Below, piece by piece: positions 1 through 24,678 of a stretch of 24,678 bases of DNA. How positions within the stretch are numbered: position 1 is the first letter of the stretch; the number at the start of each line of letters is the position of its first letter. Location of the stretch: positions 1 to 24,678 of the IMG/VR virus record IMGVR_UViG_2690316166_000006, one strand, 5' to 3'. Source of the stretch: a virus. Lineage: Duplodnaviria > Heunggongvirae > Uroviricota > Caudoviricetes. A program made the position numbers and the translations under genes. The notes under the pieces were generated by a model that was not told the origin of the DNA, did not search any database, and saw nothing but the letters and a program-made list of their open reading frames with translations.

Positions 1-1
1 C

Positions 2-46
2 TGGCGCACTGACGGTTTCATCGTGGGTGTCGGTTATAAATTCTGA
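2..46 (+). CDS. 3' end of an upstream gene (partial); C-terminus WRTDGFIVGVGYKF resembles the C-terminal beta-strand of Ail/Lom-family outer membrane proteins
   Basis: Frame-2 translation ends ...GVGYKF then TGA at 44-46. The terminal aromatic residue is typical of OmpX/Ail/Lom barrels, and lom precedes stf in lambda. Only 14 codons are visible. Confidence 0.4.
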   Translation, partial: WRTDGFIVGVGYKF

Positions 47-73
47 TTAGCCAGGTAACACAGTGTTATGACA

Positions 74-99
74 GCCCGCCGGTTCAGGCGGGCTTTTTT
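74..99 (+). terminator. Rho-independent terminator upstream of stf
   Basis: Stem gcccgcc (74-80), loop ggttca, stem ggcgggc (87-93), then TTTTTT (94-99). Confidence 0.7.
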
Positions 100-110
100 G
101 TGGGGTGAAT

Positions 111-3100
111 ATGGCAGTAAAGATTTCAGGTGTACTGAAAGACGGCACAGGAAAACCGGTACAGAACTGCACAATCCAGCTGAAAGCAAAACGTAACAGC
201 ACCACGGTGGTGGTGAACACGCTGGCCTCAGAAAATCCGGATGAAGCCGGGCGTTACAGCATGGACGTTGAGTACGGTCAGTACAGCGTTATTCTGTTGG
301 TGGAGGGATTCCCGCCGTCACATGCCGGGACCATCACCGTGTATGAAGATTCTCAACCCGGTACGCTGAATGATTTTCTCGGTGCCATGACGGAGGATGA
401 TGCCCGTCCGGAGGCACTGCGACGTTTTGAACTGATGGTGGAAGAGGTGGCGCGTAACGCGTCCGCGGTGGCACAGAACACAGCAGCCGCGAAGAAGTCA
501 GCCAGCGATGCCAGCACATCAGCCCGTGAGGCGGCAACCCATGCGACTGATGCTGCAGGCTCAGCACGCGCAGCCAGCACGTCAGCCGGACAGGCCGCGT
601 CGTCGGCTCAGTCAGCGTCTTCCAGCGCAGGAACGGCATCAGCAAAGGCCACTGAAGCATCAAAAAGTGCTGCCGCTGCAGAGTCCTCAAAAAGCGCGGC
701 GGCCACCAGTGCCGGTGCCGCGAAAACGTCTGAAACGAATGCTGCAGCGTCACAACAATCAGCAGCCACTTCTGCATCCACCGCGACCACGAAAGCGTCA
801 GAAGCTGCCACCTCAGCCCGGGATGCGTCGGCTTCAAAAGAGGCGGCAAAATCATCAGAAACGAGCGCAGCCTCGAGCGCCAGTAGTGCAGCTTCCTCGG
901 CAACGGCGGCAGGCAATTCCGCGAACGCGGCAAAAACGTCCGAGACGAACGCTAAGTCTTCTGAAACGGCAGCGGAACAGAGTGCCTCCGCAGCAGCAGA
1001 CTCAAAAACAGCGGCTGCATCATCTGCCAGCGCCGCGTCAACAAGTGCCGGGCAGGCCTCAGCCAGTGCCACCGCTGCCGGAAAGTCGGCAGAAAGTGCC
1101 GCATCGTCTGCTTCAACAGCCACAACGAAGGCTGGCGAAGCCACTGAACAGGCCAGCGCAGCAGCGAGTTCTGCTTCCGCAGCGAAGACATCCGAAACGA
1201 ACGCGAAAGCGTCGGAAACCAGCGCAGAATCCTCAAAAACGGCTGCCGCATCGTCCGCCAGTTCGGCGGCGTCATCGGCATCATCTGCGTCTGCTTCAAA
1301 AGATGAGGCGACCAGACAAGCGTCAGCAGCGAAGAGCAGCGCTACGACGGCATCCACGAAGGCGACAGAGGCAGCTGGCAGTGCGACGGCGGCAGCTCAG
1401 AGCAAAAGTACGGCGGAATCCGCGGCAACGCGCGCCGAGACAGCAGCTAAACGGGCAGAGGATATTGCATCCGCCGTGGCGCTTGAGGATGCAAGTACGA
1501 CGAAAAAGGGGATAGTACAGCTCAGCAGTGCGACCAACAGTACGTCTGAAACGCTGGCGGCAACGCCAAAGGCAGTAAAATCAGCCTATGACAATGCAGA
1601 GAAACGTCTGCAGAAAGACCAGAACGGCGCTGATATACCCGATAAGGGACGCTTCCTGAACAACATTAACGCGGTCAGTAAAACAGACTTTGCTGATAAG
1701 CGTGGTATGCGTTATGTGCGGGTTAACGCTCCTGCAGGTGCAACATCTGGAAAATATTATCCTGTTGTTGTTATGCGTTCTGCTGGCTCAGTAAGCGAAC
1801 TGGCATCAAGGGTCATTATCACCACGGCAACGCGAACCGCAGGCGATCCTATGAATAACTGCGAGTTTAACGGATTTGTTATGCCTGGTGGCTGGACTGA
1901 CAGGGGGCGTTATGCTTATGGAATGTTCTGGCAATATCAAAACAATGAACGAGCCATCCACTCAATAATGATGAGTAATAAGGGCGATGATTTGCGCTCT
2001 GTGTTCTATGTTGATGGCGCTGCTTTCCCTGTTTTTGCGTTTATCGAAGATGGCCTGTCAATATCCGCACCTGGTGCTGATCTCGTTGTTAATGATACGA
2101 CCTATAAGTTTGGGGCAACAAATCCAGCGACTGAATGTATCGCGGCGGACGTTATCCTTGATTTTAAGAGTGGGCGTGGTTTTTATGAGTCTCATTCGTT
2201 AATCGTTAACGATAACTTGTCGTGCAAAAAACTTTTTGCCACAGACGAAATTGTAGCGCGTGGTGGTAATCAGATTCGAATGATAGGTGGGGAGTATGGT
2301 GCATTATGGCGTAATGATGGCGCTAAAACTTACCTGCTGCTTACCAATCAAGGTGATGTTTATGGTGGCTGGAATACATTAAGACCGTTTGCTATTGATA
2401 ACGCAACCGGCGAACTGGTTATTGGAACCAAACTGTCCGCAAGTCTGAACGGTAATGCATTAACAGCAACAAAGCTGCAAACGCCAAGACTGGTTTCTGG
2501 TGTTGAGTTTGATGGTTCCAGAGATATTACTTTAACCGCTGCGCATGTTGCTGCTTTTGCCAGAAGAGCAACGGATACGTATGCCGATGCGGATGGGGGC
2601 GTTCCCTGGAATGCCGAATCAGGCGCTTACAATGTCACCCGCTCTGGCTACAGCTATATTCTGGTTAACTTCTATACCGGAGTCGGAAGTTGCCGGACCT
2701 TGCAGATGAAGGCGCATTACAGAAATGGTGGTCTGTTCTACCGTTCTTCAAGAGACGGTTATGGTTTTGAGGAAGATTGGGCAGAAGTTTATACCTCGAA
2801 AAATCTTCCACCAGAAAGCTACCCAGTCGGCGCACCAATCCCGTGGCCATCAGATACCGTTCCGTCTGGTTATGCCCTGATGCAGGGGCAGACTTTTGAC
2901 AAATCTGCATACCCGAAACTTGCAGCGGCTTATCCGTCAGGCGTTATTCCTGATATGCGTGGCTGGACGATTAAGGGCAAGCCCGCCAGTGGTCGTGCCG
3001 TATTGTCTCAGGAACAGGACGGCATTAAATCGCACACCCACAGCGCCAGCGCATCCAGTACGGATTTGGGTACGAAAACCACATCGTCGTTTGATTACGG

Positions 3101-3509
3101 TACTAAATCCACGAATAACACTGGTGCGCATACCCATAGTTTAAGTGGCAGCACGAATGCAGCTGGTAATCACAGCCATAGAGATGGCCGTCGATTTAAC
3201 CCCAGTGTTTTTAAAGATACTTATCAATATGGTTATACAAGCTCAGGTCAAAATACTTGGGGTGTACAAGGCTCAGTAGGTATGTCTACGGGGTGGTTAG
3301 CTAATACCAGTACAGATGGTAATCATAGCCACTCACTGTCCGGCACAGCAGCATCTGCAGGTGCACACGCACATACTGTCGGTATTGGTGCACACACGCA
3401 CTCCGTTGCGATTGGTTCACATGGACATACCATCACCGTTAACGCTGCTGGTAACGCGGAAAACACCGTCAAAAACATCGCATTTAACTATATTGTGAGG
3501 CTTGCATGA
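111..3509 (+). CDS. stf: Side tail fibre protein (lambda Stf / Rac StfR-like, about 1130 aa) with a divergent central region
   Basis: ORF 105..3509. The N-terminus [26 protein letters not shown] and the Ala/Ser-rich repeats match lambda Stf from memory. The C-terminus has His-rich HxH repeats ([43 protein letters not shown]) and ends [11 protein letters not shown]. The ATG at 111 is preferred over the GTG at 105. Confidence 0.9.
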
Positions 3510-4396
3510 TTACGCTCATTCTTTCTGCACCAGTAACAGAAATGGCTGAAGCATTTAAGCGGGTATTTGCAAACGCAGATAATGTGAATATTGTCGGAAA
3601 GCCATTTGAAACAATCAGAGAATTTGACTGCATGGTAAGTGCGGCAAATAGTTTCGGCCTGATGGATGGCGGCGTTGATGCCGCCATTACCGCATTCTTC
3701 GGTACTCAGTTACAGTCCCGCGTTCAGAATCATATTCTTCGTGAATATCTAGGCGAACAGCCTGTAGGTTCTGCATTTGTAATTGAAACGGGGCATAATC
3801 ATCACCCCTGGCTGGTACATGCGCCAACAATGCGTGTTCCGCTGACAATTGACGGAACAGACGCTGTATATAATGCAACCTGGGCCGCTCTGCTTGCCAT
3901 CTTTCAGCACAATAAAAACGCAACGACAGACAGGAAAATAAAGACGGTGGTATTCCCTGCAATGGGGGCCGGATGTGGTCAGGTTCCGTTTGAAAGCGTT
4001 GCCTGGCAAATGAAGCAGGCATGGGATAACTTTAATAAGAAAACAGAATCAATTTACTGGGAATACGCACACTCCCGCCAGTCGGCAGTATTTGGCACAT
4101 ATGCATACTGTCCGGGTAATTCTGTTTGCCGTTATGCGGATACTAAATATATTGGATGCGGCGATTATCGGACGTATTGCTCACGTTCCGGGCAGTTCTG
4201 TATTAGCCATGTGCATCAGGCTGATGACGTGCTGACTAATAATCGCTCTCGCCCTGATTCGCATACACACCGGTTTAATCCAGAAAATCCCGTAGGCAAT
4301 CTCACCTCTGGCGCACATAGCCACGGAAGTAGCATCGTTATTGGTGCTCCCACCCATACGCTCAATAAACAATATTCTGTCTCTGATATTAAGTAG
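3506..4396 (+). CDS. Macro-domain (ADP-ribose binding/processing family) protein with a Cys/His-rich C-terminal region resembling a fibre tip
   Basis: ORF 3506..4396, 296 aa. Motifs [26 protein letters not shown] and [22 protein letters not shown] fit the macro-domain signature. The C-terminus ([25 protein letters not shown]) echoes Stf tip motifs ([19 protein letters not shown]). The start ATGA overlaps the stf stop, with GAGG 5 nt upstream. Confidence 0.7.
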
Positions 4397-4404
4397 AGGT
4401 GAAC

Positions 4405-4980
4405 ATGGATTTTAGAATGACTGAACAACCACGGACCATAAAAATTTATAATTTGCTGGCCGGAACTAATGAATTTATTGGTGAAGGTGATGCATACATT
4501 CCACCTCATACAGGTCTACCTGCAAACAGTACCGATATTGCACCGCCAGATATTCCGGCAGGCTTCGTGGCTGTTTTCAACGGTGATGATGCATCGTGGC
4601 ATCTCGTTGAAGATCATCGTGGTAAAACGGTTTATGACGTGGCATCAGGGGACGCGTTATTTATTTCTGAACTCGGTCCGTTACCGGAAAATGTTACTTG
4701 GTTGTCGCCGGAAGGGGAATATCAGAAGTGGAACGGTACAGCTTGGGTGAAAGATGCAGAAGCAGAAAAACTATTCCGGATCCGGGAGGCGGAAGAAACA
4801 AAAAACAGCCTGATGCAGGTAGCCAGTGAGCATATTGCGCCGCTTCAGGATGCTGCAGATCTGGAAATCGCAACGGAGGAAGAAACCTCGTTGCTGGAAG
4901 CCTGGAAAAAGTATCGGGTGTTGCTGAACCGTGTTGATACATCACTATCTCCAGATATCGAGTGGCCAAGTCAACCATAA
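4405..4980 (+). CDS. tfa: Tail fibre assembly protein (lambda Tfa family)
   Basis: ORF 4399..4980. The sequence [57 protein letters not shown] and the C-terminal [24 protein letters not shown] match lambda Tfa from memory. The ATG at 4405 is preferred, with GAGGTG upstream. Confidence 0.9.
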
Positions 4981-4985
4981 ATCAA

Positions 4986-5008
4986 TATCCCCTGCAATGC
5001 AGGGGATA
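4986..5008. terminator. Hairpin between the convergent tfa and sopB genes; likely bidirectional terminator
   Basis: Perfect 10-bp stem tatcccctgc / gcaggggata with loop aat. Flanking U-tracts are weak on both strands. Confidence 0.45.
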
Positions 5009-5012
5009 GTTC

Positions 5013-5978
5013 TTAATTATCAGTAGATTGTTCCTCTAGTAACAACTCAATTCTGCTTAGTATTTCTTTAGATATTTTGCGGCTATCAATTTTTATAGTT
5101 ACAAAATTACCTTTATATCTGGCCGTGATCCCTTCCCCATATTTTTTCTCGTCTTTTGTTTTTTCCTCGCCGCCAACCAGAACAGAGTCAGATAATATTT
5201 GTATAATCCGTGAAGCTTCTAAATCCTCGCCGTTTTTTTTAATTGCCAGAAGATGATGAGCAGCATTGCTCATGGCAGCCATGTTTTTTTTGTAAACCTT
5301 AAACAAAGAATCTCCAGCACGAGCTGACAGTTCTCCTGGATGATTGAAGATAGCTAATATATCTTTTGGTAGACCAGCTGTATTAATACAGCGAGTGATA
5401 ATATTTCTATCTATATTTTCAGCCTCGGCTAATGCTTTAACGTTACCATCAAAGTCATTTAGCTTGCGTAAGTATCTCTTTCCTCTTTCGTATGCACTAA
5501 TAGGCCTATAATCGTTACCAATTTGGGATAACCAATGCATCTGTTCATCGTCGAGATCACCAATTAAGACGCGATAGTCACATCCTGTTAATATCGCTGC
5601 TTTTCTTCTACGTGAGCCGTCAGCGACTTCAACGATTCCAGATACTTTTCTGGCGAAAGCTGGATTTTGTTGTCCAGACGTTAGAAAAGATGGGATTAAA
5701 TCGGCTAGAGAGGATTCATTTAATAAATCTTGATCGCGTTCATTACCTAGCCATACCATTGTTGCCATTTCAACTTTATCTGCGGGAATTGTCTCTAACT
5801 TAAAGTTAACATTACGTCCGCATACTGGCAAAGTTATGCTGTTACCGGTTAATGAACTCAGTTGACGTTTTAAATCACCAACCATAGGTGATACGGGCTG
5901 ATGTTCAGGGGCATGATGATTATTACTCATAATGCGATTAATATCTGGAGCATTTTTTAGAAGAGAGCGCTGTTTCAT
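5013..5978 (-). CDS. sopB: Partition protein SopB (ParB-family centromere-binding protein, F SopB-like)
   Basis: 321 aa. Segments ITLPVCGRNVNFKLE, WLGNERDQDLL, LIPSFLTSGQQNPAFARKVSGIVEVADGSRRRKAAILTGCDYRVLIGDLDDEQM, NDYRPISAYERGKRY and LFNHPGELSARAGD match F-plasmid SopB from memory. Confidence 0.93.
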   Translation of the reverse strand: MKQRSLLKNAPDINRIMSNNHHAPEHQPVSPMVGDLKRQLSSLTGNSITLPVCGRNVNFKLETIPADKVEMATMVWLGNERDQDLLNESSLADLIPSFLTSGQQNPAFARKVSGIVEVADGSRRRKAAILTGCDYRVLIGDLDDEQMHWLSQIGNDYRPISAYERGKRYLRKLNDFDGNVKALAEAENIDRNIITRCINTAGLPKDILAIFNHPGELSARAGDSLFKVYKKNMAAMSNAAHHLLAIKKNGEDLEASRIIQILSDSVLVGGEEKTKDEKKYGEGITARYKGNFVTIKIDSRKISKEILSRIELLLEEQSTDN

Positions 5979-7144
5979 TATTCGTTCTCCCAGCGAGGTT
6001 TTATTAGATCATCAAAAATTTCTCGGCAAACAGGGTCCCATATAGAAACAGCATTTCTCCATGCATTCAATGTTGAACGTTGGTTTGCTGCTTGTTCAAA
6101 TACTGTTCTCATTTTTATCTGGCCTTTACCTACTTCATCGGTAACGCGTACAACCTGACGTAATACCATTGATCCCCATGTATTTCTTATTTGTTCTTCC
6201 ATCCATCGTGATTGATTCCCTGTAGTGAGACTATATTTAGTCAGAAGTAAGCGAACGGTTGGCTCAAATCCACCTAGGTCAACGCTTTCCAATAGATCGA
6301 GAAGCATTGTGAAAAACTGTAGAACAGAAGCGTAATCAAATAATTCTGCAGGTGTAGCAACAACAATAACGTCAGCGGCACAAACAACGTTAATGGTTCC
6401 TGTACCGAGGTTCGGAGCACTATCTATAACGATAACATCGTAGTTATCCCAAACTGATTCAATAGCTGCGCGCAGCATAAGGTGTGGAGGATGAGGCAAT
6501 TTACCCTGAGCATGATATTGCATGAGATCTGTTTCTATACGATGTAAAGCTAGGCAGCTAGGGATAATGTCTAGCCCAGGCCAACATGTTGGCTTTATAG
6601 CATATTCAGCGTTATCGCGTTCTCCTAAGTAAAATGGCAGTAAAGTATCCTCGGCATGGATATGTAAATCAGGAACATAACCGTGATACATAGAGGCCGT
6701 GCCTTGAGGATCGTTACCTTCAACCAAAAGAACACGATGACCTTGTAATGCTAACCATTGAGCTTGATGTACCGCAGACGATGTTTTATAAACGCCGCCT
6801 TTGTGTGACATAACGGCAAGCACAACAGGGTTTTTATCTTGTGGTCGTTGGTTTGGGTTGCCAAAAACTGCTCGCATACTGTTGATTTGATCTATGGTAT
6901 AACCAGCACGACGTTCAATTCTTCCTCTCATTTCAAAGTCAGGTGCAGGTAAACGCCCGCTCTTCTCAGCATCTCTAATTGCTTGAGGAGTTACACCAAT
7001 TAAATCTGCTACTTCAGTTATACCCCATCGGCGGGTGATACGCCGAGCTTCAGGACTATCATCACCGAATTGAGCGATAGCAATTGCTTGGGTCATTTCT
7101 TGACCTCTCGTAACACAATCTTGCAATAACTTTTTCAAAGACAT
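5978..7144 (-). CDS. sopA: Partition ATPase SopA (ParA/Walker-type, F SopA-like)
   Basis: 388 aa. Segments KGGVYKTS (deviant Walker A), LLVEGNDPQGTASMYHGYVPDLHIHAEDTLLPFYLGE, AIKPTCWPGLDIIPSCLALHRIET, VIVIDSAPNLG and WMEEQIR..WGSMVL match F SopA from memory. The stop overlaps the sopB start by 1 nt (TAATG). GGAGA lies upstream of the ATG. Confidence 0.93.
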   Translation of the reverse strand: MSLKKLLQDCVTRGQEMTQAIAIAQFGDDSPEARRITRRWGITEVADLIGVTPQAIRDAEKSGRLPAPDFEMRGRIERRAGYTIDQINSMRAVFGNPNQRPQDKNPVVLAVMSHKGGVYKTSSAVHQAQWLALQGHRVLLVEGNDPQGTASMYHGYVPDLHIHAEDTLLPFYLGERDNAEYAIKPTCWPGLDIIPSCLALHRIETDLMQYHAQGKLPHPPHLMLRAAIESVWDNYDVIVIDSAPNLGTGTINVVCAADVIVVATPAELFDYASVLQFFTMLLDLLESVDLGGFEPTVRLLLTKYSLTTGNQSRWMEEQIRNTWGSMVLRQVVRVTDEVGKGQIKMRTVFEQAANQRSTLNAWRNAVSIWDPVCREIFDDLIKPRWENE

Positions 7145-7159
7145 ACTGTCATCTCCAGC

Positions 7160-7245
7160 TTGTAACTTTGCTTAATAATTAAATCTTTGCTTATTTCTAG
7201 CAAATTTGCATGAAAAAGGCAAAGCAAAACAAAAAACGCAAAGGC
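7160..7245 (-). promoter_or_regulatory. sop operon promoter/operator region with four CTTTGC / GCAAAG hexamers
   Basis: CTTTGC at 7166 and 7185; GCAAAG at 7219 and 7238, each pair 19 bp apart. F sopAB autoregulation uses repeated CTTTGC SopA-binding motifs. Confidence 0.55.
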
Positions 7246-7432
7246 GAATATTTGAGCTAAATCATCTTTTGTTCCCCTCCCGAAATGCATAAAACGAACA
7301 ACAATATAATCATAACTAATTGATATTTATTACCTTTTCTAAGAAAGGAAATCATATAAAACTAGAGAAACATGATAAGAATCATCAATGAGATACGTTT
7401 TCTATATTAGTTATCCCAACCTTACCAACATA

Positions 7433-7574
7433 AGAACACAAACAGAGAACATAAAAACAAAGTAATAATACAAACACAATAAAGAACATAAATAAAGAAT
7501 TAAAACAAATGTTAAATAAAAACAGTACGCAAACTGAGAACATTACATTAAACAAGAACACTAATCAAGAACAT
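7433..7574. repeat. Array of six AGAACA(T/C) direct repeats in the AT-rich region left of the telomere palindrome
   Basis: Copies at 7433, 7447, 7483, 7537, 7555 and 7568. Related GAACA motifs occur to the right of the palindrome at 7633 and 7647, and in inverted form at 7698. Confidence 0.5.
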
Positions 7575-7580
7575 AACGAA

Positions 7581-7622
7581 ACATAATTCCCCATTATACG
7601 CGCGTATAATGGGGAATTATGT
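7581..7622. promoter_or_regulatory. Telomere resolution site (telRL/telO-like): perfect 42-bp palindrome with a central CGCG, in uncleaved form
   Basis: acataattccccattatacgcgcgtataatggggaattatgt is its own reverse complement. The core CCCATTATACGCGCGTATAATGG matches the N15 telO core from memory. It lies between the divergent sopA and telN genes. Confidence 0.85.
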
Positions 7623-7792
7623 GCTGATCTTTAGAACAAAGTCAAGGAACAATTTTTAACGTTCCGATATTGTGTTTTTGTTTATTATCCGTCATTATGT
7701 TCTGTTAGTTTGTGACTAAGTTAACGCGTTATTAGTTATCTTATTCTCAAATTGTGTTACGATAATCCGAGCGGACAATCAGGAGAGGAAAG

Positions 7793-9694
7793 ATGAGCAA
7801 AGTAAAAATCGGTGAATTAATAAACTCACTTGTTAGCGATGTTGAGTCAATAGATAACTCTGACCGTCCTCAAGGGGAAAAAACAAAAAAAATAAAAGCT
7901 GTTGCATTAAAATTTAAAAATGCATTATTTAATGACAAGCGAAAGTTTAGGGGGAAAGGATTAGAAAAAAGAATTACAGCCAACACATTCAATGCCTATA
8001 TGAGCAGGGCCAGAAAACGGTTTGATGATAAACTTCATCATAGCTTTGAAAAAAATATACATCGCCTATCTGAAAAGTATCCTTTATATAATGAGGAGCT
8101 ATTATCATGGCTTTCTCTACCTGCTGCCGATATTCGCCAGAGAATGTCAGCTTTACAGGCAAAATTAAAATTAATTCTCCCTTTATCAGAAGATTTATCT
8201 AATATCAGAATTGGTGATAACAAAAGTCATAATAAGTTATTAAAATTATCAAATAAATATAAAGAGTGGCAATTCGCCATTTCTGATTTAACTAGCGATA
8301 ACTGGAAAGATAAGCGCGATTATTTATATAAATTACTACAGCAAGGATCTGCCTTACTTGAGGAGTTGAATCAGCTAAAAGTTAACCATGAGATTCTCTA
8401 TCATCTTCAACTAAGCCCTGCCGAACGCGCATCTATCCAGCAACGATGGGCAGACGTTCTGCACAATAAGAAACGTAACGTGGTGGTCATTGATTACCCT
8501 AAATATATGCAAGCTATTTACGATATTATAAATAGCCCTGCTACATTAAATAATCTAAACACTCGTTCAGGTATGGCTCCTTTGGCATTTGCACTTGCTG
8601 CATTGTCAGGAAGACGAATGATTGAGATTATGTATCAAGGTACATTTACTGTTTCTGGTAAGTATACCGTTGATTTTTTAGGCCAAGCAAAAAAAAGAAC
8701 TTCTGATGATATAACCAGAAAAATATATACATTATGCGAAGCAAAAACATTTGTTTATTTAATAAATGTACTTCGCTCATGCCCAGCAGCATCTGATTTT
8801 GATGATGTCGTTAAAGGTTATGGAGATAACGACACACGCTCTGAAAACGGACGGATTAATGCCATATTAGCAAAGGCTTTTAACCCGTGGGTTAAATCAT
8901 TTTTCAAAGATGACCGCCGTGTTTATAAAGATAGTCGTGCTATTTATGCCCGTATTGCGTATGAAATGTTTTTCCGCGTAGATCCTCGTTGGAAAAACGT
9001 AGATGAGGATGTTTTCTTTATGGAAATTTTAGGCCATGACGATGAAAACACTCAATTACACTATAAGCAATTCAAGCTGGCCAACTTCTCAAAGACATGG
9101 AGGCCAAATACTGGAAACGAAAATACCAGGCTGGAAGCATTGCAGCAGCTTGATGACGAAATGCCAGGATTCGCCAGAGGAGATGCCGGAGTTCGTCTGC
9201 ATAACACAGTTAAGCAGCTGGTAGAGCAGGACCCCTCTATAAAAATCACGAACAGCACTCTAAGAGCATTCAAATTTAGCCCTACAATGATTAGTCGATA
9301 CCTGGAATTTGCTGCTGATGCTCTGGGGCAATTTGTTGGCGAAAATGGACAATGGCAGCTGAAAATAGATTCTCCAGAAATCGTTATGCCTGACGAAGAA
9401 GAGCTGGAAGCAATACCTGAACAGACGGATGAATTATCAGAGGATGACGATCTGGATGACGACGAAATTGAGATAGAGGAAGAGGAAGAGGAAGAGGAAG
9501 AGAGCGTAGAAGAACAGCAACCGCCCGCGCCTTCTTCACCTGTATCTAAGCCGGTATTTAAGCCTGTGAGAAATATTGGTGATGGCTCATACGTTGTTGA
9601 ATTTCATTATAATGGCCAGAATTATGCTTGGTCCGGCAGTGCAAACAGCCCTATATCAGCAATGCAGTTAGCATGGCTGACATATTTCGGATAA
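7793..9694 (+). CDS. telN: Protelomerase TelN (telomere resolvase, tyrosine-recombinase-like)
   Basis: 633 aa. The N-terminus MSKVKIGELIN..DRPQGEKTKKIKA..KNALFNDKRKFRGKGL.KRITANTFNAYMSRARKRFDDKLHHSF and internal NTRSGMAPLAFALAA.SGRRMIEIM, RINAILAKAFNPWVKSFF and YARIAYEMFFRVDPRWKNVDEDVFFMEILGHDDENTQLHYKQFKLANFS match N15 TelN from memory. AGGAGAGG precedes the ATG. Confidence 0.95.
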   Translation: MSKVKIGELINSLVSDVESIDNSDRPQGEKTKKIKAVALKFKNALFNDKRKFRGKGLEKRITANTFNAYMSRARKRFDDKLHHSFEKNIHRLSEKYPLYNEELLSWLSLPAADIRQRMSALQAKLKLILPLSEDLSNIRIGDNKSHNKLLKLSNKYKEWQFAISDLTSDNWKDKRDYLYKLLQQGSALLEELNQLKVNHEILYHLQLSPAERASIQQRWADVLHNKKRNVVVIDYPKYMQAIYDIINSPATLNNLNTRSGMAPLAFALAALSGRRMIEIMYQGTFTVSGKYTVDFLGQAKKRTSDDITRKIYTLCEAKTFVYLINVLRSCPAASDFDDVVKGYGDNDTRSENGRINAILAKAFNPWVKSFFKDDRRVYKDSRAIYARIAYEMFFRVDPRWKNVDEDVFFMEILGHDDENTQLHYKQFKLANFSKTWRPNTGNENTRLEALQQLDDEMPGFARGDAGVRLHNTVKQLVEQDPSIKITNSTLRAFKFSPTMISRYLEFAADALGQFVGENGQWQLKIDSPEIVMPDEEELEAIPEQTDELSEDDDLDDDEIEIEEEEEEEEESVEEQQPPAPSSPVSKPVFKPVRNIGDGSYVVEFHYNGQNYAWSGSANSPISAMQLAWLTYFG

Positions 9695-9705
9695 AGCATA
9701 CGGTA

Positions 9706-9738
9706 AAGGCACCGAATTATCGGTGCCTTGTTGTGTGG
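9706..9738. terminator. Hairpin after telN, probably a bidirectional terminator
   Basis: 9-bp stem aaggcaccg / cggtgcctt with loop aattat, followed by gttgtgtgg. The U-tract is poor. Confidence 0.45.
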
Positions 9739-9739
9739 T

Positions 9740-9904
9740 CTACCTCGCCTGCCCCTTTTCGTCCTCATCCAACTTTCTGATAGCCGTAGAATCAATACCC
9801 GCCGCCATACACACATCAGATGCAACAAACCACGGATCGCCGTTAATCATCACTACACGTACCTGATGCTCTTCCTGAAAGGAAAATACTGCTAACGCGC
9901 TCAT
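9740..9904 (-). pseudogene. Truncated Bro-N / phage-antirepressor N-terminal fragment (54 codons)
   Basis: Minus-strand translation MSALAVFSFQEEHQVRVVMINGDPWFVASDVCMAAGIDSTAIRKLDEDEKGQAR* carries the Bro-N signature (F.F....VRV..I.G.PWFVA.DVC.......A...LD.DEKG) and then stops. Full Ant/Bro proteins run several hundred residues. The ATG overlaps the upstream ORF stop (ATGA), with AAGGAGG upstream. It is absent from the ORF track because it is under 60 aa. Confidence 0.6.
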
Positions 9905-10134
9905 TCAGCCTCCTTACCGTGCAGCAATTGCGACGAGAGCGATGCTGAATATCCCTGTGCTTCGTGTGTTAACTCACACGCAATTTGAAGGAGTTTCCCT
10001 GCTTCTGAGAGATAAATCGACGCCTCACAGCTGGAGACTGTCCGATGGGCTGATGATACGAGCGCATAGACCTGAGCCAGACGTTCATCCAACGATTCCA
10101 GCAGGCCAACAGTGTTCATTTTTACCTGATTCAT
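9901..10134 (-). CDS. Small hypothetical protein (77 aa) translationally coupled to the Bro-N fragment; sits where icd lies in P1-type anti-immunity operons
   Basis: ORF 9901..10134 with ATG start and GAGGTG 6 nt upstream. The positional analogy is inference only. Confidence 0.45.
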   Translation of the reverse strand: MNQVKMNTVGLLESLDERLAQVYALVSSAHRTVSSCEASIYLSEAGKLLQIACELTHEAQGYSASLSSQLLHGKEAE

Positions 10135-10460
10135 GCAGCCACCTCGCGCACCGGAATACGGGCAGACAATACCAGGACAAACCGGCTGGCGAACTGGCGA
10201 CGAGCTTCCCGTTCAGATGACGCGATGGTGGAAAGATGATGGATGTGTGACTTTTTGTCTGTGCGAACGACTGCCGCAAATTTGAATTTGAACATGGTAT
10301 GCACTCTTGTTTGGTAAAACAGTGCTACCACCAGAGTTGAGAATCTCTATGGGGTGGTAGCCCAAGCGGGGTTCTCAACACCGGCCCAAACGACACCGGC
10401 CAGCCTTTCGGCTGCCCCACCTGAGCCACCATAATTCGGATATGCGCAGGCTCATACACA

Positions 10461-10484
10461 CAAAAAAACACGCTGGCGCGTGTT
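10461..10484 (-). terminator. Rho-independent terminator on the minus strand
   Basis: On the minus strand: stem acacgc / gcgtgt with loop gcca, then seven U (plus-strand A-run 10462-10468). Confidence 0.55.
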
Positions 10485-10594
10485 GTGCGTCGTTCGGATT
10501 TCGGGGTTGAGAGTCCCGGCTACGGGATTTACCGCAGCGAAGTAACTTTACCGTCAAAACGACGCACACGTCAATAATTTGCAAAGGCATTTTA
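10485..10594 (-). ncRNA. Candidate structured small RNA or leader upstream of the anti-immunity genes
   Basis: No credible ORF. A long-range inverted repeat gtgcgtcgtt (10485-10494) / aacgacgcac (10557-10566) encloses internal hairpins (cccggctacggg) and the region ends at the minus-strand terminator. Ends are not defined. Confidence 0.3.
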
Positions 10595-10614
10595 CCCCGT
10601 GACCAGTCACGGGG
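10595..10614. promoter_or_regulatory. 20-bp perfect palindrome ccccgtgaccagtcacgggg (GTGACYRGTCAC family, copy 1)
   Basis: Perfect inverted repeat, followed on the plus strand by acaggtgttttta. A TATAAA on the minus strand lies just upstream (plus 10623-10628), so the palindrome would sit at the start of the leftward transcript. Confidence 0.5.
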
Positions 10615-10675
10615 ACAGGTGTTTTTATAGTTTGCTTGAACGAGTGTTCAGAAGTTGATCGTTAATCAAAGGCCA

Positions 10676-10963
10676 TTACTGATTAAGAGATTGGAAATAC
10701 CTAACTAACTTACCGGCATCATCACATTTTTCTTTATCTTCTTCCTTAACATAGCCGCGACAAAAGGCTGAATAAAATTTTGCATTTTCAGAAGCAAAAG
10801 CAGCCGTCGAAAGGAGCAGTTCTTTGCATGATTCTTTTGATGCAGCATCGGGATTATTTTTACATGCAAGCTCTGCTGATGAGTCAATAACAGAAATGCT
10901 ATCTTCCTGGGCATAAACCGCAGCAGAAAAGGCAAAACATAAAACAAAAATAAAACTCTTCAC
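10676..10963 (-). CDS. Small secreted, Cys-containing protein (95 aa) of unknown function
   Basis: ORF 10676..10963. N-terminal signal peptide MKSFIFVLCFAFSAAVYA-QE. The mature part is hydrophilic with four Cys. Confidence 0.55.
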   Translation of the reverse strand: MKSFIFVLCFAFSAAVYAQEDSISVIDSSAELACKNNPDAASKESCKELLLSTAAFASENAKFYSAFCRGYVKEEDKEKCDDAGKLVRYFQSLNQ

Positions 10964-10990
10964 TTTATCTCCTGTAACAGTTATCGCAAC

Positions 10991-11386
10991 TCAATCAACT
11001 TTTTTAGCATCAGCCATACGCTTCAACCAGTAATCAACAATCGGTTGCTCATCCACAGAATGTTTACCAGGTATAACTAGCCAGCTGTCTGCCGAAAGGC
11101 TACCGTATCTATGCGGGAAAAGGCATTTCTTTAGCTCCTGCCATGTGCTAGGAAAACCGTCTGCCAAAGTGCCAATTAACAGAAAAGGGACAAAAATCAG
11201 GGCTACAAACCATCGGGCAAGAAAGTGCTCAACAATAACCTCTTCACCGTTATAGTAATACGCATACGTATCCCATATACGAATTTTCCTTACCCTAAAA
11301 ATGGCCTTATGCTGAGAACGACTTAGCTTGATGCGAATGTATCCCTTATCCAAGAGGGATTGGTGTTTGTATGATTGAACAGCCAT
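10991..11386 (-). CDS. Small single-pass membrane protein (132 aa) of unknown function
   Basis: ORF 10991..11398 trimmed to the ATG at 11386, which has a GGGG run a few nt upstream. Hydrophobic helix FLARWFVALIFVPFLLIGTLA. Starts 2 nt after the upstream gene stop. Confidence 0.5.
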   Translation of the reverse strand: MAVQSYKHQSLLDKGYIRIKLSRSQHKAIFRVRKIRIWDTYAYYYNGEEVIVEHFLARWFVALIFVPFLLIGTLADGFPSTWQELKKCLFPHRYGSLSADSWLVIPGKHSVDEQPIVDYWLKRMADAKKVD

Positions 11387-11388
11387 TT

Positions 11389-11715
11389 TTAACCCCACTC
11401 ACCATCAGCAAACAAAGCGTTATACTCTGACAATGGTAGACGGTTGCCCTCGATGTAGAGATTCAGTTCATACTTCGTCTCCGGGTTTTCCTTGTCGGCT
11501 CGTTCCCAACGCTCAGCAGCCTTACGCGCCAATAATTCCACTGCTTTCAGGTAATCCTCCGTACGGAACCAGCCAAAGATAAGGCCACGATCTGTTACAG
11601 CCCAGGCGACCTTTTTTTCTTCCTCCTGGATAGCCTTAATGCGTCGATCGCATTCATCCCGGCAGAACTGCAGCTGACGGTAATCAAGTTTGTCCAAAAA
11701 TGCAGTAGTAGACAT
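11389..11715 (-). CDS. Hypothetical protein (108 aa)
   Basis: ORF 11389..11715 with ATG start and GGGGAG 8 nt upstream. Confidence 0.55.
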   Translation of the reverse strand: MSTTAFLDKLDYRQLQFCRDECDRRIKAIQEEEKKVAWAVTDRGLIFGWFRTEDYLKAVELLARKAAERWERADKENPETKYELNLYIEGNRLPLSEYNALFADGEWG

Positions 11716-11903
11716 ATTTTTACTCCCCGTTCACCGAAAAATCACGATAGAAGCGTTTCCACATACGATAAGTCTGCGCGAGTTGTTCACCACGAAACAT
11801 CGCCTTCCTGGCCTTCATGTTTTCCTTGTGAGACTTTCGATCTATGAACCAAAACCATTGCTGGAACACACAAAGCAAGAGACACAAAGATAATATCCAC
11901 TGA

Positions 11904-14900
11904 TTACCCATAGAAAGCGCCCTGCTCTTCGTAGCTGCATGAGCTATTCCCGGTAATGTATTCTCGTAACCGCCGCAATTCATTGCTGGACAAGTGATCC
12001 ATGAACTCTGTGAGATACAGAGATGCAAACGTCATAGCTATGCTGGCTGATGACCATGATGACATAGTGGCCAGCTCCTCACCGGAAAGCGCACTCATCG
12101 CCCAGGACTCAGGAACAGCCACCGGCAATACGGCCAAAGCCTCAGAAATTACTGAATGAGGGGCGTTTTGAACCTGCTCGTTTGTGGATCGCGTTTTATC
12201 ATCCATATATATATTGAGATCCAAATCGCGATCCATTTCGATGGCTGTCTTCTCGGCTTTACGCGTTTTTAGGGTTAGGCCATCTTTCTGACGCTGAACA
12301 AGAATATCCAGCATAAATGCCGCTGATTCAGGCTCAACAAAACGCAAGGTTGGACGCTTATCGCCGTCTCTGCCGCGACGTTTACCTGTTTTAAGGCCAA
12401 GAGAGTCGCAAATGTTTTTAAACAACGCTTCCGGCACTTTAGGCTTCCCTTTTGGCGTCATAAAACCACCAATGTGCAGAACGTTATTCAACAGGTCACG
12501 GCGTTCGGCTGTCATGAGGTTATCTCGAGCGAATTTGAGACGCTCCTGAGTCGCCTCGCCGGTCATAGTCTCAGGGTTGATACCGCAGTCGATAAAGTAC
12601 TGCCGGAGAGTTGCTGATTTAAGCGCATAGAAACCGCGCGCCCCGACTTCAACAGTAGGAGTAGCTTTTACCTTGTAGTCGATTATTCCAGGGAATTTAG
12701 TTTTAAAGACATCATCAGCCTGCTCGCGAGTCATCGCGGTCACTACAAAATATTGCCACTGTCCCGCCTGACGGTATGCGTAGGTAAAATTGATGGCTGC
12801 TTCTTCCCGGTCGTAACGACGAGCTGTTACCTCATCTAAAAGCATTGTTTCATAGCGGCGAACTTTGTCTCGAGCACCATCGAAATAGAATTTCAGCGTG
12901 CCTTCTTCAACCGGTAGTTTCAGTTCGTTCTCAATATCCCAGCGGACAAGTTTTGCTTGTTCTTCAAGCGTCAGCGCGCGTTTTTTTAGCAGTTCTTCAC
13001 GCTCTGATTCTTGTGGAGTTTCTGTATTGAGATGCAGATCCAGTGTCTGTTCCCACACAATATCCCGCGCTTCTTTACGCAGATCTTTACCGATATCATT
13101 CGCAGCATAATCGGTGGCCAGCGGCGATACCTTATAACCGTCGCTGTGCATGATGCAGATCATGTTGCTGGCGTAGTCGTTACGCGCAGACGCTTCAATT
13201 GCGGCTGCTTTAATTTTCATCCTGGTAAAGTCGGTATTGGCCACCCCCATTGATATACGGTCGCCATCGAAAACGACATCCGTCAGTTCACCGTTCATGC
13301 CTGCGGTAGCAAGCAATGCCTGGACGAATGCTCGTTCTATTTTTTGCGGGTCAGTTTCACGTTTTGCGCGAGCTTTATCAAAGCCGATAATAAATTCTTT
13401 TGCTGTACGGTCGCGGCGTAGCATTTGCACTGCGTCGCTGGGTACAACTTCACCACAGAACATGCCGAAATGACGGTCAAAATGTTTTTGCTCAATCGAC
13501 ACACCGGATGAAATAGACGGGCTATAAATCAGGCCGTCGTATTTTTTGACCATCTTTTTCGGTTGATTGGTAAATGCTTCAACTTCTGGCTCTGGTTTGT
13601 TTTTCTGGTTTACACACAGAAATTTCTTACCAGGAAAATGCATTCTCAGGGTGGCGGTCACATCTTCTGCAAAGGTGGAGCTGTCGGTGGCCAACATGAT
13701 TTTTTCGCCATTCGATACAGCTTTCACCACCTCGGTCATAATGCGATCTTTTTCTGTATAAAAAACCCGGATTGGCTCACCTGTTTCGCGGTTGCGAACA
13801 TCAACAGGTAATTCAATTACGTGGATCTGCAGCCATGCCGGTAAACCTAGTTCTTCACGGCGTTTCATAGCCAGTTCAGCCAGGTCAACCAGCAGATCGT
13901 TCGCATCAGCATCCACCATTATTGGGTGTTGTTCCGTTCTGGCCAGCGCGTCAATTAACGTATTGAATACAGCCACCGGGTTTTCCATAGCCCGACCGGA
14001 AATAACGGCACGTAGCCCTTGCGTGGCCTCGTCAAAGCCAAAATAGTCGTGCTGGCGCATCAATGGTTGCCAGCAGTTTTTAACAATCGAGTTTATGCAG
14101 ATGGTCAGTTTACTGGCGTATGGAGCCATTTCCTGATAGCCAGGGTCCTGATAGTGCAGGATATCGGCTTTTACACCTTTTCCTTCTGTCATCATTTCCC
14201 ACAGGCCACCAATAAGGGAAACACGGTGAGCAACAGAGATACCACGTTCTGAGCTATGCATTAAAGGTCGTAACAATCCAGTAGATTTGCCGGAACCCAT
14301 ACCAGCACGAACGATGACTATCCCCTGTAGTGATTGCACATACTTCAGGACGTCATCGGTCATTACCGAAGTTTCAAAACGCTTATAGGTGATATGTTGA
14401 GGACGTTTATTGGGATCAGTTATTCGTTCGCTGAATGAGCGCGGAGCCTGGGCAATACGGCACTTTTTATTCAGGCGACGGGCAATGTGGTCTTTTACCG
14501 TAGCGCGATAGATATTTTCCAGCCCAATTTCACGCAGGACGATGCAGAACATGTTAAATAAGTCTGACGGACTGTTAGGAACCGGACAGGTTAGCATGCC
14601 AATATCCACTGCTCTCAGCAGCTCTTTGGCAAAAGTACGACGGTTATCCCGCTTAATTGTCTTCAGGCGGTTGAGCGTCAGAGATAGCAAATCAGTGCCA
14701 GTTTTCAGGCGGTTTGCAGTTGCAAACAGTTGACGTGCTGTTTCACGAAGTCCACGTAGTTTGTGCAGGTCGTTGAAGTCACTGCACTCCATTTGCGGAT
14801 CGTCTTCAAAAGTTGGATAGACGCAGCGGACATCGTTGAATTTCGATAAGATTTCATAGCCAGTCCGCAGGCCGGTATTCCCTTTTCCTTCTGTAGCTGA

Positions 14901-15899
14901 TTTCCGGTCATTATCCAGTGCGCAGGTGATTTTTGCCGCCGGGTACATGTTTACCAGTTGTTCCACAACATGAACCATGTTGTTAGCGGATACAGCGACA
15001 ACCACAGCGTCAAAGCGTTTATCTTTTTTCGTGGCAAGCCAGATGGATGCACCAGTAGCAAAACCTTCTGTAACAGCGATGTTTTGCGCCCCTTTCAGCT
15101 CACCGATAACAAAGCAGGCACCGACGAAATCGCCGCTGGTTACGGCGCTGGTCTGGTATTTTCCACCTTGTTTGTCGATTCGCTGCCAACCAACAATACG
15201 ACCATCGTAACGACCGTCCAGGTGAGCCAGAGGGATAGCCATATACGTGGTTGGCCCCCTGCTCCATTTTGCGCTGTCGTGACTGGTCACGCGACGCACA
15301 TCACACGAATTAAAAACGTCACGAATACCTTTTTTAATCGCATATGGCCATGAGCCGTCTTCTGCAGGAGCATGTTCCCAAGCACTGTGGAATGCCAGCC
15401 ATCCCAGCAAACGTTCATGGTCCATTTGGTTGTTTTTCAGGTCATTAATTCGTTTTTGTTCTTCACGGCGACGACGTGCTTCGGCCTGACGTTCTATTCT
15501 TGCCCGTTCTTCTTCCGGTTGTGCGACCACGGTCGCATTATTCCGTTGTTGCTCACGGCGATATTCAGAAAACAGGAAGGAGAAACCGCTCCATGAGCCA
15601 GCATCGCTGCCTTTATGGACGAAGTTAATGAACGGGTAATCAATCCCTTTGCTGTGTTCCAGCCGGGAGTAAATTTCTACGCGTCCTTTGAGGCTCTTTT
15701 CGAGAGCTTCTGGGGATGTTTTATTGTATGAAGAGTAACGCTCAACACCCCCGCGAGGGTTGAGTTGGATGTTGTCGGAACAGGCAGACCAGTTGATACC
15801 AGCCATCTGTGCCAGCTCGGTTAGTTCATCCCGTGCTGCTTCAATTAGCGAGAACGGATCGCTGCCAAAGCGATCCGCATAGAAATCGTTTAATGTCAT
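11904..15899 (-). CDS. repA: Replication protein RepA: large primase-helicase (N15 RepA / P4 alpha-like)
   Basis: 1331-aa ORF. Toprim-like primase motifs (VTEGFATGASI, AVSANN, ALDNDRK) and Walker A GMGSGKST. Size and position next to cB match N15 RepA. Confidence 0.88.
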   Translation of the reverse strand: MTLNDFYADRFGSDPFSLIEAARDELTELAQMAGINWSACSDNIQLNPRGGVERYSSYNKTSPEALEKSLKGRVEIYSRLEHSKGIDYPFINFVHKGSDAGSWSGFSFLFSEYRREQQRNNATVVAQPEEERARIERQAEARRRREEQKRINDLKNNQMDHERLLGWLAFHSAWEHAPAEDGSWPYAIKKGIRDVFNSCDVRRVTSHDSAKWSRGPTTYMAIPLAHLDGRYDGRIVGWQRIDKQGGKYQTSAVTSGDFVGACFVIGELKGAQNIAVTEGFATGASIWLATKKDKRFDAVVVAVSANNMVHVVEQLVNMYPAAKITCALDNDRKSATEGKGNTGLRTGYEILSKFNDVRCVYPTFEDDPQMECSDFNDLHKLRGLRETARQLFATANRLKTGTDLLSLTLNRLKTIKRDNRRTFAKELLRAVDIGMLTCPVPNSPSDLFNMFCIVLREIGLENIYRATVKDHIARRLNKKCRIAQAPRSFSERITDPNKRPQHITYKRFETSVMTDDVLKYVQSLQGIVIVRAGMGSGKSTGLLRPLMHSSERGISVAHRVSLIGGLWEMMTEGKGVKADILHYQDPGYQEMAPYASKLTICINSIVKNCWQPLMRQHDYFGFDEATQGLRAVISGRAMENPVAVFNTLIDALARTEQHPIMVDADANDLLVDLAELAMKRREELGLPAWLQIHVIELPVDVRNRETGEPIRVFYTEKDRIMTEVVKAVSNGEKIMLATDSSTFAEDVTATLRMHFPGKKFLCVNQKNKPEPEVEAFTNQPKKMVKKYDGLIYSPSISSGVSIEQKHFDRHFGMFCGEVVPSDAVQMLRRDRTAKEFIIGFDKARAKRETDPQKIERAFVQALLATAGMNGELTDVVFDGDRISMGVANTDFTRMKIKAAAIEASARNDYASNMICIMHSDGYKVSPLATDYAANDIGKDLRKEARDIVWEQTLDLHLNTETPQESEREELLKKRALTLEEQAKLVRWDIENELKLPVEEGTLKFYFDGARDKVRRYETMLLDEVTARRYDREEAAINFTYAYRQAGQWQYFVVTAMTREQADDVFKTKFPGIIDYKVKATPTVEVGARGFYALKSATLRQYFIDCGINPETMTGEATQERLKFARDNLMTAERRDLLNNVLHIGGFMTPKGKPKVPEALFKNICDSLGLKTGKRRGRDGDKRPTLRFVEPESAAFMLDILVQRQKDGLTLKTRKAEKTAIEMDRDLDLNIYMDDKTRSTNEQVQNAPHSVISEALAVLPVAVPESWAMSALSGEELATMSSWSSASIAMTFASLYLTEFMDHLSSNELRRLREYITGNSSCSYEEQGAFYG
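15278..15291. repeat. 14-bp palindrome cgtgactggtcacg inside repA (GTGACYRGTCAC family, copy 2)
   Basis: Perfect inverted repeat sharing the 12-bp core with the sites at 10601 and 20994. Confidence 0.4.
15522..15537. promoter_or_regulatory. sopC-like centromere candidate TGCGACC-AC-GGTCGCA inside repA
   Basis: 16-bp palindrome with the same architecture as the F sopC core TGGGACC-AC-GGTCCCA. One of three copies in the window. Confidence 0.5.
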
Positions 15900-16022
15900 T
15901 TTTTAGCCATTCCATGCGAATTATGTTTTTTCGGGTTGAAAAAATCCGCAGGAGCAGCCACAATAAACGCATCTTGAATTGACGGAATCCGTCGCGTTAC
16001 TGTGGCTGCTTCCTGAAAAGGA

Positions 16023-16050
16023 CCCGAGTTTGCCGACTCGGGTTTTTTTT
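16023..16050. terminator. Hairpin with T-run between cB and repA; attenuator or terminator in the repA leader
   Basis: Stem cccgag / ctcggg with loop tttgccga, then eight T. An adjacent long imperfect stem-loop (ggagcagccaca ... tgtggctgcttcc, about 15963-16025) is followed on the minus strand by a U-run. Confidence 0.5.
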
Positions 16051-16144
16051 CGTCTTTTTTCTGCTGCTGTAACCTGAGTCAACCCACAGAACATATGCTC
16101 TGCATTAAACCAGATTTACAGCAAACAATAAACCCCGTATTAAG

Positions 16145-16741
16145 TCATCTACCCTCAACCATGAATGATTTGATCGTTCCGACTATTTGGTGAACAAATT
16201 CAAGATCGCTTTTCCTGAAGATAGCGCGTTGTGAATTTGTTCCGTCCAGATAGTAATTTTCATCATCAAAACGGGCCAGGCGCTGGATGGTGATATTTCC
16301 TGCAGTATCACGAACCAGAACATCCTCGCCGGGGACCAGTTCCAGCGCAGAATCGACCAGGAGAAAATCGCCAGGCTGATAGTTTCCCTGCGCCAGATTG
16401 CTGATAGTTAACGCATAAACAGTATTGCGCTGGCTGATGAATGGCAGGAATCGCTCAGTATTTGGAACCTGTCCTGGCTTCCACTCTTCATCAGGTCCAC
16501 TTTCAGTTGTGCCAATAACAGGAATGCGATCAGGGTCATATTCTGTCCCATACAGCACCCAATGCACTGGCTTGCGTAAGCATTTAGCCAGGGCAATACC
16601 TATCTCCAGTGACGGCATTACGTCGCCACGTTCTAAGTTTTGGACGCCTGCAATAGAGATATCGACAGCCTCAGCAACTTCTCGCAACGTCAGCTTCATC
16701 TCTAAACGGCGTGCTTTCAGTCGTTCGCCTCGTGTTTTCAT
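16145..16741 (-). CDS. cB: Prophage repressor CB (CI-like: N-terminal HTH plus C-terminal LexA/S24-like domain)
   Basis: 198 aa. N-terminal HTH (LTLREVAEAVDISIAGVQNLERG) and a C-terminal domain of S24-peptidase-like length. Divergent from a cro-like gene across an operator-bearing intergenic region. Confidence 0.85.
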   Translation of the reverse strand: MKTRGERLKARRLEMKLTLREVAEAVDISIAGVQNLERGDVMPSLEIGIALAKCLRKPVHWVLYGTEYDPDRIPVIGTTESGPDEEWKPGQVPNTERFLPFISQRNTVYALTISNLAQGNYQPGDFLLVDSALELVPGEDVLVRDTAGNITIQRLARFDDENYYLDGTNSQRAIFRKSDLEFVHQIVGTIKSFMVEGR

Positions 16742-16763
16742 AGCTTAATCATAAATGATCTTC

Positions 16764-16805
16764 TTATAGCTGGCTATAAAATTTATTTATTATAGCTGGC
16801 TTTAA
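16764..16805. promoter_or_regulatory. Immunity operators: palindrome TTATAGC-TG-GCTATAA (16764-16779) and a second copy TTATAGCTGGCTTTAA (16790-16805)
   Basis: Two related 16-bp sites 26 bp apart between cB and cro. A TATAAT at 16821-16826 lies 6 bp upstream of the cro ATG. Confidence 0.6.
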
Positions 16806-16832
16806 ATGCGATTTATTGCTTATAATAACCGC

Positions 16833-17054
16833 ATGAAACCAGAAGAACTTATTCGCCACTTTGGCAGTGTAGAAAAAGCAGCGGCTGGGGTAGGTGTAAC
16901 ACCCGGTGCTGTTTACCAATGGTTAACCGCTGGAGAGATTCCTTCATTGCGGCAAAGTGATATTGAAGTTCGTACTGCTTACAAGCTGAAGAGTGACTTT
17001 ACAACTCGGCGGGTAAAGCAGTCGATTAAGGAGAGCCGTAAGCGTGGAGCTTGA
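16833..17054 (+). CDS. cro: Cro-like small DNA-binding protein
   Basis: ORF 16806..17054. The ATG at 16833 is preferred (MKPEELIRHFGSVEKAAAGVGVTPGAVYQWL: helix-turn-helix). The TATAAT just upstream suggests a leaderless transcript. Confidence 0.75.
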   Translation: MKPEELIRHFGSVEKAAAGVGVTPGAVYQWLTAGEIPSLRQSDIEVRTAYKLKSDFTTRRVKQSIKESRKRGA

Positions 17055-17754
17055 GTATATACGCAGCTGCGTCTCCACGGCATTGGCTGATATTCATTAT
17101 CGCCAGCGTGGCATCCTAGAGGTCCAGCTTGAGCAGATGCGTCTAGGCAGATCAGGACGCTTTAACAATAAACCAGTCCGGTCAATCAGTGTAGGTGATG
17201 ATAACTCATACGAAGTGTCTGTTCCTGCTGAGCCGGTTAGATTCCACCAGGGCAAAACATTTAAACAATCATCAATGTTGCTCACTGATATTGATTTTCA
17301 GAGCGCCAGCTGGCGCAGGGCTATTGGTCAGTTGAATAACGAGGAATCAGCCTGGCTTTATTATTGCTACGGATGCAAGCCTGACTACAACAATGATGTG
17401 ATTGTTTGTCAGTGGTTATGGCTTGATTTTCTGGTTGCGCATTCGGGTGGCGGGTTTAAAAAAATGAAGGCCTCCACGAAAAAAGCCATGAGAAAATTGA
17501 TTTATTACGCGGCACAGCAGGTTAAGTCAGAACTTACGTGTGCTGAGGCAGTTGATGAGAGAGAACAGGACAGGCATCTGAGTTTTCTACTGAATATATC
17601 TATTGATAGCTGGAGACAAGATTATAAAGAACGCTGGCTTTTAATTAAGTCGCGATGTCTGAGCTTAAATCGAACTGCATTATTAAATGCGGCGGAGAAG
17701 CGCAGTGAAATCATCAAACGCCATCGGGCAGGAAGTGCCATTCTGCCTTTGTAA
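17044..17754 (+). CDS. Hypothetical protein (236 aa) in the position of a Q-like late regulator
   Basis: ORF 17044..17754 immediately after cro. Assignment is by position only; no diagnostic motif seen. Confidence 0.4.
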   Translation: MELEYIRSCVSTALADIHYRQRGILEVQLEQMRLGRSGRFNNKPVRSISVGDDNSYEVSVPAEPVRFHQGKTFKQSSMLLTDIDFQSASWRRAIGQLNNEESAWLYYCYGCKPDYNNDVIVCQWLWLDFLVAHSGGGFKKMKASTKKAMRKLIYYAAQQVKSELTCAEAVDEREQDRHLSFLLNISIDSWRQDYKERWLLIKSRCLSLNRTALLNAAEKRSEIIKRHRAGSAILPL

Positions 17755-17761
17755 ACAAGTT

Positions 17762-18007
17762 ATGTTCAGGAAACCGTCGAAGCCAGAATTAAGGTATTCG
17801 GGGGTAAGAAATGAATATGTTATCTGGTGTCCAACTTGTGGTTACAGAACACGACCAGATAGTAATAAGCAGTCTGTAATTGCCGATTGGTATTTATCAA
17901 ATCAGCCAGGTAATAAGCATATAGAAAATCTTTGGATTAAGCGTTACTTGGAAATCAGAGAGGGTGCGACCGTGGTCGCACAAGAAAATGAAAATAACGC
18001 CATTTAA
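17762..18007 (+). CDS. Small hypothetical protein with a CPTCG motif (81 aa)
   Basis: ORF 17687..18007 trimmed to the first ATG after the upstream stop. Confidence 0.35.
   Translation: MFRKPSKPELRYSGVRNEYVIWCPTCGYRTRPDSNKQSVIADWYLSNQPGNKHIENLWIKRYLEIREGATVVAQENENNAI
17964..17981. promoter_or_regulatory. sopC-like centromere candidate GTGCGACC-GT-GGTCGCAC
   Basis: 18-bp palindrome with the same arms as the sites at 15522 and 22732, central dinucleotide in opposite orientation. Confidence 0.5.
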
Positions 18008-18017
18008 GCAGGGGCCG

Positions 18018-18191
18018 ATGACGCATGATGAAGCAGAGCGTCTTTCAGATACTTATCGGCGGCGTGGTAAGAAAGTTCTGGTTGTTCGTTCTGATTTTTT
18101 AGGTGATGGATATTGCGTTTATGTTCATTTACCTGAATCAGAAAGAGCGCCAAAACCATCCAGAACATATCAACAGAAGTTTTGGGTATAG
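18018..18191 (+). CDS. Small hypothetical protein; start uncertain (17988 or 18018)
   Basis: ORF 17964..18191. The ATG at 18018 has AGGGG upstream. Confidence 0.3.
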   Translation: MTHDEAERLSDTYRRRGKKVLVVRSDFLGDGYCVYVHLPESERAPKPSRTYQQKFWV

Positions 18192-18214
18192 ATAAACGTT
18201 GAGGATAATTATTC

Positions 18215-18814
18215 GTGACTAATCAGATTATTTACGACAGGAAACGGTCTGATGTAATGATTGACCTTGAAACAATGGGTACTAATACATGTGCTGCAAT
18301 TGTTTCTATCGGAGCAGTGTTTTTTTCTCCAGAAAGTGAGGAATTAGGTCCTACCTTTTATGTGCCAGTGAATCTCAGAAGCTCGATGTTGAATGGTGGT
18401 ATCGCCGATGGTGATACCATTTTATGGTGGTTGAAACAGAGCAAGGAAGCCAGAGCCGCTATTTGTACTAATGATGCCCTTGATATTAAGGATGCACTTT
18501 TTGAATTATCACACTTTATTACTTGCCATGCATGTAATTTAAAAAAGTTGAAAGTATGGGGAAATGGAGCAACGTTCGATAATGTAATTTTACGCGGTGC
18601 TTATGAGCGCGTTGGCTTAGCCTGTCCGTGGGAATATTTTAATGATCAGGATGTTCGAACAATCGTTAATCTTGGTCAGTTTATTGGTTTTAATCCTAAA
18701 AAAGATATGCCATTTGATGGCGAACGACACAATGCCCTGGCTGATGCTATTCATCAGGCTAAATATGTATCCGCAATTTTCTCCCGTCTTGTAAAAGGGC
18801 AAGGAGAATCGTAA
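18215..18814 (+). CDS. DEDDh-type 3'-5' exonuclease
   Basis: 199 aa. Exo I motif MIDLETMG and Exo III motif HNALADA. GTG start with GAGGA 8 nt upstream. Confidence 0.7.
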   Translation: MTNQIIYDRKRSDVMIDLETMGTNTCAAIVSIGAVFFSPESEELGPTFYVPVNLRSSMLNGGIADGDTILWWLKQSKEARAAICTNDALDIKDALFELSHFITCHACNLKKLKVWGNGATFDNVILRGAYERVGLACPWEYFNDQDVRTIVNLGQFIGFNPKKDMPFDGERHNALADAIHQAKYVSAIFSRLVKGQGES

Positions 18815-19236
18815 TGGCAAAGTCTTTTACACCAGAACAGAGGAAAGAACTGAATAAACAAATTGTGGAACTCGTGCGCCTGAATGGACGAGGAACGGTT
18901 AGGCAACTTGCGGATGAAACTGGTATTAGCCGGTGTGCTGTTAGTCGTTTATCAAGAGAGCTTGCTGCCAGTGGTGATTTGTATATCTCTGGCTCCGGGA
19001 TATTTCTGTCTGCACAAGCACGCAAGGACTGGCAAAACGCCCGTAAAAAACTATCAAGAGTAAAGCCGAAGAAATCGGTAGTGGTTGATCCAGACCTTAT
19101 CTGGTCATTACCTGACGGAGAAATACGTCGTTACGACAGGCGCTTGAACATGATTTGTCACGATTGTCGGAAGAGCGAAGTTATGCAGCGTGTACTGGCG
19201 TTTTATCAGGGAAATTTTCATGAGGTGGTGCGGTGA
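18814..19236 (+). CDS. Putative winged-helix/HTH DNA-binding protein (140 aa)
   Basis: ORF 18814..19236. GTVRQLADETGISRCAVSRLSREL resembles an HTH. Start overlaps the upstream stop. Confidence 0.5.
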   Translation: MAKSFTPEQRKELNKQIVELVRLNGRGTVRQLADETGISRCAVSRLSRELAASGDLYISGSGIFLSAQARKDWQNARKKLSRVKPKKSVVVDPDLIWSLPDGEIRRYDRRLNMICHDCRKSEVMQRVLAFYQGNFHEVVR

Positions 19237-19523
19237 ATATCGACACAACAATGACGGTCGATACGGTTCTGAATACTGGTCTGGCCCTGTTTGGTTATTT
19301 TTACATCATGTTCAGCGCAGGGAAGTGGGCGGCCACTGTTTTTCTAAAACAGTGGAAAAAACGGCGCAAACAGGAGCTACGCCAGAAGGCATTAGAAGCG
19401 TTCTATGACGCATTTGAACTTAACAGCATTGAACCAGGCACAACAGTCAGAGTGGCAACCAAAGGTGATCTGATGATCATGATGTTCCGACAGGAGAAAG
19501 CAGAGAAAGGGGAATCCGCATGA
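19233..19523 (+). CDS. Small membrane protein (96 aa)
   Basis: Hydrophobic segment LNTGLALFGYFYIMFSAGKWAATVF. Overlaps both neighbours by 4 nt. Confidence 0.5.
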   Translation: MNIDTTMTVDTVLNTGLALFGYFYIMFSAGKWAATVFLKQWKKRRKQELRQKALEAFYDAFELNSIEPGTTVRVATKGDLMIMMFRQEKAEKGESA

Positions 19524-20098
19524 AATTTTCCAAATTTTCTGAGTTGGTGAATCGTATCTTGTCCAACAAACACAGCCAGCGTTGCGATATGAATGTAACG
19601 ATTGTTGTTCATTCACCAGGTAGCATTGGTTCAACACCATCAGTTGATGTTCAGTCAATTCAGGCTGGTTTTGACTGGGATTCCGGACAAGTAATGATTT
19701 TTCCAGCCCAGCAACTGACTACGCTAACTCCAGAGCAGGTTGCTGATATTACTGAAAGCGTGCGCAAAGGACAGTCCTGGCACGCATATCAGGAATACAA
19801 AAAGCATAAAGAGCAGTTGGAAAAATTGTCTATTGAGCTGGAAGCTGCAAGAAAGCGAATTGTAGAACAGGGAAACAAAGTAACACCAGTGTCAGCTGAA
19901 CTGCCACCTGCAAATGAAAGTGTTTTGTTATTCGATGCTAACGGAGAAGGCTGGCTGATTGGCTGGCGTTCTCTCTGGTACACCTGGGGACAAAAAGAAA
20001 CCGGAGAATGGCAGTGGACATTTCAGGTCGGGGATCTTGAAAACGTCAATATCACTCATTGGGCAGTAATGCCGAAAGCACCGGAGGCTGGAGCATAA
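19520..20098 (+). CDS. Hypothetical protein (192 aa)
   Basis: ORF 19520..20098. The C-terminal W-rich segment (WLIGWRSLWYTWGQ ... ITHWAVMPKAPE) resembles the DUF551 family, from memory only. Confidence 0.5.
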   Translation: MKFSKFSELVNRILSNKHSQRCDMNVTIVVHSPGSIGSTPSVDVQSIQAGFDWDSGQVMIFPAQQLTTLTPEQVADITESVRKGQSWHAYQEYKKHKEQLEKLSIELEAARKRIVEQGNKVTPVSAELPPANESVLLFDANGEGWLIGWRSLWYTWGQKETGEWQWTFQVGDLENVNITHWAVMPKAPEAGA

Positions 20099-20655
20099 TG
20101 ATCACGTTTACCGACAAAGAACTGATTAAAGAAATCAAAGAGCGAATCGGTAGCCTGGACGTTCGAGACAATATTGAGCGCCGTGCTTATGAAATTGCAC
20201 TGGCATCGCTGGAAGCAGATCCAGTTGCTTATATTTTCAAACATCCGGCTGGAAAATTATTCTGGGCTTTAACGGATGAAAGCAATAAAGAGCAATCGGA
20301 CGTTATTCCTGTTTATGCCGCCCCTCCAGTGCCAGTAGTACCTGAAGAAAAACCAATGCCTAACCCTCTTAAAATGTACGCGGTTGATGCTGTTGCCGCT
20401 ATTGCAGAGGTGAGAGGCTGGAACGCCTGTCGTGCCGCTATGCTTCAGAGTCAAGGTAATTGCATTAAGGATGGTTGGATAAGCTGTAGTGAGCAAATGC
20501 CAGATGATGGTCGTATTCAGTTTTCTGTTTCACTTCCAGCAGCATGTGGTGGAGATAAATATTTTATTGATGGTGTATTTCAACCTTTGAGATATGAGCG
20601 TGACTGTGAAAAAGCGGTTGTGGCCGCTGGCGGTGTAGTTAATTGGGTTAAGTAA
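20098..20655 (+). CDS. Hypothetical protein (185 aa)
   Basis: ORF 20059..20655 trimmed to the ATG at 20098, which overlaps the upstream stop (TAATG) and has GGAGG upstream. Confidence 0.5.
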   Translation: MITFTDKELIKEIKERIGSLDVRDNIERRAYEIALASLEADPVAYIFKHPAGKLFWALTDESNKEQSDVIPVYAAPPVPVVPEEKPMPNPLKMYAVDAVAAIAEVRGWNACRAAMLQSQGNCIKDGWISCSEQMPDDGRIQFSVSLPAACGGDKYFIDGVFQPLRYERDCEKAVVAAGGVVNWVK

Positions 20656-20670
20656 TTTTTAGGAGGATTT

Positions 20671-20997
20671 ATGGCGCTGACACCGGCAGAACGGCAAAGA
20701 AGACGCAGGGAACGGTTGAAGAAGGAAGGAACATCAAGACGTGACTGGATTCTGGAACCTGACGAGTTACGTATGTTGGGGGAAATTTGTGTATTGCGTA
20801 GACCAGGGCGAGTTCCATATTCAGAGAACGAAGTCATCGGACTGCTGATCAGGAAAAACTATAAGGAGTTGCAGAAACAGCTATCTACTACTTGTCCGCG
20901 ATGTGGTCAAAAAATGCCTGTTTCAGAATGCATTTTTGATGGTGAAGGCTCATGCCACCTTACAACCACGAGGCTGAAACTTGCGCTCAAAGTGTGA
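20671..20997 (+). CDS. Hypothetical basic protein with a CPRCG zinc-ribbon-like motif (108 aa)
   Basis: ORF with AGGAGGA upstream. Arg-rich N-terminus (ERQRRRRERLKKEG). Confidence 0.5.
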   Translation: MALTPAERQRRRRERLKKEGTSRRDWILEPDELRMLGEICVLRRPGRVPYSENEVIGLLIRKNYKELQKQLSTTCPRCGQKMPVSECIFDGEGSCHLTTTRLKLALKV

Positions 20998-21005
20998 CTG
21001 GTCAC
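20994..21005. repeat. 12-bp palindrome GTGACTGGTCAC (GTGACYRGTCAC family, copy 3)
   Basis: Overlaps the stop of the 20671..20997 ORF and precedes the RBS of the small ORF at 21016. Confidence 0.4.
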
Positions 21006-21015
21006 GGAGGGATAA

Positions 21016-21171
21016 ATGGACAAAAAGGCATTGCTTTTTGAAATGATACGAAAACGGAGCGAAAAGAGCTTTTCTGATGGTGGTGATGGGCTTTTGAAAG
21101 TGGTTGGGCGAGGCGTAGGAAGGGAACATAAGTATCGGACTACAAAGATATTTAACCAGTTAATCCATTGA
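21016..21171 (+). CDS. Small ORF (51 aa)
   Basis: GGAGGG lies 6 nt upstream of the ATG. Not in the ORF track because it is under 60 aa. Confidence 0.3.
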   Translation: MDKKALLFEMIRKRSEKSFSDGGDGLLKVVGRGVGREHKYRTTKIFNQLIH

Positions 21172-21172
21172 A

Positions 21173-21189
21173 AGTTGGCTATAAAATTT
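21173..21189. promoter_or_regulatory. Operator-like motif AGTTGGCTATAAAATTT matching the cB-cro operator region
   Basis: 16 of 17 identical to 16768-16784 (AGCTGGCTATAAAATTT). Confidence 0.45.
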
Positions 21190-21198
21190 GAGTTTTAC

Positions 21199-21217
21199 CC
21201 TGTAATTTTATACAGTA
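21199..21217. promoter_or_regulatory. LexA (SOS) box CTGT-N8-ACAG
   Basis: cCTGTaattttatACAGta fits the E. coli SOS box pattern. It overlaps a promoter-like TTGAGT-17-TACAGT and lies 25 bp upstream of the ATG at 21240. No other CTGT-N8-ACAG site was seen on manual scanning. Confidence 0.6.
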
Positions 21218-21239
21218 TCAAATAACCTTTTTTAATTAA

Positions 21240-21458
21240 ATGGTATTAGATTCAATGACTGAAGCACCTGTATCAACTCTTGAAGAACTCGGATCAAACC
21301 TAAAAGACATCGACGCCGTTTTGGATCTGGTTAGCGTTGCTCTGGCTTCTCCAGAAGCCAGCTTGCATCTTGGCGAGATTTCACGACTTGTTAGTATGTC
21401 GCGGGAGATTGCTCAGAATTGCCAACAAGTTATTGCTGTTGAGTGTTTGCATCATTGA
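21240..21458 (+). CDS. Small acidic protein (72 aa); candidate SOS-inducible antirepressor
   Basis: ORF directly downstream of the LexA box and the operator-like site. No RBS seen. The function is inferred from context only. Confidence 0.4.
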   Translation: MVLDSMTEAPVSTLEELGSNLKDIDAVLDLVSVALASPEASLHLGEISRLVSMSREIAQNCQQVIAVECLHH

Positions 21459-21501
21459 TACACACCCCGCCCTTCTGGACGGGGTAGCGAAAAGGGTCTA
21501 A

Positions 21502-21789
21502 TCAATAGACGGCATTAATATTAATCGTTGCACCGCATGCTTGGGCATATTTTGATAAAGTTTTCATGCTTGCCCCTAAAGGATTGCTTTCCAGGCGGCT
21601 GATAGCTGACGGGCGCAATCCCATTCGTTCAGCCAGAGCTGACTTCGTTAAACCTGCTCTTTCCCTCATTTCGTATAACATTTCGACCATCTCCAGCTCT
21701 TTATCGGCCTCTTCATATCCTTTGATGGCTTCTGGAGTGTTGAGAAGTTTTTCTTTTACTTCGTTAAACGGGATGCCTTTCGCTTTCAT
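21502..21789 (-). CDS. HigA-like antitoxin (XRE-family HTH)
   Basis: 95 aa. LTKSALAERMGLRPSAISRLESNP is an HTH typical of HigA-type antitoxins. Sits downstream of, and overlapping, the toxin gene. Confidence 0.75.
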   Translation of the reverse strand: MKAKGIPFNEVKEKLLNTPEAIKGYEEADKELEMVEMLYEMRERAGLTKSALAERMGLRPSAISRLESNPLGASMKTLSKYAQACGATININAVY

Positions 21790-22100
21790 CAGTTCATCTC
21801 CTTCAGGCGAGTTCTGGCGATTTCGATAGCCTTCACCGGTGTTTTCTGTGTCTTTTTTACAAATGCATGCAATAGATAAATTTCGTTACCAGTCGCGTAG
21901 GCGTACAGCGTTCTTGCGATGTTTTTATCCCCTACTCGTAGTTCAAAAAGCCCTCCACCTATTACACGGCTATGGGGCATCTTCAGTTTGTTGCCTTCCT
22001 TCTCCAGTCGCTCAATTAATCTGGTCATGCGACCTCGCAAATCATCTGGTAGTTCAAGCAGTTCATCCAGTGCTGCAGGGTGGGTTATCACGTTAAACAT
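21789..22100 (-). CDS. HigB/RelE-superfamily toxin (phage Gp49-like family)
   Basis: 103 aa. LFELRVGDKNIARTLYAYATGNEIYLLHAFVKKTQKTP matches the Gp49-like killer-protein pattern. Toxin-first order is typical of higBA. Confidence 0.7.
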   Translation of the reverse strand: MFNVITHPAALDELLELPDDLRGRMTRLIERLEKEGNKLKMPHSRVIGGGLFELRVGDKNIARTLYAYATGNEIYLLHAFVKKTQKTPVKAIEIARTRLKEMN

Positions 22101-22158
22101 ATTATAGCCTCCATAGCCACAAAATACACCAAAACAAGAAAAAAGCGCAAATTAAAAA

Positions 22159-22176
22159 TTTCACTAAAAAGTGAAA
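22159..22176. promoter_or_regulatory. Inverted repeat TTTCACT-AAAA-AGTGAAA upstream of the toxin gene; candidate autoregulatory operator
   Basis: 7-bp arms with a 4-bp spacer, about 60 bp upstream of the toxin start. Confidence 0.45.
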
Positions 22177-22265
22177 AATAACACTGGATGTGTTCGTTTG
22201 GCAGAGTTACAGTTCGTGTCATTGAGGGGCAATAACCCACTAACTATATGAATTTGGAGGATATT

Positions 22266-22487
22266 ATGAATTATCAAGGTAACGAAAAAATGCGCGACGA
22301 CGTTGCGGAGATAGCTAACGAACTGTATGAGTTGTGGCAGAAGGTTGAACGTTTCGAAAAGGAATATGGTTTCAACAGTACCAACCTGGCAGACCGACTG
22401 GCTGGTCGCTTAGTTGGGACTATGGGGCCAAAACTGGCTGAGTTGAACCGCTTTATGGCTGATGTTGATTTCCAGTTTCAAGATTGA
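22266..22487 (+). CDS. Small hypothetical protein (73 aa)
   Basis: ORF 22248..22487. The ATG at 22266 is preferred, with GGAGG upstream. Confidence 0.45.
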   Translation: MNYQGNEKMRDDVAEIANELYELWQKVERFEKEYGFNSTNLADRLAGRLVGTMGPKLAELNRFMADVDFQFQD

Positions 22488-22500
22488 TTAGAGAGGCGTT

Positions 22501-22728
22501 ATGAATATTAATGAAATTCGTGGAAATATGACTGAAGCGGCCCTGAGTGTGGAATGTGTTATGCGTGGATACCCACGCATTTCCCTGAAAGAGTTAAGCG
22601 AAGCCTGTTTTTTGAGTCAAGCTGCCGTTGAATTTATCATCGAACAGATGATCTGTTTTGGGGTTGCAAAGCGTAGCGGGTCTGGTCGATATTCTTTGAC
22701 CGATGAATATAAGCAGGCAACTTTCTAA
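22501..22728 (+). CDS. Small hypothetical protein (75 aa)
   Basis: ORF with GAGAGG upstream. Confidence 0.45.
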   Translation: MNINEIRGNMTEAALSVECVMRGYPRISLKELSEACFLSQAAVEFIIEQMICFGVAKRSGSGRYSLTDEYKQATF

Positions 22729-22731
22729 AAA

Positions 22732-22753
22732 CTGTGCGACCACGGTCGCACAG
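22732..22753. promoter_or_regulatory. sopC-like centromere candidate CTGTGCGACC-AC-GGTCGCACAG
   Basis: 22-bp palindrome, the longest of the three copies, just after the stop of the preceding ORF. Confidence 0.5.
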
Positions 22754-22837
22754 CACAAAAACGAAAAAGCTTGGCAAAATTACGGTTTTTAGTTATTGTT
22801 TTGTTAAGTTGGGTTTTTTGTACCCAACAGCCAACAA

Positions 22838-22861
22838 GCCGCCTTTATGGCGGTTTTTTTG
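22838..22861 (+). terminator. Rho-independent terminator
   Basis: Stem ccgcc / ggcgg with loop tttat, then seven T. Preceded by a hairpin ttgggt-tttttg-tacccaa and followed by a 10-bp stem gcaggacaag / cttgtcctgc (22878-22903). Confidence 0.5.
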
Positions 22862-22995
22862 TGCCTGAAAAGTGGGCGCAGGACAAGTTGCAGCTTGTCC
22901 TGCGGTCAACCCATGCCAGAGCTATAGGCTGAACCTAAAGCCCACCCGCGATGCGCATCGCCGGGTTAGCTTACCCAGGCAAAAAAATAATAGCT

Positions 22996-24072
22996 ATGTT
23001 CAAAACCACTAATATTCATGGCGCGCAACTCGTTTGCGCAGATTCTCTGCAATTTATCAAAACCATCCCTGATAACTCGGTCAATTTGATTGCAACAGAC
23101 CCACCATACTTCGGCGTAAAGGCTAACGCATGGGATAACCAGTGGGATAGCGATGCTGACTTTTTGGGGTGGATTGATGAATTTTTGGCAGAATTTTGGC
23201 GGATATTGGCCCCTAATGGCAGCCTGTATATGTTTACCGGCTCTCGCCTTGCGTCAAAAATTGAATTATTAACTCGCGACCGTTTCAATGTTCTGAACCA
23301 TATCATTTGGGCTAAACCCAGTGGTATGTGGCGCGGTTGTCATAAAGAAAGTTTAAGGGCTTATTTTCCTGCCACTGAAAGAATATTATTTGCAGAGCAT
23401 TACGGCGCGTCAGGTTATGCTAAAGGTCAGTCAGGTTATGCTTCAAAATGTGCAGATTTAAGAAAAAATATTTTTTCTCCACTAATTGATGCTTTTTCGC
23501 TGGCTCGCCGTCAGTTAGATATATCAGCCGCAGACATTAATTCAGCAACAGGAAAGCAGATGTGTTCGCACTGGTTTTCTTATTCGCAGTGGCGGCTTCC
23601 ATCATTAAGTGATTTTAATAAACTATGCGAATTATTTCGCAGGAAGGCAGATTCACTCGGTGTCCCGTGTCCATATCCTTTTAATGTTGATTATTCAGAA
23701 CATGAAAAGCGTTATAGCGATCTGAAATTGCGTTATGAGGAAGTAAAGAAGCAGTATGATGATTTGAAGGCTCAGTATGAAAATTTGCGCCGCCCATTTC
23801 ATGTTACTGCTGATGTACCTTATACCGATGTATGGGAGTTTCCTCCTGTGCAATATTATCCTGGCAAGCACCCATGTGAAAAACCTGCAGCGATGATGGA
23901 ACATATTATAAAAAGTAGTTCCCGCCCCGGAGATATCGTTGCCGATTTCTTTATGGGATCAGGCTCTACTATTAAAGCCGCGCTGAAGTTAGGTCGTCAG
24001 GCAATCGGTATTGAGATTGAGGGTGAACGTTATCTTCAGACAGTTGATGAAGTGAAAAAGTTATTTGAGTAA
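22996..24072 (+). CDS. Orphan beta-class DNA methyltransferase, probably N6-adenine
   Basis: DPPY (motif IV) precedes the FxGxG-type motif DIVADFFMGSGST (motif I). The start could be 22951 or 22996; neither has a good RBS. No restriction endonuclease partner is in the window. Confidence 0.75.
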   Translation: MFKTTNIHGAQLVCADSLQFIKTIPDNSVNLIATDPPYFGVKANAWDNQWDSDADFLGWIDEFLAEFWRILAPNGSLYMFTGSRLASKIELLTRDRFNVLNHIIWAKPSGMWRGCHKESLRAYFPATERILFAEHYGASGYAKGQSGYASKCADLRKNIFSPLIDAFSLARRQLDISAADINSATGKQMCSHWFSYSQWRLPSLSDFNKLCELFRRKADSLGVPCPYPFNVDYSEHEKRYSDLKLRYEEVKKQYDDLKAQYENLRRPFHVTADVPYTDVWEFPPVQYYPGKHPCEKPAAMMEHIIKSSSRPGDIVADFFMGSGSTIKAALKLGRQAIGIEIEGERYLQTVDEVKKLFE

Positions 24073-24167
24073 CTGAAGAATATATTCCCCTTCCGTTTTT
24101 GATGGGGTTATTTCTCGCCGTATAGTTTCCAAGCCGAAACCTCAGCAACTATTGCGAGGTAAGAGAT

Positions 24168-24440
24168 ATGAAGATGGATGAACGATACAGCAGCGCATCT
24201 TATGGTAGTGCTGGTCTTACTGCGTTCTTTGCCAGCCTGTCATTGCAGGATTGGGGCTTCATTATCGGTGTCGCGTTCAGCATTATCCTCGGTGTACTTA
24301 CATACCGGCTCAATAAACGCGAGCAGATGAAGCGCACGAAGATATTGCAGGACATATTGGATAAAACTGATGCCAATAATATTTCCGCCACGGCGATGGT
24401 TATTGGTGAATTGGGAAAGAGAGCACCGAAGGAAATATGA
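24168..24440 (+). CDS. Holin, probably pinholin-type
   Basis: 90 aa, MKM dual-start-like N-terminus, two hydrophobic segments ([11 protein letters not shown]; [18 protein letters not shown]), GAGG upstream. Immediately precedes the endolysin. Confidence 0.7.
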
Positions 24441-24678
24441 TGCAGTCATCATTACGCAAAGCTGTCGCAACTGCTATTGGTGGCGGGGCTATTGCCATAG
24501 CATCTGTGCTCATCTCTGGTCCGAGCGGCAACGATGGTCTGGAAGGTGTGAGACATAACCCCTACAAAGACATCGTTGGTGTATGGACTGTATGTTACGG
24601 GCATACAGGAAAAGACATTATGCTCGGTAAAACGTATACCGAAGCAGAATGCAAAGCTCTCCTGAATAAAGACCTTGC
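24437..24678 (+). CDS. SAR endolysin (phage 21 R-like lysozyme), 3'-partial
   Basis: [80 protein letters not shown] matches phage 21 R from memory, including the Gly/Ala-rich SAR helix. ATGA overlap with the holin stop. No stop within the window. Confidence 0.85.

Follow-up and report, generated by a model that had tools for sequence, protein, structure and literature searches.

The DNA analysed here (the window, 24,678 nucleotides in length) carries, at the 3′ end of the late tail operon of an N15-like E. coli plasmid-prophage, an intact gene for a macrodomain protein that is inserted exactly between the side tail fibre gene stf and the fibre assembly chaperone gene tfa. Behind the macrodomain the protein has a Cys-rich module and a tail whose HxH motifs are arranged as in the tip of a side fibre. 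We tentatively propose, at a probability of about 0.42, that the product is a late-made cytoplasmic, Macro2/Ymx7-like hydrolase of ADP-ribose derivatives that would serve counter-defence and bear a fibre-derived oligomerising tail.

E. coli plasmid pAH01-1 (46.9 kb) is a 99.9% match to the window. The gene content of pAH01-1 includes J, lom, stf, the macro gene, tfa, sopBA and protelomerase, and elsewhere in the window there are genes for a RepA-like primase, a CI-type repressor, a Q antiterminator and a DNA methylase. Based on this match and this gene content, the window was assigned to an N15-like linear plasmid-prophage. The features of the locus are collected in Table 1. The layout of Stf is that of a prophage tail-fibre N domain followed by an Ala/Ser-rich shaft, a gp34-like trimerisation domain and a collar domain, and the conserved end of its tip, the constant part, is what is invariably found upstream of the macro gene.

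Table 1. Features of the stf–macro–tfa region (coordinates refer to the window)
Feature	Coordinates	Strand	Basis or remarks
stf, side tail fibre gene	111..3509	+	PF08400 E 1e-71, PF21446, PF07484; ATG at 111
Stf tip module	3114..3509	+	ascending HxH, variable head loop, descending array of 4 HxH, conserved end
stf/macro junction GAGGCTTGCATGA	3497..3509	+	GAGG in last stf codons; macro ATG overlaps stf TGA
macro gene, 296-aa intact ORF	3506-4396	+	stop 4394-4396
macrodomain, aa 1-196	3506..4093	+	Pfam PF01661 and AF2 fold
Cys-rich module, aa 197-240	4094..4225	+	alignment, AF2
fibre-like tail, aa 241-296 and stop codon	4226..4396	+	alignment, HxH arrays
tfa, lambda-type tail fibre assembly chaperone	4396..4980	+	PF02413 E 1e-43, phrog_105; ATG at 4405
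bidirectional terminator-like hairpin	4986..5008	.	closes late tail operon; convergent with sopB

Nucleotides 2600–5000 of the window were compared by megablast with 50,697 phage records. The 3′ end of stf and tfa were found in 62 of these, lambda included, at 91–95% nucleotide identity, and the middle 891 bp in one record alone, that of the P2-like phage Chuche. In lambda, PhiR30_1 and about 60 others, merely GCATAATGG is present between the 3′ end of stf and tfa, and the aligned lambda/PhiR30_1 junction reads ...GTGAGGCTTGCATAATGGCATTCAGAATG...; at the corresponding place the window contains the whole macro ORF and an 8-nt linker between GCAT and ATGG. Since in lambda-type operons stf is directly followed by tfa, as the first-pass annotation of this DNA had stated, the macro gene is an insertion, exact relative to lambda, that reuses the lambda coupling signals.

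The signals themselves are compact. A Shine–Dalgarno sequence, GAGG, lies at positions 3497–3500 within the final stf codons, and the same GAGG serves tfa in lambda. The macro gene starts with the ATG at 3506, which shares nucleotides with the stf TGA at 3507–3509 (ATGA, in a GCATGA context), and its ORF is in the −1 frame relative to stf. Downstream, tfa has its own GAGG at 4396–4399 ahead of the ATG at 4405, from which the start of the protein aligns to lambda MAFRMSEQPRTIK. The translational coupling of the inserted gene and the separate ribosome-binding site of tfa had both been proposed earlier, and both proved correct. A fusion of Stf to the macro protein by programmed −1 frameshifting was considered as well and is ruled out by a TAA at 3485–3487 in the macro frame; a slippery site is also lacking in the 18 nt that precede the ATG.

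Within positions 2800–5200, promoter-like and terminator-like signals did not exceed what shuffled sequence would give. Since the macro gene lacks both a promoter and a terminator of its own, it is expected to be expressed together with the late genes. A product made this late would miss the defences that strike DNA on entry, a point that weighs against a counter-defence role.

The macrodomain assignment was made at first pass from the SAAN and DGGVD motifs, and a search with macro-domain profiles had been proposed as a check. The search gave a significant match to Pfam PF01661 (aa 44–166, E 3.9e-18, 65.9 bits versus a gathering cut-off of 22). The SAAN motif is located at aa 45–48 and DGGVD at aa 54–58 (within the motif of aa 44–61), PTMR is at aa 107–110 and GAGCG at aa 154–158. 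An AF2 model based on an 87-sequence alignment has the three-layer α/β macro fold with pLDDT above 90 throughout the macrodomain; a run with 18 close homologues gave a poor pLDDT of 61 and was set aside. The fold spans aa 1–196, so the domain is longer than the 170 aa first assigned to it. Since the N-terminus forms strand β-1 of the fold (pLDDT 97 in the AF2 model), there is no signal peptide. Residues N48, G55-G56, D58 and G158, which are of the ADPr-contacting or catalytic type, are conserved in the 87 relatives down to ca. 35% identity, and G154–G158 is conserved among them too. A role in processing ADP-ribose, as originally suggested, is what such a domain naturally leads one to predict. 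The ω values of the macrodomain are 0.07–0.19 (Nei–Gojobori); the domain is thus under strong purifying selection, with ω of ca. 0.1.

As to its class, the closest relationship by both structure and profile is to the Macro2/Ymx7 type. The Pfam Macro_2 profile (PF14519) itself matched aa 42–100 only and scored 22.6 bits, below its gathering cut-off of 27; membership is borderline, because many homologues carry a precomputed PF14519 match despite the sub-threshold score seen here. The best score against the NCBIfam MacroD/YmdB equivalogs (PRK00431) was 49 bits, and all of their cut-offs, which range from 200 to 315, were missed. No sequence similarity to DarG or AdfM was found (the best BLASTP E value with PhiKZ gp104 was 0.84, and PADLOC DarG gave E 0.0077 at 13.7 bits), and a search of viral folds returned a tk.4 homologue at rank 38 only. 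The MacroD “NAAN” motif has Ser in place of its first Asn here (VSAAN), and activity could therefore be altered or reduced to binding only; this replacement, together with scores below every NCBIfam equivalog and the Macro_2 cut-off, counts against the proposed hydrolase.

The yeast protein Ymx7/YMR087W (PDB 1NJR) is, to our knowledge, the only Macro2-type macrodomain that has been studied. It is ca. 20% identical to the phage macrodomain, is devoid of a Cys-rich or HxH extension, and belongs to the eukaryotic pathway dealing with tRNA-splicing by-products, whereas the phage gene is part of a late operon and its activity is a predicted one. The Macro2-type clade is reported to convert ADP-ribose-1″-phosphate to ADP-ribose and to be without de-MARylating activity (PMC6397177), and phage Macro proteins have been predicted, by comparative genomics, to target soluble ADPr derivatives (PMC9503650). 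Of the two roles put forward in the first-pass annotation, degradation of nucleotide-derived signals suits a domain of this class, whereas reversal of DNA or protein ADP-ribosylation suits it less, given the Macro2/Ymx7 relationship and the lack of similarity to AdfM.

The end of the protein had been described as Cys/His-rich. The final 100 aa do contain 5 Cys and 7 His, but the Cys residues, at 202–232, are upstream of the C-terminal 70 aa to which the description was applied. C202, C208, C225, C232 and H237 are invariant across the family alignment, with the spacing C-x5-C-x16-C-x6-C-x4-H. The AF2 model places hairpin strands at aa 211–217 and 220–225, with pLDDT of 55–75 over the module. 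The ω values (Nei–Gojobori) of the module are 0.1–0.47. The Cys-rich module is probably a metal-binding or disulphide knot of two β-hairpins.

The tail that follows (aa 241–296) consists, in this order, of SHTH, a 13-residue loop and further HxH repeats, HTHRFNP being located at aa 253–259 and GAHSHG at aa 269–274. These motifs had been said to echo the Stf tip. Taken against the Stf of the window alone, the likeness is not significant (BLASTP E 0.2); it does hold family-wide. In a 51-sequence database, blastp-short pairs the tails of family members with upstream-fibre HxH arrays at E values of 1e-5 to 3e-9, at least two HxH motifs are present in 26 of 34 distinct tails, and HxH motifs are 2.7 times as frequent as in composition-matched shuffles (mean 2.09 versus 0.78). 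Tail length and sequence differ between clades, and the HxH rungs are kept while the remaining tail sequence turns over completely. The upstream fibres are built of an ascending HxH, a hypervariable head of 35–50 residues, 2–4 descending HxH rungs and a conserved end. Judged by its sequence, the macro tail reads as a “head-less” mini fibre tip, in which the rungs and their order are reproduced and some 13 residues take the place of the head.

The tail shares with tips of the lambda Stf/T4 gp37 type GxHxH rungs at a spacing of 9–11 residues, the succession of an ascending rung, a loop and descending rungs, and a position upstream of a Tfa gene. It differs from them in the reduction of the 35–50-residue head to about 13 residues and in the absence of the terminal motif, shaft and collar. 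The T4 gp37 structure with Fe-coordinating His residues is PDB 2XGF. A recent duplication of the 3′ end of the adjacent stf was rejected as the origin of the tail, with DNA similarity limited to words of at most 8–18 nt in seven loci. As the tail does not resemble its adjacent stf in DNA sequence, its likeness to tail fibres is put down to old homology or to convergence. An analogy with the T2-type gp38 adhesin was dropped, since glycine-rich motifs and co-variation with fibre heads are both lacking.

In the AF2 monomer the tail has pLDDT below 50, so prediction of the structure of the protein alone, suggested at first pass, was informative for the macrodomain and failed for the tail. Tail ω values are 0.3–0.5, and once 0.96 (Nei–Gojobori), more relaxed than those of the macrodomain, and in some members (P0107, for example) the tail is truncated or frameshifted. 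The weak constraint, the truncations, the pseudogenes and the want of a confident AF2 tail structure are points against a functional oligomerising tail. Searches of the C-terminal 100 aa with Pfam, NCBIfam and PADLOC returned nothing significant. The Pfam Phage_fiber profile (PF03335, a 14-residue fibre repeat) matched C-terminal fragments at a non-significant E of 1.5–3.6, and the Collar profile (PF07484) had no match in the macro protein. When other proteins were searched with a profile of the Cys-rich/HxH module, family fragments or pseudogene pieces, one DUF1441 chimera and a SEN34 phage remnant were all that was recovered; the extension was found in the fibre-cassette version of the macrodomain only.

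The family yielded 1712 matches in a set of 5.8 billion proteins, from Escherichia, Salmonella, Erwinia, Citrobacter and Enterobacter, whose database names are “macro domain-containing protein” or “phage tail protein”; the latter name appears to rest on gene context only. PHROG 2613 (“unknown function”) matches over its full length (E 5.8e-140, aa 1–266 on profile positions 1–271 of 274). Among the carriers are E. coli phage Chuche, Salmonella phages SEN4/5 and, in S. Typhimurium LT2, Gifsy-1 (STM2588.1n); by type the carriers are lambdoid (Gifsy-1), P2-like (Chuche, SEN4/5), P1-like and N15-like, and large IncFIB-typed plasmids carry the gene as well. The gene is therefore a recurrent companion of stf and tfa. 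A literature search on Gifsy-1 STM2587/2588.1n, on macro domains in connection with tail fibres or assembly and on gcADPR hydrolysis by macrodomains gave no functional data on the family, so it is no characterised companion of known function. Although already catalogued, the gene represents a new architecture among the accessory macrodomain proteins of phages.

Eighty-five loci with the macro motif were screened, and the upstream ORF was readable in 70. In every one of these 70 loci, from Escherichia, Salmonella and Erwinia, the upstream fibre ends in ...NYIVRLA with a 4-nt overlap with the macro start, and a lambda-type Tfa is encoded downstream wherever 3′ sequence is available. The Salmonella loci also have an overlap, of 4 or 11 nt, between the macro stop and the start of tfa. 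The fibre head loops differ widely beside identical macro types; this free variation implies that the function of the macro protein is independent of receptor specificity.

Among 5426 complete E. coli genomes, the macro gene was found at 131 places in 128 genomes and the stf 3′ end at 6368 places in 3599 genomes. The gene is thus present in ca. 2% of E. coli lambda-type fibre loci and missing from ca. 98%, which implies that any benefit it brings is conditional; this low prevalence is also an observation against the reading that we prefer. Most loci have kept an intact macrodomain, at identities as low as 64% across genera. Pseudogenes are not rare, with whole-gene frameshifted copies (L002, L003 and L048) and many Salmonella fragments. 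Taken by itself, the macrodomain is a member of a large family of standalone proteins of ca. 200 aa (2320 representatives at E ≤ 1e-3), and contigs of the distant standalone homologues were mostly too short for informative context. The closest standalone homologue, 63% identical and tail-less, is encoded in another phage among ParB/methyltransferase accessory genes upstream of the terminase. Such a setting, accessory and non-structural, is consistent with an enzyme that acts inside the cell in host conflict.

We reasoned from the Macro2-like domain, the lack of a signal peptide, the late-operon expression and the non-structural nearest relative that the protein is an intracellular enzyme made late. 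On our preferred reading, a phage macrodomain gene was inserted once, in an ancestor, at the stf–tfa junction, where it may then have acquired or retained a fibre-tip-like C-terminal module; since then it would have been carried along with the exchangeable tip–tfa cassette, the enzyme domain being kept by selection. As an accessory insertion in the late tail operon, without its own promoter, it would be made late alongside the fibre and the chaperone. The product is predicted to be a cytoplasmic ADP-ribose-binding enzyme of the Macro2/Ymx7-like class, most likely a hydrolase. The candidate reaction is removal, at the 1″ position, of an ADP-ribose-derived small molecule; candidate substrates are ADP-ribose-1″-phosphate and the NAD-derived immune signals glycocyclic ADPR (gcADPR) and His-ADPR, signals that host abortive-infection systems would be making once structural proteins accumulate.

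The rungs are conserved, the tail is encoded upstream of tfa and the AF2 monomer does not fold it; we infer from this that the tail is a trimerisation module. The Cys4 knot and the head-less HxH mini-needle would most likely trimerise the enzyme via metal-bridged HxH rungs, and Tfa, encoded directly downstream, may aid folding of the tail. The gene would persist and spread because it is embedded between the co-adapted halves, tip and tfa, of the most frequently exchanged phage cassette.

The nearest functional precedent is AdfM (PhiKZ gp104, T4 Tk.4), which is likewise a standalone phage macrodomain in a host–phage conflict. It differs in that it belongs to the DarG-like macro class, acts on ADP-ribosylated DNA, is encoded outside the fibre operon and has no fibre-like tail. 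Phage macrodomains were recognised only recently as counter-defence enzymes, by the finding that AdfM counters DarTG2 (PMC13309987; bioRxiv 10.1101/2025.11.20.689424), and all those shown are of the DarG class; the family described here stands apart by its Macro2-like class, its unprecedented fibre-tip-like extension and its location in a promiscuously exchanged cassette. In Pseudomonas phages, a side tail fibre and its chaperone set sensitivity to type II Thoeris (bioRxiv 10.64898/2026.06.04.730250), and by analogy the position of the macro gene is suggestive.

A different account, which we regard as doubtful, is that a generic phage macrodomain landed once between stf and tfa, captured a fibre-like coding piece and has been kept mainly by linkage, the tail being functionless and the enzyme perhaps clearing ADP-ribose-1″-phosphate that arises from RNA repair or 2′-phosphotransferase reactions. 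The single invariant junction does suggest one ancestral event; the tail changes rapidly, is of uneven length and has been lost in some members; many pseudogenes and fragments exist and prevalence is low; and the Macro2 class has a housekeeping precedent (PMC6397177). A mere passenger is nevertheless hard to reconcile with the purifying selection on the macrodomain, intact in most loci to 64% identity across genera, or with four invariant Cys and HxH rungs that persist through the turnover of the tail, and the lack of DNA-level similarity between tail and stf shows that the tail is not a recent accidental duplication. Were this account true, the gene would be a clean example of hitch-hiking inside a co-adapted module.

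It is unlikely that the protein is a virion-associated accessory, in which a Tfa-folded tail docks the macrodomain on the fibre tip or on Tfa, so that the enzyme is carried on the particle and either works outside, on an O-acetyl group or a surface glycan that contains ribose or phosphate, or gets delivered by some means. The constant, translationally coupled position between the fibre tip and chaperone genes, the restriction of the fibre-type HxH tail to versions at the stf–tfa location and the label “phage tail protein” borne by many members (apparently from context only) would all fit such an arrangement. Side fibres, however, remain outside the cell, so a fibre-borne enzyme has no obvious route into the cytoplasm, and we know of no ADP-ribose substrates outside the cell. 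The macro protein has no fibre-attachment domain, lambda-type fibres work without the gene, ca. 98% of the E. coli loci with this fibre tip lack it, changes in the receptor-binding head are not accompanied by changes in macro type, and the closest relative is non-structural. No virion proteomics covering family members, SEN4/5 included, was found in the literature.

Quite improbable, in our estimate, is the proposal that the head-less tip is a functional mimic that couples the enzyme to fibre biogenesis, being either folded by Tfa or bound by a host sensor of the fibre tip and chaperone. The macrodomain would thereby be placed where and when a fibre-sensing, Thoeris-like TIR system fires, and would destroy or sequester His-ADPR or gcADPR. 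If this were true, it would be the first case of a macrodomain that counters Thoeris by degrading the signal, and also the first of a counter-defence enzyme that is guided to its target by imitating the structure of the trigger.

In temperate phages, genes for lysogenic conversion (lom, gtr, acyltransferases) are classically found in fibre-distal regions, and related loci do have glycosyltransferases, acyltransferases and pagK/gogB as neighbours; yet a gene expressed from the prophage for the benefit of the lysogen, e.g., as an antidote to an ADP-ribosylating toxin or for superinfection exclusion, is very unlikely, because the gene shares nucleotides with the stf stop at its own start and, in Salmonella, with the tfa start at its own stop, so that expression is tied to the repressed late operon, with no promoter-like signal upstream of the gene and no cognate ADP-ribosyltransferase in the loci inspected. 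A classical moron comes with a promoter and a terminator of its own and is expressed in the lysogen. The macro gene resembles genes of this type (lom, between J and stf) as a dispensable accessory insertion of patchy distribution in the tail region of a temperate phage, and differs from them in having neither signal of its own and in being translationally coupled to its neighbours.

Being locked into the most promiscuously exchanged cassette, the macro gene moves among unrelated lambdoid, P2-like, P1-like and N15-like phages, and the presence of the model prophage Gifsy-1 among its carriers offers genetically tractable systems. If the counter-defence enzyme that we favour does degrade NAD-derived signals or ADP-ribose derivatives, it would represent a new enzymatic route of immune evasion. 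Host-range cassettes could then carry their own counter-defence, which would be relevant to fibre swaps in therapeutic phages.

Two start codons in the region differ from those listed by the ORF finder. For stf, the finder lists GTG 105, and the annotated start of pAH01-1 maps to ATG 111. The GTG at 4399 listed for tfa is probably not the true start.

The macro gene, which lies between the fibre gene and tfa, is broken in two of the compared loci, E. fergusonii plasmid pRHB41-C15_2 (L002) and pRHB31-C17_2 (L003). In both, it occupies the fibre-tfa interval at about 5001-5900, and the open frame extends over only 169 codons. Since these copies are interrupted and are also absent from the gene tables of the two loci, they are apparent pseudogenes. 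Partial forms were found elsewhere: the L048 macro protein is cut off at 242 aa, and L051 carries a second, partial copy of the gene. In Salmonella phage SEN34 (L090), a lone fragment at 4001-4174 is 60% identical to residues 185-242, that is, to the Cys-rich module. No macrodomain accompanies this fragment, which adjoins an O-antigen-type acyltransferase and the integrase; it is probably what recombination has left of an earlier cassette.

Macrodomain homologues also occur outside the fibre cassette. The closest one lacking the tail, P0121 (207 aa, 63% identical), is encoded at positions 4134-4757 of an uncultured phage contig (L092), where its gene is flanked by ParB_N/methyltransferase genes on one side and by a second ParB_N gene on the other, with a GpA-type terminase and portal downstream. 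Distant homologues (30-37% identical) are present in jumbo phages Noxifer, PhiPA3 (gp271), FBKp24, phiRSL1 and RTH11, and are annotated as "tail protein" or "tail assembly-like". The match to PHROG 14717 "tail protein" is confined to the macrodomain part. The jumbo-phage "tail" label appears to have spread from the enterobacterial gene context rather than to be based on evidence.

In several macro-bearing cassettes, glycosyltransferase, acetyltransferase or LPS-modifying genes are located directly 3′ of tfa in the opposite orientation, a typical lysogenic-conversion cargo.

Coordinates of cassette cargo and of additional window genes
Feature	Location	Strand	Evidence
Opposite-strand gene(s) 3′ of tfa	L007 5431-6573	-	
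Opposite-strand gene(s) 3′ of tfa	L003 6532-8218	-	
Opposite-strand gene(s) 3′ of tfa	L095 6493-7038	-	
Gp49-like ORF (HigB-type toxin family)	window 21789-22100	-	PF05973, E 2.5e-29
95-aa ORF directly adjoining Gp49-like ORF	window 21502-21789	-	
Rv2179c-like 3′-5′ exoribonuclease domain protein	window 18215-18814	+	PF16473, E 4.3e-68

Within the window, the Gp49-like and 95-aa ORFs (21502-22100, minus strand) look like a toxin-antitoxin pair of the plasmid-prophage. The gene of the Rv2179c-like protein is preceded by a Q antiterminator and followed by DUF977 and then two DUF551 proteins. At window positions 334-1515, long ORFs in other frames overlap stf on both strands (e.g., 508-1515, plus, and 608-1357, minus); they fall in the Ala/Ser-rich repetitive region of the stf shaft and are most likely artefacts of its biased, repetitive composition rather than genes.

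Follow-up and report, generated by a model that had tools for sequence, protein, structure and literature searches.

We report that the DNA analysed here (the window, a stretch of 24,678 nucleotides) carries what is very probably a ParABS (Sop) system of type Ia with a centromere of single, dispersed sites, serving the partition of an N15-like linear plasmid-prophage. This scattered single-palindrome centromere arrangement is already described for phage N15, in which sopA is gene 28, sopB is gene 27 and the centromere sites are named IR1-IR4. The window amounts to about half of a genome of roughly 46 kb, and the region past either end is known from relatives only. The elements of the locus and its surroundings are as follows.

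4986..5008, unstranded: bidirectional terminator hairpin with a 10-bp stem and a 3-nt loop, separating sopB from the tail-fibre-assembly gene convergent with it
5013..5978, minus strand: sopB (parB), encoding a 321-aa centromere-binding protein, by family match
5978..7144, minus strand: sopA (parA), encoding a 388-aa type Ia Walker ATPase
7581..7622, unstranded: telRL, a 42-bp perfect palindrome whose core, CCATTATACGCGCGTATAATGG, is common to N15
7793-9694: TelN protelomerase, matched by four protelomerase Pfam domains

Since a telRL palindrome, a protelomerase and repA (encoding a RepA of 1331 aa) flank the sop locus, the element is, judging by its gene content, an N15-like linear plasmid-prophage of E. 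coli, and the N15-like lineage is common in that species. Gene order and orientation beside telRL and telN are those of N15, as is the presence of a terminator right after sopB (a terminator stem-loop is annotated at the corresponding N15 position, 22085-22113), while the structural genes are lambda-like, unlike those of N15. Both termini of the PhiR46_1 record, telL and telR, align at the telRL of the window. Cleavage of telRL at its centre by protelomerase would leave the prophage with sopAB close to the right telomere, at a distance of about 0.45 kb, and with all its centromere sites on the opposite arm. When the entire window was compared with complete E. coli genomes by megablast, no identical record emerged, the best match covering 81% at 96.5% identity.

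The sopA-sopB operon is intact on the minus strand (5013-7245), and the sopB start overlaps the sopA stop by 1 nt, as in the type Ia operon of F (sopABC, ParABS-F). In SopA, about 107 aa at the N-terminus form a DNA-binding extension, and residues 115-122 a deviant Walker A motif (KGGVYKTS); the protein matches the Pfam domains AAA_31 and CbiA from residue 108 and, weakly, a MerR-type helix-turn-helix (HTH) at residues 42-68, and passes the NCBIfam SopA equivalog NF010259 (734 bits, cut-off 725). SopB has a ParB box (DGSRRRKAA, residues 120-128), an HTH recognition helix (DRNIITRCIN, residues 190-199) and R220, the counterpart of F R219. It passes Pfam SoPB_HTH (PF18090, E = 7.8e-25) as well as NCBIfam NF010252 (406 bits, cut-off 274) and TIGR00180 (125, cut-off 58), and its residues 152-316 are matched by the SopB chains in PDB entries 3mky, 3mkw and 3mkz.

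The original prediction had likened both proteins to those of F, and alignment confirms the likeness while placing both nearer to N15: SopA shares 93% identity with N15 and 74% with F (gapless alignments, full-length for F), and SopB 73% and 50%, respectively. At the DNA level the locus departs from N15, with 73% identity and saturated third codon positions. Identity of sopA to N15 is 91%, 97% and 44% at codon positions 1, 2 and 3, which indicates strong purifying selection on the gene; its GC3 is 28.5% in the window and 51.8% in N15. Divergence of SopB is marked in the C-terminal third, 52% identical to N15, and R191, R196 and R220 are unchanged across a five-way alignment. Among close relatives, the sop locus of pG749_3 is 98.4% identical, with a SopA 100% identical to that of the window and a SopB differing by one residue. 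The SopB of PhiR46_1 appears to be a mosaic, because its identity to the window protein drops from 99% over residues 1-150 to 48% over residues 229-321.

Three perfect 16-bp palindromes, TGCGACCnnGGTCGCA, lie in the window and reproduce exactly the IR centromere sequence published for N15, GTGCGACCnnGGTCGCAC (IR1-4 are given in Table 4 of PMC7205306).

15522..15537, unstranded: putative centromere site 1, TGCGACCACGGTCGCA, within repA towards its 5' end, 362 nt from the start codon
17965..17980, unstranded: putative centromere site 2, TGCGACCGTGGTCGCA, 211 nt past the stop codon of Q, the antiterminator gene
22735..22750, unstranded: putative centromere site 3, TGCGACCACGGTCGCA, starting 7 nt past a gp51-like ORF

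They are spread over the region of replication, immunity and late regulation, far from sopAB, at distances of 8.4, 10.8 and 15.6 kb from sopA in window order. The three 18-mers with at most one mismatch to the N15 IR consensus compare with 0.03 expected, and none of 100 shuffles yielded as many. Their positions are syntenic with those in N15 and in the Klebsiella phage phiKO2, agreeing to 0-27 nt: the counterparts of site 1 lie 365 nt into repA in both phages, and those of site 2 lie 184 nt after Q. phiKO2 carries four annotations reading "putative plasmid partitioning site", including one on the site after Q, and the three window sites match it in position. Both 7-bp arms of the palindrome are invariant except for one outermost base in N15 site 1, and identity of the flanks to N15 falls to 31 of 80 positions at site 3. 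TGCGACC palindromes are also common to phiKO2 and to the E. coli N15-like phage-plasmids PhiR46_1, pG749_3 and p19KM1803_4. These observations support the earlier proposal of an N15 arrangement with dispersed centromere sites, and no feature of the sequence speaks against it.

Relatives indicate what lies past the right end of the window. Each of the 11 close relatives examined has two additional sites, 220 bp apart and expected about 1.1-1.3 kb beyond that end. PhiR46_1, p19KM1803_4 and pG749_3, each examined over all or most of its length, have exactly five single sites, and the same five recur in eight near-identical contigs (the best 99.8% identical). By comparison with these relatives, the complete genome probably has five centromere sites, as does its lineage, and not the four of N15. 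The significance of the result lies mainly in correct annotation: a common E. coli/Shigella N15-like lineage retains scattered single-site centromeres, and we supply the coordinates of sites that, among the relatives' public records, are annotated only in phiKO2.

The surroundings of site 3 bear on a different reading, in which the palindromes serve mainly for SopB-dependent control of transcription (of repA and of the Q-dependent late genes) and partition needs only one of them, or something else. A promoter-like site (TTGGCA-17-TATTGT, 22771-22799) begins 20 nt past site 3 and is followed by a terminator at 22836-22856, so that the region looks like the late promoter region; likewise, N15 IR3 (41125-41140) stands 21 nt before the annotated -35 box at 41162, with a terminator downstream at 41229-41250. 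We nevertheless consider this reading unlikely, as the repA site of N15 confers stability in a SopAB-dependent way, loss staying below 0.1% per generation (PMC2847241), and SopB foci form on the four N15 IRs when these are joined (PMC7205306). Regulation and centromere function are, moreover, compatible at one site.

The place where F has sopC is occupied here by the hairpin at 4986-5008. It takes up the 32 bp that separate sopB from the convergent tail-fibre-assembly gene (tfa), which ends at 4980, and the 56-nt stretch that contains it (4970-5025, sopB sense strand) folds with -19 kcal/mol (z = -4.7). Tandem Repeats Finder (minimum score 30) detected no sopC-like 43-bp array anywhere in the window, whereas the same tool recovered, as positive controls, 10.7 copies of a 43-bp repeat about 90 bp after sopB in both F and pKP58-1, a Klebsiella F-like plasmid. 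The original prediction of a terminator hairpin in place of tandem sopC repeats after sopB thus holds across the window. The tail-fibre module beside sopB varies between the window element, phiKO2, PhiR46_1, pG749_3 and p19KM1803_4; tail-fibre coding repeats and an operator-like 26-bp repeat (16756-16817) were the only tandem arrays met in the window and pG749_3 scans.

The system could still be F-like if a tandem sopC-type array lay outside the 24.7-kb window and the three palindromes were secondary or regulatory. The window does cover only about half of the genome, and the two further sites of the relatives stand close together past its right end. We regard this as very improbable, as PhiR46_1, p19KM1803_4 and pG749_3 have single sites only, exactly five each, as do the eight near-identical contigs; as pG749_3, the sole relative put through Tandem Repeats Finder, has no sopC-like array in its first 50 kb; and as F's sopC place is taken by a terminator and a convergent gene. 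Equally remote is a cis site in the AT-rich block between the sop promoter and telRL, where six of the seven window copies of RAGAACAY cluster as direct repeats on the same strand (7432-7574), reminiscent of the iterated centromeres found upstream in type Ib and type II systems, and where GAACA copies also occur in the equivalent interval of PhiR46_1, pG749_3 and N15: we rejected it because the SopB HTH is N15-type with cognate palindromes elsewhere in the window, because phiKO2, whose Sop system and palindromes are the same, lacks GAACA in that interval, and because the repeats adjoin telRL and are more likely related to the telomere or protelomerase.

An N15-type system with dispersed sites also fits the promoter, which shares its hexamer lattice with N15. 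Hexamers are numbered along the sopA sense direction.

7166..7243, minus strand: candidate SopA operator, six hexamers on a 19-bp lattice
7243-7238: hexamer 1, CTTTGC, perfect
7224-7219: hexamer 2, CTTTGC, perfect
7209-7204: hexamer 1', GCAAAt, one mismatch
7205-7200: hexamer 3, aTTTGC, one mismatch
7190-7185: hexamer 2', GCAAAG, perfect
7171-7166: hexamer 4, GCAAAG, perfect
7175..7203, minus strand: putative sop promoter, with -35 TTGCTA (7203-7198), a 17-nt spacer and -10 AATTAT (7180-7175)
7156-7153: putative ribosome-binding site GGAG, upstream of sopA

The perfect CTTTGC copies lie at 7166 and 7185 on the plus strand and at 7219 and 7238 on the minus strand. CTTTGC shows no overall excess in the window (21 observed, 21.5 expected), and none of 1,000 composition-preserving block shuffles placed four copies in any 80-bp span; the clustering of four within 78 bp at the sop promoter is therefore not due to chance. 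The operator aligns to the F and N15 promoters with invariant hexamer columns. Distances to the ATG are -99, -80, -61 and -27 in the window and -100, -81, -62 and -28 in F, on a common 19-bp lattice. The initial claim of four CTTTGC/GCAAAG hexamers as in F stands as to their number and F-like lattice and fails as to which four are perfect: in F three copies are direct and one is inverted, whereas the window has two direct and two inverted (1, 2, 2' and 4), plus the one-mismatch copies. In N15, hexamers 1, 2 and 3 are the perfect ones.

The inverted pairs 1-1', 2-2' and 3-4 are all spaced by 28 bp, and the entire set shares a single dyad axis; pair 2-2' is perfect and the other two are near-perfect. 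A model with three ParA dimers has been put forward for the promoters of F, N15, phiKO2 and pLVPK, with the same lattice and 28-bp inverted pairs, and was tested on F only (PMC8465637). Hexamers 3 and 2' overlap the putative promoter, whose boxes were placed by eye; it was missed by a consensus promoter scan because only 8 of 12 consensus positions match, which makes it a weak promoter.

By analogy with work on N15 and F, the system may operate as follows. A single weak promoter would co-transcribe sopA and sopB, and would be repressed by SopA dimers, in the ADP or apo form, through the CTTTGC hexamer lattice, where three overlapping dimers probably occupy the inverted pairs with 28-bp spacers, with SopB acting as co-repressor. 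SopB dimers are predicted to recognise the 16-bp palindrome through the helix DRNIITRCIN and R220, to load there and to spread from each palindrome into partition complexes. These complexes would then stimulate nucleoid-bound SopA-ATP, so that sister plasmids separate and the element is stably maintained; any side-effect of SopB binding on late transcription would rest on the same analogy. The centromere would be made up of the three single sites in the window and, very probably, of five genome-wide, located inside repA, past Q, ahead of the late promoter and past the lysis cassette.

How SopB distinguishes these sites from those of F may be read from its recognition helix. The 16-bp site differs from the F site only at position 3 and the mirror position 14, where all three window sites have C and G, respectively. 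A search for F-type sites (TGGGACCnnGGTCCCA, up to three mismatches) retrieved only the three N15-type sites and a 3-mismatch chance match at 22415. F SopB is non-functional on N15 sites (PMC7205306), and Pillet et al. (2011; PMC3177203) do not mention N15. Helix and site covary: DRN goes with TGCGACC in the window, PhiR46_1, N15 and phiKO2, and SRK with TGGGACC in F and pKP58-1. The N15 helix reads DRNIVNRCMN, and the window helix is that of F at every position where N15 and F differ, except for S189D and K191N (F numbering). Because the helix is otherwise F-like yet is found with N15-type sites, these two substitutions, which flank R190, are the candidate discriminators. We give roughly even chances to the view that the system is a natural hybrid, in which S189D and K191N discriminate C from G at position 3 of the site, and that its operator is the most symmetric form seen here of the three-dimer SopA operator that has been proposed. 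The hybrid recognition helix and the symmetric operator would be useful natural variants for work on ParB specificity and on ParA autoregulation, respectively.

The sop locus is read on the minus strand, with the following features.

4986-5008, both strands: terminator hairpin (10-bp stem, 3-nt loop, scores as a terminator)
5013-5978, minus: sopB, 321-aa ORF
5978-7144, minus: sopA, 388-aa ORF
7156-7153, minus: RBS GGAG, read from the sequence
7166 and 7185, plus: perfect CTTTGC hexamers, motif search
7203-7175, minus: putative weak sop promoter TTGCTA-17-AATTAT, read from the sequence
7219 and 7238, minus: perfect CTTTGC hexamers, motif search

The sopA stop and sopB start share one base, as they do in F. 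SopA passed the NCBIfam SopA equivalog model (734 bits, cut-off 725), with Pfam AAA_31 and CbiA matches both beginning at residue 108 and a weak HTH match (Pfam) at residues 42-68. SopB matches Pfam SoPB_HTH and passed the NCBIfam F-type ParB equivalog (406 bits, cut-off 274) as well as TIGR00180; among solved structures it lies closest to F SopB (chains 3mky, 3mkw and 3mkz). The resemblance to F put forward in the original prediction was borne out (BLASTP identities of 74% for SopA and 50% for SopB), but N15 is the nearer relative, since the corresponding values reach 93% and 73%. Between the window and N15, third codon positions of sopA agree at only 44% against 93% for the protein, and GC3 is 28.5% in the window vs 51.8% in N15; this pattern indicates a long divergence, marked by strong purifying selection and a shifted base composition. 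The sopB-sopA-telN block (5013-9694; telN is the protelomerase gene) is AT-rich: its GC content is 38-43%, compared with 45% over the whole window and 48% in repA. The C-terminal third of SopB (residues 229-321, window 5013-5300), which in F is the self-association and dimerisation region, is mosaic: identity to the N15-like phage PhiR46_1 is 99% over residues 1-150 and only 48% over 229-321, and DNA similarity ends at 5299, within sopB.

Downstream, sopB and the convergent tail-fibre-assembly gene (Pfam Caudo_TAP, ending at 4980) are 32 bp apart, and this gap holds the hairpin; the surrounding 56 nt fold at -19 kcal/mol (z = -4.7) on the sopB sense strand, and a terminator is annotated at the equivalent place in N15. 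Run with the lowest threshold, Tandem Repeats Finder found no array like sopC, the tandem F centromere, in the whole window, whereas in F and the Klebsiella plasmid pKP58-1, used as positive controls, the same tool recovered 10.7 tandem copies of a 43-bp unit containing TGGGACCACGGTCCCA, starting ~90 bp past sopB. The predicted arrangement of sopB followed by a terminator and no sopC holds.

A search for F sites with mismatches allowed instead returned three palindromes TGCGACCnnGGTCGCA, at 15522, 17965 and 22735. They match the 18-mer GTGCGACCnnGGTCGCAC with 1, 0 and 0 mismatches respectively, against a chance expectation of 0.03, and none of 100 shuffles gave three matches. The natural centromere sites of N15, IR1-IR4, have the sequence TGCGACCnnGGTCGCA (Table 4, PMC7205306). 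The N15 genome has four sites of this type, as does phiKO2, where they are annotated 'putative plasmid partitioning site', and each of the three window sites has a syntenic counterpart among these.

15522: site 1, 362 nt into repA (365 nt in N15 and phiKO2)
17965-17980: site 2, 211 nt past Q (184 nt in N15 and phiKO2)
22735: site 3, 7 nt past a gp51-like ORF (6 nt in N15, 7 nt in phiKO2)

The end of site 3 is followed after 20 nt by a promoter-like site and then a terminator, an order also found in N15. Both 7-bp arms are invariant in the window, N15 and phiKO2 except for one outermost base of N15 site 1, and ungapped flank identity between window and N15 falls as low as 31/80 positions at site 3. 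The flanks of site 2 are unusually conserved (57-63/80 positions across window, N15 and phiKO2); in related contigs a 100-aa ORF that overlaps the end of Q has been called across this site, so coding sequence may add a constraint of its own. Experimentally, the N15 site within repA confers SopAB-dependent stability (PMC2847241), and four joined N15 IRs nucleate foci of N15 SopB and are not used by F SopB (PMC7205306).

The SopB protein can be read against the same distinction. In F, DNA is contacted by R190, R195 and R219 (PMC2910045, PMC3597684), whose conserved counterparts here are R191, R196 and R220. Specificity has been mapped to residues 177-198 of F SopB, and one base per half site distinguishes F sites from N15 sites (PMC2910045). 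Over the matching segment, window SopB and F SopB disagree at just five positions, and in the recognition helix only S189D and K191N separate the two, while N15 carries four further differences there. DRN accompanies TGCGACC sites in 4/4 N15-type proteins examined and SRK accompanies TGGGACC sites in 2/2 F-type proteins, a pairing across six systems that points to the residues flanking F R190 as candidate discriminators of site type.

The promoter carries four perfect CTTTGC hexamers within 78 bp. CTTTGC is not enriched across the window overall (21 observed vs 21.5 expected); the clustering is not due to chance: in 1000 block shuffles preserving local composition, no 80-bp span ever held four. 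Including imperfect copies, the operator reads as follows.

Operator hexamers in the sopA sense direction; position 0 is the A of the ATG
Hexamer #1: CTTTGC, -99
Hexamer #2: CTTTGC, -80
Hexamer #1': GCAAAt, -65
Hexamer #3: aTTTGC, -61
Hexamer #2': GCAAAG, -46
Hexamer #4: GCAAAG, -27

These form a 19-bp lattice with inverted pairs 1-1', 2-2' and 3-4 spaced 28 bp, and one dyad axis at -60.5 relates the whole set. Boudsocq et al. proposed this lattice as a platform for three overlapping ParA dimers in the F, N15, phiKO2 and pLVPK promoters (PMC8465637); in a five-way promoter alignment the hexamer columns are invariant and the spacers variable. The count of four hexamers predicted 'as in F' is correct, but they are not the same four: #1, #2, #3 and #4 are perfect in F, and #1, #2, #2' and #4 in the window. 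N15 has perfect #1, #2 and #3, with one mismatch each in #2' and #4. We infer the placement of the sop promoter, as a consensus promoter scan did not report it.

Taken together, the window system lacks both features that define the F type, an adjacent array and the TGGGACC site, and shows every sequence-level feature of the N15 type. The observation is confirmed, and the N15-type reading with dispersed centromere sites is supported. By homology with F and N15, SopA would repress the operon at the hexamer lattice, SopB would bind each palindrome and spread outward, and SopB complexes would stimulate nucleoid-bound SopA-ATP, moving sister plasmids apart. Descriptions of the dispersed arrangement reportedly date from 1999-2001 for N15, and its annotation in phiKO2 from 2004. 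Public records already contain near-identical loci, named SopA and ParB.

The wider context is that of N15. The protelomerase target telRL (7581-7622) is a 42-bp perfect palindrome with the N15 core CCATTATACGCGCGTATAATGG and outer arms that differ from N15; after it comes the gene for a 633-aa protein that matches all four protelomerase Pfam domains, and further along lie a 1331-aa RepA, a cB/cro/Q region, a RelE/ParE pair and a lysis cassette. Escherichia phage PhiR46_1 shares 97.5% identity with the right part of the window, and the ends of its linear record (telL, telR) map to the centre of the telRL palindrome. Given the telRL core, protelomerase, RepA and these ends, the window is a linear plasmid-prophage of the N15-like kind, with its sequence given in phage order. 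In the prophage form, sopAB lies ~0.45 kb from the right telomere, with all centromere sites on the other arm.

Related ~46-kb plasmids are present in many complete E. coli genomes, and the methylase protein occurs in 2943 index blocks of a contig collection: N15-like elements of this kind are common. A group combining lambda-like structural genes with phiKO2-like repA/sopAB/telN has been described in surveys of isolates from Escherichia, Shigella and Salmonella (bioRxiv 10.1101/2025.09.12.675607; PMC12042878). The closest contig is 99.8% identical to the window. Every relative examined (PhiR46_1, pG749_3 and p19KM1803_4 over all or most of their length, and eight metagenome/genome contigs) carries five single sites: counterparts of the window's three, and two more 220 bp apart, 3' of a DUF4406 gene, whose equivalents would fall ~1.1 and 1.3 kb beyond the right end of the window (position 24678). 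The sop locus of pG749_3 is 98.4% identical to the window, with an identical SopA and one residue different in SopB; its first 50 kb contain no sopC-like array, and the remainder of the record, mostly inverted duplicate, no further SopB-type site. Since relatives carry five single sites and pG749_3 no array in its first 50 kb, a tandem array just outside the window, named beforehand as an observation that would count against dispersed sites, appears very unlikely from these sequences.

The pG749_3 record (NZ_CP014491.1) is 62.6 kb and labelled 'circular', with inverted duplications of the sopAB/tail-fibre end and the telN end; it looks as if the assembly of a ~46-kb linear plasmid had read through its hairpin telomeres, and several other oversized plasmid records among the E. 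coli genome matches may have the same origin. Six direct RAGAACAY copies, all on the plus strand, lie at 7432-7574 in the spacer (28% GC) that separates the sop promoter from telRL, with only one copy elsewhere in the window; GAACA is present in the equivalent interval of PhiR46_1, pG749_3 and N15 and absent in phiKO2. These may be telomere-proximal protein-binding repeats. A 26-bp unit, TGATTTATTATAGCTGGCTATAAAAT, repeated 2.3 times at 16756-16817 between the cB-like repressor gene and cro, probably represents repressor operators. The RelE/ParE-family toxin gene (21789-22100, minus) adjoins an HTH antitoxin gene (21502-21789, minus), and the pair is a second plasmid-stability module, comparable to N15 genes 48 and 49. 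Finally, a 296-aa ORF with a Macro domain (3506-4396; Pfam PF01661, E = 4e-18) is flanked by the side tail-fibre gene (105-3509) and the tail-fibre-assembly gene (4399-4980), in a module that several lambdoid phages carry at ~96% identity.

Follow-up and report, generated by a model that had tools for sequence, protein, structure and literature searches.

The stretch of viral DNA analysed here (the window, 24,678 bp) carries a perfect palindrome in the spacer between a partition gene and a protelomerase gene. Such a locus raises the question of whether the palindrome is the site at which a linear prophage acquires its hairpin ends, what its uncut state says about the molecule that was sequenced, and what part may be played by the short repeats that surround it. 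The initial annotation had placed the palindrome between sopA and telN, and the gene coordinates agree with that position:

5013-5978, minus strand: sopB, which together with sopA makes up a partition operon (5013-7144) divergent from telN
5978-7144, minus strand: sopA, coding for a ParA/SopA ATPase and annotated as sopA in relatives
7581-7622, no strand: telRL, a perfect 42-bp palindrome with its dyad at 7601/7602, on which mirror-image contigs are exactly centred
7793-9694, plus strand: telN, coding for a protelomerase of 633 AA, recognised by four Pfam domains and an alignment with PDB entry 2V6E

The palindrome sits in a 648-bp spacer with sopA diverging to the left and telN to the right, and telN starts 171 bp past the right edge of the palindrome and 192 bp from the dyad. 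As in N15-type targets, the site is immediately upstream of the protelomerase gene and sopA and telN are divergent, a layout shared by the N15 and phiKO2 records. No RNA family in Rfam was detected in the sopA-telN spacer.

Outside this locus the window is colinear with N15-like elements as well and contains lambdoid tail fibre genes, sopBA, telN and further modules. We also found an antirepressor region with matches to a C4-type antisense RNA and to isrK; the window also encodes a RepA-type primase/helicase of 1331 AA, followed by cB, cro and Q. The order of the genes, from the tail fibre through sopBA, telRL, telN and repA to cB, agrees with the N15 virion map, and the gene set (sopAB, the RepA-type gene, cB-cro-Q, the antirepressor region with a C4-like RNA, and a siphovirus tail) is the one characteristic of N15-like, Ravinvirus-type elements. 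The closest records are Escherichia phage PhiR46_1, phage YDC107_1 and plasmids of E. coli, E. albertii and Shigella, with identities in the tel region of up to 99%; N15-like phage-plasmids of Escherichia and Shigella have already been surveyed (bioRxiv 10.1101/2025.09.12.675607).

Inspection of the palindrome upheld the 42 bp of perfect symmetry reported for it. The two arms (7581-7601 and 7602-7622) are 21 nt each, abut without a spacer, are 100% complementary and meet in a TACGCGCGTA centre. No other perfect palindrome in the whole window has arms of 10 nt or more, and the number expected by chance for a palindrome of this size is about 6e-9 (24678 x 4^-21). Folded as single-stranded DNA it reaches -17.5 kcal/mol (z = -8.1 vs. 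shuffles). The postulated match to the N15 telO core also proved correct, as the central 23 bp (CCCATTATACGC/GCGTATAATGG), including the 22-bp core, are identical in N15, and the suggested alignment with the tel sites of N15 and phiKO2 showed the core to be common to both. The core and the outer TelN boxes are located as follows:

7591-7612, no strand: 22-bp telO core CCATTATACGCGCGTATAATGG, the same in N15 and phiKO2
7615-7628, minus strand: R3-type outer TelN box AATTATGTGCTGAT (N15 counterpart CTATTGTGTGCTGATA), with the core ACATAAT on the minus strand
7575-7588, plus strand: L3-equivalent outer box AACGAAACATAATT, degenerate, agreeing with the mirrored R3 box at 10 of 14 positions

Thus the window site has both the TACGCGCGTA centre and the 22-bp telO core of an N15-type target. 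The exact core was found in 36 IMG/VR stretches, many of which have it at contig ends or at mirror centres; the exact 42-mer is missing from the species-representative genome set, which holds one genome per species and is uninformative in this respect. The outer box with its ACAYAAT core reads CACACAAT in N15 and CACATAAT in the window. In the passages of PMC12624138 that deal with the minimal target, efficient resolution is said to need a 56-bp telRL composed of telO, L3 and R3 (Deneke 2000, 2002). Relatives EC12401 and S142 retain a symmetric TATCAGCACATAATT and hence a symmetric 56-bp site. Judged by its sequence, the 42-bp palindrome is the telRL/tos telomere-resolution site of an N15-like temperate phage-plasmid of Escherichia.

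The cognate protelomerase has the domain set and the catalytic tyrosine of TelK/TelN. TelN of the window carries the Pfam TelK_N, muzzle, ResT-TelK catalytic and stirrup domains, aligns with TelK of phiKO2 (PDB 2V6E) over residues 1-536 with E = 1.9e-295, and is 77% identical to N15 TelN (gp29). The catalytic Tyr424 is kept, in the motif LHYKQF, and aligns to the N15 tyrosine. A protein identical to it is listed in 226 blocks of a public assembly collection. TelN proteins fall into three roughly equidistant clades, which are 81-84% identical as far as the end of the stirrup domain.

N15 is among the closest known systems. In the N15 record (AF064539) a repeat_region at 24775-24830, cut at 24802/3, is annotated as the cut site for prophage formation. 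The two elements share the position of the site between sopA and telN, the R3-type box, a TelN with Tyr424 and a colinear map. They differ in that the window palindrome is perfect over 42 bp, whereas the N15 site is a 56-bp imperfect repeat with perfect arms of 11 nt; in addition, L3 is degenerate in the window lineage and the left arm of the window has more GAACAY copies. BLAST aligns window positions 7569-7764 with the N15 flanks at about 72%. With phiKO2, whose record annotates telRL, the window shares the 22-bp core, the gene context and the four TelN/TelK domains, and TelN of the phiKO2 type is about 82% identical up to the stirrup domain; unlike the window, the phiKO2 clade has TAACAC-type flank repeats and another stirrup patch (PFNFSTRLIP vs. 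AFKFSPTMIS). Palindromic telRL sites adjoining a protelomerase gene are also known from the Yersinia phages PY54 and vB_YenS_P840. The PY54 palindrome is also 42 bp long. Nucleotide searches with the window did not detect the telRL of PY54 or vB_YenS_P840. In Yersinia, telRL is flanked by an inverted repeat for which an accessory role in processing in vivo has been considered (PMC10612081), and neither of TelPY and TelN protects the ends of the other (PMC12624138).

Among the Escherichia records, PhiR46_1 (PV340565) is deposited in the linear prophage permutation, with telL and telR annotated at either end; the permutation of the window is the joined one. Its right arm is 97-100% identical to that of the window but its sop-side arm just 73-94%, which indicates that the two arms are of different ancestry. 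N15-like plasmids of E. coli, Shigella and E. albertii (for example NZ_CP055252, NZ_JBVFXE010000005 and NZ_LT906558) are alike over the whole region, several records reaching up to 99% identity. Elements with 99-100% identity in the flanking genes show 81-95% in the sop-side subtelomere. A whole-element scan led us to reject the idea that this subtelomere is uniquely hypervariable; patches at 10200-11400 and 19200-19650, and notably the antirepressor/C4 RNA region, are at least as divergent, and the variability of the sop side is therefore ordinary phage mosaicism.

Whether the site is converted to hairpins in vivo can be read from public assemblies of other molecules that share the 42-mer or encode an identical TelN. 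NZ_LT906558 contains sopA, the palindrome and an inverted sopA, forming a perfect mirror of 1289 bp around the same dyad with the same 42-mer. Its left arm equals that of the window over the 45 bp beside the dyad, including the degenerate outer box, and is 99.4% identical over 723 bp; as the same degenerate L3 box stands on both sides of this hairpin mirror, a telomere with a degenerate L3 arm is maintained. The reciprocal arrangement, inverted telN, palindrome and telN, was found in NZ_CP031108 as a perfect mirror of 1521 bp, again with the same 42-mer. In a metagenome contig whose TelN is identical to that of the window, perfect mirror symmetry around the same dyad extends over at least 9809 bp, and other contigs encoding this protein stop close to this point: one, itself mirror-symmetric, begins 41 nt before the dyad, and two begin at +12. 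Many of the 36 IMG/VR stretches with the 22-bp core are likewise kilobase mirrors or stop tens of bases from the dyad. Sequencing around a covalently closed hairpin end yields just such contigs, either mirrored about the dyad or breaking off at it, and they indicate that telRL is used as a telomere in elements sharing the palindrome and TelN. The proposal that TelN resolves this site into two hairpin telomeres thus gains support from relatives, and by extension this TelN would be expected to cleave this exact site.

Starting from the anatomy, homology and conservation of the locus and from the hairpin signature in relatives, all of which were observed directly, we consider it very probable that the locus is a telRL site resolved into hairpins by TelN, with flank repeats that extend the target. 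After infection and cos circularisation, a TelN dimer would bind the palindrome. By analogy with the chemistry established in TelK/TelN studies, it would make staggered cuts 6 bp apart around the dyad, with 3′-phosphotyrosyl intermediates on Tyr424, and each half would be rejoined on itself to give a linear prophage with covalently closed hairpins. The resulting ends would be telL beside telN and telR beside sopA, the telRL dyad being the predicted hairpin tip of both prophage telomeres, and the telLL and telRR junctions would be resolved by the same TelN after replication.

Alternatively, the palindrome might have a generic structural role, for example as a repressor operator, a cruciform or an intrinsic terminator acting in both directions, and not be a telomere-resolution site. 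The consensus scan does flag it as terminator-like on both strands, and its single-strand fold is very stable. Both adjoining genes start, not end, at the palindrome, however, and we rejected an intrinsic (Rho-independent) terminator on the grounds that the flanking genes diverge from the palindrome, which is not placed at the 3′ end of either. The core is base-for-base the telO of N15 and phiKO2, independent assemblies mirror or terminate exactly at the dyad, and the gene for the cognate protelomerase begins within 200 bp of it, so that a generic element is extremely improbable as an explanation.

The initial annotation took the intact palindrome as a sign that the sequence represents phage or replicative-intermediate DNA, or else an assembly joined across the hairpin ends. 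The joined form itself is confirmed, but it is not a special capture. The joined arrangement sopA-telRL-telN, with the same 42-mer and an identical TelN, occurs in four isolate draft assemblies, and joined forms are held in eight PLSDB records and six RefSeq E. coli records; those examined carry a circular label, and telRL is intact in the GenBank record of N15 as well. Because elements with an identical TelN are variously joined, truncated at the dyad or mirrored by assembly, the intact palindrome says little about the molecule sequenced and is a matter of representation. The opposite reading, in which an intact telRL specifically marks virion or replicative-intermediate DNA and the joined state is biologically meaningful, can draw on the match between the gene order and the N15 virion map, and on the consideration that arms joined across a 42-bp palindrome would require spanning sequence if the assembly k-mer exceeded 42. 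Against it stand the same joined, mirrored and truncated forms in public records, together with the circular labels; lysogen cultures would moreover hold both forms, which assemblers would collapse into one circular map, and the window contains no cos site. We regard this reading as somewhat unlikely and retain the view that the uncut state reflects how such elements are represented.

The flanks of telRL were said to contain six or more AGAACA(T/C) repeats, and we counted seven: six on the plus strand (7433, 7446, 7483, 7537, 7555 and 7568) and one on the minus strand (7697-7703). The whole window has 19 copies of AGAACAY vs. 6.6 expected; in the two flanks alone, seven copies point to the dyad vs. 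0.23 expected, a number reached in 0 of 2000 dinucleotide-preserving shuffles, which rules out a chance origin in A-rich DNA. The repeats belong to a broader family, RAACAYAA(T), arranged as follows:

7427-7586, plus strand: left (sop-side, telR) subtelomeric array of nine AACAY copies with the consensus rRAACAYAAt, all directed toward the dyad
7669-7758, minus strand: right (telN-side, telL) inward copies AAACACAAT (7669-7676), AGAACATAAT (7694-7703) and TAACACAAT (7751-7758)
7633-7652, plus strand: a conserved pair of GAACAA copies pointing away from the dyad, at 7634 and 7647 (offsets +33 and +46)

The AACAY copies of the left array are at 7427, 7435, 7448, 7473, 7485, 7539, 7557, 7570 and 7580, the last being the core of the L3-equivalent box; a tenth left copy, at 7369, lies outside the array interval, and six of the ten left copies are AGAACAY copies. 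Orientation is strongly polar whichever form of the motif is counted. AACAYAA occurs eight times on the plus strand to the left of the dyad and three times on the minus strand to the right, with none in the opposite orientation. All seven ACAYAAT copies located between 7113 and 7757 (of 11 in the window) point to the dyad, and AACAY, in its 13 inward copies of consensus rRAACAYAAt, has one outward counterpart. Most full-flank sites among the 36 IMG/VR stretches show the same bias, with 8-12 inward vs. 0-1 outward ACAYAA copies within 200 bp on either side.

The positions of the repeats are conserved beyond what the surrounding sequence retains. Offsets -165, -154, -63/-64, -32, +33, +46, +70, +97 and +151 recur in N15, Enterobacter plasmids and the E. 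coli clade (we count -154, -63/-64, -32, +33, +46, +97 and +151 as likenesses to N15), although ungapped identity between the window and N15 in the flank blocks is just 33-59%. Six diverged relatives, N15 included, have invariant islands at GAACAT (-32), AGAACA (+32), ATTATGTTCT (+92) and ATTGTGTTACGATA (+149), and five of the six keep GAACAA at +45. When seven close relatives are aligned, invariance is seen in 26 of the 30 columns of the GAACA cores vs. 72 of the 131 remaining ones (Fisher p = 8e-4). The motif differs by clade: elements of N15, E. coli and Enterobacter have GAACAY where those of phiKO2, Klebsiella and Citrobacter have TAACAC.

The natural N15 TelN target is given as about 310 bp, with degenerate L3/R3 copies named L1, L2, R1 and R2, in the part of PMC12624138 that describes it. 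Degenerate L3/R3-like copies are present within about 150 bp on each side of the window site, with the inward bias given above for AACAY, and by motif and placement the flank repeats are best read as degenerate copies of the outer TelN box L3/R3, the counterpart of the feature described for N15. This lends support to the earlier suggestion that they are accessory TelN sites. The RAACAYAA(T) repeats would extend the TelN target to about 330 bp (7427-7758), homologous to the N15 target. For N15, the CTD1 (stirrup) domain has been proposed, as a hypothesis, to bind flank repeats and recruit several TelN molecules (PMC12624138, EMBO J 2025), and it is dispensable for end protection in N15 (PMC12624138). 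In the window, the flank repeats would most likely recruit extra TelN through the stirrup domain in the same way, and the additional TelN would cap the hairpins and extend occupancy to the telN promoter and possibly to a distal sop promoter.

A covariation within TelN fits a stirrup domain that reads the repeats. The 10-AA stirrup patch AFKFSPTMIS (residues 491-502) is the same in both clades that use GAACAY and differs at four to six positions in the clade that uses TAACAC. We treat this as a lead only, since the covariation comes down to roughly a single evolutionary event and no clade differs from the others in its L3/R3 boxes. Three other candidate readers were rejected. The C-terminal tail of TelN (an acidic linker and a conserved end of about 40 AA) displays no covariation, being equally 55-58% identical to N15 and phiKO2. 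The operators of the CB repressor (TTATAGCTGGCTATAA) are an unrelated motif, and the CTTTGC boxes of SopA cluster apart from the repeats.

The initial annotation had also considered the repeats as promoter elements coupling tel, sop and telN regulation. For the proximal sop operator this did not stand, as it is represented by a cluster of its own and not by the AGAACAY array. Three elements are relevant to expression:

7166-7243, both strands: four CTTTGC boxes, two plus and two minus, just upstream of sopA and separate from the AGAACAY array
7616-7645, minus strand: sigma-70 promoter-like site, TTGACT, 18-nt spacer and CATAAT, 10 of 12 matches, a consensus match only
7755-7763, plus strand: TGTTACGAT, read from sequence as a putative extended -10 of the telN promoter and located in the flank island with the highest conservation

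The CTTTGC cluster presumably corresponds to the F-type SopA operator and proximal sop promoter region, which it resembles. The leftward site at 7616-7645 has its -10 within the right arm of the palindrome and is directed over the dyad toward sopA; the outward GAACAA pair flanks its -35-like TTGACT, a -35 that the E. coli clade retains and N15 does not; in N15 the best candidate uses the L3 box as -35. Such a site could reach sopAB in the uncut form only, and TelN at telRL would occlude it. On the other side, ATTGTGTTACGATA lies about 35 bp upstream of the telN start, is invariant in the six diverged relatives and contains TGTTACGAT, which may serve as the extended -10 of telN; TTGTGT begins at offset +151 in 11 of 11 sequences. 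As the inward copy TAACACAAT overlaps this probable -10, the overlap of ATTGTGTTACGATA with a repeat would allow TelN autoregulation. Matches in the promoter scans are to consensus and no more numerous than in shuffles, and the promoter assignments are accordingly hypotheses. A second sop promoter of N15 was reportedly placed under protelomerase control by Dorokhov, Lane and Ravin in 2003.

It is also conceivable that the flank repeats are operators or promoter elements through which another factor, encoded by the host or by the phages of one clade, regulates sop, telN or both near the telomere. In keeping with this, the flank motif varies by clade while L3 and R3 stay GCACAYAA throughout the clades that differ in it, the copies at +33 and +46 are direct and not mirrored and bracket the -35-like TTGACT, and the copy at +151 overlaps the likely telN -10. 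Yet the motif shares its ACAYAAT core with the known outer TelN box, and 13 of 14 AACAY copies are directed to the dyad on both arms, a pattern expected of a telomere-binding protein. The unrelated motifs of CB and SopA speak against these two proteins, and no candidate reader was identified. We therefore consider control by another factor rather unlikely and favour TelN as the protein bound at the repeats.

A more specific version of TelN binding would unite these observations. The polar RAACAYAA(T) arrays would then make up a conserved subtelomere onto which several TelN molecules are loaded by way of a stirrup patch (491-502) co-evolving with the GAACAY/TAACAC motif. About ten sop-side and three to four telN-side sites would build an asymmetric cap that shields the hairpins and sets telN and sop expression, and the 7616-7645 promoter would reach sopAB only while telRL is uncut. 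In this full form the proposal is speculative, and we think it unlikely that all of its parts hold together.

The telRL feature as such is already known, and the lineage is well represented in public databases, where one record has both telL and telR annotated. What the comparison adds concerns in part the public records themselves. Hairpin-ended replicons of the N15-like family are often mis-assembled as oversized or mirrored plasmids, as exemplified by pG749_3 (62.6 kb) and pAMSC3 (27.2 kb), both labelled circular, and by RL465 plasmid III, a linear deposit of 61.5 kb, and the palindrome dyad is a simple diagnostic for them. For the biology of the family, the comparative data map the accessory repeats to single bases and point to a patch in the TelN stirrup domain as a candidate determinant of specificity. 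Both bear on how TelN caps hairpin telomeres, a question that was raised for N15 in 2025.

Comparison of the window with the linear record of Escherichia phage PhiR46_1 gave 97-100% identity on the telN side and 73-94% on the sop side, the shift being located at telRL (7601/7602). Judged from these alignments, the two telRL arms of the window differ in ancestry relative to PhiR46_1, and because the change in identity coincides with telRL, reassortment of the arms appears to take place at the telomere site or close to it. On the left, the outer TelN box (7575-7588), equivalent to L3, is degenerate in the window's lineage, with 4 of the 14 positions differing from the R3 mirror, whereas a symmetric site is retained in closely related E. 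coli elements.

The three TelN clades show similar overall identity to one another (81-84%). A 10-aa patch of the stirrup domain, AFKFSPTMIS (TelN 491-502, nt ~9263-9298), is common to the two clades with GAACAY repeats flanking telRL; in the TAACAC-repeat clade its place is taken by PFNFSTRLIP or PYNFSTRMIS. The stirrup domain is joined to the conserved C-terminal end of about 40 aa by a long, strongly acidic linker, which differs from the N15 linker in sequence but retains its acidic character:

9398-9560, acidic linker of TelN (residues ~536-590), an E/D run including nine consecutive Glu

Several public 'complete' plasmid records are mirror artefacts derived from a hairpin-ended replicon of ~46 kb, laid out as sopA|tel|sopA' or telN'|tel|telN. 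The mirrored entries are NZ_LT906558 (52753-56474), NZ_CP014491, NZ_CP031108 and ERZ27300339 k141_74148. Examples of such records are pG749_3 (62.6 kb) and pAMSC3 (27.2 kb), both labelled circular, and the linear entry for RL465 plasmid III (61.5 kb). Further records of 68-92 kb, with four matching places each, are probably mirror artefacts too.

Between the window and elements encoding an identical TelN, the most divergent patch (identity down to 77%) is the antirepressor region downstream of telN, where two Rfam matches lie:

10350-10436, minus strand, C4 antisense RNA (71.8 bits)
10463-10538, minus strand, isrK (54.9 bits)

This divergence fits a role of the C4/isrK region as an immunity-specificity determinant. 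The two operator-like palindromic boxes, TTATAGCTGGCTATAA and TTATAGCTGGCTTTAA, are presumably CB/Cro operators; they lie between cB and cro:

16145-16741, minus strand, cB
16766-16806, operator-like palindromic box in two copies
16806-17054, plus strand, cro

The tail fibre region carries the following features:

3506-4396, plus strand, Macro-domain ORF of 296 aa (Pfam Macro, 3.9e-18; PHROG 2613, function unknown)
4399-4980, tail fibre assembly gene
4748-4946, plus strand, full-length IS009 match (Rfam, 221.8 bits)

The Macro-domain ORF separates the side tail fibre gene from the assembly gene, whereas in L052, a relative encoding the same TelN, the tail fibre directly adjoins the assembly gene and the ORF is missing. 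The IS009 match falls wholly within the assembly gene.

The telomere site itself overlaps a match to the promoter consensus:

7616-7645, minus strand, promoter-like site (TTGACT, 18-nt spacer, CATAAT)

Its -10 element falls within the right palindrome arm, and the site is directed across the dyad towards sopA. Once telRL is resolved, this promoter-like site would occupy the tip of the telL hairpin, facing the end.

Follow-up and report, generated by a model that had tools for sequence, protein, structure and literature searches.

An N15-like phage-plasmid carries an RNA-controlled immA operon that appears functional in design and has lost only antB

Does a truncated Bro-N gene at the end of an anti-immunity locus mean that the whole locus has decayed? 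The question is raised by a minus-strand region of the window, by which we mean the entire 24,678-nt stretch of viral DNA analysed here. The window is an N15-like linear phage-plasmid, and plasmids of this type are common among clinical isolates of Escherichia, Klebsiella, and Enterobacter. The region at issue is its immA (secondary immunity/anti-immunity) operon, which a first-pass annotation had read as a decayed module with an inactive antirepressor. We found that this is an RNA-controlled system of an already known kind and that the locus is an ordinary copy rather than a decayed one. Judging from the sequence, we put at about 85% the probability that the operon is functional in design and that its last gene, antB, is the only part to have been lost.

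The operon spans 10574-9740 on the minus strand, lies between telN (7793-9694, plus strand) and repA (11904-15899, minus strand), and is transcribed towards telN. Its elements follow one another in the order promoter, 76-nt isrK/seqA-type leader with terminator, 87-nt C4-family RNA (CA), icd, antA, and truncated antB, with the three ORFs linked via ATGA overlaps. The features of the locus, its surroundings, and a related gene elsewhere in the window are as follows.

10595-10629, minus strand: upstream conserved block, TATAAA (10629-10624) plus a 20-bp palindrome (10614-10595), conserved upstream of immA in relatives
10545-10574, minus strand: predicted proximal sigma-70 promoter, TTGACG-N18-TAAAGT, predicted +1 near 10538
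10463-10538, minus strand: isrK/P4-seqA-type leader RNA, 76 nt (Rfam RF01394, 54.9 bits against a gathering score of 50, model positions 1-77), with helix covariation
10350-10436, minus strand: C4-family antisense RNA, 87 nt (Rfam RF01695, 71.8 bits against a gathering score of 45, full model 1-87)
10304-10361, minus strand: downstream target region, a hairpin (10361-10353 with 10332-10324) carrying a2 in its loop, and b2 by the icd Shine-Dalgarno sequence
10131-10295, minus strand: icd, 54 aa, Icd-like host cell-division inhibitor (NCBIfam NF033153, 66.3 bits against a cut-off of 25)
9901-10134, minus strand: antA, 77 aa, intact; small antirepressor by homology, homolog of N15 gp31, with its own Shine-Dalgarno sequence GAGGTGG
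9740-9904, minus strand: antB remnant, 54 codons, of which 49 are Bro-N codons and 5 are novel, plus a stop
9708-9727, no strand assigned: probable terminator shared by the convergent telN and immA genes, a hairpin (GGCACCG-ATAATT-CGGTGCC) lying between them
21200-21458, plus strand: LexA box CTGTaattttatACAG (21200-21215) and AntC-like gene, a 72-aa ORF (21240-21458) paralogous to antA

The N15 immA locus (cA RNA, icd, antA, antB) was reportedly described by Ravin, Svarchevsky and Deho in 1999, and the resemblance to it and to P1 immI that had been noted from the sequence was borne out. The region is homologous to N15 genes 30-32 plus the annotated N15 terminator, has the same telN-repA position and an identical gene order (leader, terminator, C4-like RNA, icd, an ORF of ~76 aa, Bro-N gene), and is 81.6% identical to N15 at the DNA level across 539 bp of leader and icd. 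Directly upstream, the window has a gene for a 95-aa secreted protein where N15 has gene 33. At the other end, a terminator-like match from the scan (9714-9701) overlaps the hairpin between telN and immA. Loci of relatives were gathered from plasmid matches and from an exact-pattern scan of viral contigs; a scan of genome contigs with Icd gave only two loci. In the published account of phiKO2 CB and Cro (PMC4997575), immA is not mentioned.

The leader of about 325 nt that had been placed after the terminator is instead occupied by the C4 RNA and by icd. The C4 RNA, homologous to N15 CA, P1 c4, and P4 CI, is closed by a long stem, folds at -49.2 kcal/mol (z = -4.5), and has a minimum free energy fold identical to the consensus fold. 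Its two recognition segments are exposed, b' (10396-10385) within the hairpin 2 loop and a' (10378-10372) within a single-stranded joint, and segments complementary to them lie both upstream (a1, b1) and downstream (a2, b2), as in other members of the family. When mapped onto the window, the old N15 'cA' feature, annotated as the secondary immunity repressor, covers 10131-10433, that is, icd and the C4 element, and stops short of 10461.

Upstream of the C4 RNA, the leader begins at the predicted +1 of the promoter and has the three hairpins of the isrK family, the last of which is the terminator. It consists of hairpin 1, hairpin 2 with a1 (10513-10506) in its loop, the single-stranded segment b1 (10498-10487), and an intrinsic terminator, and its fold has an energy of -26.7 kcal/mol (z = -3.0). 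A match to the c4-a1b1 family, RF03163, was sub-threshold (25.1 bits). The terminator scan placed the stem at 10484-10467 and a T7 run at 10468-10462, in agreement with the terminator noted earlier near 10461 and at a position homologous to the stem_loop annotated in N15. The earlier expectation of a small regulatory RNA from the minus strand was therefore right in that the locus is built for small-RNA control, but the RNA ending at 10461 is the isrK/seqA-type leader, a carrier of target sites. In both the window and 12 relatives, the C4 and isrK matches exceed the Rfam gathering scores. Published work treats isrK as a structural homolog of seqA and C4 as a homolog of the CI RNA, common to P1, P7, and N15 (PMC3632133, PMC4825925).

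The search for leader segments complementary to the regulator, proposed along with RNA folding by the first-pass annotation, yielded a network of pairings between a'/b' and both target sets that covaries among 26 relatives. Within the intramolecular helices, 97.8% of cells were paired, and nine pairs showed compensatory changes. For a'-a2, all 182 cells (100%) pair and four of the seven pairs are compensatory; for a'-a1, 94% of cells pair, while slid controls for the a' pairings gave 20-62%. Duplexes between b' and its targets were likewise stronger for cognate than for non-cognate combinations (means of -14.1 versus -9.6 kcal/mol for b'-b1, and of -10.5 versus -7.1 kcal/mol for b'-b2), and the relatives show 15 different a/b combinations. 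In the window itself, b'-b1 forms 12 bp at -18.9 kcal/mol and b'-b2 forms 6 bp at -8.4 kcal/mol, the weakest of the four pairings. The downstream targets are a2 at 10343-10337 and b2 at 10314-10309, the latter abutting the icd Shine-Dalgarno sequence AAGAG (10308-10304). Since ~45 nt separate a2 from the icd AUG downstream of it and b'-b2 has only 6 bp, a direct ribosome block would be weaker here than in some relatives. When the read-through leader was folded as a whole, a1b1 paired with a'b' in cis (-110.4 kcal/mol, z = -6.1). The a' segment is identical to that of N15 (UUGAGAA), but the b' loop and its targets differ, reading GUCGUUUGGG in the window and CUUCUUGU in N15, so the specificity of secondary immunity is predicted to differ at least in part.

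Both small genes predicted to be under this RNA control are conserved. We found icd intact in 45 of 45 loci and antA in 44 of 44 readable loci, with pN/pS values of 0.08 and 0.10, respectively. The icd stop overlaps the antA start (ATGA), and PGAP annotates a 165-nt icd in relatives. The 77-aa ORF, which had been taken for a small ORF coupled to the antirepressor gene, is indeed present at 10134-9901 and translationally coupled; its product, however, is by homology a small antirepressor of the AntA type. It is 62% identical to N15 gp31, matches the PY54 'antirepressor AntA' (E = 4e-9), scores 66.8 bits against phrog_10889 ('anti-repressor'), and shares phrog_6301 with the LexA-box ORF at 21240 (124 bits each). 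Comparison of antA with this AntC-like ORF gave an hhalign probability of 88%, whereas direct BLASTP was not significant (E = 0.2); the relationship is established by the homology to PY54 AntA, hhalign, and PHROGs. A large protein search with AntA returned near-identical hypothetical proteins only. By homology, then, the 77-aa ORF belongs to the AntA/AntC family of small antirepressors of telomere phages, and gp31 is probably AntA, given its gene order and its homology to PY54 AntA. The Bro-N ORF, to which the antirepressor role had been assigned, was the wrong gene. In P840, a close relative of PY54, the antA gene abolished lysogenisation (PMC10612081).

The loss is confined to antB, whose frame is truncated to 54 codons as had been noted. 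A profile search, one of the checks put forward with that observation, identified the fragment as Bro-N (PF02498 in Pfam; 28.8 bits, cut-off 25.6), covering positions 1-41 of the 96 in the profile; a full-length AntB relative spans positions 1-96, and the complete domain is absent here. Compared with YDC107_1, and unlike N15, the window has a clean 738-bp deletion with its junction within GGGG at 9755-9752. This deletion removed the rest of antB plus ~110 nt of conserved 3' non-coding sequence and kept the hairpin at 9708-9727, which is conserved in YDC107_1. Only AntB residues ~1-50 remain encoded, out of a full-length protein made up of Bro-N and a C-terminal region of ~150 aa, and the product now ends in DEDEKGQAR before the stop. 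An Rfam E-value search of the N15 non-coding stretch after antB gave noise only. Of 17 complete N15-like plasmids from E. coli, 13 carry the deletion; an identical allele occurs in the deposited phage genome PhiR46_1 and in 11 of the fetched loci, and the junction is also present in IMG/VR contigs. Other lineages have a nonsense codon in antB, other deletions, or an ORF of 393-400 aa in its place.

This distribution bears on three other accounts of the truncation. That it is a sequencing or assembly artefact, with a full-length Bro-N protein to be recovered after frameshift correction, is next to impossible: tblastn detected no C-terminal AntB coding sequence anywhere in the window, and independent genomes share the junction. 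The proposal of a decayed, inactive locus regulated by the RNA ending near 10461 draws on the loss of more than half of the Bro-N profile and on the PHROGs label for Bro-N proteins, 'anti-repressor Ant', yet we consider it very unlikely. The module cannot be called decayed because icd, antA, and both RNAs are intact, as well as under purifying selection, and because the deletion allele is common in relatives, being the majority form in E. coli. Several lineages have lost antB independently and never icd or antA, a pattern that speaks for a switch independent of AntB; the antirepressor family member is the intact 77-aa ORF, and the N15 cA locus maps onto the C4 element. Published summaries of N15 also name AntA as the active product and assign no elucidated function to AntB (PMC4488713, PMC10612081), so the lack of a full-length AntB marks a variant and does not place the locus outside the family. 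Quite unlikely, too, is that the 54-aa remnant has been kept for a function, for instance that of a miniature Bro-N peptide or of a spacer whose translation protects the 3' end of the operon, which would make the deletion allele a derived variant rather than a loss. Its ORF is intact in 11 of 11 carriers with six distinct alleles and a pN/pS of 0.21, a value that comes from few substitutions and non-independent pairwise comparisons; the Shine-Dalgarno sequence and the ATGA coupling are retained, and the allele is common and occurs with four different RNA specificity types. Against this, less than half of the Bro-N profile positions are left, and the quite different routes by which other lineages lose antB fit dispensability better than a new function. 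It is conceivable, though unlikely, that loss of AntB is advantageous in E. coli and that recombination has for this reason carried the deletion allele into at least four backgrounds of RNA specificity.

Inactivation of the Bro-N gene had also been thought to shift induction control to the LexA-regulated ORF at 21240. No such shift is needed, since N15, which has a full-length antB, already uses antC, the gene that initiates its induction (PMC4488713). By analogy, SOS induction of the phage-plasmid analysed here would run separately from immA, via the paralogous LexA-controlled AntC-like gene.

Upstream of the leader, the elements that had been pointed out are present, although their roles need some revision. 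The TATAAA sequence lies where it had been noted, but the only sigma-70 match reported in a scan of 9600-11100 is TTGACG-N18-TAAAGT, a single match being within chance (shuffle mean 2.4). The proximal promoter is supported not by this count but by its predicted +1, which coincides with isrK model position 1 (10538), and by the conservation of both hexamers in relatives. The 20-bp palindrome CCCCGTGACTGGTCACGGGG is perfect. Its 12-mer core GTGACTGGTCAC has three copies in the window where 0.08 would be expected, namely upstream of immA, within repA, and upstream of the gene-47/antC block, and N15 likewise has three copies at the equivalent places. The palindrome is not the N15 SopB centromere, whose inverted repeat reads GTGCGACCnnGGTCGCAC (PMC7205306, Table 4) and is found elsewhere in the window, at 15521, 17964, and 22734. 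Nor is it the CB operator; the repeats presumed to be CB operators, between the presumed cB and cro genes, read TTATAGCTGGCTATAA. Together, the palindrome and TATAAA may form a distal, operator-controlled entry into the operon.

The long-range inverted repeats were confirmed as well, one matching at 11 of 11 nt (10558-10568 with 10484-10494) and the other over 17 nt at 82% (10502-10518 with 10367-10383). The first involves b0 (10568-10558), a b'-like segment in the promoter spacer that forms 11 of 11 bp with b1 and its 3' flank in the window. Among relatives, b0-b1 duplexes had a cognate mean of -17.3 kcal/mol and a non-cognate mean of -16.6 kcal/mol (permutation p = 0.044). Transcripts that enter upstream of the proximal promoter would carry b0, and b0-b1 pairing could then hide the leader from the CA RNA. 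We regard it as unlikely, however, that immA has such a second, protein-gated input that sidesteps RNA control with the conserved palindrome as its operator.

How, then, might the operon work? The steps below follow from its anatomy and from the literature on P1, P4, N15, and Gifsy-1, and the last, concerning AntB, partly from comparative data. In the lysogen, the proximal promoter would be active, and the majority of transcripts would end at the terminator as a short leader RNA. Read-through transcripts would contain the C4-like RNA, to be excised from its tRNA-like long stem; P1 c4 is a substrate of RNase P. The released CA RNA could act at two places. Pairing of a' and b' with a1 and b1 on nascent leaders would reinforce termination, which amounts to autoregulation, though a gain in termination is not evident thermodynamically because the terminator already forms in the fold of the free leader. 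Pairing with a2 and b2 ahead of the icd Shine-Dalgarno sequence would block translation of icd and, via translational coupling and polarity, of antA, so that the prophage stays immune. When CA is short or titrated, Icd would be made and block cell division, and AntA would be made and inactivate the CB repressor. Such a shortage could result from the infection of a naive cell, from a heteroimmune relative, or from an excess of the short leader acting as a decoy, like IsrK. AntB would be accessory, with a switch that still works in its absence.

A different regulatory logic is suggested by Gifsy-1, in which the counterpart of the short RNA is an activator and not a repressor (PMC4825925), a result that counts against the scheme above. 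If IsrK-type logic dominated here, the short leader RNA would be a trans-acting inducer of icd-antA translation, pairing with the read-through C4-like region or sponging CA and so opening the icd ribosome-binding site. The match to the isrK family and the covarying complementarity of a1/b1 to a'/b' are in line with this, and the cis fold of the full-length transcript parallels the inactive 'structure A' of isrK-orf45 (PMC4825925). Nevertheless, the genetics that define cA in N15 show the CA RNA to be a negative regulator of the antirepressor (PMC10732415), and we hold dominance of the inducer role to be possible but doubtful. The two schemes are not exclusive, as a decoy role for the short RNA fits CA-mediated repression.

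We consider CA-mediated repression the preferred scheme, and it can be set beside three known systems. The P1/P7 immI system (c4 antisense RNA, icd, ant1/ant2) was reportedly characterized by Citron and Schuster in 1990. In P1, c4 carries a' and b', the targets a1b1 and a2b2 lie upstream and downstream of it, and icd is coupled to the antirepressor gene. The window shares with immI the C4-family RNA, the two recognition segments, the duplicated target sets, the coupling of icd to an antirepressor gene, and specificity alleles with the kind of covariation seen between P1 and P7. Unlike P1 immI, it encodes a 77-aa AntA/AntC-type protein and a Bro-N remnant rather than the large Ant1/Ant2, an isrK-type intrinsic terminator separates a1b1 from the C4 RNA, and the icd Shine-Dalgarno sequence is preceded by a2 and b2 rather than clearly covered by them. 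On these grounds, the locus appears to work like immI, yet it is not a P1-type immI. The Gifsy-1 isrK-orf45-anrP system (Hershko-Shalev et al. 2016, PMC4825925) similarly has an isrK-family RNA whose terminator is leaky; transcripts that pass it continue into a C4-like element (STnc1160) and a short ORF to which an antirepressor-like gene is coupled, and the leader pairs in cis with the downstream element. It differs in that its short RNA has been shown to activate translation and in its output, AnrP and then AntQ, where the predicted outputs of the window are Icd and AntA and the Bro-N-type protein is truncated. In P4 (seqA - CI RNA - seqC), the regulator is likewise processed from the leader of the operon that it controls and pairs on both of its own flanks, but premature termination there controls the replication (alpha) operon, with no icd or antirepressor genes.

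These results do not alter the current understanding of such modules, and they show how the annotation of N15-like phage-plasmids can mislead. There, the name 'antirepressor' is attached to the dispensable Bro-N gene, while the actual effectors, Icd and AntA (77 aa), and the two RNAs mostly go unannotated or appear as hypothetical proteins or 'ash family protein'. Natural compensatory mutations support a three-site RNA recognition network (a1b1, a'b', a2b2), and its specificity combinations, at least 15 in number, should define secondary-immunity groups among N15-like plasmids.

DNA searches grouped the window with the N15-like linear phage-plasmids of the genus Ravinvirus: Escherichia phage PhiR46_1 matched at 94.8% identity across the whole query, YDC107_1 at 97.1% identity in a match split in two pieces, and N15 at 81.6% identity over 539 bp. 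The counterpart block sits between telN and repA in all three relatives and corresponds, in N15 numbering, to genes 30-32 and a "putative rho-indep. transcription terminator". The block is the N15 immA locus and, apart from a full-length antB, it shows every defining feature tested for an N15-type immA. On its minus strand, the TATAAA, 20-bp palindrome, intrinsic terminator and ATGA-joined ORFs described in the first-pass annotation are all present, among the following features:

7793-9694, plus strand: protelomerase ORF, 633 aa
9904-9740, minus strand: 54-codon Bro-N ORF (antB remnant), joined by ATGA to the next
10134-9901, minus strand: 77-aa ORF
10295-10131, minus strand: icd, 54 codons (NCBIfam NF033153, 66.3 bits against 25)
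10314-10309, minus strand: b2, adjoining the icd Shine-Dalgarno sequence
10343-10337, minus strand: a2, in the loop of a hairpin downstream of the C4 RNA
10378-10372, minus strand: a', exposed in the joint of the C4 RNA
10396-10385, minus strand: b', exposed in the hairpin 2 loop of the C4 RNA
10436-10350, minus strand: C4 antisense RNA, 87 nt (RF01695, 71.8 bits against a gathering score of 45)
10484-10467, minus strand: terminator stem, followed by seven T
10498-10487, minus strand: b1
10513-10506, minus strand: a1
10538-10463, minus strand: isrK-family RNA ending at the terminator (RF01394, 54.9 bits against 50)
10574-10545, minus strand: TTGACG-N18-TAAAGT, the sole sigma-70 match reported by the promoter scan
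10614-10595, minus strand: perfect 20-bp palindrome
10629-10624, minus strand: TATAAA
11904-15899, minus strand: RepA ORF, 1331 aa

The interval previously read as about 325 nt of leader instead holds the C4 antisense RNA and the icd gene, which PGAP labels "host cell division inhibitor Icd-like protein" in relatives and whose stop overlaps the start of the 77-aa ORF. A single sigma-70 match is no more than chance (shuffles average 2.4); the promoter is supported because its predicted +1 falls exactly where the isrK model begins and because relatives keep both hexamers. Folded by itself, the leader RNA forms three hairpins, the terminator last, with a1 in the loop of hairpin 2 and b1 single-stranded, and the C4 RNA takes its Rfam consensus fold, a 17-bp closing stem and two hairpins. 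In the full read-through leader, a1b1 was predicted to pair with a'b' in cis (-110.4 kcal/mol, z = -6.1). A repeat search confirmed the long-range inverted repeats claimed for this strand and independently recovered a'-a1, a'-a2 and the alternative hairpin. At the same place, the Rfam "a1, b1 targets of C4" model scored above threshold in two relatives and below it in the window.

The 11-nt promoter-spacer segment 10558-10568 pairs perfectly with 10484-10494, the 3' part of b1 plus the next 3 nt; it would be in the RNA only if transcription came in from upstream, and covariation support for this pairing is weak (permutation p = 0.044). PGAP calls of an 'ash family protein' CDS or pseudogene lie exactly over the C4 RNA gene in five relative loci (L007 788-958, L009 830-952, L010 783-905, L012 1404-1511 and L014 1381-1488), and in YDC107_1 a 71-aa 'hypothetical protein' is annotated across both RNAs, isrK and C4. 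In all these cases RNA genes have probably been annotated as proteins.

We then compared the pairing sites among relatives (plasmid and phage records and 45 IMG/VR contigs), aligning 26 distinct leaders. The seven a'-a2 pairs were standard in 100% of 182 cells, with 4 of the 7 changing on both sides, against 20-56% pairing in slid controls; a'-a1 was paired in 94% of cells, with four compensatory pairs. Because their columns aligned poorly, the b contacts were scored as duplex energies, and cognate duplexes averaged -14.1 (b'-b1) and -10.5 kcal/mol (b'-b2), compared with -9.6 and -7.1 kcal/mol for duplexes with a different b' allele. In the window, b'-b1 spans 12 bp (-18.9 kcal/mol) and b'-b2 only 6 bp (-8.4 kcal/mol). 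The intramolecular helices of both RNAs were paired in 97.8% of cells with 9 compensatory pairs, a score reached by no shuffle. The relatives carry 15 different a'/b' combinations; a' is common to the window and N15, and b' differs.

In the old N15 record U63086, a CDS is labelled "cA, secondary immunity repressor"; alignment offsets place it at window positions 10131-10433, spanning icd and the C4 element and ending short of the terminated leader. Because this CDS covers the C4 element, and not the terminated leader, we equate the N15 regulator CA with the C4 homolog. The small RNA ending near 10461, first proposed as the regulator, is instead the upstream target or partner of CA. This RNA network has the same architecture as P1/P7 c4, P4 seqA-CI-seqC and Gifsy-1 isrK-STnc1160; isrK and C4 have been described as structural homologs of seqA and CI, and the N15 system as similar (PMC3632133; PMC4825925).

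We identify the 77-aa ORF as the probable AntA because it is homologous to N15 gp31 (62% identity) and to the 87-aa PY54 protein annotated "antirepressor AntA" (E = 4e-9), because an AntA profile matches the AntC-like 72-aa ORF at 21240-21458 (hhalign, 88% probability), and because in PHROGs the two proteins share the families phrog_6301 (124 bits each) and phrog_10889, "anti-repressor". PY54 AntA also matches the 72-aa ORF (E = 5e-10); a LexA box, CTGTaattttatACAG, lies ahead of this ORF at 21200-21215, and N15 has an unannotated homolog of it at 39604-39807. Their common family suggests that the window holds two paralogous small antirepressor genes, the immA one RNA-controlled and the other behind a LexA box. 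Published overviews of N15 give AntA as the active product and assign AntB no elucidated function (PMC4488713, PMC10612081). Expression of antA from P840, a close PY54 relative, abolished lysogenisation (PMC10612081), and N15 induction is started by antC (PMC4488713, PMC10612081). The 54-aa icd was intact in 45 of 45 loci and antA (73-80 aa) in 44, all those where it was readable.

The 54-aa product does have the Bro-N homology assigned to it (28.8 bits against a cut-off of 25.6), over profile positions 1-41 of 96, compared with 1-96 in the full-length YDC107_1 protein (258 aa). Alignment with YDC107_1 and N15 revealed a clean 738-bp deletion in the window, ending in short G-runs (...GAAAAGGG joined to GCAGGCGAGG...), with the loss of AntB from codon 50 on and of some 110 nt of non-coding sequence that is conserved. 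A tblastn search with full-length AntB found N-terminal residues only, and no C-terminal coding sequence, in the window; therefore, a sequencing error or frameshift hiding a full-length Ant, as the first-pass annotation had allowed for, is excluded. The identical junction occurs in PhiR46_1 and in 11 fetched loci. Among complete E. coli genomes with the locus, 13 of 17 match in one uninterrupted piece, which indicates the deletion allele, and the other 4 have full-length antB. The allele is linked to four a'/b' specificity types, two of which also occur with full-length antB, a distribution suggesting that recombination has moved it around. Elsewhere, antB is lost through a nonsense codon (L047), a different deletion (L015), a 129-aa form (L026), absence of the gene (L035, L051) or replacement by an ORF of 393-400 aa (L048, L055). 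Among deletion carriers, icd and antA gave pN/pS values of 0.08 and 0.10, respectively, and the antB remnant one of 0.21; since these values come from small counts and from pairwise sums that are not independent, the 0.21 is no evidence for or against constraint on the remnant. AntB appears dispensable.

The replacement ORFs downstream of antA in the IMG/VR loci L048 and L055 (MLYAVRLRLYPN... and MLKRQAFKFQLRPN...) presumably resemble IS200/IS605-family TnpB proteins. Full-length relatives share a conserved GC-rich multi-hairpin stretch of about 130-170 nt located between the antB stop and the telN-proximal terminator (GGGTTGGCCAGCCC..GCCCCGC..GCGGGG..GTCCCTGCAGTCGGGAC..; about 1780-1965, minus strand, in YDC107_1, L001, and 1815-1987 in N15, L002), mostly removed by the window deletion. 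Rfam gave no match in this stretch; a 60-aa ORF annotated there in YDC107_1 does not keep its frame in N15.

The 12-bp palindrome core, GTGACTGGTCAC, has three exact copies in the window against 0.08 expected:

10599-10610: upstream of immA
15279-15290: inside repA, coding for VTSH
20994-21005: just upstream of the gene-47/antC block

N15 (L061) carries it at three equivalent places (4551-4562, 9238-9249 and 15270-15281), with 0.05-0.08 expected per genome. We rejected it as the SopB centromere inverted repeat, from which its sequence differs, and as the CB operator, since the repeats separating the presumed genes cB and cro read differently. N15-type SopB repeats, GTGCGACCnnGGTCGCAC, lie scattered in the right arm (15521-15538, 17964-17981 and 22734-22751), dispersed like N15 IR1-4. 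Repeats of the TTATAGCTGGCTATAA type, which we take to be putative CB operators, lie at 16764-16805 between the divergent presumed cB (16145-16741, minus strand) and cro (16806-17054, plus strand), both assigned from position and sizes, and part of this repeat recurs, as GTTGGCTATAAAA, directly ahead of the LexA box at 21200. Directly upstream of immA, a 95-aa ORF (10676-10963, minus strand) with an N-terminal signal-peptide-like segment is labelled 'Spackle exclusion protein' in PhiR46_1; its sole PHROG match is phrog_26765 (206 bits), a family of unknown function. N15 lacks a counterpart there, and the ORF may be a moron. A full-length Rfam IS009 match (4748-4946, plus strand; RF02111, 221.8 bits against 117) falls in the left part of the window.

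Starting from the observed anatomy, homologies and pairing-site covariation, we infer the rest of a working model. In the lysogen, the proximal promoter would be active and most transcripts would stop at the terminator as a 76-nt leader; read-through transcripts would yield the C4-like CA RNA, cut out of its tRNA-like stem. RNase P processes both P1 c4 and P4 CI. CA would pair with a1/b1 of nascent leaders and reinforce termination, an autoregulation in terms of which the N15 paper reportedly described its terminator Ta. By also pairing with a2/b2, which lie shortly before the ribosome-binding site of icd, CA would block icd translation and, via ATGA coupling and polarity, antA as well. When free CA drops, Icd and AntA would be made, and AntA would inactivate the prophage repressor CB. 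The short leader could double as a CA decoy, which would square the model with IsrK acting as an activator in Gifsy-1. The locus would work like P1 immI, but without a P1-type Ant. Of the first-pass interpretation, the system class and the truncation hold; its regulatory RNA, its choice of antirepressor and the supposed inactivity of the module do not, and icd had been missed. The kind of system is already known; new here are a different predicted b' specificity and an antB deletion allele that is common yet undescribed.

Follow-up and report, generated by a model that had tools for sequence, protein, structure and literature searches.

Which protein, if any, recognises a short palindromic motif that recurs at three widely separated places in an N15-like linear phage-plasmid? 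The DNA analysed here (the window, the whole stretch of 24,678 nucleotides) is an element of this kind. N15 serves as the model for linear plasmid-prophages, and the pJAZZ cloning vectors are based on it; its known control circuits comprise CB, Cro and Q, the CA RNA with AntA, LexA with AntC, and SopAB with TelN. To our knowledge, none of these circuits accounts for the three sites or for gene 46. The sites are located as follows:

Site 1: 10599-10610, no strand assigned, GTGACCAGTCAC; intergenic, between the gene at 10676-10963 and the anti-immunity leader
Site 2: 15279-15290, no strand assigned, GTGACTGGTCAC; inside repA, codons 205-208
Site 3: 20994-21005, no strand assigned, GTGACTGGTCAC; overlapping the stop of the gp46-like gene

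A preliminary description of this DNA had reported three perfect palindromes with the core GTGAC-YR-GTCAC. All three are present where they had been placed, each with a GTGAC-NN-GTCAC 12-mer; they are not perfect palindromes, since the central dinucleotide (CA/TG) is asymmetric in every one of them, and sites 1 to 3 are therefore a single 12-mer in either orientation. The arm-spacer-arm arrangement is 9-2-9 at site 1 (10595-10614), 6-2-6 at site 2 (15278-15291) and 5-2-5 at site 3. The YR centre does not hold either, the motif being GTGAC-N2-GTCAC with GTGACGGGTCAC at site 1 of eight N15-like relatives. A genome-wide motif enumeration, run within the window, agrees with the count of three and returns no further match at up to one mismatch, where 0.07 are expected and none of 100 shuffles attains three; at two mismatches there are nine matches against 6.5 expected, the six extra ones being at chance level. 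Some palindrome family with 5-bp arms and three copies arises in 30 of 300 dinucleotide shuffles of the window, and, allowing for the post hoc choice of the motif family, significance from the window alone is modest. What establishes the sites as real, as far as sequence comparison goes, is their conservation across relatives. No relevant paper came up when the full text of the literature was searched for the 12-mers. Read outward from the presumed ori, each of the three sites gives GTGACTGGTCAC, an orientation for which nothing is claimed because it has a 1-in-4 chance with three sites. The SlmA binding site, which we take to be GTGAGTACTCAC, agrees at 9 of 12 positions and was rejected as an identity for the motif, as it mismatches at its most conserved positions.

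The three sites are syntenic in N15, phiKO2, PhiR46_1, YDC107_1 and 45 IMG/VR loci with 74-100% identity in RepA; they are kept in every N15-like genome examined, with variable flanks, and the complete genomes of N15 and PhiR46_1 hold exactly three each. The arms of site 1 are invariant in all N15-like loci around a centre of TG or GG, and the 20-bp extent ascribed to this copy, seen in this phage only, is not conserved, the counterparts measuring 14 bp (N15) and 12 bp (phiKO2). Site 2 lies 612 nt into repA, where it encodes VTSH in frame on the minus strand (codons 205-208). It falls within a 17-nt run of invariant nucleotides (15277-15293), the longest in the 3.9 kb compared among 35 distinct repA sequences, an alignment in which only 9.6% of the codons whose degenerate amino acid is invariant are invariant themselves. 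Judged by this alignment, selection acts on the DNA sequence of site 2. The origin of replication was considered as an identity for site 2 and rejected: the ori of N15 and PY54 is in the 3' part of repA, and site 2 is in the 5' part. An invariant ATTCGTGACGT is found 32 nt from site 2 in repA and is not claimed as an auxiliary half-site because an invariant run of three codons is close to chance.

The protein proposed to bind these sites is encoded at the right-hand end of the series:

gp46-like gene: 20671-20997, plus strand, proposed binder gene, N15 gp46 homologue of 108 aa, phrog_536

On the comparative evidence, this gp46 homologue is in all likelihood the protein that binds the three sites. 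Of the ORFs in the window, it alone has a homologue in each of the five motif-bearing genomes compared at first (N15, phiKO2, epsilon15, ZF40 and K303), and beyond N15-like phages the family extends to epsilon15, ZF40, AH07 and Vibrio phages. Nine complete gp46-encoding genomes from unrelated groups carry between one and four copies of GTGAC-N2-GTCAC each, against about 0.04 expected, and at least one site is present within 20 kb in 30 of 30 distant IMG/VR loci (0.02 expected) whose gp46 homologues are 36-41% identical. The reverse test, in which DNA chunks were picked solely for CGTGACATGTCACG, found a strong gp46-like ORF in 16 of 80, and neither the gene nor the site was found in PY54, lambda or P22. 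At site 3 the TGA stop of the gp46-like gene (20995-20997) lies inside the site, as the gp46 stop does in 50 of 50 N15-like loci; the same is seen in 8 of the 30 distant loci, in AH07, in Vibrio phage 10N.237 and in the divergent clades L263-L275. The gp46-site pair is found in epsilon15-like podoviruses, ZF40-like and Pantoea myoviruses, Vibrio phage-plasmids and many enterobacterial prophages. A megablast search of the phage collection with a distant prophage locus gave no hit. A dedicated regulator, which had been thought plausible, is supported by these comparisons as the best reading of the sites.

The gp46 homologue is assigned by PHROGs only to phrog_536 ('transcriptional regulator'), and members of the family are labelled hypothetical protein in annotations. 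Its predicted layout consists of a basic N-terminal helix, a ribbon-helix-helix (RHH) core and a Cys-rich C-terminal part; C40, C75, C78 and C95 are invariant in three alignments of the family, and C87 also in A2. The structure model, which is monomeric and of moderate confidence, predicts a beta-alpha-alpha fold able to dimerise via a two-stranded ribbon, as in an RHH protein. At the sequence level no membership of a curated RHH family was found in Pfam, NCBIfam or the PDB: the first two gave zero matches for the window homologue or any of 30 family members tested, and the PDB search returned nothing significant (E <= 0.001). A Foldseek search of BFVD with the homologue was uninformative.

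A dimer of the gp46-type protein would sit on the dyad with its beta-ribbon over the central base pairs, while the conserved basic N-terminal helices (AERxxxxRxR) would contact the invariant GTGAC arms. The protein is probably expressed from the early rightward operon, since there is no convincing terminator between Q and the gp46-like gene. It would occupy site 1 a little upstream of the icd/antA anti-immunity operon's promoter region, site 2 at 612 nt inside repA, and site 3 at its own stop codon, before gp47 and the SOS-controlled antC. The features next to the two outer sites are:

Anti-immunity leader promoter: 10545-10574, minus strand, predicted sigma-70 promoter with TTGACG, an 18-nt spacer and TAAAGT
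LexA box and antC-like antirepressor ORF: 21200-21458, plus strand, box CTGT-N8-ACAG at 21200-21215, ORF at 21240-21458 (phrog_10889, anti-repressor)

Site 1 lies between the leader, with Rfam matches to isrK, c4-a1b1 and C4 at 10551-10350 (minus strand), and the gene at 10676-10963 (minus strand), which is the last of the repA operon. The placement of copy 1 at the start of the anti-immunity transcript is supported in that the site is about 60 bp upstream of the leader start. Its centre is near -66 relative to the predicted start, outside the predicted core promoter, and simple promoter occlusion at site 1 is therefore unsupported; the leader promoter is a candidate target of site-dependent control. 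A conserved TAAAAT is located 4 nt downstream of site 1 (10590-10595, minus strand). Site 3 abuts the ribosome-binding site of the next ORF (ATG at 21016), and the LexA box is 195 bp downstream of it, in line with the distance of about 200 bp to a LexA-controlled ORF given in the preliminary description. The antC-like ORF is a candidate target of read-through control from site 3.

The best guess for the bound gp46-type protein is an operator-bound repressor or a transcriptional roadblock, which would limit transcription into both antirepressor modules and through repA. Repression or a roadblock as the output is a tentative proposal, with somewhat less than an even chance; taken as a whole, the reading that the sites are the cognate sites of a gp46-type RHH protein that acts negatively is rather probable. 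In its favour, a hand tally from annotation tables places about 14 of 21 sites of annotated genomes between genes or over a stop codon. Several observations count against it, besides the position of site 1 outside the predicted core promoter. A regulator's site at the 3' end of its own gene is unusual for an autoregulator, and most RHH operators comprise at least two adjacent subsites, whereas the window sites are single 12-bp dyads. The surroundings of the sites also vary between phage groups: in epsilon15 they precede terminators, in Vibrio phages they lie 20 nt upstream of terS, and in ZF40 they are inside genes. Across these contexts, no single regulatory output is evident from the sequences.

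The RHH proteins Arc and Mnt of P22 control the antirepressor gene ant (immI) by binding, as tetramers, to operators that overlap Pant and Pmnt. Like gp46 they are small phage RHH proteins, and two of the three N15-like sites adjoin antirepressor modules (the antA operon and antC). In contrast to the P22 operators, the sites of the window are single 12-bp dyads, one in repA and one over the stop codon of the putative regulator gene, and gp46 shares no sequence similarity with Arc or Mnt and has an extra basic N-terminal helix and a Cys-rich C-terminus. The pairing is a concrete one, between one 108-aa protein and one 12-bp site that adjoins both antirepressor loci and lies inside the replication gene. 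Since the pair occurs across podoviruses, myoviruses, phage-plasmids and prophages, it would be a general, hitherto unannotated regulatory module of temperate phages. A bolder proposal, which we regard as having a small chance of being correct, is that the gp46 family is an unrecognised and widespread phage DNA-binding system that uses MatP-like half-sites at 2-bp spacing, loads in cis from the site at its own stop codon, and gates or insulates transcription or replication modules from a handful of dispersed sites. In N15-like plasmid prophages, such a system would add to CB/Cro and the C4-type RNA as a third layer of control, acting on repA and the two antirepressor loci.

A natural comparison for the gp46-site pair is MatP-matS, with the same half-site at another spacing. 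MatP is the organiser of the Ter macrodomain in E. coli and Vibrio, and matS is a 13-bp site, GTGAC-RNY-GTCAC, with a 3-bp spacer (PMC6907758), whereas the window sites are 12 bp long with a 2-bp spacer; none of the three matches the 13-bp motif. The two proteins are alike at the level of the RHH fold only: hhalign of the gp46 family profile against E. coli MatP (sequence checked against 4d8j_B) gives a probability of 0.1%, and gp46 has neither the four-helix bundle nor the coiled coil of MatP and carries a Cys-rich tail instead. Unlike MatP, gp46 is encoded by the phage, in a gene that overlaps one of its putative sites. An identity with MatP-matS was rejected on the differing spacing, the lack of homology and the zero sites in phages without gp46.

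The same half-sites are one reason to consider that the gp46-type binder has an architectural role, in which it would bridge or insulate the replication and immunity core by looping or by forming topological-domain boundaries around it. Such a role, which resembles that of MatP-matS or ParB-type complexes and not the control of particular promoters, is rather unlikely. Unrelated phages have few dispersed sites per genome, commonly three, sites 1 and 3 flank the repA-cB-cro-Q block in inverted orientation, and site pairs 36-120 bp apart occur on some IMG/VR contigs; MatP is likewise an RHH protein (rank 21; PMC6907758), and the predicted C-terminal helix and Cys-rich module of gp46 could serve oligomerisation. 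However, oligomerisation beyond the predicted dimer is without evidence, small phage RHH proteins are mostly repressors, and many sites stand exactly at cistron junctions adjoining ribosome-binding sites, a placement that suggests some connection with gene expression.

A positive output, with the gp46-type binder as an activator or a Q-like gate from the early operon to the next module, is improbable. The gene is often distal in an early operon, with the site between it and the next module (terS in epsilon15 and Vibrio phages, ninB in ZF40), and A/T-rich -10-like hexamers often follow the site by 2-8 nt, but hexamers of this kind are frequent wherever intergenic DNA is rich in A/T. A GC-rich hairpin begins 12-22 nt after the site in epsilon15-like and L263-type loci, which gives the same order of regulator gene, site, hairpin terminator and next module as in the lambda Q/PR' element, yet epsilon15 and L263 have no room for a promoter and start between site and hairpin. 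A check for a Q-type module found the conserved TAAAAT after site 1 and the hairpins after the site in other phages, and gp46 itself is not Q-like. It is unrelated to Q, and a Q-type antiterminator is already encoded in ZF40, in AH07 and in the window, whose Q homologue lies at 17044-17754.

It is very unlikely that a host protein, MatP or another enterobacterial factor, binds the sites and that the link with gp46 is incidental. The hosts Escherichia, Klebsiella, Salmonella, Pectobacterium and Vibrio all belong to MatP-bearing groups. The half-sites are identical to those of matS, GTGAC-RNY-GTCAC (PMC6907758), but the spacer is 2 bp and not 3 at all window sites and at nearly all sites elsewhere, and PY54, lambda and P22, with similar hosts and no gp46, do not contain the motif. 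The motif goes with the gp46 gene in phage types that are unrelated to one another, and it is built into the gp46 stop codon.

That no protein is involved, the sites being RNA or DNA hairpins (copy 1 an intrinsic terminator) or chance repeats, is highly improbable. Copy 1 and its flanks fold on the plus strand at -19.2 kcal/mol (z -3.5), followed by a U-run, whereas sites 2 and 3 and N15 site 1 fold no better than shuffles, relatives do not keep the extended stem, the 12-mer arms show invariance and no covariation, and five base pairs closed by a 2-nt loop do not make a viable hairpin. The U-run of copy 1 starts 7 nt after the inner stem and a terminator scan made no call, so that copy 1 does not qualify as an intrinsic terminator; a function as a terminator hairpin only would fit copy 1 at best, in this sub-lineage alone. 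Chance repeats gain from the three-copy family that a post hoc search yields in 10% of shuffled windows, but are opposed by a cross-phage enrichment of the site of about 50- to 100-fold.

The proteins already at hand in the window, namely the DUF977/Ren-like HTH protein (18814-19236) first suggested as binder, CB, Cro and SopB, have next to no chance of being the binder: the DUF977 protein shares the operon, and its N-terminus is predicted to be a winged helix (Pfam DUF977, weak HTH_24), but it is rejected because N15 and phiKO2 keep all three sites and have no homologue of it, nor do epsilon15, ZF40 and K303, while the sites of SopB differ in sequence and CB, Cro and the Sop proteins are absent from unrelated motif-bearing phages. 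SopB is an HTH protein of the ParB type, unlike gp46 with its predicted RHH fold. The N15 centromere sites IR1-4 of SopB, with the consensus GTGCGACC-NN-GGTCGCAC (PMC7205306, Table 4), are likewise dispersed, have a 2-bp central spacer and include one inside repA. An identity of the three sites with this centromere was rejected, as IR1-4 have another sequence and are present in the window in their own right, at 15522, 17965 and 22735. The motif is thus distinct from the sopC-like repeats, as had been stated, and equally from the LexA box, which stands apart at 21200-21215.

The window is an N15-like linear plasmid-prophage, as judged from its gene content together with its nucleotide identity to phages of this group. 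Positions 9000-22000 share 97% identity with Escherichia phage PhiR46_1, 95% with YDC107_1 (genus Ravinvirus) and 74-77% with parts of N15 and Klebsiella phage phiKO2. The window contains:

5013-7144, minus strand, sopBA
7793-9694, telN
a truncated antirepressor operon
11904-15899, minus strand, repA
16145-16741, minus strand, cB
cro, followed by Q at 17044-17754
a rightward block of early genes, an antC-like ORF under LexA control, a RelE/antitoxin pair and a Dam-like methylase

A single 12-mer, GTGACTGGTCAC, is found at 10599-10610 (site 1), 15279-15290 (site 2) and 20994-21005 (site 3), with site 1 on the strand opposite to sites 2 and 3. The three positions agree with the preliminary description, which took the sites to be perfect palindromes; the centre reads CA or TG and the symmetry is thus imperfect. 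No further copy is present in the window at up to one mismatch (0.07 expected), and matches with two mismatches occur at chance level. Some palindrome family with 5-bp arms and three copies arises in 30 of 300 dinucleotide shuffles of the window and, once post hoc choice is allowed for, the evidence from the window on its own is only modestly convincing.

That the sites are real is settled by conservation among relatives. In N15, phiKO2, PhiR46_1 and YDC107_1 the motif occupies the same three syntenic positions in the same orientations, and the complete genomes of N15 and PhiR46_1 hold exactly three sites. In 45 IMG/VR loci retrieved through RepA (74-100% identity) the arms show no variation at any of the three positions, while the flanks are variable. 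In eight of these 45 loci the centre of site 1 reads GG, not TG, and the motif is therefore GTGAC-N2-GTCAC. The arms of site 1 extend to 20 bp in this sub-lineage only; N15 has 14 bp here and phiKO2 12 bp. Site 2 lies 612 nt into repA and encodes RepA residues 205-208 (VTSH), a peptide that could be coded in 192 ways. Among 35 distinct repA sequences the 17-mer CGCGTGACCAGTCACGA at this site is the longest nucleotide-invariant run in 3.9 kb, and of the codons whose degenerate amino acid does not vary, only 9.6% are themselves invariant. This shows that the DNA sequence itself is under selection. The replication origin of N15 and PY54 is located in the 3' part of repA, which rules out site 2 as the origin. 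An 11-nt stretch at 15313-15323 on the repA sense strand, ATTCGTGACGT, is invariant in the 35 sequences, lies 32 nt upstream of site 2 (start to start) on that strand and holds a lone GTGAC half-site; it could be an auxiliary half-site, but a run of this length is close to what chance would give.

As the preliminary description held, the sites are distinct from both the sopC-like repeats and the LexA box, which reads CTGT-N8-ACAG at 21200-21215. The SopB centromere sites IR1-4 of N15 have the different sequence GTGCGACC-NN-GGTCGCAC (PMC7205306), and SopB repeats are separately present in the window:

15522-15537, exact N15-type SopB repeat TGCGACC-NN-GGTCGCA, inside repA
17965-17980, exact repeat of the same type, after Q
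22735-22750, exact repeat of the same type, before the methylase gene
23626-23641, fourth, degenerate repeat candidate TGCGA-N6-TCGCA, inside the methylase gene

The half-sites are identical to those of matS, the site of MatP (GTGAC-RNY-GTCAC; PMC6907758), but the spacer of matS is 3 bp as opposed to 2 bp here. The exact host matS consensus with its 3-bp spacer, GTGACACCGTCAC, is found besides 2-bp-spacer sites in the Vibrio phages K303 (19491-19503) and PhiPS02 (14562-14574), each of which also encodes partition proteins resembling ParA; if real, a MatP site on a phage-plasmid would be of interest. Lambda has two GTGAC-N1-GTCAC 11-mers, GTGACCGTCAC at 9747 and GTGACAGTCAC at 19010, probably by chance, and no copy with a 2-bp spacer.

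The DUF977/Ren-like HTH protein encoded at 18814-19236, previously suggested as one candidate binder, is without homologue in N15, phiKO2 and the other motif-bearing phages. The homologue of N15 gp46, a 108-aa protein encoded at 20671-20997 on the plus strand, has relatives in unrelated phages as detected by tblastn, and each of these genomes also carries GTGAC-NN-GTCAC, of which about 0.04 copies are expected per genome:

Salmonella podovirus epsilon15, three copies of GTGACATGTCAC at 2142, 19517 and 39612, the last overlapping the stop codon of the homologue, gp49
Pectobacterium myovirus ZF40, three sites at 5125, 7622 and 14944, the last 3 nt past the stop codon of the homologue, gp22
Vibrio phage K303, three sites, one 226 nt downstream of the homologue's stop codon
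Pantoea phage AH07, two sites, one over the homologue's stop codon
Vibrio phage 10N.237, two sites, one over the homologue's stop codon
Vibrio phage PhiPS02, four sites with the terminal repeat counted twice, none at the homologue's stop codon
Yersinia phage YenM_42.18, one site, not at the homologue's stop codon

When the window ORFs were all compared with N15, phiKO2, epsilon15, ZF40 and K303 in a phylogenetic profile, only the gp46 homologue proved to be present in each of the five. At least one site occurs within 20 kb in all 30 distant IMG/VR loci, which were retrieved with the protein alignment at 36-41% identity. The stop codon of the homologue is located inside a site in 50 of 50 N15-like and 8 of 30 distant loci, and also in still more divergent clades (loci L263-L271 and L274-L275). 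In the reverse direction, 16 of 80 DNA chunks chosen solely for holding CGTGACATGTCACG encode a strong family member, the family being rare in the contig collection (158 confirmed matches in 2.9 million contigs). The controls PY54, lambda and P22 have neither a gp46 gene nor a site; PY54 is a telomere phage with a RepA homologue whose sequence differs at the position homologous to site 2. Taken as a comparison of genomes, a tight co-occurrence of the sites with one protein family across unrelated phages is shown. Some IMG/VR contigs have pairs of GTGACATGTCAC 36-120 bp apart (L205, 352/472; L212, 2239/2316; L218, 1821/1941; L161, 5056/5092), a hint that in other phages binding is cooperative or involves looping.

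At 90% identity the family falls into 937 clusters, and at 50% into 219. Nearly every member is a stand-alone protein, about 105-135 aa long and annotated as hypothetical. Family alignments have an invariant basic N-terminal motif (A6, R8, R13), followed by xLxLxxxELxxLxxxCxxRRxGRxPYxxxExIxLLI, a pattern typical of ribbon-helix-helix (RHH) domains. Four cysteines (C40, C75, C78 and C95) do not vary in any of the three alignments, and C87 is likewise invariant in that of 30 sequences. The AlphaFold2 model of the gp46 homologue (pLDDT 76) has helices at 5-18, 30-42, 52-71 and 96-106, with an extended segment after the first and a Cys-rich loop before the last, and shows a predicted RHH fold. No Pfam or NCBIfam model matches the protein, a PDB sequence search gave no significant match, and hhalign of the family against MatP was negative.

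The last ORF of the repA operon ends 66 nt upstream of site 1, which is close to the anti-immunity leader (10350-10551, minus strand), where three Rfam families follow in a row and a promoter is predicted:

10551-10498, minus strand, c4-a1b1 targets
10538-10463, minus strand, isrK, an Hfq-binding sRNA
10436-10350, minus strand, C4 antisense RNA
10574-10545, minus strand, predicted leader promoter (TTGACG, 18-nt spacer, TAAAGT)

As the leader region matches three RNA families, the ORF at 10375-10590, annotated as a protein in YDC107_1, is probably not coding. Relative to the leader start given by the predicted promoter, the centre of site 1 is at about -66. TAAAAT at 10590-10595 (minus strand), 4 nt from site 1, and an A-tract/T-run (ctataaaaac) at 10615-10628 on its other side are conserved in all N15-like loci, and the sequence between these elements and the Pa promoter is variable. 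The two elements may form a second promoter, with site 1 in its spacer. Site 3 provides the TGA stop codon of the gp46 homologue, adjoins the ribosome-binding site of a gp47-like ORF (ATG at 21016) and is followed 195 bp further on by the LexA box that belongs to the antC-like ORF. Between Q and gene 46 the plus strand has no convincing terminator, and gene 46 therefore probably belongs to the early rightward operon.

A gp46 dimer would bind to each GTGAC-N2-GTCAC dyad. The arms are invariant in every clade while the central dinucleotide is clade-dependent: N15-like phages have TG or GG there, most enterobacterial phages have AT, and Vibrio phages vary. The ribbon residues change along with it, being RRDWIL, KLELVL and ELRLKV in the same three groups. 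This fits a conserved N-terminal helix that reads the arms, with the centre of the site under the ribbon. The explanation is weakest where it concerns the regulatory output. Phage RHH proteins are typically repressors; of the sites in annotated genomes, about two-thirds fall between genes or at stop codons, immediately in front of ribosome-binding sites; and in the N15 context two sites adjoin antirepressor modules and one is inside repA. For these reasons repression or a roadblock is the favoured, if tentative, reading, under which each of the two antirepressor modules would be guarded by a site. That the same binder has an architectural or insulating role appears rather unlikely. Slightly less likely again is a positive, Q-like gating role, suggested by epsilon15-like and L263-type phages, in which the gene is followed by the site, then a hairpin, then the next module. 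Binding by a host factor or another phage protein, or the absence of any binding protein, is improbable even when these are taken together.

RHH proteins with dyad sites are a kind of system already known. The literature searched contains no paper on the 12-mers in a relevant context and no description of the gp46 family, itself absent from Pfam and NCBIfam, with its site, of a site embedded in the regulator's own stop codon, of a few dispersed sites in each genome, or of a spread over N15-like, epsilon15-like, ZF40-like, P2-like and Vibrio phages. Together, gp46 and the 12-bp site make a protein-site pair that can be tested directly in a model phage-plasmid.

The gp47-like ORF (21016-21171) has 51 aa in the window as opposed to 80 aa in PhiR46_1 (locus positions 12941-13183). 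PHROGs matches it as two separate parts, which points to a nonsense change or a frameshift. The DUF551/Ea22-like region (about 19520-20655) has an insertion of ~476 bp relative to PhiR46_1, the overlapping ORFs 19520-20098 and 20059-20655 standing in place of one 660-bp gene. In YDC107_1 (CP025712.1, 36.9-46.7 kb) and the IMG/VR contigs behind loci L012/L035 and L038/L050 the telN-repA arm is duplicated and inverted, giving five motif copies, which probably reflects assembly read-through of a hairpin telomere and not biology.

Follow-up and report, generated by a model that had tools for sequence, protein, structure and literature searches.

Partition genes of a linear plasmid prophage

The window, by which we mean the whole stretch of DNA analysed (24,678 nucleotides), comes from a linear plasmid prophage of E. 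coli that resembles N15; its identity is 97% to phage PhiR46_1 and ~76% to N15. Its gene content includes sopA, sopB, telN, repA, cB, cro and Q, together with the telRL telomere site (Table 1). A protelomerase, telRL and RepA were all found, and given the presence of the telRL palindrome the replicon can be assigned as a linear plasmid prophage.

Table 1. Coordinates of the genes, sites and signals discussed in the text
Feature	Coordinates	Strand	Description
sopB	5013..5978	-	ParB-family centromere-binding protein, 321 aa; Pfam SoPB_HTH, E = 7.8e-25
sopA	5978..7144	-	ParA-type Walker ATPase, 388 aa, partition motor partner; Pfam AAA_31, CbiA, ParA
Inverted CTTTGC...GCAAAG hexamers	7185..7224	.	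28 bp apart; upstream of sopA
telRL	7581..7622	.	42-bp perfect palindrome, protelomerase target; contains PhiR46_1 telL/telR sequence
telN	7793..9694	+	Protelomerase; Pfam TelK_N, muzzle, catalytic and stirrup domains
repA	11904..15899	-	Replication gene, primase/helicase type; Pfam Toprim_3 and Herpes_ori_bp; holds site 1
Site 1, IR1-orthologous putative centromere site	15521..15538	.	18-mer GTGCGACCACGGTCGCAT with one outer mismatch; 16-mer TGCGACCACGGTCGCA at 15522-15537; flanks match N15 IR1
ORF overlapping the end of Q	17687..18007	+	Conserved, 106 aa, CxxC...CxxC motifs; overlaps Q end; site 2 near C-terminus (...E-G-A-T-V-V-A-Q...)
Site 2, IR2-orthologous putative centromere site	17964..17981	.	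GTGCGACCGTGGTCGCAC; 210 nt past Q stop codon; in 3' end of ORF 17687-18007
Site 3, IR3-orthologous putative centromere site	22732..22753	.	CTGTGCGACCACGGTCGCACAG, 10-bp arms; core 22734-22751; between gp51-like ORF stop and late promoter; aligned with N15, phiKO2 and Citrobacter relative
Late promoter and terminator	22771..22856	+	Promoter TTGGCA-N17-TATTGT, 22771-22799; terminator 22836-22856; precedes methyltransferase and lysis genes

The SopB encoded in the window is 72% identical to the SopB proteins of N15 and phiKO2, and it aligns with the structure of F SopB (3MKY, E = 2e-38). It carries a Box II motif, G-S-R-R-R, the role of which is described in PMC8357417, and a helix-turn-helix (HTH) of the N15 type, GNVKALAEAENIDRNIITRCIN. 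The specificity stretch around the conserved arginine reads D-R-N in the window, N15 and phiKO2 and S-R-K in F, and 18 of the 22 residues of the specificity region are identical to N15 SopB, with four differing. The replicon therefore encodes a cognate SopA/SopB pair with an N15-type specificity stretch, and RefSeq relatives label the sopA product 'plasmid-partitioning protein SopA'. By analogy with the promoters of F, N15 and phiKO2, in which this motif and its 28-bp spacing are reported (PMC8465637), the inverted hexamers upstream of sopA probably form the operator of SopA at the sop promoter.

Three dispersed palindromes and their conservation

Three palindromes of the form GTGCGACC-NN-GGTCGCAC lie in the window, at the coordinates and with the arms of 7-10 bp given in the initial annotation. 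Each matches the consensus with 0-1 mismatches, as do four sites in N15, and a scan of the entire window that allowed up to three mismatches returned these three alone, with no further weaker sites, for example near sopAB or telRL. The initial annotation had held that three copies could not be chance, and dinucleotide-preserving shuffles bear this out: 0.12 copies of the 16-mer and 0.03 of the free-centre 18-mer are expected, and none of 100 shuffles reached the observed count.

Site 1 is situated 361 nt from the start of the repA ORF. Site 3 lies 6 nt past the stop of the ORF at 22501-22728 and 19 nt upstream of a promoter-like element, which together with the terminator that follows it aligns with annotated counterparts in N15 and phiKO2; this region is presumably the target of Q antitermination. 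The location of site 1 in repA and of site 3 beside a promoter and terminator is as first described. Site 2 is not intergenic and falls within the ORF at 17687-18007. That ORF is also found in N15 (35653-35973) and phiKO2 (20087-20389 in L003), and is without annotation in NC_001901 and PV340565.

Because site 1 is embedded in a coding sequence, reading AAT GCG ACC GTG GTC GCA (N-A-T-V-V-A) on the coding, minus strand, it was possible to compare synonymous positions inside and outside the palindrome. The repA segments compared were selected through a protein anchor and not through the motif, and the core was kept in all 15 distinct versions of them, even though pairwise nucleotide identity in the flanks falls to 71% among the relatives compared. 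All four third-codon (synonymous) positions in the arms were invariant versus 8 of 59 in the flanks (Fisher P = 8e-4, 15 distinct relatives, in a sample that is not fully unbiased, the loci having been fetched via exact matches to neighbouring sites). The centre dinucleotide in contrast varies freely (AC, GT, GC, AT and TC), even with amino-acid changes. Given that the arm positions are invariant while 51 of the 59 flanking synonymous positions vary across diverged relatives, the comparison indicates that the arms of site 1 are under selection as DNA itself. The corresponding test at IR2 gave P = 0.005, a value that is biased in that most of the loci were fetched through exact IR2 matches, and to which we attach no weight.

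Relation to the centromere sites of N15, F and other plasmids

N15 contains four such sites, at 33479, 35930 (the counterpart of site 2), 41124 and 45561, with flanks matching the published IR1-IR4 oligonucleotides (PMC7205306), and the three sites of the window match IR1-IR3 in sequence, flanks and position. In both genomes the core is GTGCGACC-NN-GGTCGCAC with a free centre, and the sopAB operon stands apart from the centromere sites, adjoining telRL/telN. The sites themselves, unlinked from sopAB, are found in repA, downstream of Q and before the late promoter, and these positions are syntenic from E. coli phages to those of Klebsiella and Citrobacter. The window differs from N15 in its degree of divergence (~76% nucleotide identity in repA to N15 gene 37, 72% amino-acid identity in SopB), in slight changes to the outer base pair and centre dinucleotide, and in that its lineage, represented by PhiR46_1, has five sites rather than four. 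In place of the N15 IR4 context PhiR46_1 has two sites 220 bp apart, both of which would lie past the end of the window, and at least one or two additional sites are expected just past its right end.

Four annotated 18-bp sites occur at the same four syntenic positions in phiKO2, with the sequence of site 3 of the window. The phage differs in host genus and structural gene module, and its sites, including the site 2 equivalent at 40345, carry no firmer annotation than 'putative plasmid partitioning site'. Five sites are present in a Citrobacter relative, and the extra sites of relatives are located after the capsid gene or between the lysis and terminase genes. A collection of viral contigs yielded 120 exact matches, all but two of which (L083 and L095) were in N15-like genomes or shared modules. 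The motif is thus largely but not strictly limited to elements that encode sop: ~28 contigs share just a head-tail module with a Citrobacter N15-like plasmid and carry a single copy of the motif after the capsid gene; word-based scans, which reach close relatives only and yield few loci, gave no match to SopB or TelN in these contigs.

The IR1-IR4 centromere sites of N15 were reportedly described by Ravin and Lane in 1999 and by Grigoriev and Lobocka in 2001. According to published work, N15 SopB binds exactly these sequences and makes foci on an IR1-IR4 array, whereas F SopB does not use these sites (PMC7205306). Furthermore, N15-derived vectors are stabilised by the centromere in N15 repA when sopAB is provided in trans, with plasmid loss of <0.1% per generation (PMC2847241).

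The initial annotation had likened the palindromes to the core of F sopC. F sopC is likewise built on a 16-bp inverted repeat, to which SopB binds by a homologous HTH, 14 of the 16 bases are identical, and the SopA/SopB machinery is homologous to that of the window. However, each site of the window has exactly two mismatches to the F core TGGGACCACGGTCCCA, placed symmetrically (F sequence from PMC3597684), such that position 3 of the half-site is G in F and C in the window, and the specificities of N15 and F SopB are one base per half-site apart, a change that switches specificity (PMC2910045). Immediately downstream of its sopB, F carries a tandem array of 10-12 repeats of 43 bp, whereas the sites of the window are single and dispersed; a tandem 43-bp repeat array is absent across the whole window, and 9.5 kb separates sopB from the closest site. 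On the basis of the two symmetric mismatches per site and the missing array we rejected an F-type sopC centromere. What stands of the earlier comparison is that these are sopC-related targets of SopB, as judged from the matches to N15 IR1-IR3 and the N15-type HTH; the specificity is not that of F but that of N15.

A second precedent for scattered sites is provided by the KorB sites of RK2/RP4 (OB1-OB12) and by dispersed chromosomal parS. Both share with the window a ParB-family protein and a short palindrome in several dispersed copies, and differ from it in having an unrelated site sequence and a protein of an unrelated subfamily; regulation by KorB, moreover, has been demonstrated. The KorB sites are a model of dual partition and regulation for the regulatory idea proposed for SopB.

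Partition, regulation and other readings

The sites are real and beyond chance; they are orthologues of IR1-IR3, constrained at the level of DNA, and co-occur with an N15-type SopB. Very probably they serve as parS-like centromere sites of the N15 type, within a type Ia SopABC system carried by an N15-like linear plasmid prophage. We infer by homology that SopB of the window's phage binds the sites, spreads from them and acts in partition, to which the purifying selection on the DNA at site 1 lends indirect support, the most likely function of each site being to nucleate a SopB partition complex. In such a scheme SopB dimers would recognise each 16-18-bp inverted repeat via the HTH, and by analogy with F SopB/ParB further CTP-bound SopB would load onto the flanking DNA to give the partition complex. 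This complex would in turn stimulate nucleoid-bound SopA, so that sister plasmid copies separate before division, and it would be assembled at single sites scattered through the replicon (in repA, after Q and before the late promoter) and unlinked from sopAB.

Given that one site is in repA and another adjacent to the late promoter, it was not unreasonable to suggest, as the initial annotation did, that SopB modulates replication and late transcription as well, and the suggestion is plausible. For N15, a regulatory role of SopB had reportedly been considered already by Grigoriev and Lobocka (2001), as well as in reviews by Ravin. Stated fully, the sites would be centromeres at which SopB binding and spreading also tunes repA and replication (site 1) and restrains the late promoter and the genes downstream of Q (sites 2 and 3), so that partition would be coupled to the lysis-lysogeny decision. 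This proposal extends the centromere explanation and does not replace it; we consider it possible, although doubtful. Circumstantially in its favor, site 1 is close to the start of repA, at 361 nt, the positions of the sites are syntenic from E. coli phages to those of Klebsiella and Citrobacter, and the interval between site 3 and the -35 element is invariant at 19-20 nt in 19 of 19 distinct relatives, with a conserved A-rich spacer. That constant spacing, on the other hand, could reflect tight packing of the gp51 stop and the promoter in closely syntenic genomes, and the extra sites of relatives, being in other contexts, argue that promoter proximity is not general. The late promoter, moreover, is already under Q antitermination and the CB repressor, and silencing by ParB proteins at natural protein levels is usually weak. 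Also in its favor, ParB-type proteins, F SopB included, spread from their sites and can silence flanking genes (PMC7205306 mentions silencing assays), and the dispersed KorB sites of RK2 join transcriptional control with partition (PMC3597684).

Two more specific forms of the idea may be named, and taken together we judge them unlikely: that the constant spacing at site 3 and the placing of sites 1 and 2 within repA and the Q-overlapping ORF are functional, the SopB complex in the lysogen directly damping transcription of repA and from the late promoter, or that the single palindrome after the capsid gene is a target by which a resident N15-like plasmid interferes with the apparently sop-less prophages that carry it, or by which these exert incompatibility against the plasmid.

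The palindromes might instead act as transcription terminators or RNA hairpins rather than as DNA bound by a protein, and the N15 IR4 stem-loop is in fact annotated as a 'putative rho-indep. transcription terminator' in NC_001901. Consistent with this, AGTTTTTAG follows site 3 on the minus strand, and the copy downstream of the capsid gene in other phages is within a terminator region. However, none of the three was picked up in a scan for terminators. Neither strand has a T-run at sites 1 and 2, both of which are within ORFs, and the T-run of site 3, which N15 lacks, is on the non-transcribed strand, so that a G+C-rich stem-loop with a T-run on the transcribed strand, as an intrinsic (rho-independent) terminator has, was found at no site. 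A two-base centre would also make for a strained loop, and an identical 16-bp sequence at unrelated positions suits a sequence-specific protein and not a generic hairpin. We therefore regard termination as highly improbable. Scarcely credible is the suggestion that some other phage protein (CB or Cro repressor, protelomerase, DNA methyltransferase) has its operators or targets at the palindromes, or that they are a remnant of chance or recombination: several DNA-binding proteins are encoded nearby, and the motif occurs in prophage-like contigs in which neither SopB nor TelN was detected, but the annotated CB operators of N15 are in the cB-cro and repA-cB intergenic regions and not at the palindromes, telRL is unrelated in sequence, chance is excluded by the shuffles, and it is SopB for which binding to the exact N15 sequences has been published (PMC7205306).

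With the sites read as centromeres, a common, diverged lineage of E. coli phage-plasmids has retained the N15 layout of scattered single sites, each in its N15 position; the public records of this lineage, PhiR46_1 for example, leave the sites unannotated. The palindrome in repA provides a clear example of selection at the DNA level within a coding region, to which that in the Q-overlapping ORF would add a second, and the 18-mers are reliable annotation markers for N15-like phage-plasmids and their incompatibility specificity. Dispersed partition sites are already known from N15 and are an ordinary feature in a relative of that phage, and the finding by itself is of little weight; the regulatory coupling alone, if true, would be of wider interest. 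In that event plasmid segregation would be tied to the lysogenic-lytic switch by dilution or loss of SopB, or by transcription across the sites following induction.

Three palindromes in an N15-like plasmid prophage

The region spanned by the window shares 97% identity with Escherichia phage PhiR46_1, ~76% with phage N15 and ~75% with Klebsiella phage phiKO2, and many E. coli genomes contain similar plasmids of ~46 kb. Given its gene set, and a 42-bp perfect palindrome (ACATAATTCCCCATTATACGC/GCGTATAATGGGGAATTATGT) within which the telL/telR sequence of PhiR46_1 is contained, the element is an N15-like linear plasmid prophage. This 42-bp palindrome is the telRL target of the protelomerase, and since it is uncut the arrangement of the window is that of the virion or circular form, not that of the prophage.

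All three sopC-like palindromes reported in the initial annotation were found where it had placed them. Searches at up to three mismatches, with the 16-mer or with GTGCGACC-NN-GGTCGCAC, returned exactly three sites in the window and none further. The statement of the initial annotation that three copies could not be chance held, as 0.12 (16-mer) and 0.03 (GTGCGACC-NN-GGTCGCAC) sites were expected and 0 of 100 shuffles of the window preserving dinucleotides reached three. Each site differs at two symmetric positions from the sopC core of the F plasmid, TGGGACCACGGTCCCA (PMC3597684).

Elsewhere in the window, the inverted hexamers just upstream of sopA agree in motif and spacing with the ParA/SopA operators described in the partition promoters of F, N15 and phiKO2 (PMC8465637). 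A strong terminator separates repA from cB, in the position occupied in N15 by the repA-leader and antisense-RNA terminators, and the 26-bp repeats between cB and cro are the probable counterparts of the CB operators.

Features of the window, and motif matches in the N15 genome
Feature	Position	Strand	Sequence, context or basis
Site 1	15522-15537 (18-mer 15521-15538)	read on minus	TGCGACCACGGTCGCA
Site 2	17964-17981	read on plus	GTGCGACCGTGGTCGCAC
Site 3	22732-22753		CTGTGCGACCACGGTCGCACAG
SopB	5013-5978	minus	Pfam
SopA	5978-7144	minus	Pfam
Inverted hexamers	7185-7224		CTTTGC...GCAAAG, 28 bp apart
telRL palindrome	7581-7622		42 bp, perfect
Protelomerase	7793-9694		Pfam
Large replication protein	11904-15899	minus	Pfam
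Terminator	16015-16050		16-bp stem
26-bp repeats	16756-16817		2.3 copies
CB-like repressor, Cro, Q			Pfam
106-aa ORF	17687-18007	plus	two CxxC motifs
~68-aa ORF	17988-18191	plus	MKITPFKQGPM...
Promoter	22771-22799		TTGGCA-N17-TATTGT
Terminator	22836-22856		
DNA methyltransferase, holin			Pfam
N15 match	33479		inside gene 37 (repA)
N15 match	35930		after gene 40 (Q)
N15 match	41124		5 nt past gene 51; 20 nt ahead of annotated late-promoter -35 element
N15 match	45561		after gene 58

Orthologues of the N15 centromere sites

The N15 genome contains four matches to the motif, identical in sequence and flanks to the IR1-IR4 oligonucleotides of "the four IR sites" from which an artificial N15 centromere was built (PMC7205306, Table 4). 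The window sites have flanks in common with IR1, IR2 and IR3, as at IR1, where the window reads TTCTTCCGGTT, site, TATTCCGTTG and N15 reads TTCTTCCGGCT, site, CATTCCGTTG. The three palindromes are thus the IR1-IR3 orthologues of an N15-like phage-plasmid of E. coli, and the initial annotation had correctly observed a feature already known from N15.

The number of sites differs among relatives. In phiKO2 there are four, each labelled "putative plasmid partitioning site" in its record and located at the position of an N15 match. PhiR46_1 and a Citrobacter freundii N15-like plasmid have five each. The last two of PhiR46_1 (L002:17793 and 18013) follow the lysis genes at a 220-bp interval, and counterparts of these two are predicted ~0.7-0.9 kb past the right end of the window. 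Some Klebsiella-type relatives carry the IR3 site twice in tandem, at a 47-bp interval, immediately ahead of the late promoter (L011:1784/1831; L081:5554/5601). The older N15 immB record U45242.1 disagrees with the complete N15 genome within IR2 (~2088-2105); a sequencing compression at the palindrome is the probable cause, and this discrepancy, by fusing reading frames, accounts for the long 'orf QD1' annotation of that record.

Selection acting on the DNA within coding sequence was examined in repA segments gathered by the protein anchor SWSGFSF instead of the motif. The core GCGACC-NN-GGTCGC was present in the same frame in all 27 segments (15 distinct), a sample that is not fully unbiased because exact matches to neighbouring sites had been used to fetch the loci in the first place. 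Compared pairwise, the flanks were as little as 71% identical, and invariant third-codon positions numbered 4 of 4 inside the arms and 8 of 59 outside (Fisher P = 8e-4). The centre dinucleotide varied even at amino-acid cost, with V replaced by M at IR1, and V, S, T, A or M encoded at IR2. Invariant arms around a variable centre are what a palindrome bound by a protein that does not read the centre should look like. A parallel conservation test at IR2 was circular and was given no weight.

Site 2 is likewise not intergenic and falls close to the C-terminal end of a conserved 106-aa ORF, which in turn overlaps Q at the end of that gene; this ORF is also found in N15 and phiKO2, and is unannotated in NC_001901, NC_005857 and PV340565. 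It is followed by a conserved ORF of ~68 aa, again found in N15 and phiKO2. The same peptide, A-T-x-V-A, is encoded at the two embedded sites (within N-A-T-V-V-A-Q of RepA and G-A-T-V-V-A-Q of the 106-aa ORF), because the palindrome is alike on both strands and is read in the same codon phase; only residue x is altered by variation of the centre dinucleotide.

Distribution of the motif among viral contigs

Scanned for exact matches, the viral contig collection gave at least 120 stretches. Among the matches listed, almost all were in N15-like contexts, whether IR1-IR4, the PhiR46-type pair or other recurrent contexts, the last on contigs with genes for N15-like RepA, TelN or SopB as well. Two matches (L083 and L095), with atypical G+C content and centre dinucleotides, look like chance hits. 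The exception among the matches listed was an extended-arm copy (CTGTGCGACCACGGTCGCACAG) after an HK97-type major capsid gene in ~29 IMG/VR contigs, which also occurs in Citrobacter N15-like plasmids (copies at L021:4071, L123:4070 and L198:44802). Most of these contigs have only the head-tail module in common with the Citrobacter plasmids, and in most of them word-based SopB and TelN scans, which reach only close relatives, gave no match.

When 80 capsid-gene homologues were taken irrespective of the motif, the palindrome core was present in 36, concentrated in a sublineage with at least 95% capsid identity. Among the close homologues, two of the 36 carry an outer-arm point mutation (L250, L260), two further copies have the core broken by point mutation (L259, L293), and one homologue (L269) has lost the whole segment. 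The capsid-downstream copy may be a centromere site carried as a passenger of a recombining structural module.

SopB specificity and the function of the sites

The IR array supports focus formation by N15 SopB, and F SopB is functional with its own site only (PMC7205306). A single nucleotide in each half-site distinguishes N15 from F sites, and the specificity of N15 SopB is carried by residues 179-200, where the neighbours of the conserved Arg190 are unlike those in F SopB (PMC2910045). The corresponding stretch of the window SopB is GNVKALAEAENIDRNIITRCIN, and around the conserved arginine D-R-N is found in the window, N15, phiKO2 and PhiR46_1, and S-R-K in F. The window SopB also contains the Box II motif G-S-R-R-R, which is required for CTP-dependent spreading of F SopB (PMC8357417). 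The best-supported reading is that the three palindromes are partition sites nucleating SopB complexes, and we consider this very probable.

Site 3 lies 6 nt past the stop of a gp51-like ORF and 19 nt ahead of a promoter that is followed by a terminator, in agreement with the promoter/terminator cluster of the initial annotation. The whole unit can be aligned to the late promoter and terminator annotated in N15 and phiKO2, and in all 19 distinct versions the site at the IR3 position is separated from the promoter by 19 or 20 nt. The conserved juxtaposition is compatible with the further proposal, an idea already discussed for N15, that SopB has a second role in modulating transcription of repA and late transcription; however, other relatives have extra sites in non-promoter contexts, and this putative added function seems doubtful. 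That the palindromes act as a terminator or hairpin, or are bound by a protein other than SopB, is effectively excluded.

The sequence-level steps of the partition reading are documented here, and by analogy with N15 and F the three palindromes would be bound by SopB, which would spread from them and stabilise the plasmid.

What the first reader, a model, noticed from the sequence alone, without database searches (positions are those of the whole stretch)
21173..21458. LexA box plus repressor-operator-like motif upstream of a 72-aa acidic ORF: candidate SOS-inducible antirepressor
A CTGT-N8-ACAG site (21200-21215) overlaps a promoter-like TTGAGT-17-TACAGT, and the 17-bp copy of the cB-cro operator flank lies just upstream. 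The downstream ORF is small and acidic. This architecture matches LexA-controlled antirepressors such as 186 Tum, and N15 induction is reported to depend on an SOS-regulated antirepressor. The truncated Bro-N gene elsewhere makes this the likely functional induction trigger.
Basis: partly seen in the sequence, partly recalled or inferred. Interest (0 to 1): 0.7.

Follow-up and report, generated by a model that had tools for sequence, protein, structure and literature searches.

The report
LexA-controlled antirepressor gene antC, N15-type
This is the counterpart, in an N15-like linear plasmid-prophage of Escherichia, of the published N15 gene antC: a small protein kept silent by the host DNA-damage repressor LexA, which after DNA damage inactivates the phage repressor CB. 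The finding is correct but already explained.

Summary
CCCTGTAATTTTATACAGTA (21198-21217) is the only CTGT-N8-ACAG in the window. It is by far the best LexA-box match (19.0 bits; next 11.6; 2 of 1000 random windows reach it). It covers the spacer and -10 of TTGAGT-17-TACAGT, upstream of an acidic 72-aa ORF (21240-21458).

The window is an N15-like phage-plasmid. N15 carries an unannotated homologue (57% identity) at the same place, between gene 47 and the gp48/gp49 toxin-antitoxin pair, behind one of only two strong LexA boxes in its genome. The literature describes N15 AntC as a LexA-controlled antirepressor of CB. The window ORF is therefore an antC orthologue.

Box, -35 and ORF are conserved in 61 related loci (dN/dS 0.10-0.26), down to 31% protein identity.

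Corrections:
- The first ATG is not conserved, so the start may be ATG 21255 (67 aa).
- The "17-bp operator copy" is 16/17 (14 exact). It occurs only in this sublineage and breaks a feature shared by all known CB operators, so it is probably not an operator.
- The protein is unrelated to 186 Tum. It is a distant paralogue of the immA gene 31 product (antA), which is also in the window.

Databases call it "hypothetical protein". Novelty is low.

The parts
21169..21184 (+). Operator-like 16-mer TGAAAGTTGGCTATAA. Its right half plus flank (21176-21189) is identical to CB operator OR3 and its flank; its left half is degenerate. Probably not a functional operator.
   Evidence: 13/16, 14 nt exact, 5 of 5000 resamples; present in 4 of 32 promoter variants only. 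PMC4997575: all operators carry T-A-N10-T-A, and half-sites are not bound.
21188..21193 (+). -35 hexamer TTGAGT of the antC promoter (TTGCGG, TTGCGA or TTGCCA in relatives).
   Evidence: The TTTG columns are invariant in 32 distinct upstream sequences, and the spacing to the -10 is fixed at 17. The promoter assignment is inferred, not mapped.
21198..21217 (+). LexA (SOS) box CCCTGTAATTTTATACAGTA, core CTGT-N8-ACAG at 21200-21215. It covers the promoter spacer and the -10.
   Evidence: 19.0 bits, unique in the window, 2 of 1000 random windows; column identity 0.93 against 0.54-0.82 in the flanks, and TATACAGTA invariant.
21211..21216 (+). -10 hexamer TACAGT, inside the 3' half of the LexA box.
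   Evidence: invariant in all relatives. In phage 186 the annotated -10 of p95 likewise lies inside its LexA box.
21242..21245 (+). Invariant GGTA. It is either codons 1-2 of the long form or a weak Shine-Dalgarno-like element 10-13 nt before ATG 21255.
   Evidence: column identity 0.99, retained where the first ATG is lost.
21240..21458 (+). antC orthologue, long form: 72 aa, pI 4.4, coordinates include the stop codon.
21255..21458 (+). antC orthologue, short form (67 aa) from the only ATG conserved in all relatives. It may be the start used in this lineage.
   Evidence: the YDC107-type has ATG GTA TGA, and the phiKO2 and KpLi5 types lack the first ATG; many records annotate 67 aa; distant relatives keep MVNE(S)M, so the long form is probably ancestral.
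21464..21485 (.). G+C-rich hairpin between the convergent antC and antitoxin genes. It has no U-tract and may be a weak bidirectional terminator.
   Evidence: z-score only -1.2; no terminator called. N15 has a clearer hairpin at the same place.
16145..16741 (-). cB, the prophage repressor and presumed target of AntC. It is 78% identical to N15 CB and has an HTH plus a degenerate S24-like domain.
   Evidence: CB is non-cleavable according to PMC4997575 and PMC10432266.

Best explanation
The region is the antC locus of an N15-like (Ravinvirus-type) linear plasmid-prophage.

In the lysogen, host LexA binds the box at 21198-21217. That box covers the spacer and -10 of a weak sigma-70 promoter (TTGAGT-17-TACAGT), so antC stays silent. 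DNA damage activates RecA, LexA cleaves itself and the promoter fires. The product is a small acidic protein of 67 or 72 aa, predicted to be a two-helix hairpin. It binds the non-cleavable prophage repressor CB (gene at 16145-16741) and removes it from its operators, which starts lytic growth.

What is shown here: the box, its statistical strength and its conservation; purifying selection on the ORF; synteny and homology with the N15 ORF.

What comes from the literature on N15: AntC is LexA-controlled and acts against CB.

What is inferred: that the unannotated N15 ORF is the published antC, and that the window protein acts on the window's CB.
For: 1. The window is an N15 relative: 89% identical to Ravinvirus phage YDC107_1 in this region, 98-99.8% to Escherichia plasmids, and in N15 gene order.
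2. N15 has an unannotated homologue (57% identity, E 2e-17) between gene 47 and gene 48, preceded by CCCTGTGTTTATATACAGTA.
3. The whole N15 genome holds only two strong LexA boxes. One precedes the umuD-like gene 26 and the other precedes this ORF.
4. Published work states that N15 AntC is LexA-controlled, lies outside immA and immB, and acts on CB. CB is non-cleavable.
5. In 61 loci with 32 distinct upstream sequences, the box, the -35 and the spacing are conserved well above the flanks. The same holds in a relative with only 31% protein identity (L065).
6. dN/dS is 0.10-0.26, and the ORF is intact in 33 distinct sequences.
7. PHROG hits: phrog_6301 (E 4e-36) and phrog_10889 'anti-repressor' (E 1e-6).
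8. The product of the N15 gene 31 homologue in the immA operon (antA) is a paralogue: same PHROG, and hhalign probability 93%.
9. The window's CB is 78% identical to N15 CB.
Against: - The primary paper (Mardanov & Ravin 2007) could not be read here. The identification of the N15 ORF with antC therefore rests on inference and my recollection.
- No experiment exists for this particular protein, which is only 57% identical to the N15 one.
- The promoter hexamers match consensus at just 8 of 12 positions.
- There is no good ribosome-binding site before either ATG.
- No database names any family member as an antirepressor.
Confidence: 0.88

Rival explanations
1. Dual control. Besides LexA, the prophage repressor CB binds the operator-like site at 21169-21184, just upstream of the -35, and modulates antC by feedback activation or extra repression in this sublineage.
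For: A 14-nt exact word is shared with OR3 and its flank, and the 16-mer matches at 13 of 16 positions. No other such site exists in the window outside the cB-cro region. The match arose in 5 of 5000 resamples. All four differences from the YDC107-type promoter go towards the operator sequence. CB is described as having rather low binding specificity.
Against: The motif is present in only 4 of 32 promoter variants, and N15 matches at only 8 of 16 positions at the homologous place. The site has G at position 2, where all five known operators keep the T of T-A-N10-T-A. Half-sites of OR3, and an OR3 changed only at its outermost bases, were not bound by CB.
Confidence: 0.08
2. A LexA-regulated small protein with a different job, for example modulating the SOS response, cell division or the adjacent toxin-antitoxin pair, rather than an antirepressor of CB.
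For: There is no functional domain hit in Pfam or NCBIfam. Every database name is 'hypothetical protein'. The link between the N15 ORF and antC is inferred, not read from the primary paper.
Against: In N15 the only other strong LexA box belongs to the umuD-like gene. The protein is a paralogue of the immA gene 31 product and hits an 'anti-repressor' PHROG. The family is confined to N15-like elements, whose CB cannot be cleaved and which therefore need such a factor.
Confidence: 0.04
3. A chance palindrome next to a chance ORF, with no regulatory function.
For: The bare CTGT-N8-ACAG pattern is expected 0.32 times per window. The promoter hexamers are weak.
Against: The full 20-mer score is reached in 2 of 1000 random windows. 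Box, -35 and spacing are conserved across 32 distinct sequences while the flanks diverge. The ORF is under purifying selection.
Confidence: 0.01

Closest known systems
AntC of coliphage N15 (Mardanov & Ravin 2007, J Bacteriol 189:6333)
   Same: Homologous ORF (57% identity) at the same position, between gene 47 and the convergent gp48/gp49 toxin-antitoxin pair. It has the same LexA box over the -10, a -35 with the same TTG start (TTGAGT here, TTGCGG in N15) at the same 17-nt spacing, and the same kind of non-cleavable CB repressor (78% identical).
   Different: 43% of residues differ. The SD-like TGGTAG that precedes the first ATG in N15 is replaced by a T-run, so the start may have moved to the second ATG (67 aa against 75 aa). 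This lineage also has an operator-like motif upstream of the -35 that N15 lacks.
Product of N15 gene 31 (antA) in the immA operon icd-antA-antB; the window copy is at 9901-10134, minus strand
   Same: Same PHROG (phrog_6301, E about 1e-36 for both). Profile-profile probability 93%. Shared S-x-EAS-(L/I)-(H/Y)-L-x-E core. Similar size and predicted helical character.
   Different: About 24% identity. antA is expressed from Pa under control of the C4-type cA antisense RNA (Rfam hit at 10350-10436), not under LexA. It belongs to the anti-immunity system rather than to SOS induction.
Tum of coliphage 186
   Same: It works the same way: a LexA box overlapping the -10 of a dedicated promoter (p95) drives an antirepressor that inactivates a non-cleavable repressor by binding it.
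   Different: No sequence relationship (hhalign probability 0.1%). Tum is 146 aa with a DinI-like C-terminal half; this protein is 67-72 aa with no DinI match.
Gifsy prophage antirepressors GfoA/GftA (Lemire et al. 2011, PMC3121763)
   Same: Small LexA-controlled antirepressors encoded outside the immunity region, acting by binding the repressor.
   Different: Those sit in a dinI-ant-irsA operon in integrated lambdoid prophages. I did not compare the sequences directly, and the exhaustive profile search found no family members longer than about 100 aa other than three long proteins (484-1212 aa) matched only by several short stretches.

Membership tests
N15 AntC (LexA-controlled antirepressor of N15-like phage-plasmids) | Sequence homology to the N15 ORF between genes 47 and 48 | tested here: met
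   tblastn gives 57% identity over 68 aa, E 2e-17. Both hit phrog_6301, at E 3.6e-36 and 1.4e-26.
N15 AntC (LexA-controlled antirepressor of N15-like phage-plasmids) | Same genomic position: after the gene 46 and gene 47 homologues, convergent with the gp48/gp49 (HTH antitoxin / Gp49-RelE toxin) pair | tested here: met
   The arrangement is also kept in L065 at 31% protein identity.
N15 AntC (LexA-controlled antirepressor of N15-like phage-plasmids) | LexA box overlapping the promoter | tested here: met
   The box scores 19.0 bits and is unique in the window; 2 of 1000 random windows reach that score. It is conserved in 32 distinct upstream sequences.
N15 AntC (LexA-controlled antirepressor of N15-like phage-plasmids) | The unannotated N15 ORF is the gene published as antC | tested here: inconclusive
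   The primary paper is not held. The identification is inferred: N15 has only two strong LexA boxes, one at the umuD-like gene 26 and one at this ORF. My recollection of the paper agrees.
N15 AntC (LexA-controlled antirepressor of N15-like phage-plasmids) | The protein binds CB and relieves repression | not testable with these tools
   This needs a pull-down, two-hybrid or reporter assay. Only the presence of a CB 78% identical to N15 CB could be shown.
N15 AntC (LexA-controlled antirepressor of N15-like phage-plasmids) | Expression is induced by DNA damage in a LexA-dependent way | not testable with these tools
   This needs a reporter in lexA+ and lexA(Ind-) hosts.
186 Tum | Homology to Tum, including the DinI-like C-terminal half | tested here: not met
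   hhalign of the family profile against Tum gives probability 0.1%. There is no DinI hit in Pfam.
Bro-N / Ant-type antirepressors (P22 Ant, N15 gp30) | Bro-N or KilA/Ant domain | tested here: not met
   No such Pfam or PHROG hit for the ORF. The window's Bro-N ORF is a separate 54-aa remnant at 9740-9904.
CB operator (16-bp sites OR1-3, OL1-2) | T-A-N10-T-A with both half-sites and intact outermost bases | tested here: not met
   The candidate TGAAAGTTGGCTATAA has G-A-N10-T-A and a left half that matches OR3 at 4 of 6 positions. Half-sites, and sites changed at their outer bases, are not bound (PMC4997575).

The most novel reading that the evidence does not exclude
In this Escherichia sublineage the antC promoter has acquired a copy of the right half of operator OR3 plus its flank, immediately upstream of the -35. 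This would let CB, or Cro, tune the SOS trigger directly. That would be a feedback loop between a repressor and its own antirepressor, which has not been described for N15.
Probability: 0.07. Interest if true: 0.4.

Novelty: already known. Interest (0 to 1): 0.15.

Why it matters
Scientifically it adds little, because LexA-controlled antirepression of CB by AntC was published for N15 in 2007 and this is the orthologous locus.

The practical value is in annotation. The gene is unannotated in both N15 records searched here (NC_001901 and AF064539). It is called 'hypothetical protein' (or Gp47 in phiKO2) in every record seen here. The exact window protein occurs on at least 1000 public contigs from E. 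coli and Shigella. There is no Pfam or NCBIfam model for it.

The comparative data assembled here could seed such a model and improve induction predictions for the widespread N15-like phage-plasmids of Escherichia, Klebsiella, Enterobacter and Citrobacter. They comprise a conserved box and promoter, an AntA/AntC family of about 30 clusters at 50% identity, and a confident two-helix hairpin model.

Tried and rejected
- Reading the primary paper and two N15 reviews by PMC id, DOI and PubMed id: none is held. Four full-text searches found only citing sentences and no coordinates for antC.
- Pfam and NCBIfam: no significant family.
- Names in the large protein collections: all 'hypothetical protein' or similar.
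- Foldseek of the AlphaFold model (pLDDT 90, two helices) against PDB and BFVD: no hits at all. A two-helix hairpin is not informative for fold search.
- Promoter and terminator scanner: no calls in 20950-21550.
- Rfam: nothing credible in 21000-21600, so an RNA element is not a rival.
The viral-contig scan gave one distant N15-like contig, L065.
- A covariation test of the operator-like motif against each phage's own operators was not possible, because the operators are nearly identical across the whole family.
- Homology to 186 Tum: rejected.

Full report
**What is in the sequence**

The region reads: gene 47 homologue (21016-21171), then cattgaaagTTGGCTATAAAATTTGAGTtttacCCTGTAATTTTATACAGTAtcaaataaccttttttaattaaATGGTATTAGATTCAATG..., then an ORF running to 21458.

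- CTGTAATTTTATACAG at 21200-21215 is the only CTGT-N8-ACAG in the window. Because 0.32 such sites are expected by chance, the bare pattern says little.
- A 20-nt weight matrix gives stronger evidence. I built it from 22 E. coli LexA boxes recalled from memory, so it is approximate. The site scores 19.0 bits against a median of 19.8 for the training boxes. The next best site in the window scores 11.6, below the weakest training box.
- Only 2 of 1000 first-order Markov random windows contain a site that good.
- TTGAGT (21188-21193) and TACAGT (21211-21216) are 17 nt apart. Each matches its consensus hexamer at 4 of 6 positions, and the scanning tool, which needs 9 of 12, did not call a promoter.
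- The ORF encodes 72 aa with pI 4.4, 11 acidic and 3 basic residues.

**Where the window comes from**

The window is an N15-like linear plasmid-prophage.

- It carries partition genes, a 633-aa protelomerase, a 1331-aa RepA, then cB, cro and Q in N15 order.
- The antC region is about 89% identical to Escherichia phages YDC107_1 (classified as Ravinvirus) and PhiR46_1, and 98-99.8% identical to several Escherichia plasmids.
- CB is 78% identical to N15 CB over its full length.

**The N15 counterpart**

- N15 has no annotated gene between gene 47 and gene 48. It does have an ORF there (MVYDSMTDAAV..., 75 aa) that is 57% identical to the window ORF (E 2e-17). It is preceded by ccCTGTGTTTATATACAGta at the same distance.
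- Scanning the whole 46,375-bp N15 genome with the same matrix gives just two strong LexA boxes: 25.1 bits, 34 nt before the umuD-like gene 26, and 21.7 bits before this ORF. Everything else scores 10.3 or less.
- Open-access papers state that N15 induction is started by antC, whose product acts against CB; that antC is a separate gene outside immA and immB; and that it is under direct LexA control (PMC4488713; PMC3121763; PMC11652158). All cite Mardanov & Ravin 2007.
- CB of N15 and phiKO2 lacks the RecA cleavage site and catalytic residues, and N15 CB is not proteolysed after ciprofloxacin (PMC4997575; PMC10432266).
- I could not open the 2007 paper. That the N15 ORF is antC is therefore an inference from these facts, and it agrees with my memory of the paper.

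**Conservation**

tblastn finds the ORF in 13 phage records and 213 plasmid records from Escherichia, Klebsiella, Enterobacter, Citrobacter and Shigella. I compared 61 loci, which gave 32 distinct upstream sequences.

- The 16-nt box has a mean column identity of 0.93, and its 3' half TATACAGTA is invariant.
- Flank identity is 0.54 for the six bases between the -35 and the box, 0.71 for the leader and 0.71 for the end of gene 47.
- The TTTG of the -35 is invariant, and no gaps occur between the -35 and the -10.
- Variation inside the box falls in the central positions. Two Klebsiella variants (the phiKO2 type) have ATGT in place of CTGT but still score 16.8 bits.
- A much more distant N15-like contig (L065, 31% protein identity) keeps the arrangement gene 46, gene 47, TTTGCGG, TACTGTATGTTTGTACAGTA, small ORF and convergent toxin-antitoxin pair.

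**The ORF is a real gene**

It is intact in 33 distinct nucleotide sequences (67-71 aa counted from the conserved Met). Third codon positions vary most (35, 27 and 53 variable columns at positions 1, 2 and 3). Pairwise dN/dS is 0.10-0.26, and four of the five other reading frames carry stop codons in every sequence.

**Start codon**

- ATG 21240 has no Shine-Dalgarno sequence.
- In the YDC107-type the same ATG is followed by GTA TGA. The phiKO2 and KpLi5 types have CTG or CGG there instead.
- The only ATG present in every relative is the one at 21255, which gives 67 aa. An invariant GGTA lies 10-13 nt upstream of it.
- N15, Enterobacter and Citrobacter relatives have an SD-like TGGTAG or TAAGGA before the first ATG. 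More distant relatives keep MVNE(S)M at the protein level. The long form is therefore probably ancestral.
- In the window lineage that SD-like element is replaced by a T-run. Both starts remain possible. Public annotations are split between 72 and 67 aa.

**The protein family**

- There is no Pfam or NCBIfam match.
- The protein hits phrog_6301 (unknown function, E 3.6e-36) and, more weakly, phrog_10889, annotated 'anti-repressor' (E 1.4e-6).
- The window ORF at 9901-10134 (minus strand) is the homologue of N15 gene 31. It lies in the immA operon downstream of a C4-type antisense RNA (Rfam RF01695 at 10350-10436). It hits the same two PHROGs, at E 2.4e-36 and 2.4e-18.
- The two subfamilies share the core S-x-EAS-(L/I)-(H/Y)-L-x-E. 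hhalign gives probability 93% and E 3e-7 over 54 columns. AntC and the gene 31 product (antA, by its place in the icd-antA-antB operon as I recall it from Ravin et al. 1999) are therefore distant paralogues under different controls.
- An exhaustive profile search of 1.84 billion representatives found only 31 proteins at E <= 0.001, nearly all 40-97 aa. The family is small and, from the loci I could inspect, tied to N15-like elements.
- AlphaFold predicts two long helices (residues 3-31 and 33-66) with mean pLDDT 90. Foldseek found nothing in PDB or BFVD.
- 186 Tum is not related (hhalign probability 0.1%). However, the annotated -10 of its promoter p95 also lies inside its LexA box.

**The operator-like motif**

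- The window's OR3 is TTATAGCTGGCTATAA (16764-16779) and OR2 is TTATAGCTGGCTTTAA (16790-16805).
- The antC upstream site TGAAAGTTGGCTATAA (21169-21184) is the only other match with up to 3 mismatches in the window, where 0.17 matches in total are expected by chance. The exact shared word, including the flank, is 14 nt. That arose in 5 of 5000 resamples.
- The motif is real, but three results argue against function. First, it occurs in only 4 of 32 promoter variants, and N15 matches the operator at only 8 of 16 positions at the homologous place. Second, it has G where all five characterised operators have the T of T-A-N10-T-A. Third, OR3 half-sites, and an OR3 altered only at its outermost bases, are not bound by CB or Cro.
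- Because the operators are almost identical across the whole family, a covariation test was impossible. I rate a functional CB site at about 7-8%.

**Mechanism**

LexA occludes the -10 of PantC in the lysogen. SOS-induced self-cleavage of LexA releases transcription. AntC then binds CB, which cannot be cleaved, and lifts repression at OR and OL, starting lytic growth and raising replication.

- Shown here: the site, its conservation, coding selection and orthology.
- From the literature on N15: LexA control and action on CB.
- Inferred: that this holds for the 57%-identical protein in this window.

**Verdict**

The feature is the known antC system of N15-like phages, so novelty and interest are low. 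The useful by-products are a correction of the likely start codon, evidence that the operator-like motif is probably incidental, the AntA/AntC paralogy, and the point that this common gene is still unannotated or labelled 'hypothetical protein' in public records.

Noticed in passing
window 9740-10538, minus strand: A complete immA-type locus. It comprises an isrK-like RNA (RF01394, 10463-10538), a C4 antisense RNA (RF01695, 10350-10436, the cA RNA), an icd-like ORF (10131-10331), an AntA-like ORF of 77 aa (9901-10134), and a Bro-N ORF cut down to 54 aa (9740-9904; N15 gp30 is 264 aa) that ends 46 nt from the telN stop codon.
   Followed up: partly
window 9901-10134 (-) and 21240-21458 (+): The immA gene 31 homologue (antA) and the LexA-controlled antC are distant paralogues: same phrog_6301, about 24% identity, hhalign probability 93%. 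The phage thus carries two related small antirepressor-type proteins, one under antisense-RNA control and one under LexA control.
   Followed up: yes
window 21016-21171 (+): The gene 47 homologue is only 51 aa, against 73 aa in N15 and 80 aa in YDC107_1. The central part is missing, and the PHROG match is split into two stretches. This looks like an in-frame internal deletion.
   Followed up: no
L001 4427-4445 (YDC107_1); also PhiR46_1 and pCAVP367: In this sister lineage the first ATG of antC is followed by GTA TGA, forming a two-codon mini-ORF. The real start is then 8 nt further on. phiKO2 and KpLi5 have CTG or CGG in place of the first ATG.
   Followed up: partly
L013 (N15) 21658-21677: The second strong LexA box of N15 (TACTGTATAAAAAAACAGTT, 25.1 bits) lies 34 nt upstream of the umuD-like gene 26. 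The window has no comparable box or gene in the corresponding region.
   Followed up: no
window 4748-4946 (+): A full-length match to Rfam IS009 (RF02111, 221.8 bits), just upstream of the partition genes and inside or overlapping the ORF at 4399-4980.
   Followed up: no
window 21502-22100 (-): A convergent toxin-antitoxin pair, homologous to N15 gp49 and gp48: a Gp49/RelE-like toxin (21789-22100, PF05973) and an HTH_3 antitoxin (21502-21789). Its stop codon lies 44 nt from the antC stop, with a shared G+C-rich hairpin in between.
   Followed up: partly
L065 2940-3225 (IMG/VR contig IMGVR_UViG_3300046694_000244): A distant N15-like contig whose AntC is only 31% identical to P0096, the lead sequence of the distant-relative query alignment A5. 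It still has TTTGCGG, 7 nt, a near-perfect LexA box TACTGTATGTTTGTACAGTA, and the same neighbouring genes.
   Followed up: partly

Follow-up and report, generated by a model that had tools for sequence, protein, structure and literature searches.

The Pfam family Gp49 (PF05973) takes its name from gp49 of phage N15. The toxins of the N15 cassette and of the cassettes studied with it are reportedly bactericidal in Escherichia coli, and an additional, weaker promoter is said to precede the antitoxin gene in these cassettes. As presented in the papers that cite the original study (Dziewit et al. 2007, J Bacteriol 189:1983; cited in PMC2701414, PMC5906591, and PMC3606827), N15 gp49-gp48 is a published "toxin-antitoxin-stabilizing" system, studied alongside tad-ata of pAMI2 and s045-s044 of SXT, and its toxin is both toxic and neutralized by the cognate antitoxin. 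More generally, DUF891/COG4679 proteins, N15 gp49 among them, are toxic components accompanied by XRE antitoxins in toxin-first operons (PMC2701414, PMC5906591, PMC3606827, PMC3581621), and a 2025 review describes the PF_gp49 proteins as ribosome-dependent mRNA-cleaving toxins with a toxin-first gene order (PMC11980606). With regard to regulation, the palindromes in the promoter region of the HigBA operon of Streptococcus pneumoniae are binding sites of the HigBA complex (PMC7984235), while in Acinetobacter baumannii the GP49-type HigA2 is a repressor of its own promoter, and a stronger one in the complex (PMC5906591).

Genomic Setting of the Pair

The 24,678-nucleotide stretch of viral DNA analyzed here (hereafter the window) is an N15-like linear plasmid prophage. 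This is the setting that a first-pass annotation, made from the sequence alone, had proposed, and it is borne out by the gene content: the window encodes a protelomerase, SopA and SopB, a large RepA-like protein, a CB-like repressor and a Q antiterminator, as well as a methylase. Over the 3 kb around the pair (20500-23500) the identity to the Ravinvirus phages PhiR46_1 and YDC107_1 is approximately 96%, and near-identical toxin-antitoxin pairs are present in both. An 801-bp stretch with the pair was found in 17 of 5,426 complete E. coli genomes, on N15-like plasmids of ~46 kb or more in all 17 cases and on a chromosome in none. In RefSeq the two products carry the labels "type II toxin-antitoxin system RelE/ParE family toxin" and HTH protein.

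The pair is the gp49/gp48 addiction module of N15 in a close N15 relative, and as such it is already known and annotated; the first-pass annotation had rightly read a toxin-antitoxin pair, without recognizing the N15 module itself. Gene order, gene overlap, the slot between gp47 and gp50, and an upstream palindrome are the same in both phages, which differ here by a handful of substitutions, a one-base deletion in the promoter spacer, and the -10 element (TGTATT in the window, TATATT in N15). Tad-Ata of Paracoccus aminophilus pAMI2 and s045-s044 of SXT belong to the same family, with a COG4679/DUF891 toxin, an XRE antitoxin, and the toxin gene first (PMC2701414), but their sequences are distant and they come from other kinds of mobile element; the likeness is one of family description.

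Directly after the tail-fibre gene of the window comes a gene (3506-4396, plus strand) whose 296-aa product has a Macro domain (Pfam E=3.9e-18) and a DarG-like PADLOC match that is very weak (E=0.0077); it may have a role related to ADP-ribose, as an accessory or a counter-defence gene. Rfam matches at gathering level comprise IS009 at 4748-4946 (plus strand), and C4 antisense RNA at 10350-10436 and isrK at 10463-10538 (both minus strand), the latter two adjoining each other.

Toxin and Antitoxin Genes

The toxin gene (21789..22100, minus strand; 103 aa) is the orthologue of N15 gp49, with an amino acid identity of 92.2% to this protein and of 91.3% to phiKO2 Gp49. A strong Shine-Dalgarno sequence, GGAGG, lies at 22108-22112 on the same strand and is kept in aligned relatives. 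The product matches Pfam Gp49 over its full length (positions 1-90 of 90; E=2.5e-29, 101.6 bits against a cut-off of 23.9), which is its only Pfam family at E<=0.01, and the PHROGs concur with the Pfam family calls for both members of the pair. Neither of the canonical HigB families, PF05015 (HigB-like) and PF09907 (HigB), matched the toxin, and NCBIfam has no model for it. Since the toxin fits no canonical HigB Pfam family, the name HigB applies only loosely, and the "HigB/HigA" label of the first-pass annotation is appropriate in the broad sense of the Gp49 subfamily but not in that of the canonical families. The assignment of the toxin to Gp49 and the RelE superfamily in the same annotation agrees with Pfam as well as with structure matches: a family profile built from 14 members matches only GP49-type HigB structures, namely S. 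pneumoniae HigB (6AF3, E=5.4e-13) and Mycobacterium tuberculosis HigB1 (7NBU, E=5.4e-9; 7NBU/7AWK, ~6e-9). Between the toxin Shine-Dalgarno sequence and the ATG there is also a perfect TATAAT (22101-22106, minus strand), too near the ATG to serve the toxin; relatives, even distant loci, have TATACT or TATGCT there.

The comparison with HigB1 extends to the active site. In the cryo-EM study of ribosome-bound M. tuberculosis HigB1 (PMC9098466), the A-site codon pocket consists of K58, E66, R68, N73, R77, F93, K95, Q98, and K99, and in a sequence alignment these residues correspond to R45, E53, R55, N60, R63, F80, K82, Q85, and K86 of the window toxin, respectively. Most of these equivalents are invariant across the 14-member family profile, and the invariant residues of the family include H43, E53, R55, R63, K82, and K83. 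Judging by the alignment, the toxin possesses a RelE-type catalytic pocket with the basic residues, Glu, and Phe of HigB-TAC and S. pneumoniae HigB. This conservation of pocket residues makes the toxin, by homology, very probably an active ribosome-dependent mRNase. M. tuberculosis HigB1, the toxin of the TAC system (7NBU, 7AWK), is likewise a Pfam Gp49 member and cleaves A-site codons on the ribosome, and its pocket residues have conserved counterparts in the window toxin; however, TAC needs a SecB-like chaperone, to which its antitoxin is addicted, whereas the window has no chaperone gene. The best solved relative of both window proteins is S. pneumoniae HigBA (6AF3/6AF4), whose toxin is a ribonuclease (PMC7984235), although identity is low, the toxin has 141 aa, and the S. 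pneumoniae locus has four palindromes as opposed to one clear dyad in the window.

The antitoxin gene (21502..21789, minus strand; 95 aa) is the orthologue of N15 gp48, to which its product is 86% identical, against 83% for phiKO2 Gp48. An N-terminal segment of ~35 aa precedes an XRE-type HTH at residues 36-88. That this protein is an XRE-HTH antitoxin, as had been read from the sequence, finds support in the match to Pfam HTH_3 (E=1.6e-12) and in family profile matches to M. tuberculosis HigA2 (7EWC, 7.9e-9), S. pneumoniae HigA (6AF3_B, 4.8e-8), HigA3, and HipB. The ORFs are exactly as first described, a toxin-first minus-strand pair of 103 and 95 aa with overlapping stop and start; the overlap is a single base (TGATG, base 21789). 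The antitoxin Shine-Dalgarno sequence, AAGGAG, is likewise strong and is situated within the end of the toxin ORF (21798-21803, minus strand), an arrangement that together with the TGATG overlap suggests translational coupling. A toxin gene followed by an XRE-HTH antitoxin gene is found in at least 140 related loci, and the slot between gp47 and gp50 is that of N15. We also considered an antitoxin-specific internal promoter within the toxin ORF and rejected it: there is no consensus match in the window, and none is active in A. baumannii (PMC5906591).

No third minus-strand gene follows the antitoxin; instead, a gp47-like ORF (21240-21458, plus strand) comes next in convergent orientation, and it has a secondary PHROG match to phrog_10889, annotated as anti-repressor (E=1.4e-6). 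The convergent gap between this ORF and the antitoxin gene contains a GC-rich hairpin, ACCCCGCCC/GGACGGGGT (21464..21485), a possible operon end; it has no T-run, and the terminator scan made no call there.

Addiction Module or Defence Element

The first-pass annotation had offered two roles for the pair, an addiction module or an abortive-infection element. The former agrees with what citing papers report of the N15 orthologue, 92% (toxin) and 86% (antitoxin) identical to the window proteins, and the toxicity, neutralization, and replicon stabilization described for N15 would by analogy extend to the pair of the window. The latter, in which the main role would be anti-phage abortive infection rather than plasmid addiction, has a precedent in the family: in E. 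coli, a PF_gp49 HigB that is part of a toxin-antitoxin-chaperone module brings about abortive infection when a lambda tail protein is sensed (PMC11980606). In the window, however, no SecB-like chaperone gene lies downstream of the antitoxin, which sets the pair apart from toxin-antitoxin-chaperone modules. The C-terminal half of the toxin does match the PADLOC model NsnC (E=2.6e-7), but just residues 43-95 are aligned, with the last part of a model of 293 positions; this partial coverage indicates a shared domain and not membership of a defence system, which we therefore rejected. Moreover, in the citing papers the orthologue figures as a stabilizing system, and in E. coli the pair is confined to N15-like plasmids of ~46 kb or more. 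We thus consider a primarily defensive role unlikely, and the abortive-infection proposal finds no backing in the gene content or in the domain match.

Conservation and Covariation of the Upstream Dyad

A perfect dyad, TTTCACT-TTTT-AGTGAAA, occupies 22159..22176, its centre ~67 nt upstream of the toxin ATG and its half-site centres 11 bp apart; we regard it as the putative operator of an antitoxin dimer. The inverted repeat TTTCACT-N4-AGTGAAA is exact, as reported in the first-pass annotation, and unique in the window. Taken alone, it is no more than chance expectation: the intergenic region has 165 bp and a GC content of 35%, a perfect repeat with 7-bp arms and a 0-8 nt spacer arises in 10% of its dinucleotide shuffles, and the window as a whole holds 65 perfect 7-bp-arm repeats. 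These figures would suit a functionless by-product of AT-rich sequence. Yet the dyad does not vary among the window, N15, and phiKO2, where the flanking DNA shares no more than ~75% identity, and it is unchanged in YDC107_1 too. We accordingly base its reality on this invariance and on the covariation of one arm with the other, and not on the repeat itself.

To follow the dyad across the family, 147 related loci (denoted L below) were fetched and the toxin start was located in each. In every N15-like locus the best dyad match falls 70-79 nt before the ATG. Several of the more diverged loci have variants that differ in sequence but preserve the symmetry: TTTCTCT-TTTT-AGAGAAA in L006 (Xenorhabdus), TTTCTAT-TTTA-ATAGAAA in L007, TTTATCT-TTTT-AGATAAA in L135, TTTATC-N6-GATAAA in L139, and TTTAGTTA/TAACTAAA in L015. 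The variants of L006, L007, L135, and L139 keep a constant spacing. Among 28 distinct relatives the arm pairs switch jointly, from CAC/GTG to CTC/GAG, CTAT/ATAG, or ATC/GAT. To quantify the covariation, 28 distinct upstream regions were put into an unbiased MAFFT alignment and pairs were counted on it. Over the seven arm positions, 91.8% of cells are paired; shuffles give 84.9%, with 0 of 500 attaining the value of the real alignment, and sliding the partner gives 49% or less. The covariation score of the dyad is 0.173, compared with 0.066 in shuffles (0/500), and changes on both sides are seen at three of the seven arm positions, in 9 cells (0/500 shuffles).

Two loci separate the dyad from its usual neighbourhood. 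L006 is located on a 174-kb contig among unrelated neighbours, and in L127 the pair comes after a protelomerase-like gene, an HTH gene, and a RelE-like gene; both are without gp50 and gp51, and both have the dyad in the same place. The dyad is therefore part of the module, and selection acts on its symmetry. The constraint is nevertheless not absolute, since one arm is mismatched in many close relatives. With invariance amid diverged flanks, symmetric compensatory changes, and a fixed spacing to the ATG in three genomic contexts, we regard a functionless dyad as extremely improbable. L127, an IMG/VR contig, represents the pair at a different insertion site in another telomere phage, and it carries a second, unrelated RelE/ParE-like toxin ORF (2052-2318, plus strand) directly before the gp49/gp48-type pair.

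The recognition helix of the antitoxin tends to vary with the half-site, PSAIS occurring with CAC, PSAIT or PSGIN with CTC, QSGIN with CTAT, QSALN or PSNIN with ATC, and PSTIT with AGTT; an exception is L008, where PSAIT accompanies a CAC site.

Predicted Promoter Position and Probable Operator Role

The consensus promoter scan did not call a toxin-antitoxin promoter, which was for this reason read by eye from the aligned relatives. A putative -35, TTGCGC, lies at 22145..22150 and a putative -10 at 22121..22128 (both minus strand), the latter being TGTATT (N16) or TATTTT (N18). The arrangement TTGnnn-N17-TATATT is kept in N15, phiKO2, L006, L127 (TTGACA), L132 (TTGACG), L135, and L015, and ends ~25-30 nt before the ATG; the -10 of the window falls in the same place in the alignment as TATATT in N15 and phiKO2 and TATAAT in L008 and L128. 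On this predicted promoter the dyad would end ~8 bp upstream of the -35 and be centred near -53, in a very AT-rich stretch, and it overlaps neither predicted element.

Classical HigBA (Rts1/Proteus vulgaris and E. coli K-12) is likewise toxin-first with an HTH antitoxin and is autoregulated through palindromes (PMC11980606), but its operators overlap the promoter region (PMC5906591), whereas the dyad of the window lies upstream of the predicted -35, unlike the classical HigA operators. The palindrome had been placed by the first-pass annotation in the promoter region and interpreted as an operator. The position upstream of the toxin stands, but the dyad is ~8 bp upstream of the probable -35 instead of over the core promoter; the operator reading gains from the covariation and from the co-travel with the pair, while the location off the core promoter leaves that role as one we infer. 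An operator for the antitoxin or the toxin-antitoxin complex is the most likely identity of the dyad, as far as comparative sequence data can indicate. From such a site, repression might proceed by occlusion of an UP element, or by the complex spreading or looping.

A second, promoter-proximal operator, for which an imperfect copy at 22121-22143 was the candidate, was dismissed in the window (p=0.49 by shuffling); such a site is convincing only in the Gilliamella-type locus L139 (p=0.003, shuffling). Inverted matches of 9 to 10 nt, the pair varying with the lineage, link DNA upstream of the palindrome with the first codons of the toxin. Judged against a fair search space, CATCCAGTG/CACTGGATG in the window (22064-22072 vs 22182-22190) has p=0.07, a seemingly compensated pair in N15 has p=0.30, and another 10-mer pair, from the Klebsiella lineage, has p=0.03; all three are attributed to chance. 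In L005 the inverted match is to toxin codons 13-16.

A Possible Terminator or Small RNA at the Dyad

The N15 record labels the palindrome a terminator: in GenBank a stem_loop is annotated there on the gene-49 strand as a putative rho-independent terminator. The palindrome could be a minus-strand RNA hairpin. It might insulate the toxin-antitoxin promoter as a weak intrinsic terminator, or else close a small RNA of ~85 nt at its 3' end, the transcript beginning at a promoter-like site (22270..22243, minus strand) and ending at the hairpin followed by UUUUU. In the window a T-run does follow the stem, and the promoter-like site upstream on the same strand reads TTCATA-16-TATAGT. The RyhB model (RF00057) gives a full-length, sub-threshold match to 22223..22152 (minus strand; 26.3 bits, E=0.017, or 0.0039 on a shorter stretch) with the palindrome as its terminator; in this Rfam evalue-mode scan, however, the score is less than half the gathering value of 55. 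Arm covariation is predicted equally by an RNA or DNA hairpin, and it suits a hairpin as well as it does a protein-binding site, some single changes being compatible with G-U pairing (TTTCGCT, GGTGAAA).

The structure itself argues otherwise. The hairpin is weak (~-6 kcal/mol, z ~-2), with two GC pairs of seven, it was rejected in the terminator scan, and RNAalifold on 19 relatives returned no conserved pairs. Loci of the Klebsiella lineage commonly have a central C-U mismatch, which would break the 7-bp AU-rich stem. N15 and phiKO2 have poor U-tails (UUUGCC and AUUCUC, respectively), and the dyad thus has neither the stable GC-rich stem nor the conserved U-tract of an intrinsic terminator. 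The -10 of the upstream promoter-like site is conserved in neither N15, where it is lost (TGCGGT), nor phiKO2, and L006 and L127 keep the dyad without the conserved block upstream. A transcribed hairpin is in our view very unlikely, and an operator is preferred.

A Possible Shared Operator with gp50-gp51

The upstream side of the dyad faces gp50 and gp51, which are read divergently from the pair. Two plus-strand blocks, CAGAGTTACAGTT (22201-22213) and CTGGATGTG (22182-22190), are nearly invariant in loci with a gp50 neighbour and absent otherwise; in their general form, CAGAGTTAnA and CTGGATG, they are conserved wherever gp50 is the neighbour, and L006 and L127 are without them. They contain a putative plus-strand promoter, TGGATG (22185-22190)-N17-TACAGT (22208-22213), 8 bp from the dyad, a gap that mirrors the 8 bp to TTGCGC on the opposite side; in L135 the corresponding elements are TGGATG-N17-TATATT. 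It could therefore be envisaged that in N15-type phages the dyad is a shared operator amid back-to-back promoters and that the antitoxin also controls gp50-gp51, which would supplement rather than replace autoregulation of the pair. Nevertheless, the gp50 promoter was read by eye, is a weak match to consensus, and was not called by the scanner, and in L006 and L127 the dyad exists independently of gp50. We find this arrangement improbable. Its specific form is a quite doubtful proposition: with the dyad midway, 8 bp from each -35, the level of a labile antitoxin would set transcription of gp50-gp51 (winged-helix) as well as of the toxin-antitoxin operon. If true, the addiction module of N15-like phage-plasmids would be coupled to the control of adjacent prophage genes.

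A short GC-rich hairpin (22226-22238; GGG/CCC in the window) lies in the interval from the conserved blocks to the gp50 start, with equivalents in L100 (GGGG-TTTT-CCCC) and in L135, L128, and L007 (GCGGG-TGGCG-TCCCGC). It seems to keep its pairing despite the different sequences, which MAFFT misaligned.

Proposed Mechanism and Significance

Taking the evidence together, we consider it very likely that the pair is a gp49/gp48 type II operon (Tad-Ata type, Pfam Gp49) of an N15-like linear plasmid prophage that acts by post-segregational killing, with the dyad most likely serving autoregulation. The RelE-fold toxin, encoded by the first gene, would most likely cleave mRNA in the ribosomal A site. 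Its antitoxin, encoded by the second gene and presumably coupled in translation through the one-base overlap, would neutralize the toxin with its N-terminal part and bind DNA as a dimer with its XRE-HTH domain. As long as the prophage is present the antitoxin would be replenished; upon loss of the plasmid the antitoxin, predicted to be the more labile of the two, would decay, and the toxin would stop growth or kill the cell. By acting in plasmid-free cells in this manner, the toxin would stabilize the low-copy linear plasmid. The antitoxin or the complex would most likely bind TTTCACT-N4-AGTGAAA and autoregulate the operon, and occupancy of the dyad may block an AT-rich UP-element region rather than the core promoter.

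Beyond correct annotation the significance of the locus is small: the pair accounts in part for the persistence of N15-like linear plasmid prophages in Escherichia. The sole new detail comes from the comparison of relatives, by which the upstream dyad is a site under selection, tied to the module, and probably bound by protein rather than a terminator, and the half-site variants set against the recognition helices of the antitoxins provide a simple, testable map.
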